From contig CACNHX010000001.1 of NCBI GenBank assembly GCA_902620425.1, positions 93,471 to 157,470 on the forward strand: a DNA stretch of 64,000 nt, in the 5' to 3' direction. The stretch comes from an uncultured Alphaproteobacteria bacterium (lineage in GTDB: Bacteria > Pseudomonadota > Alphaproteobacteria > HIMB59 > GCA-002718135). The notes under the pieces were generated by a model that was not told the origin of the DNA, ran no database searches, and saw nothing but the letters and a program-made list of their open reading frames with translations. The first letter of the stretch is position 1, and the number at the start of each line of letters is the position of its first letter. The translations under genes were made by a program, and so were the position numbers. Of the stretch, positions 1 through 64,000 are shown piece after piece.

Positions 1-1
1 A

Positions 2-745
2 ACTGTAGTTTCTGAAAATATATCAGGTAGTGAAAAAGAGTTTGCTAAACTTATGACAAGCTATGCAAAAAATTTAGGTATGAATAATACAACGTTTAAA
101 AATGCATCAGGTCTTCCCAATAGAGCGCAATTAACAACTGCAAGAGATATAGCAAAACTTTCACATGCACTAATTTCAAATTTTCCAGAAGAGTATAAAT
201 TGTTTAGCAAAACAAAATTTACTTATAAGGGTAAGACTTACAAAACGCATAATAAATTAATGTTAAGCTACGATGGTGCTGATGGAATTAAAACTGGATA
301 TATAAAAGCATCTGGTTTTCAATTAGCCTTTTCAGCAGTTAGAGATGATAAGAGATTAATAGGAATTATTTTTGGGGGTGATACGGGAAGTCAACGCAAT
401 CAATCTTTGAAAATAATAATGGATAAAGAATTTGCTGAATTAAATATTAAGACAAAAAGTAGTAATAAAAAAATAGTTAAAAAAGAAGAGACTGCAAAGA
501 AAAAAAATGCTTATTCCATTGTTGTTGGAACATTTAAGTATAGAAATAATGCAGAAAAACAAATCAAATTAATTAAAAGTAAATATCCAGTTTCTACAAA
601 AGATAAAATATCGAACATAGTGCTGATAAAAGTTAGCGGTAAACAACTATATGAATCTAGATTTGAAAATTTTTCTAAAAAAGAAGCGTATACAGCTTGT
701 AAAAGATTGAAAAAATATAATCGTGATTGTTTTGTTAGACTGTAA
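2..745 (+). CDS. D-alanyl-D-alanine carboxypeptidase (low-MW serine PBP), C-terminal part with SPOR-like domain; 5' end lies outside the window
   Basis: The frame of ORF 53..745 stays open back to nt 2 (TVVSENISGSEKEFAKLM...). KTG box DGIKTGYIKASGF. The C-terminal ~70 aa (YSIVVGTFKYRNNAEKQIKLIKSKYP...CKRLKKYNRDCFV) resembles a SPOR peptidoglycan-binding repeat. Confidence 0.8.
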   Translation, partial: TVVSENISGSEKEFAKLMTSYAKNLGMNNTTFKNASGLPNRAQLTTARDIAKLSHALISNFPEEYKLFSKTKFTYKGKTYKTHNKLMLSYDGADGIKTGYIKASGFQLAFSAVRDDKRLIGIIFGGDTGSQRNQSLKIIMDKEFAELNIKTKSSNKKIVKKEETAKKKNAYSIVVGTFKYRNNAEKQIKLIKSKYPVSTKDKISNIVLIKVSGKQLYESRFENFSKKEAYTACKRLKKYNRDCFVRL

Positions 746-2141
746 ACTTATAATTTACACCGCTTTGAGATAACTGATTTTCGATAATTGCTATCAAAGA
801 CTTAAGACCTTCTTGGGAAGTAGACTCCGCTCTACAAGTTAGTTGGTTTTGGGTATTACTAGCTCTCATTAGAAACCATCCATCATCATTTTCAACTCTT
901 ATTCCGTCAATATCTATTATTTTACCTTCTGTATTTTTTATTCTTTCTTTTATTTCTTCTATAATTAAAAATTTTTTTGTTTCATCTACATCAAACCTTG
1001 TTTCAGGAGTTGAATAAGTTTTTGGATATATATTAATTAACTCATTTAAGGATTTTTCTTGATTACATAATATTCGCAATAAGCGTAAAGCAACATACAT
1101 TGCATCATCGTAACCATAAAAATCATCTGCATAACATACATGACCACTCATTTCTCCTGATAAAGGCGATTTTAATTCTTTCATTTTTTCTTTTATTGGA
1201 GAGTGACCAGTTTTAGACATAATAGGATCGCAATTAAGTTTTTTTGCTTCATCAAAAAAAACCTTACTACATTTAACATCCATAATTATTTTTGGGTTAT
1301 CGTATAAGTTAGCAATTTCTGTGCATAATAATAACATGTACTGATCTGCCCAAACTAAATTCCCTAAGTTGTCTACAACACCCAAACGATCTCCATCTCC
1401 ATCAAAGGCTAGACCTATGTCACAACTGTTATCTTTTACTGACTTTATTAATTGCTCCATATTTTTTGGCACAGTTGGATCTGGATGATGATTAGGGAAA
1501 TTTCCATCAACGTCTTCATTAATTAATATGTTTTCAGAATTATTTAAATTATTTGTAACTTCCTTAATGACAGCTCCCATCGCTCCATTACCAATATCCC
1601 AAGCAATTTTTATTTTTTTATTGAGATTAATATTTTGTAATAATCTTTCAGTATAATCTTTTTTAATATCTTTATTAATGATCTCACCATCTTTTAATTT
1701 TAAATCATTTTGATCAATTAATTTTTGAAGGCTTTGAATGTCTTCAGCATAAAAAGAATGCTTATTTAAAACCATTTTAAAGCCATTGTATTCTGAAGGA
1801 TTATGAGAGCCAGTTACCATTATTGCTGCATCTGCATTTAGATGGTAGTGAGCAAAGTAAGTCATCGGCGTAGGACCCATACCAATATTAATTACCTTAG
1901 CGCCTGAATCTTTTAAACCTTCACATAGTGCTTTATGTAAATCTGGTGAAGTTAATCTTCCATCGTAACCTGTAGCAATTATGTTAGATTTTAATCGATT
2001 AATTACCGTGTAGGCAAATGTTCTTCCAATAGTATAGGCGGTGTTTTGATTGATATTGTTACCGACCACTCCTCGGATATCATACTCTCTTAAAACCTCT
2101 TTATCAAAATTTTCAATTTTCAATTTATTTACCTGTTCCAT
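735..2141 (-). CDS. Phosphomannomutase/phosphoglucomutase (alpha-D-phosphohexomutase family)
   Basis: 468 aa. Phosphoserine loop MVTGSHNPSEYNGFK, Mg loop AFDGDGDRLGV, sugar-binding GEMSGH. It overlaps the convergent PBP gene by 11 nt and the upstream ugd gene by 17 nt. Confidence 0.9.
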   Translation of the reverse strand: MEQVNKLKIENFDKEVLREYDIRGVVGNNINQNTAYTIGRTFAYTVINRLKSNIIATGYDGRLTSPDLHKALCEGLKDSGAKVINIGMGPTPMTYFAHYHLNADAAIMVTGSHNPSEYNGFKMVLNKHSFYAEDIQSLQKLIDQNDLKLKDGEIINKDIKKDYTERLLQNINLNKKIKIAWDIGNGAMGAVIKEVTNNLNNSENILINEDVDGNFPNHHPDPTVPKNMEQLIKSVKDNSCDIGLAFDGDGDRLGVVDNLGNLVWADQYMLLLCTEIANLYDNPKIIMDVKCSKVFFDEAKKLNCDPIMSKTGHSPIKEKMKELKSPLSGEMSGHVCYADDFYGYDDAMYVALRLLRILCNQEKSLNELINIYPKTYSTPETRFDVDETKKFLIIEEIKERIKNTEGKIIDIDGIRVENDDGWFLMRASNTQNQLTCRAESTSQEGLKSLIAIIENQLSQSGVNYKFTV

Positions 2142-3423
2142 AGTATTCGTATCCCATTTCTTTTAAATCTTTTGGAATATAAATGTTTCTTAAATCGAAT
2201 ATTATTTTTTCTTTTAATATTTTAGATATTTTCTCAAAATTTAATGCCCTGAATTCGTTCCATTCTGTTCCAATAATGATTGCAGACGATCCTTCACAAG
2301 CTTCGTAAGCAGAATTAAAAAAAACAAGATTAGAATTTTCTTTTTTTGAATTGCTCATTGCCTCAGGATCATAACATTGTACTTTAAATCCTTGATCAAA
2401 AAGATTTGATGCAATTTTCATTGATGTGGAATCTCTCACATCATCTGTGTTAGGTTTAAAACTTAAACCAAGAAAAGTTATAGTAGAATTATTTTTTAAT
2501 TTTGAACTAATTTTATTAGAAATTTTAATTATACGATCTTGATTAGATTTGTTCACTGCATTAATTATAGATAAATCAATATTTTTCTTTTTAGCTGTAG
2601 AAGCAAAAGCTTTAACATCTTTTGGAAAACATGAACCTCCAAATCCAGGTCCCGCATTTAAAAATTTAGAACCAATACGTTTATCTATACCCATTGCATG
2701 CGCTACTTGCTGAACATCAGCTCCTACTACTTCACATAAGTCAGCAACCTCGTTAATAAATGCAATTTTAGTTGCTAGAAAACTATTGGATGCATATTTA
2801 ATTATTTCTGAAGTTTCTATTGATGTAGCCACAATTGGGGTTTCTTTAAGAAATAAAGGTCTATAAAGTTCTTTCATTATATTTTCAGATTTTTTATTAT
2901 CTGTTCCTATTACAACTCTATCTGGTCTAATAAAATCATCAATAGCAGATCCTTCTCGTAAAAATTCTGGATTAGAAACTACATCAAAAAGTTTTTGATC
3001 AACTTTATTTGATATAATTTTTTTTACTTCGCTTGTCGTTCCAACTGGTACGGTGGATTTAGTTACAACTAAACAATATTTTTTAATACTTTCTGAAATT
3101 TCATCTGCAACTTGCCATACAAAACTTAAATCAGCTTCATCTTCTAGCCTTCTTGTAGGAGTTCCAACAGTTATAAAAAAAATATCTGTATTTTCTGAAT
3201 TATTTTTTATGCTTGAAGCAAAAGATAATAATTTTGTTTTATTAATATGCTTATCTAAAAGCTTATCCATTCCAGGTTCAAAAAATGGGCACGTACCTGA
3301 TTTGAGTTTTTCAAGACGCTCCGTATCTTTATCGATACATGTTACAGAATATCCAAATTCAGCAAAGCAAACCCCGGTTACCAAACCAACGTAACCGGTA
3401 CCAACGATTGTAAGATTCATCAT
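2125..3423 (-). CDS. ugd: UDP-glucose 6-dehydrogenase
   Basis: 432 aa. Rossmann motif IVGTGYVGLVTG and catalytic-Cys motif GFGGSCFPKD. Confidence 0.9.
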   Translation of the reverse strand: MMNLTIVGTGYVGLVTGVCFAEFGYSVTCIDKDTERLEKLKSGTCPFFEPGMDKLLDKHINKTKLLSFASSIKNNSENTDIFFITVGTPTRRLEDEADLSFVWQVADEISESIKKYCLVVTKSTVPVGTTSEVKKIISNKVDQKLFDVVSNPEFLREGSAIDDFIRPDRVVIGTDNKKSENIMKELYRPLFLKETPIVATSIETSEIIKYASNSFLATKIAFINEVADLCEVVGADVQQVAHAMGIDKRIGSKFLNAGPGFGGSCFPKDVKAFASTAKKKNIDLSIINAVNKSNQDRIIKISNKISSKLKNNSTITFLGLSFKPNTDDVRDSTSMKIASNLFDQGFKVQCYDPEAMSNSKKENSNLVFFNSAYEACEGSSAIIIGTEWNEFRALNFEKISKILKEKIIFDLRNIYIPKDLKEMGYEYYGTGK

Positions 3424-3540
3424 ATTACAGAATTTATTAAAATTTCTGTCTCAATAAACTAAATATTTATCATTTGTTATAAAATAAATACGAGATTTTT
3501 ACTGGAAAAAATGTAATTTTTTATTATTTATATCGTAATT

Positions 3541-4551
3541 ATGTCAGAAACTAAAAAAGTTCAAACAGGGATAAACAATATATCAGACGAATGGTTTAGG
3601 GCTAATATAGATAGAAAAACTCTAAAAAAACTTTCCAAAAGATCAGATTTTGAGGGGTGGAAACATATTATTATTTATTCACTATCATTAGGAGCTCTAG
3701 GTTTATTATCGATATATACATGGCATAGCTTGTGGTTTATACCTTTATACCTTGCTTATTCTACGATGTGGGGTGGAGCTGATGCTATTTGGCATGAGTG
3801 TGGTCATGGAACTGCTTTCAGAAATAGAAGATTAAATAAATTCTTCTATAACATTGCTAGTTTTATGAATAATTTTGAACCTGTTAGATGGAAGTGGAGT
3901 CACTCTCTTCATCATAGCTATACTGCTTCAGTTGATCCTCATGACTACGAAGTTGATGGTAGTATTTTTGCTAAACATACATTTTTAAGTTTTATTTTAA
4001 ATTTTATTCCTGGAATTGGTTTTTTTACAATTCATAAATCACTTTATGTAGAAATTATTAAACATGCTTTAGGCATTAGGACTGATGTGATGAAAGATTG
4101 CATTCCAGAAGATAAAATTAATGATTGTATAAATAGCTCTAGAATTTTTGTTCTTCTATGGATTACAATAATAGCTGTCTCAATTTACTTTTCTACCTTT
4201 TTGCCAATATTTTTATTTTTAATACCAAAGTTCTTTGGCATTAATGGTATCTGGGGTGTAACACAACATATGGGTCTTAAAGAAAGCGCCAAGGATCACC
4301 GACTATCAACAAGATCAGTTAGACTTAATCCGATTTTTAGTTTTATCTATTGGAAGATGGAATACCATATTGAGCACCATATGTTTCCTATGATACCTTC
4401 ATACAATCTTCCTAAATTATATGAAATAATAAAAGATCAAATGCCAGAACCTCAAACCCTATACCAAGCTTATAAAGAAATTTTACCTGCAGTAATAAAA
4501 AAATCTAAAAACCCTGATTATTTTATACCAGTTCAGCTACCTAACAATTAG
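3541..4551 (+). CDS. Membrane di-iron fatty-acid-desaturase-family protein (paralog 1)
   Basis: 336 aa. Three His boxes (HECGH, HSLHH, HIEHH) and several hydrophobic spans. Roughly half the positions match 17653..18651 by eye. Confidence 0.75.
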   Translation: MSETKKVQTGINNISDEWFRANIDRKTLKKLSKRSDFEGWKHIIIYSLSLGALGLLSIYTWHSLWFIPLYLAYSTMWGGADAIWHECGHGTAFRNRRLNKFFYNIASFMNNFEPVRWKWSHSLHHSYTASVDPHDYEVDGSIFAKHTFLSFILNFIPGIGFFTIHKSLYVEIIKHALGIRTDVMKDCIPEDKINDCINSSRIFVLLWITIIAVSIYFSTFLPIFLFLIPKFFGINGIWGVTQHMGLKESAKDHRLSTRSVRLNPIFSFIYWKMEYHIEHHMFPMIPSYNLPKLYEIIKDQMPEPQTLYQAYKEILPAVIKKSKNPDYFIPVQLPNN

Positions 4552-4564
4552 ATATTAATTTCAT

Positions 4565-5740
4565 TTACTTAGAGCTCAAAAAAGTACCGTAAATAAATTC
4601 ATAAAAATCCACATTTAGTTTTCTATCACCATTTAAAACGTGAGTCATTAATGTAGCAAATAAATTATTTTTTATATCTACCAAAAAATAAGTTGAAGCT
4701 GCTCCAGCCCATCCAAATTCTTCAAATTCTCCAATATTGTTATTTTTTTCTGGAAATAACATTGTCCTAAAACCTAAACCCCAACCATATGGCTCAAGAC
4801 CATTATCACCTTCTTCTGAAAGTCCATCTATCCCTTCTATTTTCATAGGTAAAAGATTTTCTGGTAAAGTATTTTTAATAATTAAATTTAAAGTTTTTTC
4901 ACTAATTATTTGAACTCCAGAATCTGATTTTCCGTTTAAAAGCATCTTACAAAATTTGTTATAATCTTTCATTGTAGAATACAGACCATGGCCTCCTCGC
5001 GCATAGGTTGCACTATTTATAGGATAATCTTGCGGATTTTTTTCTTCAATTAACTTTTTACTTTGTGAATCATATTGATACAATGTCATCAACCTCTGAG
5101 ATTTTTTATCATCTAAAGAAAATCCAGTATCTTGCATATCAAGAGGGTCAAAAATATTATCTTTTAGAATATTTTGAAGTTTCTTATTGAGAACCACCTC
5201 TAATATTCTTGCTAAAACATCTATACAAACAGAATATCGCCATTCTGTCATAGGCTGACTGTACAAAGGAAATTTAGATAATAATTTTATTTCATCAGAT
5301 AATAATCTTTCATTAAATAATTTTTGTTTCGTATACTCAGCAGCAAGCGCATCAGGAAGAAATCCGTAACTAAAGCCCGCAGTATGTTGTAAAAGATTTT
5401 TTATTGTTGGTTTTATTTTTAAGTCTTCAATATCACTTATTGATTCTTTGTTATTTTTCATAACTTTTAGATTTTGAAATTCAGTTAAATATTTATCAAT
5501 TGGATCATCTAAATTTATTAATTTTTTTTCTACAAGTTGCATTGTGACTATTGCTATAATAGGCTTAGTCATAGAAAATATTCTGTAAATAGTATCGTCT
5601 TCTATTTCTTTGAGAGTTTCAATATTTGAAAAACCAAGTTTACCAGATAAGTATTTTCCATCTTTATAAATAGACCACTGTATTCCTGGAAAAGTCTTTT
5701 GGTCTAAATAATGTTGGAAAATTTTATTTAATTCTTCCAT
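4565..5740 (-). CDS. Serine hydrolase of the beta-lactamase/PBP (class C-like) family
   Basis: 391 aa. S-x-x-K nucleophile motif FSMTKP. No obvious signal peptide. Confidence 0.7.
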   Translation of the reverse strand: MEELNKIFQHYLDQKTFPGIQWSIYKDGKYLSGKLGFSNIETLKEIEDDTIYRIFSMTKPIIAIVTMQLVEKKLINLDDPIDKYLTEFQNLKVMKNNKESISDIEDLKIKPTIKNLLQHTAGFSYGFLPDALAAEYTKQKLFNERLLSDEIKLLSKFPLYSQPMTEWRYSVCIDVLARILEVVLNKKLQNILKDNIFDPLDMQDTGFSLDDKKSQRLMTLYQYDSQSKKLIEEKNPQDYPINSATYARGGHGLYSTMKDYNKFCKMLLNGKSDSGVQIISEKTLNLIIKNTLPENLLPMKIEGIDGLSEEGDNGLEPYGWGLGFRTMLFPEKNNNIGEFEEFGWAGAASTYFLVDIKNNLFATLMTHVLNGDRKLNVDFYEFIYGTFLSSK

Positions 5741-5794
5741 ATTTAAAAATTACCACAAAATTAGGACTAATTAAATGTTTAAGTTTAATATTAA

Positions 5795-5842
5795 AAATAC
5801 TTTCCAGACTATTTTATTCCTGTTCAAGTTCCAAATAATTAA
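5795..5842 (+). pseudogene. Relic of the last ~12 codons plus stop of a desaturase-family gene
   Basis: Translates K Y F P D Y F I P V Q V P N N stop. The C-terminus of 3541..4551 is N P D Y F I P V Q L P N N stop. A TAA at 5792-5794 closes the frame upstream. About 11 of the 39 aligned nt differ from the intact copy, mostly at synonymous positions. Confidence 0.8.
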
Positions 5843-5888
5843 ACTATACTTGACACATCTTCAGCTTTAGTTTTATCTATACCTTTAT

Positions 5889-7325
5889 ATGGAGTTAAGA
5901 AATTTTATTGATGGTAAATTCATTGATTCACTCTCAAAGAAAAATATTCCTGTATTAAATCCGGCTAATCAAAAAATTGTTGGTAATATTGATGAAGCTT
6001 TGGATGAAGAAATAGATTTAGCTTTTCAGGCTGCAAAAAAAGCATTCGATAAAAGAATTTTGGTCGATATGGATGCAAAAGATAAATCAAATATGATGAG
6101 AGCCATTGCACAAAAATTAAGAGAAAGAAAAGAAGAAGGTGGTAAACTTTTAAGCCAAGAAAATGGTAAAACGATTAAACAATGTATCGATGAATTCAAA
6201 GGTGCTGCTGATACCTTTGATTTTTATGCAGGATTAACAGACAAGATAGAAAATAAATTAATTCCATCTGGTAAAGATACTTTAAACTATGTTGTTTTGG
6301 AACCCTTTGGAGTTGCGCTTCAAATTGTACCTTGGAATTATCCTGTTTCTATATTTTCTGGAATGGTTGCGCAGAATTGGATAGTAGGAAATACCATAGT
6401 TATAAAACCTCCTGAACTTTGTCCTATATCGTCTAATTTTTATGGTCAAATTTTTGAGGATGTTGGTGTTCCAAAAGGAATTATAAATATTCTTCACGGT
6501 TATGGAGAAACAACTGGTCGAAAATTAGTCCAACATCCAGGAAGTGATTATATTGTATTTACTGGATCACCTGAAGTTGCTTCAGAAATTCTTAAAGAAA
6601 CAGCAGATAGAATTATACCTACTCATTTTGAATTAGGAGGAAAGTCTGCAGCAATAATCTATCCCGATGCTGACATTGATAAAGCTGTAGACAGTACAGT
6701 TAAAGGAATTTTTAAACCAAATGCAGGTCAAATATGTGTAGCAATGTCTAGAGTAATAGTTCATCCAAAAATTAAAGATGAGTATATGACAAAGCTTGTT
6801 GCAAAAACCCAAAAATTAAAAATAGGTGCAGGCGACGAAGATGGAACGGAAGTAACACCTTTAATCTCAACTGATCAAATGCAAAGGGTTTCAAATTATG
6901 TAAAATCTGGTGTACAATCAGGTGCTACATTAACAATAGGCGGGGATAAAGCTGAGAGAGTCGATGGTAATTTTTACCAACCAACTATTTTTGATAATGT
7001 TAAAGTTGATGCAACAATTGCTCAGGAAGAAATATTTGGCCCTGTAACATCAATATTTGATTTTGAAGATGAAGAAGAAGCAATAAGTATAGCTAATTCA
7101 ACAAAATACGGTCTTGCTTCCGGAGTATTTACTTCAGATGAGCAAAAAGCAAAATGGACTGCTGATAGAATTCAGGCTGGGATAATTTGGCAAAACGATT
7201 GGTTTGTTGATGGAAATAATCTTCCAGGTGGTGGTTACAAAAGATCAGGTTATGGAAGAGATGGTGGGGTAGATGGGGTGTATAGTCACGGACAGACTAA
7301 AAGGATTAGTAAAAGACTCTACTAG
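5889..7325 (+). CDS. NAD(P)-dependent aldehyde dehydrogenase
   Basis: 478 aa. Motifs FELGGKSA, catalytic Cys in AGQICVAMSR, and EEIFGPV. Paralog of 55129..56562. Confidence 0.9.
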   Translation: MELRNFIDGKFIDSLSKKNIPVLNPANQKIVGNIDEALDEEIDLAFQAAKKAFDKRILVDMDAKDKSNMMRAIAQKLRERKEEGGKLLSQENGKTIKQCIDEFKGAADTFDFYAGLTDKIENKLIPSGKDTLNYVVLEPFGVALQIVPWNYPVSIFSGMVAQNWIVGNTIVIKPPELCPISSNFYGQIFEDVGVPKGIINILHGYGETTGRKLVQHPGSDYIVFTGSPEVASEILKETADRIIPTHFELGGKSAAIIYPDADIDKAVDSTVKGIFKPNAGQICVAMSRVIVHPKIKDEYMTKLVAKTQKLKIGAGDEDGTEVTPLISTDQMQRVSNYVKSGVQSGATLTIGGDKAERVDGNFYQPTIFDNVKVDATIAQEEIFGPVTSIFDFEDEEEAISIANSTKYGLASGVFTSDEQKAKWTADRIQAGIIWQNDWFVDGNNLPGGGYKRSGYGRDGGVDGVYSHGQTKRISKRLY

Positions 7326-7387
7326 GTTGACATTATTAATTTAATTTTTTAAGCTCATATACATTATATTTATTCAAGGGAGGAATA

Positions 7388-8377
7388 ATGAAAATATTAA
7401 AAATTTTATTATCAACACTCTTCGTTTTTTCTTTCAGTGGTTCAGTTTATGCTATTGATAAAAACTTAGGTGATGGATGGTGTAGTGATGTAAGAATTCA
7501 CTTCTTTGCTGGTGGAGCTGAAGGTGATGGTTTCGCTGGAATAGTTCAAACTGGTGCAGAAAATGCTATTAGAGACACTGGTGCTGATGCAGAAATTCTT
7601 TACTCAGAATGGCAGTCAGATAGAATGATTCAACAACTAAGAGAAGCTATTGGTGCAGGTGTTGACGGTATTGGTATGATGGGTCATCCTGGTGATGATG
7701 CAATTATGCCACTAGCAAAAATGGCTAGTGAAGCTGGTATCTTAATGATGTATCAAAACGTTGATGTTCCTGCAGTAAGAGCTGCTTATGGAGGTGGATA
7801 CGTTGGTGCAAATCTTGCAACTCAAGGTAAAGAATTAGCAAGAGAAGCAATTAGAAGATTTGATCTTAAAGCTGGTGATACAGCTATTGTTATGGTTCCA
7901 ATTGGAGATTATTCAAGAGCTCAAAGAGAAGACGGTGCTAGAATAATTTTTGAAGAACATGGAATGAACGTTGTAGTTCTAGATGGTACTCCAGAACAAG
8001 CAACTGATCCAAATCTTGCAATCCCTGTATTTTCAGCTGCCCTAGCTGCAAATCCTGATACAAAAATTATTGTACATGATGGTGGTCAGAAACTAGGAAA
8101 TGCTGAAGCATATGCTAAAGCTGCTGGATATGGTCCAGGAGAATTATTGCAAATCGGCTTTGATACTAGTCCACAAATCATGACAGCTTTTGAAAATGGT
8201 TATGTTCATTTAACTTCTGATCAGCAACCATTTTTACAAGGCTACCTACCTGTACTTGCTTTATGTCAAATGAAAGTTCTTGGAACTGGAGCATTAAATC
8301 AAGATACTGGTGCAGGATTTGTACATACTGAGAATTACAAATCAGTTATGGAACTTGCTAACGCAGGTTTAAGATAA
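7388..8377 (+). CDS. Periplasmic sugar-binding protein of a CUT2 (ribose/fructose-type) ABC importer
   Basis: 329 aa. Signal peptide MKILKILLSTLFVFSFSGSVYA. Size and adjacency to a CUT2 ATPase and permease support the call. Strong SD (GGAGG, 7379-7383). Visibly GC-richer than its neighbours. Confidence 0.75.
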   Translation: MKILKILLSTLFVFSFSGSVYAIDKNLGDGWCSDVRIHFFAGGAEGDGFAGIVQTGAENAIRDTGADAEILYSEWQSDRMIQQLREAIGAGVDGIGMMGHPGDDAIMPLAKMASEAGILMMYQNVDVPAVRAAYGGGYVGANLATQGKELAREAIRRFDLKAGDTAIVMVPIGDYSRAQREDGARIIFEEHGMNVVVLDGTPEQATDPNLAIPVFSAALAANPDTKIIVHDGGQKLGNAEAYAKAAGYGPGELLQIGFDTSPQIMTAFENGYVHLTSDQQPFLQGYLPVLALCQMKVLGTGALNQDTGAGFVHTENYKSVMELANAGLR

Positions 8378-8390
8378 ATATATCAAACAG

Positions 8391-8417
8391 AGCTGATCTA
8401 CTGTAAGTAGATCAGCT
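8391..8417 (+). promoter_or_regulatory. Intercistronic GC-containing stem-loop between the SBP and ATPase genes
   Basis: Perfect 11-bp stem, agctgatctac (8391-8401) paired with gtagatcagct (8407-8417), and a 5-nt loop. No T-run follows. It ends 6 nt before the ATG at 8424. Confidence 0.6.
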
Positions 8418-8423
8418 ACATAT

Positions 8424-9170
8424 ATGAGCGCAATAATAGAACTTAAAAATGTTTCCAAAAGTTTTGGCGGAATCACAGCATTAAAAAAAGCATCAATAAA
8501 AGTTGATGTTGGAGAAGTTGTTGGACTTATTGGAGATAATGGAGCTGGTAAATCCACCTTAATCAAAACGTTAGTTGGTGTTCATGCTCCTGACGATGGT
8601 CAAATTATAATTAGAGGAAATGAAGTTAAAAATTGGAATGCCTCAAAAGCAAGAGAAGCTGGAATAGAAACTGTTTTTCAAGACAGAGCTTTATGTCCAC
8701 AGCAATCTATAGTGTGGAATATTTTTATGGGTAAAGAATTAAAACATAGATTTGGTTTTATAAGGGAAAAAGAACAAGTAAGAGAAGCAAACAAATTAAT
8801 TAGAGAAATTGGATTTACATCAAAACTTATTGATGCTGAATCACCTGTTGGTAATTTATCGGGTGGTGAAAGACAAGGAGTAGCAATAGCAAGAGCAATT
8901 TATAACAATGCAGAGTTAATTGTATTGGATGAACCAACAACAGCCCTTTCACTCATTGAAACTCAAAAAGTTTTTGATTTTGTAGATAATGTTAAAAAAT
9001 CTGGAAGATCAGTTTTATTTATTGGTCATAATATTTATCATGTCTATGATATCTCTGATAGATTTATTGTTTTAGACAGAGGTGAAGTTGTTCATCAATT
9101 AAATAAAAATGACATTGAGGGGCCTGAAGCACTTATGAAAGTTATGAAGGATGCAGTGAGTAAACATTAA
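8424..9170 (+). CDS. ABC transporter ATP-binding protein (single-NBD, FrcA-like CUT2 ATPase)
   Basis: 248 aa. Walker A GDNGAGKST, signature LSGGERQ, Walker B LIVLDEPT. Confidence 0.9.
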   Translation: MSAIIELKNVSKSFGGITALKKASIKVDVGEVVGLIGDNGAGKSTLIKTLVGVHAPDDGQIIIRGNEVKNWNASKAREAGIETVFQDRALCPQQSIVWNIFMGKELKHRFGFIREKEQVREANKLIREIGFTSKLIDAESPVGNLSGGERQGVAIARAIYNNAELIVLDEPTTALSLIETQKVFDFVDNVKKSGRSVLFIGHNIYHVYDISDRFIVLDRGEVVHQLNKNDIEGPEALMKVMKDAVSKH

Positions 9171-10144
9171 TGAGTACCAAAGAAAATATATTTAAAAATT
9201 TAATTGGAAAAAATGGTAGAGCTTTAGGAAGTTTAGGTTACTTTATAATTTTAATGTTGGTTTTTCTAATTGGGGCTCCAGAAGTAATGATGAGACCAAA
9301 TTTACATCAATCTGTTTTTGTAATGCTTCCAGTAATTATGTTTATGGTTATCCCTCTTGTTTTTTTAGTTACTGCTGGAGAAATAGACTTGTCTTTTGCC
9401 TCTACTTTTGGATTGTCAGCATACATTTTTGCTCTTTTATTAAAGGCAGGACTTGATCCATTATTATGTATTCTTATAGGAATACTCTCTGGTGCAGTAG
9501 TTGGAATACTTATGGGATGTTTAGTTGTTTACGGACGCCTTTCATCGTTGGTTGCTTCTCTTGGAGCATTATTTTTTATAAGAGGATTTTTGTTTGTTGC
9601 TAGTGATAGTAAATCAATTTCTTTTATGGAAATTTCTGATCACTGGATCTACGATGTATTAGTTGGGAAACTTTTTGGAGTTCCAATGCAAGTTTACTGG
9701 GCAGCGTTATTTACAATATTTTCCTATTATCTTTATAGGAAACATGTGTTTGGAATCCATATTCATCATGTTGGAGATAATCCAGACTCAGCTGCACAAA
9801 TGGGAATTAATGTTAATTGGGTAAGAATTAGTGCGTTCATGTATGTTGGTTTAGGTGCGGCACTTGCAGGAATTTTTTCTTGTTTAATTAATTTTACCTG
9901 GTGGCCAACTCAAGGATTTGGCTACTTATTACTTGCTCTAGCTGCTGTCTTTATTGGAGGAACTCCCACATGGGGAGGCGTAGGAACGATTGTAGGAGCT
10001 GTGTTTGGTGTTGGTGTTATTGCATATATGGAAGTTGGAGTTGTGGCAATGGGAATGAGTGGTGTATGGAGGCAATTCTTTAATGGATTGATTATTATAC
10101 TCGCAATTCTTGGTCACAGATTCCACGGAGGGAGAGTGAGGTAG
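9170..10144 (+). CDS. CUT2 sugar ABC transporter permease (RbsC/FrcC-like)
   Basis: 324 aa, hydrophobic throughout with about 9-10 spans. TAATG 1-nt overlap with the ATPase stop. Confidence 0.85.
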   Translation: MSTKENIFKNLIGKNGRALGSLGYFIILMLVFLIGAPEVMMRPNLHQSVFVMLPVIMFMVIPLVFLVTAGEIDLSFASTFGLSAYIFALLLKAGLDPLLCILIGILSGAVVGILMGCLVVYGRLSSLVASLGALFFIRGFLFVASDSKSISFMEISDHWIYDVLVGKLFGVPMQVYWAALFTIFSYYLYRKHVFGIHIHHVGDNPDSAAQMGINVNWVRISAFMYVGLGAALAGIFSCLINFTWWPTQGFGYLLLALAAVFIGGTPTWGGVGTIVGAVFGVGVIAYMEVGVVAMGMSGVWRQFFNGLIIILAILGHRFHGGRVR

Positions 10145-10146
10145 CG

Positions 10147-10932
10147 ATGGTAAACGTAGTTATATGGAATGAATTTGTTCATGAACAAGAGGATGAACAT
10201 GTAAAATCAATTTACCCAAAGGGAATTCACGGTTGTATTAAAGAATTTTTATCTGATGATAAAAGTCTTAATATTAAAACTGCAACATTAGAAGAAGAGG
10301 ATCATGGCTTAAGTGAAGAATTATTAGATAAAACGGATGTGTTAATTTGGTGGGGTCATAAAGCGCATAAGTTGGTTGAAGATAAAATTGTCGATAGAGT
10401 TCAGCAAAGAGTTTTAGAAGGAATGGGTCTTCTAGTATTACATTCAGGACATCATTCTAAAATTTTCAAACGAATGATGGGTACAACTGCAAATATTAGA
10501 TGGGCTGAAAGAGGTGAAATGGAAAGAGTTTGGGTTTGTAACCCAGGTCATCCTATTGCAGAAGGCTTAGGAGAATATTTTGAAATTGAGATGACCGAAA
10601 TGTATGGTGAGCCTTTTCAGGTCCCTGCCCCAGATGAAACAGTTTTTGTGAGTTGGTTTGAAGGCGGAGAGGTATTTAGATCTGGTCTTTGTTACAAAAG
10701 AGGAAATGGAAAAATATTTTATTTCAGACCAGGACATGAATCTTATCCTGTTTATTATAATAAAGATGTTCAAAGAGTAATTAAAAATTCTATTCATTGG
10801 GTTTGTCCTGAAAAAACATCTGGTTTGTGGATAGACAGAATAGCAAAAGGTATTGATAACATGGAAAGAAAAGATCCTGTTCAACCAATTGAAGTAAAAG
10901 GCTATCAAGTAGATCATAATTATAAAAAATGA
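10147..10932 (+). CDS. ThuA-like (trehalose-utilisation / class-I amidotransferase-like fold) protein
   Basis: 261 aa. Strings I associate with ThuA: VLIWWGHKAH, LLVLHSGHHSKIF, FYFRPGHESYP. Confidence 0.7.
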   Translation: MVNVVIWNEFVHEQEDEHVKSIYPKGIHGCIKEFLSDDKSLNIKTATLEEEDHGLSEELLDKTDVLIWWGHKAHKLVEDKIVDRVQQRVLEGMGLLVLHSGHHSKIFKRMMGTTANIRWAERGEMERVWVCNPGHPIAEGLGEYFEIEMTEMYGEPFQVPAPDETVFVSWFEGGEVFRSGLCYKRGNGKIFYFRPGHESYPVYYNKDVQRVIKNSIHWVCPEKTSGLWIDRIAKGIDNMERKDPVQPIEVKGYQVDHNYKK

Positions 10933-11999
10933 TTAAGTTAGGAATTGTTGGTACTGGAGGGATGGCCAATGCCCATGCGACAGCATTTAAAAACATTAAA
11001 GATGTAGAAATAGTTGCAGTTTGTGATGTCATAGAAGAAAGAGTCTTAAATTTTGCTAAAGAATATAATATTGATAAAACGTTCACATCTTTTGATGAAA
11101 TGCTTGATAAGTGTGAACTTGATGCAATAAGCAATGTAACCCCTGATTCATTTCACAAAGAAATTGCGTTAAAATCTTTAAATAAAAATAAGCACATTTT
11201 TTCAGAAAAACCTTTAGCTGAAAACTATCCAGATGCAGAGGAAATGTACAAAGCATCAGCAAATACAAACTGTATTAATATGGTTAACCTGAGTTACAGA
11301 AATTCCTCTGGTTGGCAAAACTTAAGTAAAGTTTTGCATAATAATGAATTAGGTAAAGTCAGACATGTTGATGCTAGTTATTATCAATCTTGGTTAACAT
11401 GTAAGTATTGGGGTGATTGGAAAGAGGAACAAAAATGGTTATGGAGATTATCAGAAAAGCATGGCAGTAAAGGAGTTCTTGGTGATCTTGGTGTTCATAT
11501 ATTTGATTTTGCATCGTATCCAGTTGGTAATATTAAAAAAATAAATTGTCGACTTAAAACCTTTAAAGATAAGGGCGAAAAAATTGATGAATATGTTTTA
11601 GATGCTAATGACTCTTTTATCTCAATGGTAGAATTTGATAATGGTGCCATAGGAACAATAAATTCAACTAGATTTGCAACAGGTAATGTTAATAGATTAG
11701 AGTTAAAGATATATTGTGACAAAGGTGCAGTAGCTATGAAATTTGATGATCCTATAACTCAGGGAAATTACTACTCAATTTGCACTGATATAAATGCCAC
11801 CTCTCCTAATGATGAAAAAAGTTTGGATTGGGAAATTGTAAAAACTGACCCTACTCCCTCTAACTATGAAAGATTTATAACGTCAATTATTTCTGGTAAA
11901 AATGATCAACCTGATTTCAAAAGAGGTGCTGATATTCAAAAAATTTTAGATAGTTGTTTTTTAAGTTCAGAAAAAAATGAATGGATAGATCTAAGTTAA
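10929..11999 (+). CDS. Gfo/Idh/MocA-family NAD(P) oxidoreductase (ThuB-like partner)
   Basis: 356 aa. Rossmann LGIVGTGGMANAH and EKP motif FSEKPLA. ATGA 4-nt overlap with the ThuA-like gene. Confidence 0.8.
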   Translation: MIKLGIVGTGGMANAHATAFKNIKDVEIVAVCDVIEERVLNFAKEYNIDKTFTSFDEMLDKCELDAISNVTPDSFHKEIALKSLNKNKHIFSEKPLAENYPDAEEMYKASANTNCINMVNLSYRNSSGWQNLSKVLHNNELGKVRHVDASYYQSWLTCKYWGDWKEEQKWLWRLSEKHGSKGVLGDLGVHIFDFASYPVGNIKKINCRLKTFKDKGEKIDEYVLDANDSFISMVEFDNGAIGTINSTRFATGNVNRLELKIYCDKGAVAMKFDDPITQGNYYSICTDINATSPNDEKSLDWEIVKTDPTPSNYERFITSIISGKNDQPDFKRGADIQKILDSCFLSSEKNEWIDLS

Positions 12000-12002
12000 A
12001 TA

Positions 12003-13223
12003 CTATCCTTTAATTCCTCCTGCAGTTAAGCCTCCAGTTAAGTATCTTTCAGCCCATAAAAAAACTGCTATTACAGGTACGGTTGCAATAACTGAACCAG
12101 CCATCAAATGCTGTCTTGGCACCTCTGTTCCATCTAATTGTTCTAAACCTCTTGGAAGTGTAAATATAGCTGGAGTATCTAAAAACATATATGCAAATAA
12201 ATATTCATTCCACGCTACCATAAAAATAAATAGAGAAACTGAAGCTATTGCTGGAAGTGATAAAGGTAAAGTAATTTTTAATATAACCCCAGTTCTTGAT
12301 AACCCATCAACTAAACCAGCTTCTTCCAGTTCTTGTGGTATTGTTTGAAAATATCCCTGTAACATATAAATTGCCACGGGAATAGTAACAGCAGGATAAA
12401 CAATTATTAGTCCAAATAAAGAATCTCTTAAGTTTATAAAAGTAAAAAATGAATACAAAGGGATTAACAATGTAATCATAGGAATTAAATAAATTAATAA
12501 TATTGAGTTAATCATTAATAGTTTTCCTGGAAAATTAAATCTTGCAACTGCATAAGCACCCGGTATTGCAAAAATTAAAGCAATAAAAATTGAAGATAAA
12601 GAAACTATTAATGAATTGAGTAAGTAATAACCAAATCCCCAATCAGTAAATAGTTCGATATAGCTTCTAAACATATTTAATCCTCGTGTAATATCAATTG
12701 ATAGATCAAGAGGATTAAGAATTAATAACTGATGAGTTTTTAAGCTCATCAAAATCATTACATAAAATGGAAATAATACAATTGTTAAGAAGAAAGTAAA
12801 ACCAAAACCTTTTAAAACCCTAAGAAATAAAATTTCTAAAAATAATCTATTAAAAGACATTTTATTGATTCCAGATAGACAAATAATATTGCCTATTAAT
12901 ATTATAAATGATTGGATTAATAAAAATAATATCTGCAAAAAACTATTTTCATTTATATTTAAACCATAAGGAGAAAGGCCTGTAAAAATCAAGATCAATA
13001 TAAAAGTTAAAATAAATAAACTAATATAAATTTGTAGGCTTTTTCTATCATAAAAAACAATCAATAATGTGATTATTGAAGATGAAATAATGTAAGAAAA
13101 ATAATTAAATTGAATTGTACTACCAATAAGAAGAATAAAAAATACTCCTAAAACAATATTACTGATTAACCCCCAAAATGAACTAATTATTAAAGAAATT
13201 AAAATTTTTTGACTATTGTTCAT
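12003..13223 (-). CDS. CUT1 sugar ABC permease (MalG-type) with an extra N-terminal multi-helix extension
   Basis: 406 aa. The C-terminal ~280 aa is a standard MalG-type TMD (EAA loop ELEEAGLVDGLSRTGVILKITLP, C-terminus GGLTAGGIKG). The first ~125 aa add about 4 hydrophobic helices. Confidence 0.8.
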   Translation of the reverse strand: MNNSQKILISLIISSFWGLISNIVLGVFFILLIGSTIQFNYFSYIISSSIITLLIVFYDRKSLQIYISLFILTFILILIFTGLSPYGLNINENSFLQILFLLIQSFIILIGNIICLSGINKMSFNRLFLEILFLRVLKGFGFTFFLTIVLFPFYVMILMSLKTHQLLILNPLDLSIDITRGLNMFRSYIELFTDWGFGYYLLNSLIVSLSSIFIALIFAIPGAYAVARFNFPGKLLMINSILLIYLIPMITLLIPLYSFFTFINLRDSLFGLIIVYPAVTIPVAIYMLQGYFQTIPQELEEAGLVDGLSRTGVILKITLPLSLPAIASVSLFIFMVAWNEYLFAYMFLDTPAIFTLPRGLEQLDGTEVPRQHLMAGSVIATVPVIAVFLWAERYLTGGLTAGGIKG

Positions 13224-13225
13224 TC

Positions 13226-14500
13226 TTATTCTTTCGGTGAAAATCTTATTATAAATATTGCAGCAAAAACTAATATTAAGAAAACTAATACTGCATTTGC
13301 CGCTCCAGTTCCTAAATTACCAATATTAAAACCTGTTTCATAAACATCTACAGTTAAAGTTTTAGTTCCAGCGGCACCTCCAGTTAATAAAAAAATGTCA
13401 TCAAATTTATTAAATGTCCAAATAAATCTTAGAAGAAACAAAACAAATAACACTCCTAGAATTAAGGGCCAAGTAATACTTCTAAATTTTTGCAAAGGTG
13501 TAGCACCATCAATTTCAGCAGCTTCAAAAAGTTCTTTTGGAACAGATTGTAATCTTGCTAAGATAAAAATCATCGCTAAAGGAAAATATCTCCAAGACTC
13601 AAATAAAATAACAAATGATAAAGCAACTGGGAAACTAAATTCAAAACCTAGGAAATTAATTGTCATATCTCTTACTTGTAAGAAACTAATAGGTTCATTT
13701 AAAATTTGTAATTGCGTAAGAATTCCATTGATTGTTCCAAAAAAAGGATCAGTTAAAATTTTCCAAGTAATAGTAACGGCTATAATTGGTGCAATATATG
13801 GAAATAAAAAAATACCTCGTATTATACCTCTGCCAATAAAGGTGGTCATAAGTAGTTGTGCAGCTAAAATACCAAGTGTTAACGATCCAATTGCAGAGAA
13901 TAAAGAATACGCAAAACTTATTCTAATTGTTTTCCAAAAGTTTGGTGAAGTAAATATTTCTTCAAAATTTTTTAATTTTAATTCAAGGTTTAATAATCTA
14001 TTTTCTGATTTTCCTTTAACAATTGGTGAAGTATCTTTTGGATTTTCCTGACTAATAAAATAATCATTCTCTGCGATTGTTTCAAATTTTATTTTCTTTT
14101 TTTCTTTTGGTTTAAAATCACCTAATTGACAGTTTATTATATTATCTGAGATAGAACAGTTATTAGGTAATTCTTTAATTACTAAACCTTTAGGTAAAAT
14201 ATCTTTGAAGTTTACATTTTTTATATTTGAACTTTTTGAAAAATTATTAAATCGATACTCTACTTTAGAAATATCTCCTTTTGTTTTTGGTTTTTTTTGA
14301 AATTTTTCGGTTACTTTTATTTCAGCTATTCTTAAATCAGATACAGTAACATCCTTAAAACTTATCCAAAAATTAGCAATAAGTGGAAATAATACAATAG
14401 CCATAACAATGGCCACAGTTGGGACAAGCATTGTATAGGCTTGTACTACTCCTTGTTTTTCAATGGGCCCCATTCTTTTTTTATAAGAACTGGAGCCCAT
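13226..14500 (-). CDS. CUT1 sugar ABC permease (MalF-type) with a ~130-aa hydrophilic insertion after TM1
   Basis: 424 aa. EAA loop ELFEAAEIDGATPLQKFRSITWP. The insertion spans roughly residues 55-185. The start could instead be the second Met (nt 14473). Confidence 0.8.
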   Translation of the reverse strand: MGSSSYKKRMGPIEKQGVVQAYTMLVPTVAIVMAIVLFPLIANFWISFKDVTVSDLRIAEIKVTEKFQKKPKTKGDISKVEYRFNNFSKSSNIKNVNFKDILPKGLVIKELPNNCSISDNIINCQLGDFKPKEKKKIKFETIAENDYFISQENPKDTSPIVKGKSENRLLNLELKLKNFEEIFTSPNFWKTIRISFAYSLFSAIGSLTLGILAAQLLMTTFIGRGIIRGIFLFPYIAPIIAVTITWKILTDPFFGTINGILTQLQILNEPISFLQVRDMTINFLGFEFSFPVALSFVILFESWRYFPLAMIFILARLQSVPKELFEAAEIDGATPLQKFRSITWPLILGVLFVLFLLRFIWTFNKFDDIFLLTGGAAGTKTLTVDVYETGFNIGNLGTGAANAVLVFLILVFAAIFIIRFSPKE

Positions 14501-14519
14501 TAAGATTAATTAATATAAA

Positions 14520-15860
14520 TTACAGTTTTGCTGCTTCTGAATTTAGCATATCAACAGTATCTTCCGCAGAACGATCGCCGTTAATATATTCCATCATCAG
14601 CCTATTCATTAATCCACTATTTACTAACTTAGCCGCAACAGGAAGTTGGCCTTCTTTAGCACCCCATCTTGTACCAACAGCTAATCCATTAATAAGTGAT
14701 TCAATAATTTCTTCTGAATAAATTTGGTTAATTGGAATTTTTCTATCTACTCCAATTGGCAAATTACCCCATTCTTCAATAAAGATTTTTGAACCAGCAT
14801 TAGGCCCTGGTCTAATAGGGAAACTACCTTCAGGAGCCATTCCTAACCAAGTAACATACTCTTCGTTCATAACATATTCAATGAATGCTGCTGCTTCATC
14901 AGTATTTGCATCAACAGTTACACCAAAGTTGTGAACTTCAACCCATGTTCCACCATCTGGATTAGAAGGACCAGCCATTCCTACTATAACATTAGTATCT
15001 TGTGCTAATGCTAGAGATTGTGGATTGTCATCTACCATAATTGGAACATTGTCTCTTGTACCTGCAATATCATCTAAAAGATATGAAGCCCAAAAAGTTA
15101 ATGGAACAACATCACTTGCGTAAAAGTCTCTACCATTTTGCCAGTGATGAATACCCTCAGGTGACATCCCAACTAAAGCTTTGTAAGTTTCTAACATTTC
15201 GATAGTTTTTTTCTTATCAAAGTTAATAGATCCATCTTCCTTTACTGGGTGTAATCCATTAGCAATAGCAAATGTTTCCATCCATTGACTCATAAAACCA
15301 GCTGCAACATCAGTTGGAACAATAGCTCCGTAACGATTTGGTGGATTATGAAGAGCTTTAGCTCCAGCTAAAATATTTGCATAATTAGTTGGTGTAGCTA
15401 AACCATTATCATTATAATAGCTCATACGATAGTAAGTAGCATTTGGCCATGCACCTGAAGGTACAGAAGCATATACTCCTGGCTCAACCTCTGACATAGC
15501 TAATACACCTTTTGCACTATATGTATCAATTCCTAATGAATTAACAATTTCTGTTGCAGCATCTGAATCGAATACTCCTTCATCATAAGCCCAAGCACAA
15601 AAATTAACGCATGCAGCATTAAAAATTACGTCAGGTAAACTGTTAGCAGCAAAAGCAGCAGACGCCTTTTCAATTAATTCGTCTTCTTCCTGAGGAACTA
15701 ATTTAACTTCAATTCCCGTTTTTGCTGTAAATCTTGCAATTAATTCTTCTTGAATTTGCATTCTTCCAGGTTGTGTTTCAGTAGTCCATAATGTCATACT
15801 GAAAACAGAATTAGAAAATAACAAAATAGAAGAAATAAAAGTAAATAGTATTTTTTTCAT
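14520..15860 (-). CDS. Family-1 extracellular solute-binding protein (CUT1 sugar ABC)
   Basis: 446 aa. Signal peptide MKKILFTFISSILLFSNSVFS. AGGAGG SD (complement of 15868-15873) lies 7 nt before the ATG. Confidence 0.8.
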   Translation of the reverse strand: MKKILFTFISSILLFSNSVFSMTLWTTETQPGRMQIQEELIARFTAKTGIEVKLVPQEEDELIEKASAAFAANSLPDVIFNAACVNFCAWAYDEGVFDSDAATEIVNSLGIDTYSAKGVLAMSEVEPGVYASVPSGAWPNATYYRMSYYNDNGLATPTNYANILAGAKALHNPPNRYGAIVPTDVAAGFMSQWMETFAIANGLHPVKEDGSINFDKKKTIEMLETYKALVGMSPEGIHHWQNGRDFYASDVVPLTFWASYLLDDIAGTRDNVPIMVDDNPQSLALAQDTNVIVGMAGPSNPDGGTWVEVHNFGVTVDANTDEAAAFIEYVMNEEYVTWLGMAPEGSFPIRPGPNAGSKIFIEEWGNLPIGVDRKIPINQIYSEEIIESLINGLAVGTRWGAKEGQLPVAAKLVNSGLMNRLMMEYINGDRSAEDTVDMLNSEAAKL

Positions 15861-15941
15861 ACTTAACCCTCCTAAAATAAGGAAAATTAATCACAAAAAA
15901 TACTAAATTAAAATACTAATTTTTAAGGATATTTAATTATA

Positions 15942-16766
15942 TTAAGTAAGTAATTTAGCGCTTTTTTTAAATTTTTGAAGCTCACTATTATTTATCTTTA
16001 CTATATTTCGAGATGTGACAAATTTAGTTGATTTAGCCATTTTATTAAATTTATTCACAGCCTTAACTTTTTCTCTGTAAATCTTGTCTCTTAATTTATA
16101 AATTTTAGCCAAACTAAAAGCGTGTCTTGGTATTTCTTCATTCTCACCACAAATATCATCCATAAACAAATAATTTACATCACCGTAGTTTCCCGATCCT
16201 AAAGATACTGTTATTAAATTCACATTTTCAGAAATAAATTTTAGTGTTTGATCTGCAATCACCTCTGCTTCAACAGCAAATGCTCCAGCACTTTCCATCG
16301 TTTTAAATTCTTCAAATAATTTTAAAGCCTCCGATGCAGTTTTTCCTACTCCTCTAAGTCCGCCAATCCAAATTGATTTTCTTGGCACCAAGCCTAAATG
16401 AGCCATTACTGGAATTGACTCTTTTGATAAATATTCAACTACTCTTGGTGATCTTGCCGTATAGATTGCATCAGCACCATTATTTAGAGCTTCTAAAGAT
16501 GCCTTAAGAATTTCATCATTTGTTTTAAATTCAGTGAATGGTATGGCGACCGTAATAAAATTATTTTTTGCAATTGATCTCACTTTTTTAATCGAAGCAA
16601 GACCTGTAATTAATAAATCGACTTTAGCGTCAACAGCAATATTTGCCTCCTCTTCATTTTTTACATTTATTTGGGAAAGTTTTTTTTTACCTTTATTATC
16701 AAAAAGATCTTTGATGGTATAATTTCTATAACTAAGATTTCCTGCAAAGTTATAAATTTTTTTCAT
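15942..16766 (-). CDS. PanB-like (ketopantoate hydroxymethyltransferase fold) protein, divergent
   Basis: 274 aa. PVMAHLGLVPRKSIWIGGLRGVGK and AGAFAVEAEVI align to the PanB GHLGLTPQS...GGYKVQGR and LECVP regions. The PanB GDSLG, DxPF and KxEGG motifs are not recognisable. Confidence 0.5.
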   Translation of the reverse strand: MKKIYNFAGNLSYRNYTIKDLFDNKGKKKLSQINVKNEEEANIAVDAKVDLLITGLASIKKVRSIAKNNFITVAIPFTEFKTNDEILKASLEALNNGADAIYTARSPRVVEYLSKESIPVMAHLGLVPRKSIWIGGLRGVGKTASEALKLFEEFKTMESAGAFAVEAEVIADQTLKFISENVNLITVSLGSGNYGDVNYLFMDDICGENEEIPRHAFSLAKIYKLRDKIYREKVKAVNKFNKMAKSTKFVTSRNIVKINNSELQKFKKSAKLLT

Positions 16767-16768
16767 CT

Positions 16769-17491
16769 TTACATCAAATATGCTCTTCCTCTTTGAATAC
16801 CATTGAAAGGATCAATGATATTTTCAGAAGAGTATTGAGATAAATATGCTTTGCGATTTTTTTTTGTAATATTGGCACTAGATGAATGAGGCGTTAAGCT
16901 TGAAAAGATTATCAATGTTCCTGCACTAACACAAAGCTGAATTGCATTTTTTTCATTAACTTTTATTCCTAAATCTTTTGATTTATTTTGCCATTTATGT
17001 GATTTTGCATTTTTTGTTTTTTTTAAATTTGTAGGAATAATACTCAAAGCTCCATTTTTTTCATTTGTATCGGTTAGAGCAAGCCAAACAGATATATAAG
17101 GTTTATGTCTGAAATGAATATAACCTGAATCTTGGTGCCAACTGAATGAGCTTGGTGTATTTGGACTCTTATTTACCAGTTGTTCATTAAATAAAAAAAT
17201 TTTTTTTCCTAAAAGCTTTGAGACGATATTTTTTATAAACTTTCCCTTTGCGTATGCATTTATGTGTGGATAATATTCACACTGGTTACCAAAAAATATC
17301 TTTCCATTTTTACTAATATCACCATGCTTTTTTCTTTCATTATTATTTGATTGTTTTCTATTAACACCTTTTTTAAAATCATTTATCATTTGATCTGCAT
17401 TTTTATTAAGTTTAATTAAAGTCGACTTAGGAACAATGTTTGGTAAAACGAGATATCCATTTAGTTCAAAATGTGTTTTATCTATATTCAT
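16769..17491 (-). CDS. PhyH-family Fe(II)/2-oxoglutarate dioxygenase
   Basis: 240 aa. N-terminal FELNGYLVLPN, facial-triad H-x-D in SFSWHQDSGY, distal His in LTPHSSSAN followed by Arg (NRKAY). Confidence 0.7.
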   Translation of the reverse strand: MNIDKTHFELNGYLVLPNIVPKSTLIKLNKNADQMINDFKKGVNRKQSNNNERKKHGDISKNGKIFFGNQCEYYPHINAYAKGKFIKNIVSKLLGKKIFLFNEQLVNKSPNTPSSFSWHQDSGYIHFRHKPYISVWLALTDTNEKNGALSIIPTNLKKTKNAKSHKWQNKSKDLGIKVNEKNAIQLCVSAGTLIIFSSLTPHSSSANITKKNRKAYLSQYSSENIIDPFNGIQRGRAYLM

Positions 17492-17595
17492 AATGGTTTG
17501 TTAATATCGTATCTAAAAAGACAAAAAAATCAATAAATTTGGAAAATTGATATTAGATCTAAAAATTTTATTTTTCATTTAATTTCTTCATTGTG

Positions 17596-17617
17596 ACAAA
17601 AAATAGCTATTTTTTGT
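17596..17617. promoter_or_regulatory. Perfect 22-bp palindrome (candidate operator) in a divergent promoter region
   Basis: acaaaaaatagctattttttgt equals its own reverse complement. It lies 36 nt upstream of the 17653 start and about 105 nt upstream of the divergent 17491 start. Confidence 0.3.
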
Positions 17618-17652
17618 ATTAAAATATTCTCATATTAATAGTATAAATAGGC

Positions 17653-18651
17653 ATGGTGGATAAACTTGATAATGTCGATGACAAGTGGTTTAGGGCTGAA
17701 TTAAGTAAAAAAGATCTAAAACAATTATCAAAAAAAAGTGATTTAAAAGGTTTACAACACGTAAGTCTATATTTCATTCTTTTATTTTTCTTTGGTTACA
17801 TGTCAGTAACAACATGGGGGACTTGGTGGACAGTCTTATGGCTATGGCTTTATGGTGTTCTTTTTTATTCTAGTAATCCAATCTGGCATGAGTGCGGTCA
17901 TAGAACGGCGTTTAAGTCGAAGTATTTAAATGAAATTTTTTACCAAATTGGCTCTTTTATGACTGACTTTGAACCAACAAGGTGGACATGGAGTCATTTC
18001 AGACATCATAGCAATACGTCCTCAGTGAGTGATCCTCATGATTTCGAAGCTGCTTTATTCCATCAATATCCAAGTTTAAGAAGTTTTCTATTTAGCTTTA
18101 TCCCATTCTACGAGTTAATATATTTTAAACATTCATTTAAGTATGAAATAATAAAACATGCATTAGGATTTACAACTCCTGTAATGAGAGATTGTATACC
18201 TCAAAATGAAATAGCAAAATGCCGTCTCATTTCTAGAATACATGTATTATTGTGGGTTTCATCTTTTGCTTTATCTTTCTATCTAATGAATCCTCTTCCT
18301 GCACTATTAATTTTCTTCCCTAGATACTGGGGTAACATCATTAATATATTTAATATGACGCAGCACTTAGGACTTCCAGAAGATGTAAAGGATCATAGAT
18401 ACACAACAAGATCAGTACGATTTAATCCTATATTTAGCTTTTTGTATTGGCATATGGAATATCACGTTGAACATCATATGTTCCCTTCTGTTCCCTCTTA
18501 TAATTTACCAAAACTAAGTAATTTAATAAAAGATCAACTACCTAAAGCTAACACTAGCTTATATGATGCTTATAAAGAAATAATTCCTGCCATAATTAAA
18601 CAACATAAAGATAATAATTACTTTATTCAAAAAGAAGTACCAAATACATAA
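17653..18651 (+). CDS. Membrane di-iron fatty-acid-desaturase-family protein (paralog 2)
   Basis: 332 aa. His boxes HECGH, HFRHH and HVEHH. Shares the N-terminal WFRA..L..LSK.SD motif with paralog 1. Confidence 0.75.
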   Translation: MVDKLDNVDDKWFRAELSKKDLKQLSKKSDLKGLQHVSLYFILLFFFGYMSVTTWGTWWTVLWLWLYGVLFYSSNPIWHECGHRTAFKSKYLNEIFYQIGSFMTDFEPTRWTWSHFRHHSNTSSVSDPHDFEAALFHQYPSLRSFLFSFIPFYELIYFKHSFKYEIIKHALGFTTPVMRDCIPQNEIAKCRLISRIHVLLWVSSFALSFYLMNPLPALLIFFPRYWGNIINIFNMTQHLGLPEDVKDHRYTTRSVRFNPIFSFLYWHMEYHVEHHMFPSVPSYNLPKLSNLIKDQLPKANTSLYDAYKEIIPAIIKQHKDNNYFIQKEVPNT

Positions 18652-18701
18652 TTTTTTTTTTACTTTTTTATTTATTCATTTTTTTTTTGAGTTTATAAAA
18701 A

Positions 18702-19901
18702 ATGATGTCATTGAAAATTGGTATAATTGGTGTTGGAGTAAGAGGTGCAAGTCTTTCTTTTCTTATTAATAAGTATTTCAAAAAACAATTAAAGATAGTC
18801 GCTTTGTGTGATTTAATTGAAGAAAAAAGCAACAAAGTAAAAAAAGAAATTAATGATATAAAAATAAATATTTATAAAAATGCAAAAAGTTTAGTTAATA
18901 ATGAAAAATTGGATGGCTTAATAATTACTTCTCATACAGATCAACATTACAAACATGCAAAACTTGCAGCAGAAAAAAAAATTAAATCTATTTTAGATAA
19001 GCCAATATCTGTAAGTTTAAAACATGCTAAAGAAATAGTAGAGCTTGAAAAAAGAAATAAATTTCAATTTTTAATGTCATTCACTAGAAGATATGAAGCT
19101 TCATGGATTAAAGCTTGGGATTTAATTTACAATAAAAAACTAATTGGAGATGTGTATTTAGTACAACTTAATTCTATAGTTCCCTATACAAGATATTTTC
19201 AGACTTGGCACAGATACAATAAGTATTCAGGTGGTGGCATAAATGATAAATGCTCTCATCATGTTGATGTTTTAAGATGGTTTGCAAATTCAGAAGTTTT
19301 ATCTCTTTCAAGTTTTGGAAGTAGGCATTCACATTTTACCTCAAAAAAAAATAAAAATATTAGATGCAAAGATTGTGATGAAAAATGTAGCTATCGAAGA
19401 TATGAAGCATTGGGTGATTCTAGAGAAAACTTAAAAAAATTTAAAAATAAGTATTCATCATTAAATGATGAAAGACAAATAGATGATCAATGTGTGTGGG
19501 CTGAGGGAAGTGATATTCTTTCTCATTTTTCTTGTAATATTAATTTTGAAAATGAGGTTATTGGAAATATAAATTTTTCCTGTTTTGGTCCAGCAGCTGA
19601 AGATCAAGAAACACTAGAAGTTGTTGGTATAAAAGGTAAATTAAAACTTATCAGATCAACAGGTATAATTGAAATAACATATGATAATGGAAAAAAATTT
19701 AAACGTATTGATGCGAAAGATAATTATCATAATACGTCACATTATGGTGCAGATATAAGACTACTGAAAAGTTATACAAACTATTTAAAAAAAGGGAAAT
19801 CAGAAGTTTCAGCTGAAAATGGAATTAAATCTTTAAAAATAATAGATATGATAAATAAATCGATAGTAAAAAAAGGAAAATTAATTGAAAACAAAATCTA
19901 A
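18702..19901 (+). CDS. Gfo/Idh/MocA-family oxidoreductase with a Cys-rich insertion
   Basis: 399 aa. Rossmann LKIGIIGVGVRGAS and a DKP variant of the EKP motif (ILDKPIS). It is homologous to 40540..41685 on both sides of an insertion containing RCKDCDEKC. Confidence 0.7.
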   Translation: MMSLKIGIIGVGVRGASLSFLINKYFKKQLKIVALCDLIEEKSNKVKKEINDIKINIYKNAKSLVNNEKLDGLIITSHTDQHYKHAKLAAEKKIKSILDKPISVSLKHAKEIVELEKRNKFQFLMSFTRRYEASWIKAWDLIYNKKLIGDVYLVQLNSIVPYTRYFQTWHRYNKYSGGGINDKCSHHVDVLRWFANSEVLSLSSFGSRHSHFTSKKNKNIRCKDCDEKCSYRRYEALGDSRENLKKFKNKYSSLNDERQIDDQCVWAEGSDILSHFSCNINFENEVIGNINFSCFGPAAEDQETLEVVGIKGKLKLIRSTGIIEITYDNGKKFKRIDAKDNYHNTSHYGADIRLLKSYTNYLKKGKSEVSAENGIKSLKIIDMINKSIVKKGKLIENKI

Positions 19902-21384
19902 AAAGACCGAAGTAATTCTTTTTGGCGATTTACATAATCATTGTAATATCTCTTATGCTCATGGTAGTTTAGAAAGGGCAATTGCATTTTCAAAATTATC
20001 CCTAGATTTTGTTTCAATTACAGGTCATGCTGGTTGGCCTGATATGAATACTAAAGATCCTTCAATAAAACATATCATTGATTTTCATAAAGTTGGTTTT
20101 AAAAAACTCAAAAAAAATTGGAATAAAATTTTAGAAACAATCAAAAAAGAAAAGGGAATTATTATATATCCAGGATATGAAGTGCATTCAAATAAATATG
20201 GTGATCAAACAATTGTATATAAGGATATAAAAAAACATGAACTGCTAGTTGATCAAATTGATATTTTAAAAAAGAAATTTAAAAAAAATAAAATAAAAAA
20301 TTATATTTTTATGCCGCATCATCTATCCTATAAACAAGGACGACGAGGAGTTAACTGGGATATTTTTGAAGAAGGTGTATCACCAGTTGTTGAACTATAT
20401 TCTATGCATGGCTGTTCTGAAAATGATCAAGCAGAATATCCTTTTTTGCATTCCATGGGACCTAGAAATTATGAAAATACAATTAAATTTGCTTTAGAGA
20501 AAAAAATTAAACTAGGATTTATCGCTAATACCGATCATCATAGTGCTTCTCCGGGAAGTTACGGTCATGGAAGGTTTGGGGTTTTAGTTAAATCTAAGAA
20601 TAGAAACTCAATATTTAAATCAATAAATGAAAGAAGAACTTTTGCATTAACCGGAGATAAAATTATTCCACATGTATATTTAAATAAAAAAACTATAGGT
20701 TCTAATGTTAAGACTCAAAAAAATAATTTACTAGATATAAATGTAGAAGGTAGATTTCCAATAGAATACATCGATATAATAAAAAATACAAATTTATTTA
20801 AAAGATTAAATTGTAAAGATCAAAAAAATATTAAAAATGAAAAAAATATATCAATTATAAATATAGATTTTGGTTGGGGAGAAAGAAATAAAGAATTTCT
20901 TTGGAAAGGAGAAATTCAATTTAAAAATATTGATATAATTACAATTGAAAATAAATTTAGAGGACCAGAAATCGTTTCTCCTTTAGATAAAAAAAGTAAG
21001 TATTCTTTTTTCATTCCAGAAGTAAAGAAATTTAAAAATAAAATTAAATTTAAATTTTTAACATCTGGAAATAGTAATAATTATACTAATGAAACAAGCG
21101 GATTTACAATTTTAGCAAAATTAAAAAAAAATTCAAAAATAACAACCATAACAAATAATAAAAAATTTGAAATTTTAACAAAAGATTTATCCAAAGGATC
21201 AGTTTCTTTTAATTTAGGAGAAATAGATACGCCAGCAATTTTATTTAACAAAATTCCTAATTTCAAAGAATGGAATTTTCAAAAAAAAATTACACTACCA
21301 TTAAAAAAAGATGATAATGTTTATATAAAAATAAAGCAAAAAAATAATCAAATATGTTGGACCTCACCCTTTTTTATTAGATGA
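19885..21384 (+). CDS. PHP/DUF3604-like metal-dependent hydrolase domain protein with an uncharacterised C-terminal half
   Basis: 499 aa. His-rich motifs FGDLHNHCNISYAHGS, ITGHAGW, MPHHLSY and NTDHHSASPGSYGHG. TTG start at 19885 (no in-frame ATG nearby) overlaps the upstream gene by 17 nt. No signal peptide. Confidence 0.45.
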   Translation: MKTKSKKTEVILFGDLHNHCNISYAHGSLERAIAFSKLSLDFVSITGHAGWPDMNTKDPSIKHIIDFHKVGFKKLKKNWNKILETIKKEKGIIIYPGYEVHSNKYGDQTIVYKDIKKHELLVDQIDILKKKFKKNKIKNYIFMPHHLSYKQGRRGVNWDIFEEGVSPVVELYSMHGCSENDQAEYPFLHSMGPRNYENTIKFALEKKIKLGFIANTDHHSASPGSYGHGRFGVLVKSKNRNSIFKSINERRTFALTGDKIIPHVYLNKKTIGSNVKTQKNNLLDINVEGRFPIEYIDIIKNTNLFKRLNCKDQKNIKNEKNISIINIDFGWGERNKEFLWKGEIQFKNIDIITIENKFRGPEIVSPLDKKSKYSFFIPEVKKFKNKIKFKFLTSGNSNNYTNETSGFTILAKLKKNSKITTITNNKKFEILTKDLSKGSVSFNLGEIDTPAILFNKIPNFKEWNFQKKITLPLKKDDNVYIKIKQKNNQICWTSPFFIR

Positions 21385-22685
21385 AGAACATAAATATAGT
21401 TTTAATACATACACATGATACTGGAAGATATATTTCTCCATATGGATACAACGCTAAAACAAATAATATTCAAAGAATAGCAAATAAGGGTAGCGTATAT
21501 AGAAATTTTTTTACTGCTGCACCCACTTGCTCACCAAGCAGAAGTTCGTTAATGACAGGTTTATATCCTCATCAAAATGGGATGTATGGTTTGGCTCATA
21601 GAGGTAGTAAATTACATGATTACAGTCTACACTTATCAAATTATTTAAAAAATATAGATTTTGAAACAGCTTTATTTGGTATTCAACATGAAATAGATAA
21701 AAAAAAAGTAAATGAACTTGGATATAATAAAACATTTTGTACAACTACAACTGACTCAATCAAGATATCTTCAACTGCTTCAAAGTGGATTAAAAAATAT
21801 AACTCTAAAAAGCCATTTTTTATTTCAATAGGATATTTTGATACTCACAGGGAGTATGTAAAAAAAATATCTGAAAATTTTAATCCTAATTGGATTAGAC
21901 CGCCTGAACTTTTTTTAGATAATAAACAAATGAGAGAAGATATGGCAAAATTTTATTCTTCTTTAGAGAAAATAGATAAAGGTATAGGAAAAATATATGA
22001 TACTCTCAAAGAAAAGAGAAAGTTAAATAATACACTAATACTTTTAACGACCGATCATGGTATTGCTTGGCCAGGAATGAAATGTAATTTAAACGATCAT
22101 GGAACTGGAATATTTCTTATAGCATATCTTAAAAATGTATTTGAAGGCGGTGTTGTCTATGATGATTTAACTTCTAATATAGATATTTTTCCAACAATAT
22201 GTAAAATTTTAGAAATTAAAAAACCAAAATATTTAAACCCATACATTCTACCTAATAAAAAATATAAAACAAAAAAAAGAAAATATGTTTATTCTGAAGT
22301 TAATATTCATACATCAGTAGAGCCTTGTAGAAGTATAAGATCAAAAAGATTTAGATTATTAAAAAGATTAAATAATAGGAAAAAACTAAATCTGTCTAAT
22401 ATTGATGAAAGTGTATCCAAAAGTTTTTTATTAAAACATGGTTTGAAAAAAATGAGAAAAAATAAAGAGGAATTTTTTGATTTATTTCTAGATCCATTGG
22501 AAAGAAACCCAATTAAAGATTATAAAAAATTAAAAAGCTATAAAGAACTGAATAAAAATCTAAAAAAATTTATGGAAAACACAAATGATCCATTATTAAA
22601 AAAGAATTTTAAATGGCCAAAAGAAATTCAATTAACACCAGAAAACGCAGAAAACCCGGAAATTATTATAAACTGTCAGGATTAA
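21381..22685 (+). CDS. Cys-type sulfatase (formylglycine-dependent), cytoplasmic
   Basis: 434 aa. FGly motif CSPSRSSLMTG (Cys codon at 21528-21530) and TTDHG. ATGA overlap with the upstream gene. No signal peptide. Confidence 0.85.
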   Translation: MKNINIVLIHTHDTGRYISPYGYNAKTNNIQRIANKGSVYRNFFTAAPTCSPSRSSLMTGLYPHQNGMYGLAHRGSKLHDYSLHLSNYLKNIDFETALFGIQHEIDKKKVNELGYNKTFCTTTTDSIKISSTASKWIKKYNSKKPFFISIGYFDTHREYVKKISENFNPNWIRPPELFLDNKQMREDMAKFYSSLEKIDKGIGKIYDTLKEKRKLNNTLILLTTDHGIAWPGMKCNLNDHGTGIFLIAYLKNVFEGGVVYDDLTSNIDIFPTICKILEIKKPKYLNPYILPNKKYKTKKRKYVYSEVNIHTSVEPCRSIRSKRFRLLKRLNNRKKLNLSNIDESVSKSFLLKHGLKKMRKNKEEFFDLFLDPLERNPIKDYKKLKSYKELNKNLKKFMENTNDPLLKKNFKWPKEIQLTPENAENPEIIINCQD

Positions 22686-22788
22686 ATAGTAATATTTGTT
22701 AAATTTTAATAATTATTTCTTGATTATTTTTTGTTTCGAAATTACCGTTTTTTTATATTTGAAATATCAAATTTAGGAGGAAAACATT

Positions 22789-24045
22789 ATGAAAAATATA
22801 GTATTATCCTTATTTGCTTCGTTAGCTTTTCTTTTTTCATTAAACGCTACTGCGATTGAATTAAACTTCGCTCAAGGTGGTGGTTCGCAAGGACAAATGA
22901 CAATGGAGTTAACAGCTGAATGGGAAAAAAAGACAGGACATAAAGTTAATTTTTTAGAAATGCCTGCTAGTACTTCTGATCAATATGTACAATATAAAAC
23001 TTGGTTATCAGCACAAAATAGTGATGTTGATATATATAAGGTTGATAATGTATGGGCTGGAGAGTTTGGTACACAGCTAATTGATCTAAAACCATATTTA
23101 GATGAACAATTAGAAATAATGCCTAATGTTCTTTCAGCATACACTACAGCTAAGGGTGAAATAATTGGTTTACCTTATAGTGTAGGTATACCAATGTTAT
23201 ACTACAGAACTGATCTGTTAGAAAAATATAATAGAGATGTTCCTGAAACTTGGGATGAAATGACTGAAACAGCTCAATTTATTCAAGATAAAGAAAGAGC
23301 TGCTGGAAATGACAAAATGTGGGGTTTTGTATGGCAAGGTAATGCCTATGAAGGTCTAACATGTGATGCATTAGAGTGGGTTGCGAGTCATGGCGGTGGA
23401 ATGATTGTTGAGAAAGATGGAACAATCTCTATTAACAATCCTAACGCTGCTGCAGCTTTAGATATGGCTGCTAAATGGGTAGGAACAATTTCTCCAGAAG
23501 GTGTTATTGGTTATAAAGAAGAAGATGCAAGAGGTATCTGGGACCAAGGTAATGCTGTTTTCATGAGAAATTGGCCTTATGCATGGAGCTTAAGTAACAA
23601 AGATGAGTCATCTGTAAAAGGTAAATTTGATGTTGTCCAACTACCTAGAGGACCAAATGGTAAATCTACAAGTACTATGGGTGGCTGGGGTTATGCAGTG
23701 TCAAAATATTCTGAAAAACAAGAAGTTGCTATTGATCTTGTTAAATTTCTATCAAATAGAGATGCGCAGCATGCAACTATTGCAGAATATTCAATGCCTC
23801 CAGTATATATAGAGATTTATGACAACAAAGAGCATGCTGAAACGTATACTCTTTTACCTCTTCTAAAGGGTCCGTCTCAAGCTCTATTACCTAGACCATC
23901 AGCACAAACTTCAGGTAAATGGCCTCAAGTAACAGTAGCATTTTATACTGCTGCACATGAAGTTATTACTGGTAAAAAAGATGGTACTACAGCTGTTGCT
24001 GAGCTAGAAAAAGCTTTGAAAAAAATTAAAGGCAAAGGCTGGTAG
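22789..24045 (+). CDS. Family-1 extracellular solute-binding protein (CUT1; ThuE/trehalose-maltose-like)
   Basis: 418 aa. Signal peptide MKNIVLSLFASLAFLFSLNATA. AGGAGG SD at 22775-22780. Confidence 0.8.
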   Translation: MKNIVLSLFASLAFLFSLNATAIELNFAQGGGSQGQMTMELTAEWEKKTGHKVNFLEMPASTSDQYVQYKTWLSAQNSDVDIYKVDNVWAGEFGTQLIDLKPYLDEQLEIMPNVLSAYTTAKGEIIGLPYSVGIPMLYYRTDLLEKYNRDVPETWDEMTETAQFIQDKERAAGNDKMWGFVWQGNAYEGLTCDALEWVASHGGGMIVEKDGTISINNPNAAAALDMAAKWVGTISPEGVIGYKEEDARGIWDQGNAVFMRNWPYAWSLSNKDESSVKGKFDVVQLPRGPNGKSTSTMGGWGYAVSKYSEKQEVAIDLVKFLSNRDAQHATIAEYSMPPVYIEIYDNKEHAETYTLLPLLKGPSQALLPRPSAQTSGKWPQVTVAFYTAAHEVITGKKDGTTAVAELEKALKKIKGKGW

Positions 24046-24064
24046 TAATTATATATAAAAAAAT

Positions 24065-24091
24065 AAGGGGATTTTATATCCCCTTTTTTTT
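24065..24091 (+). terminator. Rho-independent terminator/attenuator between the SBP and permease genes
   Basis: Stem aagggga (24065-24071) paired with tcccctt (24079-24085), a 7-nt loop, then a T-run to 24091. The next ATG is at 24103. Confidence 0.7.
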
Positions 24092-24102
24092 AATTTTGAA
24101 GT

Positions 24103-25017
24103 ATGAAATCAGTTAGTCAATTAAGAAAAAGAACAGCATTAATTTTTTTAATACCTGTAACAATAGTATTATTATCTTCTGCTTTATATCCATTAATTAG
24201 TACGCTTTATTTAAGCCTTACTGATGCAGAGTTAGAAAATTTTCTAGATCCAAATTATGTTGGCTTCATAAACTATTTAGAAAACTATGAGGGTATGTGG
24301 TACGGGGTTCTCGCAGACAGTTTATTTTGGAACTCTGTAAGAAACACAATAGTTTTCAGTGTTTTTTCAGTAAGTCTAGAAGTTATTTTAGGAATTAGCT
24401 TTGCACTTATTATGCTAATTGAAAATAAATTAAAATGGTTTGTTAGAGCGGCAGTTTTAATACCGTGGGCAATACCAACAATAGTTAGTGCAAGAATGTT
24501 TGAATGGATGTTGCAAGATCAGTTTGGTATATTTAATTATATTCTTATTGGAATGGGCATTATTGAACAGGGTAAAGCTTGGACAACTGATCCCCAAACA
24601 TCCATGATTGTTATTATCATTATTGATGCATGGAAAACATCTCCATTTGTTGCAATTTTAGTTTATGCTGGACTAAAAGCACTTCCAAACGAAGTATTAG
24701 AGGCAGGAAAAGTTGACGGAACTAATGGCATTACACAATTTTACTATATAATTTTTCCTTTAATACTTCCTGCTATTGCAGTTGCTATAGTATTTAGAGG
24801 ACTGGATGCATTACGAGTATTTGATTTAATCTACTTAATTAATGCTGGCAGCAAAGATATTATGTCAATGACAGTATACGCAAGAAGAGAAATGTTTGAA
24901 TATTCTCATTTTGGATTTGGTGCAGCCGCCTCTACTATGTTGACACTAATTATAGGCGTAATAGCAGTTATATTTATACAAAGAACAAGATTACATAAAT
25001 TGGATGAAATGGAATAA
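24103..25017 (+). CDS. CUT1 sugar ABC permease (MalF/ThuF-type)
   Basis: 304 aa. EAA loop VLEAGKVDGTNGITQFYYIIFP. Confidence 0.85.
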   Translation: MKSVSQLRKRTALIFLIPVTIVLLSSALYPLISTLYLSLTDAELENFLDPNYVGFINYLENYEGMWYGVLADSLFWNSVRNTIVFSVFSVSLEVILGISFALIMLIENKLKWFVRAAVLIPWAIPTIVSARMFEWMLQDQFGIFNYILIGMGIIEQGKAWTTDPQTSMIVIIIIDAWKTSPFVAILVYAGLKALPNEVLEAGKVDGTNGITQFYYIIFPLILPAIAVAIVFRGLDALRVFDLIYLINAGSKDIMSMTVYARREMFEYSHFGFGAAASTMLTLIIGVIAVIFIQRTRLHKLDEME

Positions 25018-25880
25018 TGAATAAAGTTTACGATAAAATATTTAAATACAGTCTTCAAATAATAGTAATTATATTTTGTGTTTTTCCATTTTATTACTCT
25101 GTAATGACATCATTAGAGGGAAGTTCAGCAGTTTTTGAACCAAATTTCTTCCCTACAGAAATAAATCCAAAAAATTATAATTATCTTTTATTTGAGCATA
25201 ATTTCCCTCAGACAATTCTAAATTCATTATTTGTTGCAACTGTTACTGTTTCAATCTCAATTACAATTTCTTATTTTGCTGCTTGGTCATTAAGTAGGGT
25301 AAATTTTAAAGGCAGAAGCATGTTTTTATTTGTAATTCTAGCTATTTCAATGTTTCCACAAATAGCTGTTCTAACAGGCATGTATCAGTTATTTTTAAAT
25401 TTTAAAGATTTCTATTTTAATATTTTTGATCTAAGAGTTAAGGGTGTGACTTCTCTGTTATGGTTATGTTTTACATATACTATGTTTAATATACCTTTTA
25501 CAGTATGGGTGTTAACTACTTTTATGAAAGGAGTCCCTAAGGAAATTGAAGAGGCAGCTATTGTAGATGGTGCATCTTCGTTTCTTATATTAAGAAAAAT
25601 ATTTCTCCCAATTATGACCCCAGCGATCTTTACTACAGCAATTATGGCAATGATTGCAGTGTGGAATGAATTTCTTTTTGCCCTTACCTTTACCGCTACA
25701 AATAGTGATAGAACTATTACTGTCGGTATAGCTCTTATCAATGGAACTATAGAGTATGAGGTGCCATGGGGAAGTATTATGGCTGCTTCGGTTATAGTTA
25801 CGGTTCCTTTGGTAATAATTACCCTTCTTTTACAAGGTAGAATTATGTCTGGATTAACAGCTGGTAGTATAAAAGGTTAA
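25017..25880 (+). CDS. CUT1 sugar ABC permease (MalG/ThuG-type)
   Basis: 287 aa. EAA loop EIEEAAIVDGASSFLILRKIFLP and C-terminus GLTAGSIKG. TAATG overlap with the upstream gene. Confidence 0.85.
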   Translation: MNKVYDKIFKYSLQIIVIIFCVFPFYYSVMTSLEGSSAVFEPNFFPTEINPKNYNYLLFEHNFPQTILNSLFVATVTVSISITISYFAAWSLSRVNFKGRSMFLFVILAISMFPQIAVLTGMYQLFLNFKDFYFNIFDLRVKGVTSLLWLCFTYTMFNIPFTVWVLTTFMKGVPKEIEEAAIVDGASSFLILRKIFLPIMTPAIFTTAIMAMIAVWNEFLFALTFTATNSDRTITVGIALINGTIEYEVPWGSIMAASVIVTVPLVIITLLLQGRIMSGLTAGSIKG

Positions 25881-25971
25881 ATTTTTTATAGATTTAAAAT
25901 TTAATTTATTCTAAGATATATTAAGATTATAGTGATCTTAGCACTTGAAAAATCGCTCAAAGGAGGATGAA

Positions 25972-27051
25972 GTGGCAGATATAAATATAAATACTGTAAA
26001 TAAATATTTTGGAGACGTCCATGTAATCAAAGACGTATCTCTAGACATCAAAAGTCAATCGTTCACAGTTCTAGTCGGACCTAGTGGTTGTGGTAAATCA
26101 ACTATGTTAAGAATGATAGCAGGACTTGAAGATATAAATTCAGGTACAATTTCAATTGATGGTCAGGTAGTTAATGATTTACCACCAAAGCAAAGAAATA
26201 TTGCAATGGTGTTTCAATCTTATGCATTATACCCTCATATGACTGTATTTGATAATATGGCTTTTGGTTTAAAATTAGAAAAAAGATCAAAAGATGAGAT
26301 TAATGAAAGAGTTAATGAGGCAGCAAGAATTCTTCAAATAGAAGATTATCTTCAGAGAAAACCAAAACAACTTTCAGGTGGTCAAAGACAACGTGTTGCT
26401 ATTGGAAGAGCAATTACAAGAAAGCCAAAAGTTTTCTTATTTGATGAACCACTTTCAAACCTTGATGCTGCATTAAGGGTTCAAATGAGAGTTGAGTTAG
26501 CAAAACTTCATAATGAACTAGAAGCAACAATGATCTACGTTACACACGATCAGACAGAAGCAATGACACTTGCTGATGATATTGTTGTACTTGATACCGG
26601 TATCGTTTCACAAAAAGGATCCCCATTAGAACTTTATGATAGACCAAATAATATGTTCGTAGGTGGATTTATTGGTTCACCAAAAATGAACTTTATTTCA
26701 AGTAAGATATTAAGCAAAAGTTCTGATGCTACAGAAGTTGATATTATGGGAATGTCAAAAATATCAGTCTCTAAAATGTCAGCATCCTCCTCAGAGGGTG
26801 ATTCAGTAACTCTAGGTATTAGACCTGAACACTTAATAGTAAATGGTGATGCTGATGGATCTTGGGAGAGTAAAGTGTTTGTTGTTGAAAAACTTGGTGA
26901 CGTTACTTACCTTTACCTTGAAAAAGATGGAGAGCCATTAGTTGCTGAAACTGAAGGACATTCAGAAATTAAAGTTGGTGACACTGTAAAAGTTGGTTTT
27001 CCTGCTGGAAGATGCCAGTTATTTGACAGTTCAGGACAAGCATTTAAATAA
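25972..27051 (+). CDS. MalK/UgpC/ThuK-type sugar ABC ATP-binding protein
   Basis: Walker A GPSGCGKST, signature LSGGQRQRV, Walker B FLFDEPLSNLD, and a C-terminal regulatory/TOBE-like domain. I prefer the GTG at 25972 (AGGAGG at 25961-25966, 5-nt spacer, product MADININTVNKYFG...) over the TTG at 25945 used in the ORF track. Confidence 0.85.
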   Translation: MADININTVNKYFGDVHVIKDVSLDIKSQSFTVLVGPSGCGKSTMLRMIAGLEDINSGTISIDGQVVNDLPPKQRNIAMVFQSYALYPHMTVFDNMAFGLKLEKRSKDEINERVNEAARILQIEDYLQRKPKQLSGGQRQRVAIGRAITRKPKVFLFDEPLSNLDAALRVQMRVELAKLHNELEATMIYVTHDQTEAMTLADDIVVLDTGIVSQKGSPLELYDRPNNMFVGGFIGSPKMNFISSKILSKSSDATEVDIMGMSKISVSKMSASSSEGDSVTLGIRPEHLIVNGDADGSWESKVFVVEKLGDVTYLYLEKDGEPLVAETEGHSEIKVGDTVKVGFPAGRCQLFDSSGQAFK

Positions 27052-27066
27052 TAGAATCGTATTGAA

Positions 27067-27104
27067 TATTGCCCCTAATATAAGGGGCAATACATCCCTT
27101 TTTT
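27067..27104 (+). terminator. Rho-independent terminator after the MalK-type gene
   Basis: 10-bp stem tattgcccct (27067-27076) paired with aggggcaata (27083-27092), loop aatata, T6 run at 27099-27104. Confidence 0.75.
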
Positions 27105-27145
27105 AAAAATTTTCAATAAATATCATAAATTTAAACTAAAATAAT

Positions 27146-27214
27146 GATGGGCAGAGGGTTCATATTATTTCCTCCTATAAGAAGTATTCCTCTTATAAAA
27201 CTTTTCTGCCCACC
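27146..27214 (-). other. Structured 3' region downstream of glpD containing an orphan SD plus a 10-codon sORF
   Basis: On the minus-strand RNA there is a 10-bp outer stem (27205-27214 with 27146-27155, one G-U pair) and a 7-bp inner hairpin (27191-27197 with 27176-27182). AGGAGG (complement of 27171-27176) and an ATG (27163..27161) sit in the loop. A U-rich tail follows. Confidence 0.4.
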
Positions 27215-27246
27215 AAATTTGAAAAGTTATTTAAGAGGGATACCAA

Positions 27247-28398
27247 TTATAGTTTTTGTTTAGCAGTCCAAGTATTTTCCTTATTTATTGGAATGTGTTT
27301 ATTAAGAGTTAAAAGAACATTTTCAGCTAATTTTCTATACGTCGTTAATTTTCCTCCATAGATGTTTAATAATGGTGCCTGTGAACCATCCTCATTTAAG
27401 TCGAATATATAGTCTCTAGTAACTTTTGATGCTTCTTTGAAATCTTCAATAAGTGGTCTAATTCCAGAATAAGAATTTACAATATCATCTCTCGATACTT
27501 GTTTAATGAAATATTTATTTACTGAATTTAATAAATAATCAATTTCACTTTCATCAATTTTTGGATTTTCTGGTGAAACAACTTCTGTTTCGGTAGTGCC
27601 AATAAGAGAATATTCATCTTTATAAGGTATGACAAAAATTATTCTGTTATCTTCATTTTGTAAAGTGAAAGCTTTTTTCTGACTATATAGACTTTTAGTT
27701 ATTATGTGACTACCTTTTACAAGTCGAATTGATTTTTTTGAATTTAATTTAATGACATTGCTTAAGACTTCATTTATCCAAGGCCCGGCAGCATTTATAA
27801 GTATTTTAGATTGAAGTATAGTATTATCATCTAAAGTTATATCCCAAGTATTTTTATTTCGTTTTGCGTCTATTACTTTTCTATTTTGAATAATAATAGC
27901 ACCTTTTTTCTTTGCATCTTCAACATTTAACTGAACAAGTTTTTTATCATCAACTTGTAAATCATAATATTGGAAACCAATTTTAAATTGATCTTTTAAA
28001 ATATTTGGCATTTCCTTTTTAATATTTACAGTTGAAGATTTTGGTATAGTTATTTTACCACCAATATTATCGTATAAAAATAATCCTAATTTAATCAACC
28101 ATTTAGGTCTTAAAGATTTTTGATAAGGTATAATAAAAGGTAATGGTGTTGTTATATTACTGGCAATTTTTTTAATTACTTCTCTTTCCTTGAGAGATTC
28201 ACGCACAAGGCGAAATTCATAATTCTCAAGATATCTTAATCCACCATGTATTAATTTTGTAGACCAGGACGAGGTTGCTGAACCAACTTTGTTTTTTTCA
28301 ACTAAACAAACTTTTAAATTTCTGCCTGATGCATCTCTAACAATTCCAGCACCATTAATCCCTCCACCAATAACTAAAATATCAAAAGTTTCATTCAT
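27247..28398 (-). CDS. glpD: FAD-dependent glycerol-3-phosphate dehydrogenase (GlpD-like) lacking the C-terminal helical domain
   Basis: 383 aa. DILVIGGGINGAGI and KLIHGGLRYLENYEFRLV, colinear with my recollection of E. coli GlpD up to GGKLTTYRKLAE...WT and then a stop. E. coli GlpD is about 500 aa. Confidence 0.75.
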   Translation of the reverse strand: MNETFDILVIGGGINGAGIVRDASGRNLKVCLVEKNKVGSATSSWSTKLIHGGLRYLENYEFRLVRESLKEREVIKKIASNITTPLPFIIPYQKSLRPKWLIKLGLFLYDNIGGKITIPKSSTVNIKKEMPNILKDQFKIGFQYYDLQVDDKKLVQLNVEDAKKKGAIIIQNRKVIDAKRNKNTWDITLDDNTILQSKILINAAGPWINEVLSNVIKLNSKKSIRLVKGSHIITKSLYSQKKAFTLQNEDNRIIFVIPYKDEYSLIGTTETEVVSPENPKIDESEIDYLLNSVNKYFIKQVSRDDIVNSYSGIRPLIEDFKEASKVTRDYIFDLNEDGSQAPLLNIYGGKLTTYRKLAENVLLTLNKHIPINKENTWTAKQKL

Positions 28399-28405
28399 GC
28401 TTAAA

Positions 28406-28996
28406 TTAAATAAATCTATTAATTTCGTGGATTATTATTTCAGGGTCAGTTAAATGTATAGTTAAAAAACCAAGTTTCTTTGCGGCCTCAATATTCTCTT
28501 TTTTATCATCAATAAACACAGTTCCCTCTGGAATTAGATTAAAACGACTTTTAGCTAATTTATATATTTTAGCATTAGGTTTAACCAATTTTTCTTTTCC
28601 AGATATTATTAGGCCATCAAATTTATTTAAGAATGGATATTTTTTATCCATATCTTGAAATGTTTCCCAAGACCAGTTTGACAAAACATAACACTCATAT
28701 TTTTTATTTTTTAAATCATCTAAAACATCAACTGAATACTGAAAGATTTTTCTAAACATTTTATGATGATTTTTATAATATAATTTAATTTTATCTTCAT
28801 AATCAGGATAATTTTTTATTAGATCAGTTTCTGCATCTTTTATAAGTCTTCCAGCATCTTGCTGGATATTCCATTCATCATTGCAAATATTATTGAGAAA
28901 ATAGTCTCTTTCTTCTTTGTCTTCAATTACATCTTTATAAAAATAATGAGGGTCCCAATCAAAAAAAACGCCACCTAAATCAAAAAGAAATTTCAT
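28406..28996 (-). CDS. HAD-superfamily phosphatase (YihX-like, D-x-G variant of motif I)
   Basis: 196 aa. N-terminal FLFDLGGVFFDW and a late FIDD motif. Confidence 0.65.
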   Translation of the reverse strand: MKFLFDLGGVFFDWDPHYFYKDVIEDKEERDYFLNNICNDEWNIQQDAGRLIKDAETDLIKNYPDYEDKIKLYYKNHHKMFRKIFQYSVDVLDDLKNKKYECYVLSNWSWETFQDMDKKYPFLNKFDGLIISGKEKLVKPNAKIYKLAKSRFNLIPEGTVFIDDKKENIEAAKKLGFLTIHLTDPEIIIHEINRFI

Positions 28997-29028
28997 GTAT
29001 AAGTATTTTGTTTATAAATAAATATTAA

Positions 29029-29889
29029 ATGAGTGCATTAATAGACTATATTCAAATAGAAATACACAAAACATATAATAAAAAATATTCCAAAAAGTAC
29101 ATAGAAGATAAATTAATTCCAATCATAAATTATATTTGCTCTAGTAAATCAAATAAATTCCTATTTGGAGGCTCTCAGGGTATTGGAAAGTCATCATTTA
29201 TTAATATTATCTCTAAAACTATAGAAAAATTTTATAATAAGAAAATTCTTTTGCTTAGTTTAGATAATTATTATTTATCAAGAAAACAACGATTACAATT
29301 ATCAAAAAAAATACATCAATTGTTAAAAACTCGAGGTGTTCCTGGAACACATGATGTTGAAAAATTATTTAAAAATATAAAACAATTCAATAAAAGTAAA
29401 TACCCTATCACAACCCCTCTATTTGATAAGTTGATTGATGATACGACTAAATCAACTAAAATAACTAAAACTAAATGTGATATTCTTTTCTTAGAAGGTT
29501 GGTGTTGTGGAAGTTCAGAAATTCCAAAAAAAATTCTTCATAAAAATATAAATAATTTAGAAAAAATTAAAGATCCAAAATATCAATGGAGAAATTTCTA
29601 TAATAATAAATTAAAATTAGAATACAAAAAATTATTTAAATTATTTGATGAACTTATTTTTTTGAAAACATCCTCTTTTGATAATGTTTTCAAATGGCGA
29701 TTAAAGCAGGAAAAAACTAATCAATCAAAAAACAAAAAATCAAAAAGAATGAATTCAAATGAAATTAAATATTTTGTTCAACATTATGAGAAGATAACTA
29801 AATGGATGATGAAGGATCTAAATAAAAAAGCTCAGATTGTTATTAAATTTGAGAAAAATCATAAAATTTCTTCAATAAATTTTAACTAG
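29029..29889 (+). CDS. P-loop kinase of the D-glycerate 3-kinase (GLYK) type
   Basis: 286 aa. P-loop GGSQGIGKSS, plus LSLDNYYLS, RGVPGTHDV, ILFLEGWCCG and VFKWRLKQE, in the same order as the plant/fungal GLYK motifs I recall. Confidence 0.6.
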   Translation: MSALIDYIQIEIHKTYNKKYSKKYIEDKLIPIINYICSSKSNKFLFGGSQGIGKSSFINIISKTIEKFYNKKILLLSLDNYYLSRKQRLQLSKKIHQLLKTRGVPGTHDVEKLFKNIKQFNKSKYPITTPLFDKLIDDTTKSTKITKTKCDILFLEGWCCGSSEIPKKILHKNINNLEKIKDPKYQWRNFYNNKLKLEYKKLFKLFDELIFLKTSSFDNVFKWRLKQEKTNQSKNKKSKRMNSNEIKYFVQHYEKITKWMMKDLNKKAQIVIKFEKNHKISSINFN

Positions 29890-30344
29890 AAAAAAATCCA
29901 TCTTTTAACTGAATTACAATATCTTTCAAATTCATCACCAAATTTATCTTTTAAATATTTTTCCTCTTCATATATTACAAAATTATTTAACCAAAAAAAT
30001 AATCCTATAGAACAAATAAAATACATAATGTTTTCAAAAGTAAGAAACATACCAAAATGAAATAAAACAAAACATAGATAAATTGGATTTCTAGAGTAAG
30101 CATAAATTCCAGTTTTTATAATTCTATTTGTTTCAGTTTGAGGAGGTAATTTTTCTTCATGTGCATTAAATGCATTTCTTGAGGAAAAAAATACAATTGG
30201 CATTAAAATTATAATTAATAATCCTAAAAGATTAAGAATATATAGCAGTGGGTATTTAGGAAAAATAAATTCACCTAAAATATAGGAGGCTATTAAAAGA
30301 TAGACTGAAATATAAAGTGGATTTCCTTTTACATCTGGCCCCAT
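29886..30344 (-). CDS. Small membrane methyltransferase-family protein (ICMT/PEMT-like)
   Basis: 152 aa with 4 hydrophobic spans. YAYSRNPIYLCF motif. Confidence 0.55.
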   Translation of the reverse strand: MGPDVKGNPLYISVYLLIASYILGEFIFPKYPLLYILNLLGLLIIILMPIVFFSSRNAFNAHEEKLPPQTETNRIIKTGIYAYSRNPIYLCFVLFHFGMFLTFENIMYFICSIGLFFWLNNFVIYEEEKYLKDKFGDEFERYCNSVKRWIFF

Positions 30345-31004
30345 TTAAAGCTCCTCTATTGCCTTACCTAAACTTTCATAATCACTAAATACATTCAAAG
30401 CTCCATTGTCAAATAATTCATTTGCATCTCTATCTGAATGCCAATGTTTTCCTGCAGTAAGACCAAATACCCTTACTCCTGCTGCAGTAGCTGCTTTAAC
30501 ACCTACTCCACTATCTTCGATAATGACTGACTCTTCTCTATTAAGTGAATTATCATTTAAAACTTTTAAGTATATATCTGGATCAGGTTTTGGTCTTTTA
30601 ACCATATCGAATGAGTAAACCTGATCTCTTAAAAAAAATTTATCTAACCCAACAAGCTTCAATCCATCAAGAATTCTATCCTTATTACTGTTGGATCCAA
30701 TAAAGTGATTTCTATCTGATTTACTAATATAATTTTTTGCTCCATCAACTAGTTTTAAATCCTTGGAATAAACTTCTGAAACAATATCAAATATTTCATT
30801 TGTAAATTTTTCTTTATTTTCAATTTTATATTTAGAAGATAATAAATCTATTACTTCAACAGTTTTTTTTCCAGCATATTTATAAAATTGCTCCTCTTTT
30901 ATAGTTTTATCAAATTTACTAAAATATTTAGAGAATGCTTTAGAGGCTAGCACTTCACTATCAACAACTACTCCATCAAAATCAAAAATTATATTTTTAA
31001 TCAT
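30345..31004 (-). CDS. HAD-superfamily hydrolase (beta-phosphoglucomutase/phosphatase-like)
   Basis: 219 aa. Motif I IIFDFDGVVVDSE and late motif IIEDSGVGVKAA. Confidence 0.8.
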   Translation of the reverse strand: MIKNIIFDFDGVVVDSEVLASKAFSKYFSKFDKTIKEEQFYKYAGKKTVEVIDLLSSKYKIENKEKFTNEIFDIVSEVYSKDLKLVDGAKNYISKSDRNHFIGSNSNKDRILDGLKLVGLDKFFLRDQVYSFDMVKRPKPDPDIYLKVLNDNSLNREESVIIEDSGVGVKAATAAGVRVFGLTAGKHWHSDRDANELFDNGALNVFSDYESLGKAIEEL

Positions 31005-31008
31005 TATT

Positions 31009-32109
31009 TTAAATTTCTGTCTTTCTATATTCTGATTTCTCTAACCAATGAGGATTAATCTCGATACCCCAACCAGGAGTATCTTCAATTTTAACCATTC
31101 CATTAGATATTTTAAAAGGATCACCTAAAAATAAATTCTGTTGCCATGGATAATAATCTTTACCTTCAATTGAAAATTCAAGATAGGGACCTGAATTATT
31201 TATTGCTTTTAAAAAATGCATTGTACAAATTGTTACTAAAGATAAATTAGCTGTATGTGGAGTACATATAAAACCACCTTTTTCAATAATTTTCGCAACC
31301 TTCAAAGCTTTTGTTAATCCTCCCATGTACATAACATCTGGCTGAAAAATATTTACAATTTTTCTGTTAACCATATCTCTCCAAATTCTCAGATCACAAT
31401 CTTGTTCTCCCCCAGTAACATCTATCTTCAAACTATCAGTAACTTTCTTAGTTTCTTCTGGTTTCCAGTAAGGACAAGGTTCTTCAAAATGAGTAACATC
31501 ATTATCTTCTAAAAGTTTCCCAATTTCTATTGCCTGAAAAGAGTTATAACAACTGTTTGCGTCGACCATCTTAATTACACTTTTATCTAGAGTCGAATTT
31601 ATTGTTTTTACTATACTAGGCGTTCTTCCTTCCCATTCATCAACTCCCCTTCCACATTCAGAGCCAACTCTAAATTTGAATGCATCAACACCCTTTTCAT
31701 CAAAGAGTTTTTTAAATCTATTTGCTTCATCATCTGGTGAAATATCTCTTTTCATCGATGATCCATAAATTCTTAAATTTCCTGGGGATCCTCCTATCAA
31801 TGAAACTACCGGCTTACTTTCAATTTTACCTTTCAAATCCCATAATGCCGTATCTAAACCAGCAATTGCACGTAAAAGATATGACCCTGGAAATTTATGT
31901 TCTCTTTCAAAGATAAAATCTTCTAAATCATCGAAATCAAAATACTCTTTTCCTAAAACCCAGGGCGCTACTTGTTTATGAAAAATTTGTGCTGTAATAT
32001 CTGCATGATATGTTGACATTTGCCCATAACCAATTGAACCATCCTCAACTGTTATTTTTACAAAACTTACATAAGGTTTTGTGAATGTTTCAAGTTTAAC
32101 TATTTTCAT
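31009..32109 (-). CDS. Enolase-superfamily enzyme (mandelate racemase/muconate-lactonising family, sugar-acid dehydratase-like)
   Basis: 366 aa. Metal-ligand motifs in canonical order: KMVDANSCY, HFEEPC, VTGGEQD. Confidence 0.75.
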   Translation of the reverse strand: MKIVKLETFTKPYVSFVKITVEDGSIGYGQMSTYHADITAQIFHKQVAPWVLGKEYFDFDDLEDFIFEREHKFPGSYLLRAIAGLDTALWDLKGKIESKPVVSLIGGSPGNLRIYGSSMKRDISPDDEANRFKKLFDEKGVDAFKFRVGSECGRGVDEWEGRTPSIVKTINSTLDKSVIKMVDANSCYNSFQAIEIGKLLEDNDVTHFEEPCPYWKPEETKKVTDSLKIDVTGGEQDCDLRIWRDMVNRKIVNIFQPDVMYMGGLTKALKVAKIIEKGGFICTPHTANLSLVTICTMHFLKAINNSGPYLEFSIEGKDYYPWQQNLFLGDPFKISNGMVKIEDTPGWGIEINPHWLEKSEYRKTEI

Positions 32110-32112
32110 AAA

Positions 32113-33726
32113 TTAAATCTTATTTAAATCCTCAATAATAAATTTACTTCCAAGATTAGCAAGCATCATTACAGGGGCATTTATATTGCCAGAAGTAATA
32201 TTTGGAAAAACAGATGCATCAGCAATCCAAAGATTCTCCATTCCATGAACTTTTAATCTTTCAGAAACAACTCCTTTTTTAGGATCTTCATCCATTTTAC
32301 AAGTACCACAAGGGTGATATATAGAAACTGCATTAGATTTAAAGTGATCAATCATTTCTTCTTCAGTAGCATTTAAAAGATCATGCGTAACACTTTCATT
32401 TCTTATTTTTTTTATACTATTTGTATTCGCCAAAACTTGAGAAAAATTAATTGCGCATTTCACATCATATATATCTTCTTCATGTGATAGAAAATTTGGA
32501 TCAATCAATGGAGCATCTTCAAAATTAGGAGAGTTCAATGCAACTCTACCCAAACTTTTTGGTCGACAAGAATTATAACCAATAATAAAACCATTAAATT
32601 TGTCAGTTTTTAGAAGAGGTCTTTTATTTTTATGAGTGATAGAATAAGTCAACGGATTGAAATATATCTGCAAGTTGGGATAATGATGTTTTGAATTCCA
32701 ATTTACATATCCCCCAGACTGATTAATACTTAGTGATAATGGTCCTTTCCTATTATAAATATATTTTAATACAGAAGTAATTCTGCCTGGCCAAGTTCCT
32801 AACGATTTATTTAGTGAATGATGATGAGTTTTAAATAAATAATCTAACCCAAGATGATCCTGAAGATTTCTTCCAACATTAGAATTATCAATTATTATTT
32901 CTTTATCAAATTTTTTTAAATGTTCTTTATCTCCAATACCAGAATGCATTAACAAATAAGGTGTCATTATAGAACCAGAACATAAAATTGCTCCATGAGA
33001 TAATTGTATGATTTGTTCTATTGATTTATTTTGAATTTTAATACCAGTAATTTTTTTATCTTTAATTATTAAATTTTTAACTTGAGTATTGTCTAATATT
33101 GTAAGTCTTGGATTTTTTAATACAGGCTTTAAAAATACTTTTGATGATGAATGCCTAGTACCATTGTAAGTATTAATATTATAATGACCTACTTGATTTT
33201 CGACTGATGTAGTTAAATTTGTATTTTTTTTAATACCAATTTCATTACTAGCATTAAAAAAATATTCTAAAATTGGATGATGATGCTTACTTACATTATT
33301 TACTGGAATCTTTTCTTTTGTTAGAAATTCTTTATCATGATTTATTTGTTGCTCCATAGAACTGTATACTTTTTTTATATTTTCAAAACTCCATTCCTTA
33401 TTGCTACCCCAATTTTCATAATCTGTTTCTAATCCTCTTGCATAGACCATTGCATTTATTGAGCCAGAGCCACCTAAAACTTTACCTCTCGGATAATATA
33501 TTTGCCTATTGAATAAATTATCTTGTTTTTCTGAATAGAAGTTCCAATTAATTTTTTTATTATAAAATGTCATTCCATAACCAAGAGGAACGTCAATAAT
33601 AGGATTGTTATCTTTAGGCCCAGCCTCAATAAGGGCTATATTAAAATTAGTTTTAGTCAGAAGTTTATTTGCTATTATACTTCCTGCAGAACCTGCTCCA
33701 ATAATTGCTATATCAATATTATTCAA
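32113..33726 (-). CDS. GMC-family FAD oxidoreductase (choline/sugar dehydrogenase-like)
   Basis: 537 aa. IAIIGAGSAGSIIANKL, GGSGSINAMVYARG and C-terminal IYHPCGTCKM. TTG start 1 nt after the upstream stop. Confidence 0.85.
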   Translation of the reverse strand: MNNIDIAIIGAGSAGSIIANKLLTKTNFNIALIEAGPKDNNPIIDVPLGYGMTFYNKKINWNFYSEKQDNLFNRQIYYPRGKVLGGSGSINAMVYARGLETDYENWGSNKEWSFENIKKVYSSMEQQINHDKEFLTKEKIPVNNVSKHHHPILEYFFNASNEIGIKKNTNLTTSVENQVGHYNINTYNGTRHSSSKVFLKPVLKNPRLTILDNTQVKNLIIKDKKITGIKIQNKSIEQIIQLSHGAILCSGSIMTPYLLMHSGIGDKEHLKKFDKEIIIDNSNVGRNLQDHLGLDYLFKTHHHSLNKSLGTWPGRITSVLKYIYNRKGPLSLSINQSGGYVNWNSKHHYPNLQIYFNPLTYSITHKNKRPLLKTDKFNGFIIGYNSCRPKSLGRVALNSPNFEDAPLIDPNFLSHEEDIYDVKCAINFSQVLANTNSIKKIRNESVTHDLLNATEEEMIDHFKSNAVSIYHPCGTCKMDEDPKKGVVSERLKVHGMENLWIADASVFPNITSGNINAPVMMLANLGSKFIIEDLNKI

Positions 33727-33727
33727 A

Positions 33728-34750
33728 TTAGAATGTTTGTGTTACTTTAGTTAAATATCTAGGATTGTCTGGATCTAATCCCTTTTCAAAAGAGTAATTA
33801 ACTATCCATGGATAAAATTTTGATAGAACTATAATTGGATCTAACTCTATCATATCATTAGGGCTATATCTAAGTTTAGTGTTAGAGTTTATATCATAGG
33901 TTATTTCATAGTGAAGATTAGTTAATGAAATAATTTGACTAGCATCTTTTGTTACTATCTTCCCACTTTTGTCTCTAAGTGAGATTGTAAATAATTTGAA
34001 TGAGTTTTGTATCAAGCTTTTTGGCCCATGCATTACTTCAGCACTACTGAAAGGTTCTATCATTTCTTGACATAACTCTTTAAACTTTAAAGATATTTCA
34101 TTAGAAATTGCATATCCAACACCTCTACTAATTATGTATCCATTACTTATGGTTTTATCTAATATATTTGGATTCCATTGATTTTGATTATCTAAAATTA
34201 AATGATCACTTAACTTTTCAATTTGTTTATTAATATCTTTTTTATTAAGAGTATTAAAAACAAGCTTTAAAATTATCAATAAAGACAAAACAAATGTTTT
34301 TGTCGCAGCAACACTTTTTTCTTCTCCAGCATTTATATCAAAAAAATAATTGGATGTGTTTGCAATTGGGCTATTTAAGTTATTACTTATTAAAATAGTC
34401 TTTGCTCTCATTTTTTGTACCATTTTATGACATTCAACCAAATCTTCACTTTTTCCTGATTGAGAAATAATGAAAACTAATGCTCTCGAAAAATTAAATT
34501 TTGATTCTTCTAAAGTTATTATAGATGGAGGCATGCTGTATGTTGGTAGACCAAGATATTTTGCAAACATATAAGATAAATACAAAGCAGCACAATCTGA
34601 AGTACCTCTTGCTACAGTAACAACATAATCAATTTTTTTTTCTGATATTAAACTTGATATTTCCTGGTAATTATTTTTATCATTTAAGATAAAATGATTA
34701 ATTTTATTTGGAATTGAGAGTGCTTCCGATAAAACTTTAGAACTAGACAT
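33728..34750 (-). CDS. Double-SIS-domain sugar-phosphate deaminase/isomerase (NagB-II / AgaS-like)
   Basis: 340 aa with two SIS-like halves (VARGTSDCAA..., IISQSGKSEDL). It overlaps nagA by 8 nt. Confidence 0.7.
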   Translation of the reverse strand: MSSSKVLSEALSIPNKINHFILNDKNNYQEISSLISEKKIDYVVTVARGTSDCAALYLSYMFAKYLGLPTYSMPPSIITLEESKFNFSRALVFIISQSGKSEDLVECHKMVQKMRAKTILISNNLNSPIANTSNYFFDINAGEEKSVAATKTFVLSLLIILKLVFNTLNKKDINKQIEKLSDHLILDNQNQWNPNILDKTISNGYIISRGVGYAISNEISLKFKELCQEMIEPFSSAEVMHGPKSLIQNSFKLFTISLRDKSGKIVTKDASQIISLTNLHYEITYDINSNTKLRYSPNDMIELDPIIVLSKFYPWIVNYSFEKGLDPDNPRYLTKVTQTF

Positions 34751-35837
34751 TAATTTTCTTTCCTCTTAAATAAACTTCTTTAAGATTAAATTCTTTATCT
34801 AAAATAAGAAAATTACTTAAAAAATTTTTTTGAATTACACCGACATTGTCTAGATTCATATATTTAGAAGCATTATAACTAGTTAAAGCGACTGCTTCTT
34901 CTAATGAAAAATTCATTGATATTAAATTTTTAAAAGTTTGATCCATAGTAACAATACTTCCTGCTAAAGTACCTTCAGACTTAATTTTTACTGAATGATT
35001 TTCTTTTTTTATATTATTTTTTGCAAAAATATATTCTCCATCATTCATTCCGCTAGCGTTAATAGAATCTGTTATCGCATAAAGACCAGGAATACATTTT
35101 TTTGCAATTTTTATTGCTTCTTTACTAACATGAATATTATCGCAAATTATTTCAGCATATTTTCCTTTTGAAAGAGCAGCTGATAAAACTCCTGGGGATC
35201 TATGATCATTACCAGACATAGCATTATACAAATGTGTAAAACCAATTTCATGATCTGTCATAATTTTTTCACAGCAATCAAAGTCTGCCAAAGTGTGGCC
35301 AAATTGAATCTTAATATTTAGCTCCACTAAATCATTTATAAATTCTTGCATTCCATCAATTTCTGGGGCTAAGGTAATGATTTTTACATCGGCAATTTCA
35401 AGAATTTTTTTTATAAACTCTAAAGATGGTTTCTCAGTTAAATTTGGTTGAGCGCCAAGTTTATTAGGATTAATAAAAGGTCCTTCTAAATGAACTCCAA
35501 GGATATTATTACCATTATCTTTCTTTATTTCATTAAATCCTTTTAACGCTGAAATAGTATTTTCTAAGGTATTGGTCCAAGTAGTTGGCATTATTGAAGT
35601 GGTACCATGTCGTAAATGATACTTAGACATTTCAATAATTGATTGTGAGCCCTCCATTACATCAAAACCATTACCACCATGACAATGGAGATCAATAAAA
35701 CCAGGAATTATAATATTATTATAATTATCAGAGTCCTTAATTTTTAAGTCACTAATTTTTTCACTAAAATATACATCACCAATATAGGAAGAATTATAAT
35801 TAATAATTTTTCCACTAACTTTATTTTGATCAGTCAT
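34743..35837 (-). CDS. nagA: N-acetylglucosamine-6-phosphate deacetylase
   Basis: 364 aa. PGFIDLHCHGGNGFD and HLEGPFINP. Confidence 0.85.
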   Translation of the reverse strand: MTDQNKVSGKIINYNSSYIGDVYFSEKISDLKIKDSDNYNNIIIPGFIDLHCHGGNGFDVMEGSQSIIEMSKYHLRHGTTSIMPTTWTNTLENTISALKGFNEIKKDNGNNILGVHLEGPFINPNKLGAQPNLTEKPSLEFIKKILEIADVKIITLAPEIDGMQEFINDLVELNIKIQFGHTLADFDCCEKIMTDHEIGFTHLYNAMSGNDHRSPGVLSAALSKGKYAEIICDNIHVSKEAIKIAKKCIPGLYAITDSINASGMNDGEYIFAKNNIKKENHSVKIKSEGTLAGSIVTMDQTFKNLISMNFSLEEAVALTSYNASKYMNLDNVGVIQKNFLSNFLILDKEFNLKEVYLRGKKINV

Positions 35838-35892
35838 CTAAACTTATTATCTTATATAGTAATTTGTTGATTTTTAAAAAAATTAAAAAAAC

Positions 35893-36621
35893 TTATAAAT
35901 GAGGATTAATCTTACTAAATTTTTTCTCTAATTTGTCATTATTTCTTTTAGCATTTGGCATATTTACACTGATATAGAATGGAAACAATTTTTCATTTTT
36001 TAAGATATTTGCAACTTCAATTAAAATTGAATTTAAAATAAAAGATCCTGTAATTGTTGAAGCTGGTCCAACCATGTTATCTTTAATATTTATAATTGCA
36101 TCACCAGGTGGAATCTTATTATCGATGAATATATCCGTTATTTCAAATAATCTTTTATTCAATTTAGATAGAGGAGCTTGTTTTGAGTATTTTACAGATG
36201 TTAGTGAAATAGTTTTTATTTTCTTTTTCTTAGCAATCAAAGCTGCTTCAACTGGAGCGTGATTGACACCTGAATTAGATACAATCATCAATATATCTTT
36301 GCTAGTAATTTTATATTTAGCTAGAGCTTTTTTTGCAATATTTGGAGTTCTTTCTAAAGCAGTGGCCTTTCTTGCTCCTTTTTTAAAACTGAGATCATCA
36401 TCTCTTATTGGACATGCGGCAGCAAAACCACCTGCTCTATGAAATGATTCTTCTCCGAGTAATCTAGAGTGTCCAGTTCCAAAAATATATAACTGCCCAC
36501 CTTTTTTATATGATTTACTAATTAACTTAGCACACTGTAAGAATTTTTTTTCTTCTTCTTTTAATATCTTCTTTAAAATTGAATTAATTTTTGATGAATA
36601 GGATCTCGTTAATTTACTCAT
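35893..36621 (-). CDS. Single-SIS-domain protein (UPF0309-like), no HTH
   Basis: LYIFGTGHSRLLGEE and MIVSNSGVNHAPVE. The ORF track starts at a TTG (36636). I prefer the ATG at 36621 (MSKLTRSY...). Confidence 0.6.
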   Translation of the reverse strand: MSKLTRSYSSKINSILKKILKEEEKKFLQCAKLISKSYKKGGQLYIFGTGHSRLLGEESFHRAGGFAAACPIRDDDLSFKKGARKATALERTPNIAKKALAKYKITSKDILMIVSNSGVNHAPVEAALIAKKKKIKTISLTSVKYSKQAPLSKLNKRLFEITDIFIDNKIPPGDAIINIKDNMVGPASTITGSFILNSILIEVANILKNEKLFPFYISVNMPNAKRNNDKLEKKFSKINPHL

Positions 36622-36639
36622 TTGAATTTTATACAAGAT

Positions 36640-36662
36640 GCTAGGGCAAATATTGCCCTAGC
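36640..36662 (-). promoter_or_regulatory. Intercistronic GC-rich stem-loop just downstream of the SBP gene
   Basis: gctagggcaa (36640-36649) paired with ttgccctagc (36653-36662), a near-perfect palindrome with no clear U-tail. It sits between the SBP stop (36675) and the next start. Confidence 0.6.
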
Positions 36663-36674
36663 AAAATAATATAA

Positions 36675-37886
36675 TTATTTGTATTCTTCTAACTCTTCAG
36701 CTGCTTCAGCTACTAGATCTGCAGCATCTCCTTCACCAAGAATTGCACCTTGGATCATAGAGTTCATAACAGTTTGAAAAGCTTTGTAGTCTACAAATAG
36801 TGGCTCTGGTCCACCATCGCCAATTGCATCAATAAACATCATCCAATAATCTTCATTGTATGGGGCTTCATTCCCAATTTGAGGATATTGCATAATTGGT
36901 GTTAGACCCCAATCAGTATCTAGACTGTATTGAGAGTCACCTGATGTAATTATACTAGCTAATTCCATTGCTTCTTTTTCAACACCTGTGTTTGAGAAAA
37001 CTGCAACACTATCAGTGATTAAAAGCGTACCCTGACTTCCTTGTGGTCCAGCTGGAATTCTAACTGTTTTAACATCTAGACCTTCCTTATGCTGACCTCT
37101 ACCCCAAGGTCCATTAATATACATAGCAATTTTTTCGTCATTAAATAGTTCTGTTAACTGAGATCTCTCCCAAGCTAAAGGACCTTCTTGAGCAACGTTT
37201 GCTAACTTTCCATAAAATTCTAATGTTTCAACAGTATTAGATGAATTCAAAGTTATTTCATTTGTCATTGGATCAATAACTTGTCCTCCATTACTGTATA
37301 AGTAGTTTAAGAATTGGTGCATAGTATTATCAAAATCTTTACCAGCTAGTCCAATTCCTGCTGCTCCATCAACATTTTTTGTTACAGCTTCAGCCATTGA
37401 ATATAATTCATCCCAAGTTTGAGGACCTTCACATGCAACACCTGCTTTTTCTAAAAGACCACAATTCATGAAAAGTGCTTTAGTTGAAAACGCATGAGGG
37501 AAACCCCAAGTTTTACCCATGTGTGTAACTGTGTTTAGGATACCCGGTTGATACATTGCTTTTTGAGAAGCAGGTATATTTGTTTCTAAAATATGTCCGT
37601 TTTCTGCAAGACCTTTTAGAGTTCTTGATCCAACATATGAAAATGCAACAGGATCACCTGCAATAGCAAGATTGATTACTTTATCTTGACATGTTCCCCA
37701 AGGAACAGCCTCTAGAGTTACAGTAACTCCAGGATTGTCTTCCATGTACTTATCAGCTATTTCAACATAATTAGGTCGAAGCTCACCGCCACAAAATACT
37801 CCGTGTACTTCAGCAGCATAAGTTTTGAAACCAACTAGTGAAAGTATAGCTATTGTAAGAAATGAAGATAGTTTTTTGAAATTCAT
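36675..37886 (-). CDS. Family-1 extracellular solute-binding protein (CUT1; probable chitobiose/GlcNAc-type by context)
   Basis: 403 aa. Signal peptide MNFKKLSSFLTIAILSLVGFKTYA. GGAGG SD (complement of 37891-37895). Confidence 0.8.
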   Translation of the reverse strand: MNFKKLSSFLTIAILSLVGFKTYAAEVHGVFCGGELRPNYVEIADKYMEDNPGVTVTLEAVPWGTCQDKVINLAIAGDPVAFSYVGSRTLKGLAENGHILETNIPASQKAMYQPGILNTVTHMGKTWGFPHAFSTKALFMNCGLLEKAGVACEGPQTWDELYSMAEAVTKNVDGAAGIGLAGKDFDNTMHQFLNYLYSNGGQVIDPMTNEITLNSSNTVETLEFYGKLANVAQEGPLAWERSQLTELFNDEKIAMYINGPWGRGQHKEGLDVKTVRIPAGPQGSQGTLLITDSVAVFSNTGVEKEAMELASIITSGDSQYSLDTDWGLTPIMQYPQIGNEAPYNEDYWMMFIDAIGDGGPEPLFVDYKAFQTVMNSMIQGAILGEGDAADLVAEAAEELEEYK

Positions 37887-37961
37887 AATTCCTCCATTTA
37901 AATATAAAAAAGAGATAACATTAACTGGCTCTATGAAGCAAGTTAGTTTTTGGGTATTTTT

Positions 37962-38801
37962 CTAGTTTTTTACCGCCCCAGAAGTAAGTCCAGCAACAAT
38001 ATATTTCTGTAGAAAAAGGAAAATTATTAAGACAGGGGCAATCCCAACAAGAGAGGCTGCCATCATTTCATTCCATTTGACTGTTGTGTAACCAATAAAT
38101 TCATACAGCCCTGAAGGGATAGGCATATATTCTTTTTTCTGATTAAATGTAATCGCAAATAAGAATTGTTGAGCATAAGATCCTATAAAAGCGTATATCC
38201 CAACAACTACCAGACCAGGTGTACTAAGAGGTGCGATTATGTGTCTGAGTATTTGTACTCTTGAAGCCCCATCTACAAAAGCTGCCTCTTCTAAATCTAT
38301 TGGTATTTTCTCAAAGTAAGACTTTAGCAACCAAATTGCAGTTGGAATTAAAAAAGCCACACCGGGAACAATCATAGCTTGATATGTATTTAGCAAACCA
38401 AATGTTCTTAATACTTTATAGAGAGGAATTAATAAAACTGCCCCTGAAAACATATTAATTGCTAATAAAATATAGAGTGAAGAATTTTTAAAAGGAAATT
38501 TAAAACGTGCATAAGAGTAAGCTGCAGGAATTACAAAAAGCAAAGTAATAATAGAAGTAACTGAGGCAAGAAAAAAACTATTAAAAATATATCGTGGAAG
38601 CATTGGTACTGTATTCCACATTTCTCGATAAGCCCAAAAAGATAAATCATCTGAATAAAATTGGTATGGCGAACGAAATAAATGATCTAAAGGTCGAAGC
38701 GATGCATAAAACATTTCGACAAAAGGCAAAAGAATAAAAATCATAAAGATTAATATTCCTAAATATAATAATATCTTTTCGTATATATTATATTTATCCA
38801 A
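37962..38801 (-). CDS. CUT1 sugar ABC permease, MalG-type, tandem copy A
   Basis: 279 aa. EAA loop DLEEAAFVDGASRVQILRHIIAPLS. TTG start (38801) 1 nt after the stop of copy B. Confidence 0.8.
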   Translation of the reverse strand: MDKYNIYEKILLYLGILIFMIFILLPFVEMFYASLRPLDHLFRSPYQFYSDDLSFWAYREMWNTVPMLPRYIFNSFFLASVTSIITLLFVIPAAYSYARFKFPFKNSSLYILLAINMFSGAVLLIPLYKVLRTFGLLNTYQAMIVPGVAFLIPTAIWLLKSYFEKIPIDLEEAAFVDGASRVQILRHIIAPLSTPGLVVVGIYAFIGSYAQQFLFAITFNQKKEYMPIPSGLYEFIGYTTVKWNEMMAASLVGIAPVLIIFLFLQKYIVAGLTSGAVKN

Positions 38802-38802
38802 T

Positions 38803-39642
38803 TTAGTTTTTTACCGCACCTGCGGTAAGTCCCTCAACTATATACTTTTGTAAAAATACAAATAATAATAAAACAGGCAACATTCCTACTAAAGCAGCTG
38901 CCATCATCTCATTCCATTTAACACTTTGATATCCTATAAATTCATATAACCCTGTTGGAATTGGCATATATTCTTTTTTCTGATTAAATGTAATCGCAAA
39001 TAAGAATTGTTGAGCATATGCACCTATAAATGCATAAATACCAACTACAACTAATCCAGGTGTACTTAAAGGAGCTATGATGTGTCTGAGTATTTGTACT
39101 CTTGAAGCCCCATCTACAAAAGCTGCCTCTTCTAAATCTATTGGTATTTTCTCAAAGTAAGACTTTAGCAACCAAATTGCAGTTGGAATTAAAAAAGCCA
39201 CACCAGGAATTATCATAGATTGATAACTATTTAATAAACCTAAAGTCCTTAAAAGTTTGTATAAAGGTATTAAAATTACTGCTCCTGAAAACATATTAAT
39301 TGCTAGGAGAACGTATAAGCTCGTATTCTTAGCTGGAAATTTAAAACGTGCGTATGCGTAGGCTGCAGGAATAACAAATATAAGAGTTAGTATAGCAACG
39401 CAGGAAGCCAGAAAAAAACTATTAAAAATATATCGTGGAAGCATTGGTACTGTATTCCACATTTCTCGATAAGCCCAAAAAGATAAATCATCTGAATAAA
39501 ATTGGTATGGTGAGCGAAATAAATGATCTAAGGGACGAAGCGATGCATAAAACATTTCAATAAAAGGCAAAAGAATAAAAGTCATGAAGACAAAGATGCC
39601 AAAATAGATCAATATTTTTTCAAAAGGATTATATTTATTCAT
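38803..39642 (-). CDS. CUT1 sugar ABC permease, MalG-type, tandem copy B
   Basis: The ORF track starts at a TTG (39669). The ATG at 39642 (MNKYNPFEK...) gives 279 aa, the same length and register as copy A, with an 8-nt overlap on the upstream gene. Confidence 0.8.
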   Translation of the reverse strand: MNKYNPFEKILIYFGIFVFMTFILLPFIEMFYASLRPLDHLFRSPYQFYSDDLSFWAYREMWNTVPMLPRYIFNSFFLASCVAILTLIFVIPAAYAYARFKFPAKNTSLYVLLAINMFSGAVILIPLYKLLRTLGLLNSYQSMIIPGVAFLIPTAIWLLKSYFEKIPIDLEEAAFVDGASRVQILRHIIAPLSTPGLVVVGIYAFIGAYAQQFLFAITFNQKKEYMPIPTGLYEFIGYQSVKWNEMMAAALVGMLPVLLLFVFLQKYIVEGLTAGAVKN

Positions 39643-40534
39643 GAGAAATTTTCTTATTAATTCTAGCAAGTAAAGCTAAGTAAAATCCTGCAAATAACAT
39701 TAGTAAAATCATTACGACTACGGCTCTAGCAGCACCTCTTCCAAATTTATAATTTCCTAATGCTTGTTTATAGGTGTCGATAATTAATGTAGTTGTTGAA
39801 CCTCTTGGCCCACCTTCAGTCAATATCCAAATTATTTCAAATGAGTTGAATGTCCAAATAGCAGATAGTAATGACATTGTAATAATGACAGGAGTGATTT
39901 GAGGTAATGTGATTTTAAAAAATCTATCCCATCTTGAAGCGCCATCACAATAAGCAGCTTCATATAAATCTCTTGGCACACCCTGCATTGCAGCTAGAAA
40001 GAAAACGGTTACCATTGGTGTTCCAACCCAAACATCGGCAATGATTGTAGAAATAAAGGCACTTTGTTTGTAAGCAAGAAATCCAAAAGGACCGTCCAAA
40101 ATACCAGTTCGCATACCTACACCTGCGATAATTCCAAAATACCCGTTATATAACCATAACCAGCCAAGCATACCAATTGCAATTGGAACTACCCATGGCG
40201 GCATTACAAGCACTCTGAAAATTGATCTTCCTTTTAAATTAGCATTAAGTAAAACAGCTCCAATTAAACCAATGATAAGTTTTAAAGAGACTGAAAAAAA
40301 CATCCAAACAAATGTTCTGGTCACTATTCCATTAAATTTTTTACTAGAAAACATTTTTTGATAATTTTCTAAGCCAACATAATCTTCTCCTGCTAAACTA
40401 GAATTTGTAAAAGATAATCTAATTGTTTCTAATAATGGCCAAGCAACAATAAGAATTATATAAATAGCAGCAGGAGCAATTAGTGCATATGCTATATATG
40501 TTTGGGCGGTATATGATTTTAATTTTTGATTCAT
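39635..40534 (-). CDS. CUT1 sugar ABC permease (MalF-type)
   Basis: 299 aa. EAA loop DLYEAAYCDGASRWDRFFKITLP. Confidence 0.85.
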   Translation of the reverse strand: MNQKLKSYTAQTYIAYALIAPAAIYIILIVAWPLLETIRLSFTNSSLAGEDYVGLENYQKMFSSKKFNGIVTRTFVWMFFSVSLKLIIGLIGAVLLNANLKGRSIFRVLVMPPWVVPIAIGMLGWLWLYNGYFGIIAGVGMRTGILDGPFGFLAYKQSAFISTIIADVWVGTPMVTVFFLAAMQGVPRDLYEAAYCDGASRWDRFFKITLPQITPVIITMSLLSAIWTFNSFEIIWILTEGGPRGSTTTLIIDTYKQALGNYKFGRGAARAVVVMILLMLFAGFYLALLARINKKISHE

Positions 40535-40539
40535 AATTA

Positions 40540-41685
40540 CTAATTTAATAGGGAGTCGAATTTATCCCAAGTGCTTGTTAAGTCAATTACTTTACCAGTA
40601 TTTCTAGCTTCATCAATTTTCATAGCAACAATTCCTGCCTCCATACATTCTATTACACCAACTGGTAATTCTTTATTATTTTTTAATAAATAATTGTTAA
40701 TGTCTTGAGCCATCATGCTATCTGCGCCATAATGACCTTTAATTTCTTTTCCAAAAGCTGCTCCATAATCTTCATCAATAAGTAAATTATTATTTTCATC
40801 ATGAGCTTTCATAAATCCTTTAACAAAATCTCCCTCAATCATTCCCGCAGATCCTATGACTGCAAATCTTCGAAATTCGTCTGGAACTTTCATATTAGTA
40901 TGAAAAGATAGTACTGCTTTATTTGCATATTCTATTATTGCTACTTGATGATCGACGATATCAGCATCACTATCAAAAACATTTGATTTTGACTCCCAAC
41001 CTTTTAGCCTGTCTTTTGTATATTGTTCATGAGAACCCTCTGGAAGATTTTCGGGTATAAAAGATCTTCTTGAACCAAAACTAGCAACTTTAATAGGTCT
41101 GCTCTTCGTAATCATTGAATAAAAGTCAATGTCATGACAACATTTTTCCAGCATAAAACCTCCAGAATATTTTTGTTTTCTTCTCCAGTTTCTCATAAAA
41201 AAAGCACCGTGCGAAGGTACGATATGTTCTGAAGCTTCAATCGATATTATATTTCCAATAGCATTTTGATCTAATAATTTTCTCACAGATCTTGCTTGCT
41301 GTGAATATCTTAAAACTAAGCCAACAATAATTCTTTCTTTGCCATATTCTTTTATTAATTTTGCTAACTCAAAAGTTTCTTGTTCGCTTATTACTATAGG
41401 TTTCTCAGCAAATATTTGTAATCCTGCTCTTAATCCAAGCTTAATATGATCTAAATGTAAATGATTGGGGGACCCAATCATTAACATATCTAGTTTCTCT
41501 CGATCCAACATTTCGTTTAAACTTGAATATGATTTATTTGGAAAAAAATTATTTTTCTCAGCAAAATCTTTACCTATTGGCTGAGGATCTACATAAGCAA
41601 CCATTTCAAAATTTGGATTAACTTTTGAAAATTCATTATAAACACCTGCTGTCCTACTCCCAAAACCGACTGCGCCTATTTTCAT
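40540..41685 (-). CDS. Gfo/Idh/MocA-family oxidoreductase
   Basis: 381 aa. MKIGAVGFGSRTAG and FAEKPIV. Same subfamily as 18702..19901 (shared WR..QKYSGG, SFGSR and HYGAD strings). Confidence 0.8.
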   Translation of the reverse strand: MKIGAVGFGSRTAGVYNEFSKVNPNFEMVAYVDPQPIGKDFAEKNNFFPNKSYSSLNEMLDREKLDMLMIGSPNHLHLDHIKLGLRAGLQIFAEKPIVISEQETFELAKLIKEYGKERIIVGLVLRYSQQARSVRKLLDQNAIGNIISIEASEHIVPSHGAFFMRNWRRKQKYSGGFMLEKCCHDIDFYSMITKSRPIKVASFGSRRSFIPENLPEGSHEQYTKDRLKGWESKSNVFDSDADIVDHQVAIIEYANKAVLSFHTNMKVPDEFRRFAVIGSAGMIEGDFVKGFMKAHDENNNLLIDEDYGAAFGKEIKGHYGADSMMAQDINNYLLKNNKELPVGVIECMEAGIVAMKIDEARNTGKVIDLTSTWDKFDSLLN

Positions 41686-41703
41686 ATTTATTTTACTTTA
41701 ACA

Positions 41704-43566
41704 TTAAAAATTGTGATATCGCCAGCCTAATTTTTTTAAAAAATCCATAGAATGTAGAAGTGCTGAACGAAATTCTATCCATTTTCTTGAAATTTTTCCT
41801 TTCCATGCAACTTCTGATAAAGTTGCTAATCTTGGATTGATCATTTGATCAAAAAATTTTTTATCTGTAATTGTCTCTGACCACAGTTGACCTTGTAACC
41901 CTTTTATCAATTCTGATTTATTTAAATCTTTTATTGGGTCCCATTCATAAATATCTTTTACCTCTATAGTTGCAGCCCAACAAATACCTCTTTCTTCAGT
42001 TGAATTATTATAAGCCATATCAAAATATGTTTTTTGACCGGGACAAAGTATTGTTTCAAATCCCTTATTTGTAGTTTCTTTTGCAACATCTGAATGCTCC
42101 CATGAAAAGATCAAACATGATTTATCAATTTTTCCAGCACTTCCACCCACACCATGATCGATATGAGGAGACACTGCCGCCTCATTCCATGCAGCTGTTC
42201 TTTTATTTTTTGATTTTAGAAAATCTATTAAAAAATTCATATAGTAATCTTGATATTCCTCTTGTGATTTAATATTATTTTTTTTCATAAACTCGATAAT
42301 TGCTGGAGAACCTTCCCAGGCATTACTTGGTCTTTCATCAACGCCAACATGAATTACATCATATGAGAAAATATCACTTACTTCATTCAACATATCTTTT
42401 AAAAAAGTTATAGTTTTTTCTAAGGAAGGATTTATTGTATTATTCTTATACGAACCAACATCTTCACTAACTATATTTGAAGACTGTTCCCTAAGGTCTG
42501 GCATAATTTCTAGTAATGCCCAAGAATGTGCTGGTAAATCAATTTCAGGCATAATTTCGATATTTAATTTTTTTGCATATATAATTAAATCTTTGATATC
42601 TTCCTGTGAGTAATATCCGCCGTATTTATCATAACCACTTCCGTACAATGGTGGTATTTTAAAATTATATCCTCTGTATCCCCCATTTAATGCTAGATCT
42701 GGATATTTTCTAATTTCAATTCTCCACGCTTCGTTATCTGTTAAATGCCAATGAAATCTATTAAGCTTAAATAATGCCATGTAATTAAATAAACGTTTGA
42801 TTTCATTAATAGTATAGAATTGTCTTGCACAATCGAGATGCATTCCTCTCCATTGATATTTTGGATTATCGTGAATTGTACAAATTGGAAGCTTTGTTTG
42901 ATAGAAATCAATTAAATGAACTAAAGATATAAGACCATATAGCTTTCCACCATAAGTATTGAATTTAATCTCAATATTATCTTTTGTTATATGCATAAAA
43001 TATTGATCGTTTAATAACTGATCATCTTTTTCAAAAAAAATTGGAAATCCTTTTTCAGAAGTAAAATTAATATCCAATTTGTAAATAACATTTTGCAAAT
43101 TAGAAATAATTTCAATTTCCGTATTTAGATTAAATGTTTTATTTTCAATATTTACAAATTCATTTTGTAAATAAATTTTTTCTGGCTCAGGAATAATAGG
43201 TATAAAATTTTTTGTTTTTAAATCTTCATAAGTTTTCTTTTTAATTGGTTTTTCAAATATCAAATCTGAAACATTTATATTTAATTTACTATTGTTTAAT
43301 GTATCAATAATGAAAATACCTTCCGGACCACACGAAAGGTTGAAGTTACCAATTTTAGGAATTTGTAAATCTAATAAAATTGTATTTTTTTTTATAGATA
43401 ACTCGTAATAACGTCCAATTTGTTTTGTTATTTCACCTCCTGATATAGATTTTATTGAATAAACTAATGAGAAACACAGTTTCAAATTTGAAACTACTAA
43501 TTTATCATCAAGAATAATTTTTAATTTATTTTCATTTGTAAAAGATATATTAATTTGATTAGTCAT
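41704..43566 (-). CDS. GH20 beta-N-acetylhexosaminidase (cytoplasmic chitobiase-like)
   Basis: 620 aa. GMHLDCARQF, FHWHLTDNEAWR, and the catalytic D-E pair in IHVGVDE. No signal peptide. Confidence 0.85.
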   Translation of the reverse strand: MTNQINISFTNENKLKIILDDKLVVSNLKLCFSLVYSIKSISGGEITKQIGRYYELSIKKNTILLDLQIPKIGNFNLSCGPEGIFIIDTLNNSKLNINVSDLIFEKPIKKKTYEDLKTKNFIPIIPEPEKIYLQNEFVNIENKTFNLNTEIEIISNLQNVIYKLDINFTSEKGFPIFFEKDDQLLNDQYFMHITKDNIEIKFNTYGGKLYGLISLVHLIDFYQTKLPICTIHDNPKYQWRGMHLDCARQFYTINEIKRLFNYMALFKLNRFHWHLTDNEAWRIEIRKYPDLALNGGYRGYNFKIPPLYGSGYDKYGGYYSQEDIKDLIIYAKKLNIEIMPEIDLPAHSWALLEIMPDLREQSSNIVSEDVGSYKNNTINPSLEKTITFLKDMLNEVSDIFSYDVIHVGVDERPSNAWEGSPAIIEFMKKNNIKSQEEYQDYYMNFLIDFLKSKNKRTAAWNEAAVSPHIDHGVGGSAGKIDKSCLIFSWEHSDVAKETTNKGFETILCPGQKTYFDMAYNNSTEERGICWAATIEVKDIYEWDPIKDLNKSELIKGLQGQLWSETITDKKFFDQMINPRLATLSEVAWKGKISRKWIEFRSALLHSMDFLKKLGWRYHNF

Positions 43567-43579
43567 AACTAGTAATTAT

Positions 43580-44647
43580 ATGAGTTTTAAAGATATATTT
43601 AATATAGACGCAGAAGTAAAGGAAAGTGCTCATGCAAGAGTAAATTTAATTGGTGAACATACCGATTATACTGGTGGATATGTCATGCCTACACTTTTAT
43701 CTTTTAAAAATACCATTGAGATATCTCAAAATAATTCTAATGAATTCACAGTTTATTCTCAACATTTTAAAGAAAAAAAAACATTCAATGATTTCAAAAA
43801 ATCAATAAACAATGAGTGGGTTGATTATATAAAAGGTTGTTTGCATATTTTTTTTGATGAAAATAAGATTTCATCTAGATTTTTAAACATTTTTATTTCA
43901 TCTGATATACCTTTAGAAAGAGGTATTTCATCATCTTCAGCATTGTGTGTTGCTACACTAAAAGCACTTAATACTTTTTTTGAAACAAAAATCAAAGATC
44001 CAGAAATTGCAAAATTAGCAAAGAAAGTAGAATTCAACTATATAGGTGTTTCTGGTGGAATAATGGATCAAATGGTCTCTTCTATTGGTATTCATGGCAA
44101 AGCATTTTTTATGAATTGTAAGAATTTAGAATACGAACTTATTAATTTTCCAGAAAATTGGAAATTTTGTTTGATTGACTCTGAAGTACAACGAAATTTA
44201 AGAGATAGCTCTTATAATGAAAGATTTGCTGAACTCCAAGAGGCTGAAAAAAAACTTGGTGTAGAATATTTAGGTGAAGTTAAAAAAGAAAATTTTCAAA
44301 CAAATAAATTTGAAAATAATACTATAGCAAAAAGAGCAAAGCATGTAGTTTTTGAAAATGATAGAGTGATTAATGCGAAAAAAAATTTAATAGAAAATAA
44401 TATTCAGGAGTTTGGAAAATTAATGAATGAAAGTCACGTATCATATTCTAAAGATTTTGAAGCATCTACTTTAGATGTTGATTTAATTGTTCAGAGATCG
44501 GTTGCATGTGGTGCTCTTGGCGCCAGATTGACTGGTGGTGGATTTGGTGGTTTTACAGTTTCATTAATTGAAAGAAATAATTATAGTAATTGGTATAGTA
44601 AAATATTAAATTTTTATCCTGCTGAAAAGATCTTCGAAGTCAATTAG
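43580..44647 (+). CDS. galK: Galactokinase-family GHMP sugar kinase
   Basis: 355 aa. Galactokinase signature ARVNLIGEHTDYTGGYVMP and GHMP ATP loop PLERGISSSSAL. Confidence 0.75.
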   Translation: MSFKDIFNIDAEVKESAHARVNLIGEHTDYTGGYVMPTLLSFKNTIEISQNNSNEFTVYSQHFKEKKTFNDFKKSINNEWVDYIKGCLHIFFDENKISSRFLNIFISSDIPLERGISSSSALCVATLKALNTFFETKIKDPEIAKLAKKVEFNYIGVSGGIMDQMVSSIGIHGKAFFMNCKNLEYELINFPENWKFCLIDSEVQRNLRDSSYNERFAELQEAEKKLGVEYLGEVKKENFQTNKFENNTIAKRAKHVVFENDRVINAKKNLIENNIQEFGKLMNESHVSYSKDFEASTLDVDLIVQRSVACGALGARLTGGGFGGFTVSLIERNNYSNWYSKILNFYPAEKIFEVN

Positions 44648-45720
44648 GGTTTTAGTAATCTTCTAAGCTTACCCTCAGTGACATCATGATCAATATAACA
44701 TCCTTGTAGATGTCTAAAACCAGTATTTGGATCAAATTTAGTTCTTCCATGTAATAATCTCAGGTTATCAAACATTGCAATCATTCCTCTAGATAATCTA
44801 AATTTAATTTTGAAATCATCAGAGTTACAAAGTTTGAACATATATTTTCTAGCATTATAAAAGAGATCAAGATTGTTTTCCTCTAATAATGGAACATAAT
44901 CAAGTCTTCCACTAAATCGTATTTGTCTAAAGTTATTATTATGGTCTAGTTCAATTAATTTTGCTTCATCAACTAAAATAGTATCAATATCTGTAAATTT
45001 AAAAGTAACATTAGTTTCAGTTAATACTTTATAAAATTCAGGTTGGTTATGTTTTAAAAAATTTGCAACACTAAAACCATCAACTAAACTTGAGTCTCCT
45101 CCTGTAGATTCATTAGCAATACAATGAAGTAATTGAATTCCGGGAACAGGCTTTCTATATGGGTTATCAGAATGCGAAGTTAACTCTAATGCAGTATAGG
45201 CAAGGTCATTTGGATTTGGTTTTGAGACAACGTTAAATAATTTTCCAAAATTTGTTGCTCGAACTGGGCCTAATTTTTCAGCAAAATTTATAACTTCATC
45301 TTCTTCTGCTTTTGTATTTTCAATTATTACATAACCATATTGATAAAATACTTTAAGCATATTGATAAGTTCCTTTTTATTCTCAAAGATTTTATTATTA
45401 TCAAAAATCTCCAAATTTTGTTCACTGACATTCCATATTTTTTTTTCAGGTATGACATCAATATTATTGATTTCATTATAAAGATCATCAATATTAAAAG
45501 ATCCTTTTGCTCCATCACTAAATTCAACATTTAATATATTTTCGTTAACATGATGAGAATTTATAAATAGATTATCATCTAAAAGGCTTGGTTCATATAA
45601 ACGTTGTAAATTATTTTGGTCTACAAATTCACTCCCATTTAATCTTTCACGAAGCCAAATGCTATGAAGTTTAAACTCTGATAATTTTCCTTCATTAATA
45701 GAAATTATTTTTTTTCCCAT
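44644..45720 (-). CDS. Gamma-butyrobetaine/trimethyllysine dioxygenase-family Fe(II)/2OG oxygenase
   Basis: 358 aa. LTSHSDNPY (H-x-D), IQLLHCIANESTGGDSSLVDGF and FDNLRLLHGR closely parallel my recollection of animal BBOX1. The N-terminal DUF971-like domain lacks the C-x-C-x2-C zinc triad. Confidence 0.8.
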   Translation of the reverse strand: MGKKIISINEGKLSEFKLHSIWLRERLNGSEFVDQNNLQRLYEPSLLDDNLFINSHHVNENILNVEFSDGAKGSFNIDDLYNEINNIDVIPEKKIWNVSEQNLEIFDNNKIFENKKELINMLKVFYQYGYVIIENTKAEEDEVINFAEKLGPVRATNFGKLFNVVSKPNPNDLAYTALELTSHSDNPYRKPVPGIQLLHCIANESTGGDSSLVDGFSVANFLKHNQPEFYKVLTETNVTFKFTDIDTILVDEAKLIELDHNNNFRQIRFSGRLDYVPLLEENNLDLFYNARKYMFKLCNSDDFKIKFRLSRGMIAMFDNLRLLHGRTKFDPNTGFRHLQGCYIDHDVTEGKLRRLLKP

Positions 45721-45806
45721 TTTTAGTTTATTAATTAATATTTAAATTTGTGTAAATTATAAATTATAGTTAAAAATTAAAAAATGGTTGAGAAATAAGT
45801 GATTAA

Positions 45807-46637
45807 TTATTCTCCTAGTAGAGAATCATCCAAAACTCTAGTTTCATATGCTGAGTAAGAGTGCCAGCCATGTACTGTTTGATCAAAATCAATTACACTA
45901 CCTGTCATTAATCCAGATTCTTCTGAGCACATAAAAGCTAATCCCTTTGCTACATCGATAGGCTTAATCAATCTGTTAAAAGGAACTTTTTTTTCTTCAT
46001 CTTGCAACCAATTAGGATTTTTTTTATGAACTCTTGTTTGAATATCATGTTCAGCAGGAGTGTCTGTCCATCCAATATTTAAGGCATTTACTCTTATTTG
46101 ATAACTAGCGACAGAATTTGCAATATTTTTTGTCATTGTAGCTAAAGCAGCTTTTGAACCACTATAAGCAACAATAAATGGCATACCACTATACATTGCC
46201 ATAGATAATACATTTGCAATTGTTCCTTTGTTCTTATCTCTAATCATTATTTTAATTGTCTCTTGCATTAATATGAAAGGTGCACGGGTATTAATATTAT
46301 AATTATTTTCATAATTTTCTAGAGTAGCACTTAGAATTGTTCCTCTTTCTGTGTATCCTGCAACATTAATTAAAGAATTTATTGTTCCAAATTTTTTATC
46401 AGTCTCTAAAATAATTTTTTTGCAATCATCAACATTTTTAAGGTCTGCTTTTATATACAAACACTCAGTGCCTAATTTTTCAATCTGATTTTTAACTTCT
46501 AGACCTTTATTTTCTTGTCTCCCACAAATTGTAATTGCTTTAGCACCTCTGCTAGCTAATAATCTCGCTGTTTCAGCACCACTACCTTGTGTACTACCTG
46601 TAACTATAATGACCTTATCTTTAAATTGTTCATTCAT
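45807..46637 (-). CDS. Short-chain dehydrogenase/reductase (SDR)
   Basis: 276 aa. TGSTQGSGAETA and catalytic YSGSKAA. Confidence 0.85.
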   Translation of the reverse strand: MNEQFKDKVIIVTGSTQGSGAETARLLASRGAKAITICGRQENKGLEVKNQIEKLGTECLYIKADLKNVDDCKKIILETDKKFGTINSLINVAGYTERGTILSATLENYENNYNINTRAPFILMQETIKIMIRDKNKGTIANVLSMAMYSGMPFIVAYSGSKAALATMTKNIANSVASYQIRVNALNIGWTDTPAEHDIQTRVHKKNPNWLQDEEKKVPFNRLIKPIDVAKGLAFMCSEESGLMTGSVIDFDQTVHGWHSYSAYETRVLDDSLLGE

Positions 46638-46652
46638 AGAATTTATCTATAA

Positions 46653-47654
46653 CTAAAATTTTGGTTTTACAACTTTATTTAATTTTGCTGATTTAGTAGC
46701 TGAATTAGCAAGAATTAAAGCATTCTTTCCATCCTCAAAAGTGACTGATATATTTTTTTTATTTTTTATTGATTTAATAAATTGATCTAATTGTATTTGA
46801 TAAGCATCTTTGTATCTTTCAATAAAAAAATTTTTAATAGGTTTTTTTGCAAATGATAAATTTTGATTATAGTAATTGATATCATTATTTGGAACATTAT
46901 CAGAAATTAACATTCCATTACTTCCAAATACTTCGAGTCTTTGATCATAACCATAGACAGCTCTTCTTGAATTATTTATATGAACTAAAACACCTTTTTT
47001 TGATTTCATAAAACACATAGTTGTGTCATAATCATTGGTAACCTTAAAATCATTTGAGACATTTACAGAACCTTGTGCAAAAACTTCTACAATTGGATCA
47101 TTATTAAGAATAAATCGTGCCAAATCAAAATCATGAATTGAACAATCTCTAAAAATTCCACCCGATTGTTTTAAATAATCAATACCAGGTGGAGAAGGAT
47201 CTCTACTTGTGATTACAATCATTTCAATTTTACCAATCTTTCCTGATAGAACCTCACTTTGTACTTTATTATGATTAGGATCAAATCTACGATTAAAACC
47301 AATTTGTATAGTTGGTTTATATTTTTTAATTTTTTGCCAACATTTATTTACTTTATTTATATCTAAATCAATTGGCTTTTCACATAATATAGCTTTATTA
47401 CATTCTGCTCCTAGAGAAATATAATCTGTATGAGTCGGTGTGGCAGAAGCAATTAAAATAGCATTTATTTGATCTGAAGAAATTGCTTCTTTTGCAGTCT
47501 TTGCAATTTCACAACTATATTTTTTTGCAATTTTTTTAGCAGAGCTTGTATCAATGTCATAAACATATTTGAGGCTCGCTTCTGGATGATCATTTATGAT
47601 TGACGCATGTAATTTCCCAATTCTTCCTGTTCCTAATAAGGTAAAATTAATCAT
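46653..47654 (-). CDS. Gfo/Idh/MocA oxidoreductase (inositol 2-dehydrogenase-like)
   Basis: 333 aa. LLGTGRIGKLH and CEKPID. Confidence 0.7.
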   Translation of the reverse strand: MINFTLLGTGRIGKLHASIINDHPEASLKYVYDIDTSSAKKIAKKYSCEIAKTAKEAISSDQINAILIASATPTHTDYISLGAECNKAILCEKPIDLDINKVNKCWQKIKKYKPTIQIGFNRRFDPNHNKVQSEVLSGKIGKIEMIVITSRDPSPPGIDYLKQSGGIFRDCSIHDFDLARFILNNDPIVEVFAQGSVNVSNDFKVTNDYDTTMCFMKSKKGVLVHINNSRRAVYGYDQRLEVFGSNGMLISDNVPNNDINYYNQNLSFAKKPIKNFFIERYKDAYQIQLDQFIKSIKNKKNISVTFEDGKNALILANSATKSAKLNKVVKPKF

Positions 47655-47655
47655 T

Positions 47656-48843
47656 TTAGATTTTTATCCACTTTGAATTTAAATTAGAAGATTTTTTTGC
47701 TGCATAAATAAATTTAATACCAGCGACACCATCATCAATTGTTGGAAATGAATATTTTTTATTTTTATTATGAATCTGATCAGCAAATTCTGAATAAATA
47801 TTTGCAAAAGCTTCAAAGAAACCTTCTGGGTGACCAGCAGCAATTCTTGAAGATGAGAGTGAAAATTTAGATACTAATTTACTTGCTCTTGTTATAACTT
47901 TCATTGGTTTATCTAGTTCTGTAAACTTTAGATTATTTGGATCATCCTGTAACCATTCTATTGAACCTTTTGTTCCATACACTCTAATTTTTAGACCATT
48001 TTCTCCACCAGTAGCAGCAGACGATACCCAGATTATACCTCTTGCCTTATTTCGCATTCTTAATAATACAAAAGCATTATCATCAACTGAAATTTCTGAG
48101 GATAATGAATTTACTTCTGCTGATATTTCATTTGCTTCTAATCCAGTCACATATCTCAACAAATGATACGCGTGAGTTCCAATTTCAGATAATATCATTG
48201 AGGGCCCAGATTGTTTTTTATCTAGTCTCCATTTTAAAGTTCTTTTTTCATCTTTCTTTTTTACTCCGACTGTATAACCTTGGGGGTACTCAACATTTAT
48301 TAAATTGATTTTTCCTAATTTATGATTTGAAATAATATTTTTTGCCTCTCGTAGCATTGGATAGCTTGAGTAATTGTGTGTTAATGCAAATACAATTTTA
48401 TTTTTTAAAATTACTTTTTTTAATTTAACAGCATCCTCAACCGTTGCGGTTAAAGGTTTGTCACAAATAATATGTATGCCTTTTTCAATAAATACTTTTG
48501 CTATCTTATAATGATCACCCGATGGAGTCATTATTCCAAGCGCTTGAATACCATCATTTCTTTTTGACTCAGCGGATGCCATAGACTTATAATCACTGTA
48601 ACAACGATCATCAGCTAATCCTAATGAAGAACCAAAAGATTTAGATTTTTTTTTATCTTTTGAAAATATTCCAGCAACAAATTCAAATTTATTATCAAAT
48701 CTTGCTGATAACCTATGAGTGTATCCAATAAATGAATTAGGACCTCCACCAATAAAACCAATTCTAATTTTATTTTTATTATTTAAAGTATCATTTCTAA
48801 GTAAGTCTAATCTACCAAAAGCAATTTTGGATTTTTTTTTCAT
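47656..48843 (-). CDS. Gfo/Idh/MocA-family oxidoreductase
   Basis: 395 aa. IGFIGGGPNSFIG and CDKPLT. The ATG overlaps the upstream stop by 1 nt. Confidence 0.75.
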   Translation of the reverse strand: MKKKSKIAFGRLDLLRNDTLNNKNKIRIGFIGGGPNSFIGYTHRLSARFDNKFEFVAGIFSKDKKKSKSFGSSLGLADDRCYSDYKSMASAESKRNDGIQALGIMTPSGDHYKIAKVFIEKGIHIICDKPLTATVEDAVKLKKVILKNKIVFALTHNYSSYPMLREAKNIISNHKLGKINLINVEYPQGYTVGVKKKDEKRTLKWRLDKKQSGPSMILSEIGTHAYHLLRYVTGLEANEISAEVNSLSSEISVDDNAFVLLRMRNKARGIIWVSSAATGGENGLKIRVYGTKGSIEWLQDDPNNLKFTELDKPMKVITRASKLVSKFSLSSSRIAAGHPEGFFEAFANIYSEFADQIHNKNKKYSFPTIDDGVAGIKFIYAAKKSSNLNSKWIKI

Positions 48844-49613
48844 TAATTAACTATGCCGCCATCAATTACATAATTTTGTGCGGTACAACCAGAACTTTGA
48901 TCAGATGCAAAAAACAAAACTGGCTTTGATATATCTTCAGGCATAAGCATTCTCTTAATACATTGTCTCTCAAGTTGAGTTTTTTTGATTTCTGGAGTAA
49001 GCCATAATTTTTTTTGCCTCTCCGTAATGATCCAACCAGGAACAATACAATTTACTCTAATGTTATAGACACCTAAATCTCTTGCTAAAGTTCTTGTTAA
49101 TCCCATAATAGCAGATTTTGCAGTGGTATATCCAGGCATACCGCCTTGAGAAATCATCCATGAAAAACTACCTATATTTACAACAGAACCTTTACCTAAA
49201 TCTTTCATGTCTTTATAGACAGCTTGGGTTGCAAAAAAATAATGTCTTAAATTAATATTCATTCTATCATCCCAATATTCAGGGGTGACACTATCTAGAT
49301 CATGTCTCTCATCATTTGCTGCATTATTTACCAGAATTGAAATTGGCCCAATTTCTTTTTTTACTTTCTCTAATGAACTTTTAAGTTGTTCTATATTTTT
49401 TAAATCACATTTTACAAATAGACTGTCAATATCATATTTGTTTTTAATTTTTTTTGATAATTCGTTACCTAACTCATCATTTATATCTAAAAATGCAACT
49501 TTTGATTTTTGAGAAGCAAATTGTTCGACAATACTTTCCCCAATTCCTGAGGCACCTCCTGTAATAAGCACTACTCTATCTTTTAGTGAAGGATAAGTTG
49601 CGATTTCGTTCAT
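48843..49613 (-). CDS. Short-chain dehydrogenase/reductase (SDR)
   Basis: 256 aa. ITGGASGIGESI and catalytic YTTAKSA. Confidence 0.85.
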   Translation of the reverse strand: MNEIATYPSLKDRVVLITGGASGIGESIVEQFASQKSKVAFLDINDELGNELSKKIKNKYDIDSLFVKCDLKNIEQLKSSLEKVKKEIGPISILVNNAANDERHDLDSVTPEYWDDRMNINLRHYFFATQAVYKDMKDLGKGSVVNIGSFSWMISQGGMPGYTTAKSAIMGLTRTLARDLGVYNIRVNCIVPGWIITERQKKLWLTPEIKKTQLERQCIKRMLMPEDISKPVLFFASDQSSGCTAQNYVIDGGIVN

Positions 49614-49641
49614 GATTATTTATGATATATTAATCTAAGTT

Positions 49642-51144
49642 ATGTTTAACATAATCAAATTAAATGAAAAAGATAATATTGGAATTGCTCCAATGGATAT
49701 TCCTCAGAATATTAATATAAATTATGGAATTAAATCTATAAATAATATTCCTTATGGCCATAAAATTTCTTTAAAAAAAATTAAAAGTGGTGATTTTATT
49801 TTTAAGTATGGTCAGATAATAGGAATCTCAAATAAAAATATAGAACCTGGTGAACATGTACATTCCCATAATATGGGATATAGTGAATTCAAAAGAGAAT
49901 ATATCCGTAAAGATATTAGAAATGATATTAATAAAAGTGAAAAAACAGAATACTTTAAGGGTTTCAAAAGAAATAATGGATCATCAGGTACTAGGAATTA
50001 TATAGGTTTAATTAGTACAGTTAATTGTTCGGCAACAGTTGTTAAAAAAATATCTGATAAAATAAATAATTATTTAAAAGATAATAATTTTGATAACATT
50101 GATGGGGCAGTTTGTTTAAAACATTCATCAGGTTGTGGGATGAATACTTCTGGATATGCCATGAATGTATTTAACAGAACTATTGAAGGTTTTAAAATTC
50201 ATCCTAATTTTGGAAAAGTTTTTGTTATTGGACTTGGATGCGAATGTGCCCAAATAAGTTTGTACAACAATGATCAGGAAAAAAGAAATATTGAATATTT
50301 GAATATTCAAGACGAAGGTGGAACAAATGAAATAATAACGAAAGTAACTTCAAACATTTTTAATCAACTAAATGAAATCAATAGTATTTCTAGGACAAAT
50401 ATTCCTGTTTCAGAACTAACAGTTGCTTTGCAATGTGGTGGTTCAGATTCGTATTCTGGGATAACTGCAAATCCTGCACTAGGCTTTGCTTCAGATATGA
50501 TTATTGATCATGGCGGAACAACATTACTATCAGAGACTCCAGAAATATATGGAGCCGAACATTTATTATTTGAAAAATCATTAAACGAAAAAAATATAGA
50601 AAAACTAAATAAACAAATTGAATGGTGGAAAAAATATGTTGCTAGCAACGATAGCACATTAGATAATAATCCAAGTCCTGGTAATAAAAAAGGAGGTTTA
50701 ACTACAATTCTGGAAAAGTCATTAGGTGCAGTATCCAAAGCTGGAAATAGAAATATGGTTGATGTTCTCGATTATGCTGAACAGGTAAAAACCAAAGGTT
50801 TTAACTTTATGAATTCTCCAGGTTATGATCCTGTATCTGTAACTGGTCAAGTTGCTTCTGGCGCTAATGTTATTTGTTTTACTACTGGTCGAGGTTCGTG
50901 CTTTGGATTTAAACCCACTCCGAGTATTAAAATAGCAACAAATACAAATATGTATAATAAACTTAGTGAAGATATGGACATCAATGCTGGTACTATTATG
51001 GATAATGTTGCAAGCGTTAATGAAGTTGGCAAAGAAATATTTGATAAAATAATTTCAGTTGCATCGGGTGAAAAATCAAAGAGTGAAATAAATGATTATG
51101 GTGACGATGAATTTAATCCTTGGATAATTGGAGCAACGCTATAA
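49642..51144 (+). CDS. UxaA/GarD-family sugar-acid dehydratase (altronate/galactarate dehydratase-like)
   Basis: 500 aa. N-terminal SAF-like segment, GLGCECAQ, and LQCGGSDSYSGITANP. Confidence 0.75.
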   Translation: MFNIIKLNEKDNIGIAPMDIPQNININYGIKSINNIPYGHKISLKKIKSGDFIFKYGQIIGISNKNIEPGEHVHSHNMGYSEFKREYIRKDIRNDINKSEKTEYFKGFKRNNGSSGTRNYIGLISTVNCSATVVKKISDKINNYLKDNNFDNIDGAVCLKHSSGCGMNTSGYAMNVFNRTIEGFKIHPNFGKVFVIGLGCECAQISLYNNDQEKRNIEYLNIQDEGGTNEIITKVTSNIFNQLNEINSISRTNIPVSELTVALQCGGSDSYSGITANPALGFASDMIIDHGGTTLLSETPEIYGAEHLLFEKSLNEKNIEKLNKQIEWWKKYVASNDSTLDNNPSPGNKKGGLTTILEKSLGAVSKAGNRNMVDVLDYAEQVKTKGFNFMNSPGYDPVSVTGQVASGANVICFTTGRGSCFGFKPTPSIKIATNTNMYNKLSEDMDINAGTIMDNVASVNEVGKEIFDKIISVASGEKSKSEINDYGDDEFNPWIIGATL

Positions 51145-51146
51145 AT

Positions 51147-52295
51147 TTATAAATCACCTTTAAAGGCGTTTATATACATTTTTAAAAAATCTTCTGCGTT
51201 AACTGGTATAGGATTTGTACTTGTTGATGGATCATTAAAAGCCATTAAACTCATTTTTTCTAAATTTTTGTCATCATCAATTATTTCACTTAAAGTATGA
51301 GGAATATTTAAATTAGATCTAAGCTCTAAAATCCAATCCATAAAATTATTAAATGTTGCTGATTTTAAATTTATATATCTTGAAATATCAATAATTTTTT
51401 CTTCAATTCCTTTTTTATTATATTGTAAAACATATGGCATAAATACTGCATTGGTTAATCCATGATGTGTATTATAAATTGCACCAACAGGATGACTTAA
51501 AGAATGGATAGCACCTAAACCCTTTTGAAAAGCTATTGAGCCCATAGATGAAGATGCTAGCATATGCGATCTAGCTTCTAGATTTGATCCATCATTAAAA
51601 GCAAGAACAAGATTATTTTTTACTAATCTAATGCCCTCTAATGCAATACCTTGAGAATAAGGATGAAAAATATTCGACAAATATGCTTCTAAGCAATGAG
51701 CTAGTGCATCCATTCCTGTAAAGGCTGTCAAATTTGCAGGAAGTGGAATTGTCAAATTTGGATCAAGAATAACAATTGATGGAAGCATTTTTGGATGGAA
51801 AATTATTTTTTTTTCTTGTGTTTTTTCATTTGTAAAAACTGAAGCTCTTCCAGTTTCAGAACCTGTTCCAGCTGTAGTAGGTAGAGCAATTATAGGAAAA
51901 ATTGAATCTGCATTAGCTCTAGTCCACCAGTCACCAATATCTTCAAAATCCCAGATTGGTCTTTCTTGCTTGGCCATGAATGCAATTGCCTTTCCTGTAT
52001 CCATACCCGATCCTCCACCAACAGCTATTACTCCATCATGTTTATTTTCATTAAATGCTTTAACACCATCTTCAACATTCTTACCTGTAGGATTTGATTT
52101 AACATCACTATAAACAATTGCCTGTTTATCTAAACAATCATTTAACTTATTAATAATGTTTGTTTTTAAAATTCCATTATCAGTAACAATTAATGGTTTT
52201 TGAATATTTAATTCTTCACAGGCTTTTTGTATTTCTTTTATTCTATCAACACCAAACCAGATTGTAGTAGGATAATTCCAATTAATATTTTCCAT
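51147..52295 (-). CDS. Iron-containing (group III) alcohol dehydrogenase
   Basis: 382 aa. VGGGSGMDTGKAIA and a His cluster (HCLEAY..., HSLSHP). Confidence 0.85.
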   Translation of the reverse strand: MENINWNYPTTIWFGVDRIKEIQKACEELNIQKPLIVTDNGILKTNIINKLNDCLDKQAIVYSDVKSNPTGKNVEDGVKAFNENKHDGVIAVGGGSGMDTGKAIAFMAKQERPIWDFEDIGDWWTRANADSIFPIIALPTTAGTGSETGRASVFTNEKTQEKKIIFHPKMLPSIVILDPNLTIPLPANLTAFTGMDALAHCLEAYLSNIFHPYSQGIALEGIRLVKNNLVLAFNDGSNLEARSHMLASSSMGSIAFQKGLGAIHSLSHPVGAIYNTHHGLTNAVFMPYVLQYNKKGIEEKIIDISRYINLKSATFNNFMDWILELRSNLNIPHTLSEIIDDDKNLEKMSLMAFNDPSTSTNPIPVNAEDFLKMYINAFKGDL

Positions 52296-52299
52296 AATC

Positions 52300-53676
52300 T
52301 TAAATATTTCTTATATGATAGCTTTTTGCTCTTGTTAAATGATCAAATCCTAGAACAGATAAAGTAACGCCAATTCCAGTATCTTTTACACCGGTCCATG
52401 CTAAGCCAGGATCTAAGTAATCACATCTATTCATAAAAAAAGTTCCTGTCTCAACATTTTTTCCAAAATTTTCTGCAAAAGACTTATCATTTGTCCAAAT
52501 ACTTGCTGTTAACCCATAAGAACTATCATTCATTAGAGATAAAGCTTCATTTTCATTTTCTACTTTCATTATTCCAACTGAAGGACCGAATATTTCTTCC
52601 ATCATATATTTCATCGAATGATCGACATTAATGAGTGCACTTGGGCTTACATAACAATTATTACCATCATCTAAATTAAATTTTTTGTTATCTATAATAT
52701 TCTTTCCACCTTGACTAATTGCGTTGTTAACTTCAGATCTAATATAATTTGCAGCAGATTGCTTCACTACTGGACCTAAATTTGTCTCCATCTCTAGTGG
52801 ATTTCCTAAAATATATTTCTCAGTTACATCTTTAAATTTTTCTACAAATGTATTGTATATTTTTTTATCAACATAAATTCTTTCGATACCACAACAAGAT
52901 TGACCAGAATTGAAGTATGATCCATCAACTAAATTTTCAACAGCATGATCTAAGTCACAATCAGCTCTAACATAAGCTGGATCTTTTCCACCTAACTCTA
53001 GACCGGCTCCAATAAATCTAGTGCCTATAGATTTTTTTATTTTTTTTCCGCCACTTACAGAACCTGTAAATAAAACATGATTAATTCTTGAATCTGAAAT
53101 TATTCTTGATGTTTGATCATGATCTAAATGTAAATACTGAAAAATATTTTTTGGTAATGAAGATTGTTTAGCTGCCTCATATAATTCTTCAGCACAAAGT
53201 GGAGTTTGAGAAGAATGTTTTAATATAACTGCATTACCTGCAAGTAAACTTGGTACAATTGAATTAACAGAAGTGTTGAAAGGGTAATTCCATGGTGCAA
53301 TTACAAATATAGTCCCTAGTGGTTCTTTGTTTATATAATTATCAAATTCATCATTTTTAATTGAAACAACTCTAGATAATGCTCTATCAGCATTTTCAAT
53401 CATATAACGAGCTCTTTCTTCAAAACCTCGCATCTCTCCTGGGCACTGTGCTATAGGTCTACCTATTTGCTTACATAAATTACTAGAAACATCTTTATTC
53501 TTTAAAAAAATTTCTACAAAATTTAAAACTGACTTTTTTCTCTCTTCTAGAGATATATTTTTCCAATGTTGTCTTACAGAATAGGAATTACTGAGACTTG
53601 TTTCAATATCTTCTTCTGTTGCATATTCTCTTTTAAGTAAGACGGAGTTGTCTATTGGAGTAATAGTCTCAAACAT
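52300..53676 (-). CDS. Aldehyde dehydrogenase family protein
   Basis: 458 aa. LELGGKDP, catalytic Cys in GQSCCGIERIY, and EEIFGPS. Confidence 0.85.
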   Translation of the reverse strand: MFETITPIDNSVLLKREYATEEDIETSLSNSYSVRQHWKNISLEERKKSVLNFVEIFLKNKDVSSNLCKQIGRPIAQCPGEMRGFEERARYMIENADRALSRVVSIKNDEFDNYINKEPLGTIFVIAPWNYPFNTSVNSIVPSLLAGNAVILKHSSQTPLCAEELYEAAKQSSLPKNIFQYLHLDHDQTSRIISDSRINHVLFTGSVSGGKKIKKSIGTRFIGAGLELGGKDPAYVRADCDLDHAVENLVDGSYFNSGQSCCGIERIYVDKKIYNTFVEKFKDVTEKYILGNPLEMETNLGPVVKQSAANYIRSEVNNAISQGGKNIIDNKKFNLDDGNNCYVSPSALINVDHSMKYMMEEIFGPSVGIMKVENENEALSLMNDSSYGLTASIWTNDKSFAENFGKNVETGTFFMNRCDYLDPGLAWTGVKDTGIGVTLSVLGFDHLTRAKSYHIRNI

Positions 53677-53685
53677 TTAGTAATA

Positions 53686-55044
53686 TTAGCCTCGTTCGAA
53701 GTATCTTCGTAACTGCCAATCATTAACTGAACCATCATAATCTTTTTGTTCCCATTCAGCAGCATGGATATAATGATCTAGTACATCTTGTGGAAATATC
53801 TCTTTTAAAAAATTAGATTTTTTAGCAAGTTGAATTGCTTCGTTAAGTGTTTTAGGAACTTCATTTACTTTTTTCTCATAAATATTCCCTGAATAAGGTT
53901 TATCTAATTTAAGTTTGTTTTTAATACCGTATAAACCAGCACCAACTAAAGCAGCAAAAGAAAGATAAGGATTAACATCAGCTCCTGGGACTCGACATTC
54001 AATTCTTATGGATGATCCATGACCAGCTAGTCTAAACCCAGCAGTACGATTATCAATACCCCAAACAGATTTTGTAGGAGCAAATGATCCATCTTGAAAT
54101 CTTTTATAAGAATTAATATTTGGTGCTAAAAAAATTGATATATCTGGCAATAATTTAATTTGTCCTGCAAGATAACTTTTAAAAATATCAGACATGCCAT
54201 ATTTATCCTTAGGGTTATAAAAAATATTTTTCTTTGTTTTCTTATCGAATAAAGAGTTATGAATATGACATGAACTTCCACAAACATCTTTGTTATATTT
54301 AGCCATAAAGGTGACAGCTTTGTTATGTTTATAAGCAATTTCTTTTGTCGCATTTTTAATTAAAATATGATTGTCAGCCATGTTTAATGCATCAGAAAAA
54401 ACAACATTGATTTCTTCTTGTCCTGGAGCTGCTTCACCCTTTGAACATTCTACATAAATCCCACTATCTAGAAGAGAATTTCTTAATTCCTGCATCACAT
54501 CCTCTTCTTTCGTAGTTTGGAAAATCATATAATCTTCAATATACCAAGAAGACTCTTTAAGTTTTGTATAATTATTATTATGAATTTCTTCATAAGTTTG
54601 ATTAAAAAGAAAAAATTCTAATTCTGAGCCAACCATAGATTGAAATCCCATTTTGTCTGCCTTAGCTAAAACATCTTTTAATATCTGTCTTGTTGAATGA
54701 ATAAGTGGTTTTTTTCCTGAATGGTCTAAACAATCACATATTACTATAGCTGTTTTATTTAACCAATTTGCTACCTTTATCGTTTTGAGATCTGGAATTA
54801 CAGTCATATCACCATAACCCGTTTCCCATGAAGAAGATTTATATCCGGGTACAGTAAACATATCCATATCGACGGTATAAAGATAATCGCACATATGCGT
54901 TTCTTTATAGACATAATCAATAAAAGCTTTTCCAGTAACTCTTTTACCATTTAGTCTACCTTGCATATCTGATACGCAAACTAAAACTGTATCTATTTCT
55001 TTTTTTGTTATTAGTTTTTTTAACTGATTAAATGTAATACTCAT
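53686..55044 (-). CDS. Glutamine-synthetase-family glutamate--amine ligase (PuuA-like)
   Basis: 452 aa. GSELEFFLF, KGEAAPGQEEINV and NSYKRF. Confidence 0.8.
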   Translation of the reverse strand: MSITFNQLKKLITKKEIDTVLVCVSDMQGRLNGKRVTGKAFIDYVYKETHMCDYLYTVDMDMFTVPGYKSSSWETGYGDMTVIPDLKTIKVANWLNKTAIVICDCLDHSGKKPLIHSTRQILKDVLAKADKMGFQSMVGSELEFFLFNQTYEEIHNNNYTKLKESSWYIEDYMIFQTTKEEDVMQELRNSLLDSGIYVECSKGEAAPGQEEINVVFSDALNMADNHILIKNATKEIAYKHNKAVTFMAKYNKDVCGSSCHIHNSLFDKKTKKNIFYNPKDKYGMSDIFKSYLAGQIKLLPDISIFLAPNINSYKRFQDGSFAPTKSVWGIDNRTAGFRLAGHGSSIRIECRVPGADVNPYLSFAALVGAGLYGIKNKLKLDKPYSGNIYEKKVNEVPKTLNEAIQLAKKSNFLKEIFPQDVLDHYIHAAEWEQKDYDGSVNDWQLRRYFERG

Positions 55045-55128
55045 GTTTCTTAAAATTAAATTTGTATCATTTTCATATCCTAAATGATAAAGAATGAAAC
55101 AAAAATAATTGATTAAAAAACGCAGAAA

Positions 55129-56562
55129 ATGGAAAAATATAAGAATTTTATAAATAATAAATGGATTGAAAGTGAGTCCAAAGAAACAATAAAGGTTGAT
55201 GATCCTTCAAATGGTAAAATCATTGGCGAAATTTCATGTGCAAAAAAAAATGAAGTTGATCTTGCGGTTGAAGCAGCTAAAAATTCTTATAACAGCAGAG
55301 TACTTGTTGATATGCCTTTACTTTCAAGAGCGAAACTAATGAGAAAAATTGCAGAAGAGACAAGAAAGGTTTCAAAAGAAGGTGGTGAGCTTCTTTGTTA
55401 TGAAAATGGAAAAAATATTGCTTCAGCAATTAAAGAATTCAATGATGTAGCAGATATGTTTGATTATTATGCAGGCTTAACAGATAAACTTGAAGGTAAA
55501 ACAATACCTGTTGCAAAAAATGTTTTTGATTACACAGTTTTAGAACCATTTGGTGTATCAGCACATGTTGTGCCATGGAATTTTCCATTATCAATGATTG
55601 GAAGATCACTGTCATGTTCTTTTGCTACAGGAAATTCAACAATTATTAAAACTGCAGAATTAACCCCCTTGTCAGCAACAGTTTTTGCTAAAGCAATACA
55701 AAATGCTGGAGTACCTGAAGGATTAATAAACATAATTTGTGGATATGGGAATGAGGCAGGATCTTATCTTGTATCTCATGAAGATGTAAATCACGTAGTA
55801 TTTACAGGTTCAGTCGCAACTGGAAAAAAGATACTTCATGCTTGTGCTGACAAAGCTATACCTGCTGTAGTTGAATTAGGTGGTAAGTCAGCTGGTATAG
55901 TGTACCCTGACGCAGATCTAAATGAAGTTTTAGAGAGTGCACGTTCAGGAATATTTAGTGTTGCAGGACAAATTTGTACAGCGATGTCTAGATTGGTAGT
56001 TCATAAATCAATCAAAGATGAATTAGTTGATAAGCTTGTTGATATGAGTAAAACTTTAAAAATTGGACCTGGTATAGAAAAAGATACAGACCTAACTCCG
56101 GTTATATCTGAAAATCAGCTTCAAAAAGTTGAAGGTTATGCAAGATCAGGAATCCAAGAAGGAGCAGAAGCAGCGTATGGTGGAAAAAGATTAGAACGTG
56201 AAGGATATTTTATGGAACCAACAGTTCTAAACAATGTTAAACAAAGTATGACTGTAGCCAGAGAAGAAATTTTTGGTCCAGTACTATCAGTTCTTGAATA
56301 TGAAGATCAAGAAGAGGCAATTGATATTGCTAATGATACTGAGTATGGTTTAGGTGCTGGAGTGTTTACAAAAGATCTTAAAAAAGCATCTTGGACTGCA
56401 AGCAAATTAGAAGCTGGTCAAGTATATGTAAATAAATGGTTTACTGGAAATCATGCAACTCCTTTTGGAGGTTATAAACAATCAGGATATAGCCGTGAAA
56501 AAGGAGTAGATGGACTTAAATCTTATCTTCAAGTCAAAAATGTTGGAATTAGTTTAGGTTAA
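55129..56562 (+). CDS. NAD(P)-dependent aldehyde dehydrogenase (PuuC-like by context)
   Basis: 477 aa. VELGGKSAG, AGQICTAMSR and EEIFGPV. Confidence 0.9.
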   Translation: MEKYKNFINNKWIESESKETIKVDDPSNGKIIGEISCAKKNEVDLAVEAAKNSYNSRVLVDMPLLSRAKLMRKIAEETRKVSKEGGELLCYENGKNIASAIKEFNDVADMFDYYAGLTDKLEGKTIPVAKNVFDYTVLEPFGVSAHVVPWNFPLSMIGRSLSCSFATGNSTIIKTAELTPLSATVFAKAIQNAGVPEGLINIICGYGNEAGSYLVSHEDVNHVVFTGSVATGKKILHACADKAIPAVVELGGKSAGIVYPDADLNEVLESARSGIFSVAGQICTAMSRLVVHKSIKDELVDKLVDMSKTLKIGPGIEKDTDLTPVISENQLQKVEGYARSGIQEGAEAAYGGKRLEREGYFMEPTVLNNVKQSMTVAREEIFGPVLSVLEYEDQEEAIDIANDTEYGLGAGVFTKDLKKASWTASKLEAGQVYVNKWFTGNHATPFGGYKQSGYSREKGVDGLKSYLQVKNVGISLG

Positions 56563-57788
56563 AATCGGTTAGGAGAATAAGCGCTGATATCTATATTTGG
56601 CAATTGATCTTTTGATAAACTATCAATAATTTTTCCCGTAACAGCTCCTAAAGTCCAGCCAATATGTTGATGTCCAAATGCATAAATGACATTATTATTT
56701 TTGCGAGACTTTCCAATAACAGGTAATGAGTCTGGTAAAGTAGGCCTTCTACCCATCCATGTTGATCTTACTTCTTTCAATTGAGGTAAAACCTTTCTTG
56801 ATTGTCTTTCTATCATTTCAAGACGTTTTTTATTAGGTGGTTTATTTAAACCTGCTATTTCAACTGTACCAGCAGCTCTTATACCATTATGAATTTGTAT
56901 TAAATAAAATCCAGACTCAGACCAAGCAACGGGACGATTTATTAATTTCTCATCAGTTTCAAATAAAAGGTGATATCCTCTTTCGGTGTCAAGAGGGAAT
57001 TTATCTCCAAGCTTGTTTGCAATTTCATTGGACCAAGCACCAGCACTTACAATTATTTTATCAAAATAAAGTTTTTTATTTTCTAAAAATAATTCAATAT
57101 TTTTTTCTTTCTGCGTTAAATTTTTTATATTTTGATTTATATAAATACCACCTAATTCTAAAAACTTTTCAAAAATTTTAGTACTTATTGCTAATGGATT
57201 TGTTGTGTGTCTCGATCCAGTAAAGACTTGCCCAGAATAATAAACATCAGCTAAATTTGGTTCTAATTCTTTAACTTCATCTTTATTTAAATTTCTTACT
57301 TTAACGTTATTATTTTTTCTAATAATGTTTGCGTATTCATAATTTTCATAAGATTTTTTTGAATCAAAAAGATAAAGATTTTCTTCATGACTAATATATT
57401 CTTTTACATTTACATCTTGAAAAATTTCATCGTAAGATATTTGTGAGTGTTTTAATAGGTTGGTAAGAGAGTTTGCTATTTCATTAACTTTTTCTTTTTT
57501 ACAGTTTTTTAAAAAACTTATTGCCCAAGGCAAGTTCTTTAAAATATAAAAAAAATCAACTGCCAAAGGTCCATCTTTTCTTAAGAGCATTGATGGTATA
57601 TCCCAAATCAATCCAGGATAATTTACAGGAACATTTGCATAGTCTGCAAAAGTACAAGCATGACCAAAACTTGTCATTGAACCAGGCTGCTCCCTGTCAA
57701 TTAAAGTTACATTAAATCCAGATTTTTTTAAAAAATATGCGCTACATATACCAACTATGCCAGCACCAATAACAGCAATGTTCTTCAC
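56559..57788 (-). CDS. FAD-dependent oxidoreductase of the DAO/DadA family (PuuB-like by context)
   Basis: KNIAVIGAGIVGICSAYFL. The ORF track starts at a TTG (57845), which overlaps the upstream permease by 53 nt. The in-frame GTG at 57788 lies 4 nt after that stop and directly precedes the Rossmann motif. Confidence 0.8.
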   Translation of the reverse strand: MKNIAVIGAGIVGICSAYFLKKSGFNVTLIDREQPGSMTSFGHACTFADYANVPVNYPGLIWDIPSMLLRKDGPLAVDFFYILKNLPWAISFLKNCKKEKVNEIANSLTNLLKHSQISYDEIFQDVNVKEYISHEENLYLFDSKKSYENYEYANIIRKNNNVKVRNLNKDEVKELEPNLADVYYSGQVFTGSRHTTNPLAISTKIFEKFLELGGIYINQNIKNLTQKEKNIELFLENKKLYFDKIIVSAGAWSNEIANKLGDKFPLDTERGYHLLFETDEKLINRPVAWSESGFYLIQIHNGIRAAGTVEIAGLNKPPNKKRLEMIERQSRKVLPQLKEVRSTWMGRRPTLPDSLPVIGKSRKNNNVIYAFGHQHIGWTLGAVTGKIIDSLSKDQLPNIDISAYSPNRF

Positions 57789-57792
57789 TGTT

Positions 57793-58689
57793 CTATCGAG
57801 CTTTAATACCTCTGAGTTTTTCAGACCTTCTTCTAAGTAGCTCAACTGTAGTTAATAAAAATATAGAAAGAAGCACTAAACAAGTAGCCATACATAAAAT
57901 AACAGGGCTAATTTCTTGTCGTATCCCGGCCCACATTTGTTTTGGAATAGTTAACTGATCAATACTAGCCATAAACATAACTATAACAACTTCATCAAAT
58001 GATGTAATAAACGCAAATAAAGCTCCTGATATAATACCTGGTAAAATCAATGGCATAATGACTTTAAAAAATGTTCTCATTGGTTTAGCACCTAAGCTTT
58101 GAGCTGCTTTTACCATATTCATATCAAAACCAACTAATGTTGCCGTTACAGTGATTACTACAAAAGGTGTAGCAAGAGCAACATGTGCAAGAATTACACC
58201 TGTGAAAGTATAAACAAGATTTATTCTTGCATAGAAGAAGAACATTCCTGCAGCTGTTATAATTAATGGAACAATCATTGGTGAAATTAATATTGCCATT
58301 ATCAAACCTTTATATGGCATATGTGGTCTACTTAAACCAAGAGCTGCCAGTGTTCCTAAAGCTGTAGCAATAACAGTTGCAATAATACCTATATAAAAAC
58401 TATTTACTGTACCAACCATCCACTTTGTTGAACATGGGACTGTAGATGAAACGACGTCAGCACTACAATCACCAATCATATTTTTATACCATCGTATCGA
58501 CCAAGCTTCAGGATCAGGGGGCCAAGCCAGCATTCCTTCTGTAAAAACCATAAAAGGTGAAACGCTGAAAGATATTGGAATAATTGCAAATAGTGGTGCT
58601 ATTAAAAAGAAGAAAACTACAGTGCAAAAAAATAAATAAAAGTAATAGTATGTTCTTTGAACTGGTGATGCGTAACTTGGGAGAGCCAT
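57793..58689 (-). CDS. Polyamine-type ABC permease (PotC/PotI-like)
   Basis: 298 aa. Loop AAQSLGAKPMRTFFKVIMPLILPG. Confidence 0.8.
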   Translation of the reverse strand: MALPSYASPVQRTYYYFYLFFCTVVFFFLIAPLFAIIPISFSVSPFMVFTEGMLAWPPDPEAWSIRWYKNMIGDCSADVVSSTVPCSTKWMVGTVNSFYIGIIATVIATALGTLAALGLSRPHMPYKGLIMAILISPMIVPLIITAAGMFFFYARINLVYTFTGVILAHVALATPFVVITVTATLVGFDMNMVKAAQSLGAKPMRTFFKVIMPLILPGIISGALFAFITSFDEVVIVMFMASIDQLTIPKQMWAGIRQEISPVILCMATCLVLLSIFLLTTVELLRRRSEKLRGIKAR

Positions 58690-58693
58690 ATTA

Positions 58694-59971
58694 TTATCCT
58701 AACTTTATGTTGTCTATTCCAACAATTTTATTGTAAAGCCAATAGAAGATCAGCATTATACCAAGAAGTATACCTCCAAGAGCAGCACACAATCCCCAAT
58801 TGAGTGTAGTTTTTAAATGGTATGCTATCCAACTTCCAATTAATTTACCATCTTTTCCTCCAACTAATTCAGGGGTTATAAAATATCCAATTGCAAGGAC
58901 AAATACTAATAAACCTCCAGCACTTATTCCAGGAATAGTCTGTGGCAAGTAAACACGCCAAAATGCCATTGCAGGTTTAGCGCCTAAGTTTTGAGCTGCT
59001 CTCATATGACTTTTAGGAATTACTCTCATTACGCTATACAAAGGTAAAATCATAAATGGTAATAAAATTTGAGTCATAGCAATTAAAGTTCCAGCCTCAT
59101 TGTAAACCATTTGAATACGACCATCATCGCTTATAACACCTAACCAAACTAAAATTCCATTGATAACGCCATTTTGTTGAAGCATTACAATCCATGCTGT
59201 TGTTCTCACAAGTAAGGAAGTCCAAAAGGGTAATAGTACAAAAATCATTAAAAGATTACTGTATCTAAGAGGTAGATTAGCTAATAGATGAGCAACCGGA
59301 AAACCAAGAATTAAGCAAAAAATTGTAACATATACACTTACCTTAAAAGTTCTAAGCCAAGTTTTTATATACATTCTTCTTTTTTCATCTTGTAGAACAA
59401 CATCTCCATCTTCATCAAATGTTCTATCAAGTGCGTTCCAATAATAAATTGAAGATCTATCATTTACCATTTGGTTAAAAGAGTACCAGTAAGTTGGATC
59501 ACCCCAAAACTTATTTATTTTTATAAATGTATCTTTGTACGAAACAGGCTCTTCGCCCTTTTTTACAATTTTTTTTATTTCTCTAGTGGTTTTTTTTATT
59601 AAACTTTTCCAGCCAGATTTAGCATAATTCATTCTTGTTAAAGCTTTACCTATCTGCCTTTTGTCTCCATTGGCTAGTTCGAAAAAAAGACTTTTATATA
59701 CTTCTTCTGGAGGTAGTTCGTCTGCTCCTTTATCCCAGTTTTTATATTCTTCAAAAGTTTTGGGAAAAACTGAATTAATTTGGCTATCGTCAACACTCCT
59801 GAGAAGCATATCTCCGATTGGCATTACAAAAGTAACAATAATAAAAAGAAGTAAAGGAAAAACTAGAAGAAAAGCTCGAAGTTTATTTCTTCTTTCAGCT
59901 TTGCGAAGACTTTGTTTAAGTGGGATACCGTCAGTAGTTAATAATTCAGCTGTAGAAATAGTAACCTCCAA
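58694..59971 (-). CDS. Polyamine-type ABC permease (PotB/PotH-like) with a ~150-aa insertion after TM1
   Basis: 425 aa. Loop AAQNLGAKPAMAFWRVYLPQTIPG. The start is uncertain: the track uses a TTG at 59971, and a GGAGG sits just inside the ORF. Confidence 0.75.
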   Translation of the reverse strand: MEVTISTAELLTTDGIPLKQSLRKAERRNKLRAFLLVFPLLLFIIVTFVMPIGDMLLRSVDDSQINSVFPKTFEEYKNWDKGADELPPEEVYKSLFFELANGDKRQIGKALTRMNYAKSGWKSLIKKTTREIKKIVKKGEEPVSYKDTFIKINKFWGDPTYWYSFNQMVNDRSSIYYWNALDRTFDEDGDVVLQDEKRRMYIKTWLRTFKVSVYVTIFCLILGFPVAHLLANLPLRYSNLLMIFVLLPFWTSLLVRTTAWIVMLQQNGVINGILVWLGVISDDGRIQMVYNEAGTLIAMTQILLPFMILPLYSVMRVIPKSHMRAAQNLGAKPAMAFWRVYLPQTIPGISAGGLLVFVLAIGYFITPELVGGKDGKLIGSWIAYHLKTTLNWGLCAALGGILLGIMLIFYWLYNKIVGIDNIKLG

Positions 59972-59975
59972 ATAA

Positions 59976-59999
59976 AAAGGCGAGATAATTCTCGCCTTT
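59976..59999 (-). terminator. Rho-independent terminator/attenuator between the SBP and permease genes
   Basis: Arms aaaggcgaga (59976-59985) and tctcgccttt (59990-59999) with a 4-nt loop. On the minus strand it is followed by TTTTTATTT. Confidence 0.7.
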
Positions 60000-60030
60000 A
60001 GATTAAATTACAAATTTTAATTTATCAAGC

Positions 60031-61134
60031 TTAGTTACCCATCCATGCAGCATAACGCTCGTTAATTTCTGCACCGTAATCTGACCACCATTGTGGATCA
60101 CTCACGATTGAAACTTTTAAACGTTCTGGTGTGTTGGGCATATGAGGCATAATATCAACACCTCCTGGTCCCCAAGGCTCATTGTTTTCAATGATTGGAA
60201 TACCAGATGCTCTCATTGGTCCATATGTAATATATTTAGCTTGTTCAGCTTGTGCTTCAGGAGTTGAAGCATGCATCATAAAGTCAATAGCTGCATCTCT
60301 ATTAGGAGCTCCAGCAGTTAGACAAAGATACTCTTGGTCTAAAACCTGACCTTCCCAAATATACTCAAAGTTTTCACCTTCAGCTAAGTTTGCTGCACCT
60401 ACACGACCGTTATATGCAATAGCCATAATAACTTCACCACTTTTTACTAACTCAAGTGGTTGTGAACCAGCAGACCAGAAAACAACATCGTCCTTAATTC
60501 TGTCCATAACTTCAAATGCTCTATCAATAGCACCTGTTTGGTTAGCTAAAACTGTAGGAACTGCATTTGGACTTACTCCATCTGCTACCATAGCTTTTTC
60601 GATTACACCTGTAGCCCAAGTATGAATACCTCTTTTACCAGGAAATTTTTCTGTATCAAAAAAGTCTGCCATACTGTCTGGTTTCTCTCCAGGGAATGCA
60701 TCTGGGTCATAAAATACAACGTATGTCCAAAAGATTTGTGGTACACAACAGTCCCAACCAGAGTGGTATTCAAGACCATTATTTTCCATATCTTCTAACA
60801 TTGATTCACCATCAGGGCCTGGAGTTGATAATTCAGCAATTTCAGAAGAAATATCTTCAAATAGACCTTCATCACAACCTGTGATTGCATCAGATGGTAA
60901 TACATCTACTAAATCCCAAGTAACACTTCCACTTTCTACTTGAGCTCTTACTTCACCTAAACCTCCATTGTAGTTTTCAAAGACAATTGAGCTAGGATCA
61001 GAATATGTATCAGCATAAGCTTTTTGTTGACTTTCTGTATAAGCACCACCCCATGAAGCAACTGTTACAGCGCTAGCTGCAAAAGGAGCAAATACAAGTG
61101 ACACAAATAAGAAGGCTTTTAAAAATTTAGACAT
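60031..61134 (-). CDS. Periplasmic polyamine-type solute-binding protein (PotD/PotF family)
   Basis: 367 aa. Signal peptide MSKFLKAFLFVSLVFAPFAASA. AGGAGG SD (complement of 61141-61146). Confidence 0.8.
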   Translation of the reverse strand: MSKFLKAFLFVSLVFAPFAASAVTVASWGGAYTESQQKAYADTYSDPSSIVFENYNGGLGEVRAQVESGSVTWDLVDVLPSDAITGCDEGLFEDISSEIAELSTPGPDGESMLEDMENNGLEYHSGWDCCVPQIFWTYVVFYDPDAFPGEKPDSMADFFDTEKFPGKRGIHTWATGVIEKAMVADGVSPNAVPTVLANQTGAIDRAFEVMDRIKDDVVFWSAGSQPLELVKSGEVIMAIAYNGRVGAANLAEGENFEYIWEGQVLDQEYLCLTAGAPNRDAAIDFMMHASTPEAQAEQAKYITYGPMRASGIPIIENNEPWGPGGVDIMPHMPNTPERLKVSIVSDPQWWSDYGAEINERYAAWMGN

Positions 61135-61265
61135 ATATATCCTCCTATTTTTAATTATTTAATCTTAAGATTATGTCTGTAATGCTCGTGTAATAACATG
61201 TCGTTAAATGAAAAAAAAGGGGTAAAAGTAAAAAATTTTGGCTAAATATAAAGAAAAAAGTATAA

Positions 61266-62354
61266 TTATAGATCTAATGCTCGAACATCTTCAGAATTCC
61301 AGCTTAATTTAAGTTCATCACCCTCTTTATGATTAAAACTTCCTTCATTTGGAACCTTGACTATAAACTCATTATTACCACAAACATCAAGCCTAGCTCT
61401 GATGTGATCTCCTAGGTAAATTAGTTCTTCAATTTTACCTGAAAAATTGTTGGAGTCAGATGTTGTTTTATCAATTGAAACACGTTCTGGTCTTATAGAT
61501 AGTTGGGTTTTTTCTCCAACTTCATTCACATTAATTTTTAATGCTTTCACCGTTCCAAAACCACCATCCAATTCAACAGTACATGATGATCCATTCAATT
61601 CCCTAACAACACCATTAAGTGTATTATTTTCACCTATAAATTTTGCAACAAAAGAATTTTCAGGTTTTTCATACAAGATATCAGGTGTAGACAATTGTTG
61701 TACAATTCCATCATTGAATACTGCAATTCTATTGGACATTGTTAATGCTTCACTTTGGTCATGAGTAACATACACAACTGTTATGCCAATTCTATCATGA
61801 ATATGTTTTATTTCGTATTGCATCTGTTCACGTAAATTCTTATCGAGTGCACCTAAAGGTTCGTCCATTAATACTAGGCGAGGTTCAAATACAAGCGCTC
61901 TTGCCAAAGCAACTCTTTGTTGTTGTCCACCAGATAATTGAGCAGGAAATCTAGTACCAAAATTACCTAACTCTACCATATCAAGAGCTTTCTGCACTTT
62001 TTCTTTAATATCTGGTTTTGAAATTTTTCTCACTTCTAGAGGGAATGATAAATTTTCCGCAACAGTCATATGGGGAAATAAAGCATAGTTTTGAAATACC
62101 ATTCCAATTTCTCTTTCATAAGGAGGTATTTTACTTATTGGTTTAGTATCCAAAAATATTTCACCATTTGTAGGAGTTTCAAAACCAGCTAACATCATCA
62201 AAGTTGTTGTTTTACCTGACCCTGATGGACCTAACATTGTTACAAATTCACCCTTAGCAATGTCCAAGTTTAAGTTTTTTACTACTAGTACTTCTCCATC
62301 ATAACTTTTATCTATCTTTTCAAATTTAACGAAACTTTGAGATGTGTCATTCAT
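61266..62354 (-). CDS. PotA-like ABC ATP-binding protein
   Basis: Walker A GPSGSGKTT, signature LSGGQQQRVALARAL, and a C-terminal TOBE-like domain. The track starts at a TTG (62396). I prefer the ATG at 62354 (MNDTSQSFVKFEKIDKSY). Confidence 0.85.
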   Translation of the reverse strand: MNDTSQSFVKFEKIDKSYDGEVLVVKNLNLDIAKGEFVTMLGPSGSGKTTTLMMLAGFETPTNGEIFLDTKPISKIPPYEREIGMVFQNYALFPHMTVAENLSFPLEVRKISKPDIKEKVQKALDMVELGNFGTRFPAQLSGGQQQRVALARALVFEPRLVLMDEPLGALDKNLREQMQYEIKHIHDRIGITVVYVTHDQSEALTMSNRIAVFNDGIVQQLSTPDILYEKPENSFVAKFIGENNTLNGVVRELNGSSCTVELDGGFGTVKALKINVNEVGEKTQLSIRPERVSIDKTTSDSNNFSGKIEELIYLGDHIRARLDVCGNNEFIVKVPNEGSFNHKEGDELKLSWNSEDVRALDL

Positions 62355-62420
62355 AATATATTTTGTAATGAAGCTTGAATAACTGCATGAAAACAAATAG
62401 TCAAAAGTTAATTTAAAAAA

Positions 62421-63284
62421 ATGTTCATATTTGGAGTTATTTTTGCTTTAGTTGCTGGAATTTTGTTTGGCTTAATTGGCCCTACTACAAAAATAGCATA
62501 TAATTCAGGAGCCTCTGTAGCATTAACTATTTTTTTACGTTACGCAGTTGCTTCGATAATTATAGTACCTTTTATCCCATATCAAAAGAATCTATTAGAA
62601 ATTTTTAAAAAGAACCTCAAATACTTTTTATCTATATCAGCGGGTTCAATATTATTAACGCTTGGATTATTGACTTCAGTTATATTTATTGAAGTTAGTT
62701 TAACAATTCTTATTTTTTGCCTCTATCCAATATATGTTCTTCTATTTTCTATTATTGTCGATAAAGAAAAAATTTCATTAACTGTAAAGATTCTCTTTTT
62801 TGTAACATTTTTAGGAATTGTTTTAGTTATAGGACCATCTTTTAAAGTCATAAATATAGTAGGTATTCTTTTAGCTTTTCTTGCATCACTTGGGTCAACT
62901 AGTATGATTATAGTAAATCAAAAAATGTCTTTTAAAGGTATTTCACCAATACCAATTAATATCTTTATAAATTTTTTTAATACTTTTTTCTTCTTTGTAA
63001 TATTAAAAATATTTTTTTCTTTAAATTTTAATTTTGATATCAATATTTATCTTTTAATTTTGATTCCTTCGGTGTGTTATAGCTTTGCACTTTTATCACA
63101 ATTAATTGCTATCCCAAAGATTGGACAATCATATACCGCTTTATTTTTGTATTTAGAACCAGTGGTCGGTGTTCTTGGAGCTGTTTTTTTATTAAAAGAA
63201 AATTTAGAAATTTATCAAATGATTGGTGCTTCGATTGTAATAATAAGTTTGCTATCAGCTTCTTTTATTAGTCGTAGAAACTAA
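62421..63284 (+). CDS. EamA/DMT-superfamily transporter
   Basis: 287 aa with about 10 hydrophobic spans in two similar halves. Confidence 0.6.
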   Translation: MFIFGVIFALVAGILFGLIGPTTKIAYNSGASVALTIFLRYAVASIIIVPFIPYQKNLLEIFKKNLKYFLSISAGSILLTLGLLTSVIFIEVSLTILIFCLYPIYVLLFSIIVDKEKISLTVKILFFVTFLGIVLVIGPSFKVINIVGILLAFLASLGSTSMIIVNQKMSFKGISPIPINIFINFFNTFFFFVILKIFFSLNFNFDINIYLLILIPSVCYSFALLSQLIAIPKIGQSYTALFLYLEPVVGVLGAVFLLKENLEIYQMIGASIVIISLLSASFISRRN

Positions 63285-64000
63285 AATTGATTTTTCATGA
63301 AGTTAAACCAATTCTGACCTATTATTTTTGTAGAAACTTTTTCTGGAATATTATTTTCACACATTAAATAAAATAAATTATTTAAGTCACTTGGTTGCTT
63401 ATACCAACTTGGTAACTTAGGCCATTTTGGATTTTTATCTTTAGATTCTCCATAGTCGATATTTTTGGTCCACTTTCCATTTCTCATCCACATAACTACA
63501 TCATCAGGCCAATTTAAACAAAGATCAGAGCCTATTCCAATATTGTCTTCACCAATTAGGTTTACTAGCTCCTTAACCATTTCACAAAAATCTTCTATAG
63601 TACAATCACCTAAATTTTTAAGATGGTAAGGATATAAACTTAACCCAATAAAACCATTTTTTTTAACAAGTTTTTGTAAAATATCAGTATCAATGTTTCT
63701 TTTAGATTTATGAAAGAAATTTGGATTAGCATGAGAAATTGCCACAGGTTTATTTGAGACTTCAATAGCATCAAGACAAGTTTGCTTTCCTGCATGACTT
63801 AAATCTATAATCATGCCAAGTCTATTCATTTCTTCAATAACAGCTTTTCCAAATCGTGAAACACCTGAGTCTTTAGGTTCAAAACATCCTCCAGCAAGTG
63901 GGGTTTGATTATTATAGGTGAGTTGCATAAATCTTACACCTGCTTCAAAAAATTTTTCAATTAAAAATATATCATTCGCAATAGGAGCAGAATTTTGAAA
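63281..64000 (-). CDS. Membrane (renal-type, M19) dipeptidase; N-terminus lies outside the window
   Basis: VAISHANPNFFHKSKRNIDTD and NIGIGSDLC. The frame stays open upstream of the Met at 63928 to the window end (FQNSAPIANDIFLIEKFFEAGVRFMQLTYN...). Confidence 0.75.
   Translation of the reverse strand, partial: FQNSAPIANDIFLIEKFFEAGVRFMQLTYNNQTPLAGGCFEPKDSGVSRFGKAVIEEMNRLGMIIDLSHAGKQTCLDAIEVSNKPVAISHANPNFFHKSKRNIDTDILQKLVKKNGFIGLSLYPYHLKNLGDCTIEDFCEMVKELVNLIGEDNIGIGSDLCLNWPDDVVMWMRNGKWTKNIDYGESKDKNPKWPKLPSWYKQPSDLNNLFYLMCENNIPEKVSTKIIGQNWFNFMKNQF

Follow-up and report, generated by a model that had tools for sequence, protein, structure and literature searches.

In the 64,000-nt stretch of DNA analysed here (the window), two MalG-type permease genes lie head-to-tail on the minus strand with a single nucleotide between them. 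Their open reading frames bear out the first-pass annotation of two adjacent 279-codon genes, which we refer to as copy B (upstream) and copy A (downstream). The pair and the features around it are as follows:

39635..40534, minus strand: MalF-type permease, the single-copy partner TMD gene
38803..39642, minus strand: MalG-type permease copy B, upstream, 279 aa, ATG start, identified by its ORF, Pfam BPD_transp_1 and MalG/SugB homology
38802..38802, minus strand: 1-nt spacer between B and A (TAA-A-TTG)
37962..38801, minus strand: MalG-type permease copy A, downstream, 279 aa, TTG start at 38799-38801
36675..37886, minus strand: solute-binding protein (SBP; SBP_bac_1), with a GGAGGA Shine-Dalgarno sequence
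36639-36663: strong hairpin after the SBP gene
31009..43566, minus strand: amino-sugar utilisation operon context
25945..27051, plus strand: MalK/UgpC-type ABC ATPase with TOBE/OB domains, the only one of its type in the window

The ATG of B overlaps the last 8 nt of malF (39635-40534). Copies A and B are each 840 nt long and align without gaps at an offset of 841 nt, with 83.1% nucleotide identity and 86.8% protein identity, the latter with A's TTG read as Leu and the stop codon counted among the positions. Both proteins match Pfam BPD_transp_1 (49.2 bits for A and 48.9 bits for B, against a cut-off of 26.4), and both match MalG and SugB with E of about 1e-28 to 1e-34. The EAA coupling motif (EAA-x3-G-x9-I-x-LP) reads LEEAAFVDGASRVQILRHIIAPL in both copies and aligns to the EAA loops of MalG and SugB. 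Scores of 115 and 123.5 bits against the E. coli MalG equivalog NF008231 (NCBIfam) fell under its 261-bit cut-off, so the genes are MalG-like in fold but not orthologues of the maltose system.

The operon at 31009..43566 comprises genes for a GH20 hexosaminidase, a Gfo/Idh/MocA oxidoreductase, MalF, B, A, the SBP and SIS_2, together with NagA, a NagB-II-like SIS protein, a GMC oxidoreductase and an enolase-superfamily protein. The nagA profile TIGR00221 scored 251.6 bits, over its cut-off, and the SBP gave weak MalE and GanS matches in NCBIfam. A scan for promoters in this 30% GC DNA returned fewer matches than in shuffled sequence and carries no information here. The CUT1 partner set is present, with the MalF-type TMD and SBP_bac_1 protein inside the operon and the MalK-type ATPase outside it. 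The transporter had previously been described as having three TMD genes and no ATPase gene; this holds for the operon, in which we found no ATPase gene, but a MalK-type gene lies 11 kb away (25945-27051). CUT1 systems normally share a MalK/MsiK-type ATPase (PMC6167110), and an operon without its own ATPase is normal for the family. We consider the gene at 25945-27051 a candidate shared energiser.

The first-pass annotation had also reported three blocks of perfect identity between the copies, of 56, 125 and 101 nt, and these proved exact:

38569..38669, minus strand: 101-nt perfect tract, gene nt 133-233, P1 periplasmic loop, A-type alleles
38239..38363, minus strand: 125-nt perfect tract, gene nt 439-563, TM4 and EAA coupling loop, A-type alleles
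38122..38177, minus strand: 56-nt perfect tract, gene nt 625-680, from the end of TM5 into the start of the P3 loop

When mismatch positions were shuffled, the mean longest runs were 29, 24 and 21 nt and the maximum was 78 nt. The observed tract lengths were reached in 0 of 20,000 shuffles, and a codon-level shuffle agreed. Tandem Repeats Finder reported no repeat, a result that is uninformative because its maximum period of 500 nt is shorter than the 841-nt repeat unit here. Within the 125-nt block, 49 sites are polymorphic across 45 related genomes and all are identical between B and A in the window (P=0.0002). Judged against L005, the nearest tract-free genome, all three blocks carry A alleles, which indicates A as the donor and B as the recipient. 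The 101-nt tract gives the window's B a Pro69 in place of Gly69, the residue found in 44 of 45 B copies.

To place the pair in a wider context we drew on 77 related loci from HIMB59/AEGEAN-169-like marine Alphaproteobacteria, 45 of which have an intact pair, each in an independently assembled species-level genome from single cells or metagenomes. The ATG and TTG starts, the 1-nt spacer and the 841-nt offset are constant in all 45. These comparative data strongly support ongoing gene conversion between tandem paralogs, the explanation first favoured for the blocks. Perfect tracts vary by genome, from none of at least 40 nt up to 706 nt, and their boundaries differ among genomes. The median longest perfect tract was 101 nt when B and A came from the same genome, against 29 nt when they were mismatched (P<5e-5), and the summed tract length was 8238 nt for own-genome pairs against a permutation mean of 1306 nt for mismatched ones. 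A tract test restricted to polymorphic sites gave P<0.01 in 43/45 pairs. Here we used per-pair P values with the mismatched-pair control and discarded the global P, because the nearly fully converted L044 pair dominates that statistic. The two copies hold 290 polymorphisms in common and only five fixed differences. In the segments that are hot for conversion, divergence was 0.112 between B and A within a genome, 0.127 between orthologs and 0.151 between B and A across genomes, an order that holds in 42 of the 45 genomes. The hot-segment tree groups copies by lineage or genome, and the cold-segment tree groups them largely by copy.

We found that the two copies have nevertheless remained distinct proteins. 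Both are under strong purifying selection (omega≈0.03-0.04), with omega among orthologs of 0.036 (B) and 0.031 (A). In the cold segments the paralogs have diverged to a dS of 1.35-1.8, which indicates an old duplication. Strong differentiation between B and A is confined to about eight codons (7, 12, 69, 139, 239, 240, 262 and 274), of which two map to the P3 scoop loop in the periplasm and one to the C-terminal tail. We placed these residues by sequence alignment to MalG and SugB because a homologue search returned only sequences at least 97% identical, too shallow a set for a reliable model. The MalG P3 scoop loop spans residues 236-262 (PMC6906923), and on this alignment codons 239-240 fall within it. 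B is unlike A at these two codons in 45/45 genomes, and in the window they read:

38923..38928, minus strand: B codons 239-240 (CAA AGT, Gln-Ser), aligned to E. coli MalG Q256-N257
38082..38087, minus strand: A codons 239-240 (ACA ACA, Thr-Thr), at the same scoop-loop position

The alternative that best survives these data is neutral redundancy or dosage, in which the duplicate is kept or tolerated without a functional difference and the cold segments have drifted past the reach of recombination. Divergence in the cold segments can by itself block conversion, with no need for selection. The residue differences are mostly conservative (I/L/V, S/T/A), the hot segments are those in which the protein is most conserved, and paralog omega is only ~0.1, so that a signal of positive selection is absent. 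Three genomes in pair-bearing lineages (L036, L051 and L060) carry a single chimeric gene with a B-type 5' part and an A-type 3' part. The proteins of these chimeras are each represented by one contig in the records; if real, the chimeras would mean that two copies are dispensable. However, neutrality predicts that the surviving differences would be mostly synonymous, and we found that all 12 of the strongly differentiated sites are non-synonymous, against 111 non-synonymous and 238 synonymous sites elsewhere (Fisher P=1.7e-6, a McDonald-Kreitman-style value that is approximate since sites within codons and related genomes are not independent). The paralog-specific residues are also conserved across orthologs at dS≈1, these genomes are streamlined and have few duplications (PMC10308909), and the longest tract observed, the 706 nt of L044, ends just short of codons 239-240. 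We therefore regard neutral redundancy as unlikely. The locus is better described as one of recurrent gene conversion combined with selection for two isoforms.

It could also be asked whether the identical stretches were made by recombination between genomes, or by repeated independent re-duplication, rather than by intrachromosomal conversion. The whole transporter cassette has been exchanged between lineages, and the L044 pair is 96% identical. Yet copies from one genome are more alike than cross-genome pairs, the tracts are short and internal, and L044 retains a paralog-specific 3' end. Every pair has the same junction, with its 1-nt spacer and TTG, and this points to a single duplication. 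This origin of the tracts is thus very unlikely, and what high inter-genome recombination does do is spread converted alleles, complicating the dating of individual events.

Very strong nucleotide-level constraint, the other explanation initially offered for the perfect blocks, would have them preserved by a DNA or RNA function such as an embedded RNA, a regulatory site or a structure. The blocks do fall in roughly similar regions across many genomes, but those regions are polymorphic among orthologs (pi 0.10-0.13), with 40-49 polymorphic sites within the two large blocks. Moreover, B and A taken from different genomes lack the tracts, and tract ends vary. An Rfam scan of 36000-41000 returned no match at E<=0.1. 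We reject constraint on these grounds and give it hardly any weight.

Equally improbable is that the TTG-initiated copy A is decaying, or is poorly translated and headed for pseudogenisation. In favour of this, its TTG is a weak start that lacks a nearby Shine-Dalgarno sequence, public gene callers shorten it, and one B copy (L050) carries a frameshift. That frameshift is the sole inactivating exception, as internal stops were absent from all 119 extracted genes, including the 90 paired copies. A is intact in 45/45 genomes with a lower omega than B, it serves as the conversion donor, and its first 19 codons look coding. The suggestion that one copy is at an early stage of loss is therefore rejected. 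The TTG, 1 nt past the stop of B as originally noted, is conserved in 45/45 genomes, and the pattern of change in codons 2-19 of A is that of coding sequence. Together these features make it plausible that A is translated from the TTG by termination-reinitiation coupling to B, with the 1-nt spacer as the likely site of coupling. Public gene calls shorten A to 250-260 aa because they miss the conserved TTG, the 260-aa form beginning at the ATG of codon 20, and the downstream copy is thus mis-annotated in public databases. Exact look-ups of the 279-aa and 288-aa proteins matched no public record; for full-length A this follows from the calls that begin at codon 20, and between the window's B and its nearest database entry there is a difference of one residue or more.

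Finally, mis-assembly of the pair or its tracts has a negligible probability, for although five single-cell contigs (L001, L006, L048, L049 and L077) stop inside the pair, which shows that assemblers have difficulty with the region, the same architecture recurs in the 45 independent assemblies, in the apparently long-read MAG L045 (from a record named 'LRMED') and in Pilon-polished contigs of 436-681 kb, and phase-switch errors could not generate identity between copies. Short-read assemblies that break, or may collapse, at such a pair will nonetheless affect estimates of gene content.

We thus favour, with a probability of roughly 0.85 for the explanation as a whole, an old duplication with recurrent conversion, isoforms held apart by selection, alternative pairing and coupled translation. 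The MalG-type subunit gene of a CUT1-family sugar importer was duplicated in tandem long ago, and both copies have been retained in working order. Intrachromosomal gene conversion, presumably of RecA type, repeatedly transfers short stretches between them, typically 40-250 nt and up to 706 nt. The stretches lie chiefly where the P1 loop, TM4, the EAA loop and TM5 are encoded, and the three in this genome moved from downstream A into upstream B. Amino-acid-changing differences alone stay differentiated against this homogenisation, and selection probably maintains two protein isoforms. As evidence for conversion acting on a retained duplicate, the pair is a clear, if unsurprising, instance of an evolutionary process already known.

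Alternative TMD pairing, a possibility raised when the pair was first described, gains support from this restriction to amino-acid-changing differences. The two isoforms may alternate as partners of the sole MalF-type subunit, the one SBP and an ATPase encoded elsewhere; the resulting two transporter variants would differ at the contact of the MalG-type subunit with the SBP and its ligand. A more specific proposal, which we put forward tentatively and consider rather less likely than not to hold in full, is that the importer has two interchangeable MalG-type subunits that give two substrate-release or gating variants, with conversion keeping the parts in contact with the shared partners, the EAA loop and TM4-5, identical and selection separating about eight codons. 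If true, the isoforms would be distinguished at their C-terminal tail and on the side facing the periplasm, in P1, P2 and the P3 scoop loop, which reaches into the SBP ligand cleft, and such an arrangement would offer a streamlined genome a compact route to wider transport capacity. The pair constitutes a natural experiment, with about 45 species-level genomes of a bacterium abundant in the ocean as replicates, in which homogenising conversion is set against selection for paralog divergence. The unusual ABC importer with three TMD genes could likewise serve as a test system for membrane-subunit swapping that alters transporter behaviour.

Within the searchable part of the literature, we found no earlier case of an ABC-importer permease gene that is duplicated or undergoes gene conversion. 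The system resembles the E. coli maltose importer MalFGK2-MalE in its BPD_transp_1 fold, EAA coupling loop, P3 scoop-loop position and GLT(A/S)GAVK C-terminal tail, and in its partners, a MalF-type TMD, an SBP_bac_1 protein and a MalK-type ATPase. Where the maltose importer has a single MalG gene, this system has two of that type, and it differs further in an operon without an ATPase and an amino-sugar context. The closest solved structure by sequence is SugB of the mycobacterial trehalose importer LpqY-SugABC (PDB 7CAD, 8JA7; E≈1e-34 over residues 19-278), in which the substrate context differs and the SugB gene is single. In gene context the locus resembles the Streptomyces systems DasABC-MsiK and NgcEFG, CUT1 importers of the chitin-derived sugars chitobiose and GlcNAc that lack their own ATPase and are energised by the MalK-like MsiK (PMC6167110). 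The likeness lies in the genomic association with amino-sugar catabolism (GH20, NagA, NagB) and an ATPase encoded elsewhere, whereas DasABC and NgcEFG have one gene per TMD. Within HIMB59/AEGEAN-169 itself, the divergent proteorhodopsin duplicates concern an unrelated protein, and the passages of PMC10308909 that describe them name neither a tandem arrangement nor gene conversion; they are similar in being functionally tuned paralogs retained in streamlined genomes.

For the process itself, the nearest comparisons are tufA/tufB in Salmonella and the rRNA operons, in which one paralog overwrites another on the same chromosome in contiguous, non-reciprocal tracts tens to hundreds of nucleotides long (PMC5485169, PMC8022953, PMC6053082). 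A word search of a prokaryote-wide survey of long-lasting conversion cases returned no 'ABC', 'permease' or 'transporter'. As in tuf and rRNA conversion, paralogs in the converted segments are more alike than orthologs. The pair here differs in that the copies are adjacent direct repeats, are only 83% identical and are partially homogenised; tuf and rRNA copies are nearly identical throughout, whereas here a set of amino-acid differences resists.

The MalG-type permease genes, upstream copy B and downstream copy A, belong to an operon for the utilisation of amino sugars or oligosaccharides. We confirmed that they lie head-to-tail at an offset of 841 nt, with an ATG start for B, a TTG start for A and a single nucleotide between them.

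Features of the permease-pair operon, and the nearby ATPase gene (window coordinates; TMD, transmembrane subunit; SBP, solute-binding protein; CUT1, ABC sugar importer family)
25945-27051, MalK/UgpC-type ATPase with TOBE/OB domains, part of a second CUT1 system
31009-32109, minus, enolase-superfamily protein
32113-33726, minus, GMC oxidoreductase
33728-34750, minus, NagB-II-like SIS protein
34743-35837, minus, NagA (score above the TIGR00221 cut-off)
35893-36636, minus, SIS_2 protein
36675-37886, minus, SBP_bac_1 binding protein (SBP)
37962-38801, minus, copy A, downstream MalG-type permease, TTG start
38803-39642, minus, copy B, upstream MalG-type permease, ATG start
39635-40534, minus, MalF-type TMD
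40540-41685, minus, Gfo/Idh/MocA oxidoreductase
41704-43566, minus, GH20 β-hexosaminidase

The ATG of B overlaps the final 8 nt of the MalF-type gene, and the TTG of A lies 1 nt past the TAA of B. Aligned at the 841-nt offset, the two 840-nt genes are gap-free and 83.1% identical, and their proteins are 86.8% identical when the TTG of A is translated as Leu and the stop codon is counted as a position. Realignment returned the three perfect runs of the first-pass annotation unchanged, at 38122-38177 (56 nt), 38239-38363 (125 nt) and 38569-38669 (101 nt). When mismatch positions were shuffled, the longest runs averaged 29, 24 and 21 nt, and the observed lengths were reached in none of 20,000 shuffles at either the nucleotide or the codon level. 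The G+C content of the window is 30%.

The tandem pair is real and occurs widely. A scan at one genome per species gave 77 loci, mostly from GORG single-cell genomes and some labelled HIMB59, ‘MarineAlpha5’ or Pelagibacteraceae; 45 genomes, the window included, carry a complete pair, each with the same ATG, TTG and 841-nt offset and none with an internal stop, while more distant relatives have a single copy. The possibility that the duplication is an assembly artefact was rejected, as the pair is also found in a metagenome-assembled genome whose name, ‘LRMED’, suggests long-read assembly (L045) and on three ENA contigs polished with Pilon (436-681 kb), where gene calls are fragmented in the way typical of long-read assemblies. 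Several short-read contigs stop within the pair, as a true repeat would predict.

Several lines of evidence support ongoing gene conversion between B and A, the reading that the first-pass annotation had favoured. Perfect tracts are specific to each genome: L005, the closest genome (97% identical), has none of at least 40 nt, L026 has tracts of 177 and 253 nt, L037 one of 239 nt and L044 one of 706 nt, with similar variation in 14 further loci. In a test restricted to polymorphic sites, the longest identical run was significant (P<0.01) in 43 of 45 pairs. The key control paired B and A copies from different genomes: the median longest perfect tract was 101 nt in true pairs versus 29 nt in these cross-genome pairs, and true-pair tract lengths summed to 8238 nt versus a permutation mean of 1306 and maximum of 3307 nt (P<5e-5). 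Polymorphisms common to the B and A sets number 290, against only 5 fixed differences. In trees of the frequently converted segments (gene nt 61-240 and 421-690), copies group by lineage, and for L026, L037 and L044 by genome, whereas in trees of the remaining, cold segments grouping is largely by copy. The alternative that the blocks reflect nucleotide-level constraint was rejected, since they are not invariant (ortholog diversity is 0.10-0.13 versus a within-genome B-A divergence of only 0.04-0.06, and 49 polymorphic sites fall within the window’s 125-nt block) and tract positions differ by genome.

Polarised against L005, all three blocks of the window carry A alleles, and so A was the donor and B the recipient. 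Codon 69 of B (listed at 38595-38597) encodes Pro, the A-type residue, in place of the Gly found in 44 of 45 B copies; this Pro entered with the 101-nt tract, so that conversion has here overwritten a residue that is normally paralog-specific.

Early loss of one copy, also raised in the first-pass annotation, is rejected by the absence of internal stops in all 45 pairs and by ω among orthologs of 0.036 for B and 0.031 for A. Where other loci encode exactly the B or A protein, 2-7% of their nucleotides differ from the window, exclusively at synonymous sites. In the cold segments the paralogs have a dS of 1.35-1.8, which places the duplication before the radiation of the pair-bearing lineages. 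In an MK-style contrast, all 12 strongly differentiated sites (allele overlap of at most 0.05 between the B and A sets) were non-synonymous, against 111 non-synonymous to 238 synonymous among the other variable sites (Fisher P=1.7e-6, approximate given that neither sites nor genomes are independent). The case for selected divergence rests mainly on this contrast. Both copies are functional, and there is statistical support for selection maintaining two isoforms. The 12 sites fall in codons 7, 12, 69, 139, 239, 240, 262 and 274. Codons 239-240, Gln-Ser in B and Thr-Thr in A in 45/45 pairs, align with Q256-N257 of E. coli MalG, within the P3 ‘scoop loop’ (residues 236-262) that enters the ligand site of the binding protein (PMC6906923). 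By MalG alignment, codons 69 and 139 probably lie in periplasmic loops; codon 274 is in the C-terminal tail GLT(A/S)GAVKN. The isoforms might pair alternatively with MalF, or might handle binding protein and ligand differently through the scoop loop.

Public annotations start A at an internal ATG, giving 260 aa or, in some lineages, 250 aa (window 37962-38801, minus strand; related loci L078-L091), and thereby miss the conserved TTG. The 279-aa TTG frame is the real one, because the TTG is kept in 45/45 genomes, codons 2-19 of A have a pN/pS of 0.30, equal to B, with no stops or indels, and 8 genomes encode Leu at residue 20, leaving no internal ATG there. No good Shine-Dalgarno sequence lies near this TTG, in contrast to the GGAGGA of the SBP gene, and A is likely translated through coupling to termination of B.

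Three loci within pair-bearing lineages (L036, L051 and L060) have only one gene, a 5'-B/3'-A chimera (ATG…TAG) with its junction in a high-identity segment. Deletion by unequal crossover between the repeats predicts this structure, and collapse during short-read assembly would yield the same chimera; each chimeric protein occurs on one contig only, and either explanation may hold. Likewise, a 2-nt frameshift near codon 257 in the B copy of L050 (~7223-8062) and a 1-nt indel that lengthens the B ORF in the Pilon-polished contig L091 could each be sequencing error or rare inactivation.

Lineages swap the transporter cassette as a module (loci L064-L076 and L024-L026). The module comprises the SBP gene, the MalG copies, MalF and a portion of the Gfo gene (~36,700-40,700). 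Flanks of L066 are 92-97% identical to the window at the nucleotide level, with a cassette of only 71-75% identity and a single MalG; L026 has a pair-bearing cassette of 89-95% identity between flanks of 68-78%. Breakpoints lie near 36,600-36,800 and 40,600-40,800.

As the first-pass annotation had observed for the transporter, no ATPase gene is present in the operon (31009-43566). The window holds three CUT1-type importer gene sets (12003-15860, 22789-27051 and 36675-40534) but only one MalK-type ATPase gene, at 25945-27051; the third, CUT1-like TMD pair at 12-14.5 kb likewise lacks its own. A more distant NBD gene, 39% identical, is encoded at 61266-62396. An operon without an ATPase gene is ordinary, since one MalK/MsiK-type ATPase is known to serve several CUT1 importers, e.g. 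DasABC-MsiK (PMC6167110). Directly past the SBP stop codon is a strong, GC-rich 11-bp hairpin (36639-36663, minus strand; TGCTAGGGCAA…TTGCCCTAGCA), which may act as an internal attenuator or stabilise the mRNA so that SBP levels rise relative to downstream genes; Rfam gave no matches in 36-41 kb of the window. Divergent from the operon is a GalK-like GHMP kinase gene (43580-44647, plus strand), adjoined by a TauD-family dioxygenase gene (44644-45720, minus strand). The presence of this kinase is a hint that GalNAc- or Gal-containing disaccharides may be handled here, beyond chitobiose alone.

The AEGEAN-169 genomics paper describes a clade emphasis on sugar transport and few duplications, and a word search of it turned up neither chitin, chitobiose nor N-acetylglucosamine (PMC10308909). 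Our literature search returned no paper that describes this locus or reports conversion between paralogous ABC permeases, and a word search for ‘ABC’, ‘permease’ and ‘transporter’ in a survey of long-lasting concerted evolution came back empty (PMC6053082). In fold and motifs the B and A proteins are MalG-like; their scores stay under the MalG equivalog cut-off. Conversion among paralogous bacterial genes is itself well known, e.g. for tuf and rRNA genes (PMC5485169, PMC8022953), and to this known process the B/A locus adds a well-resolved case.
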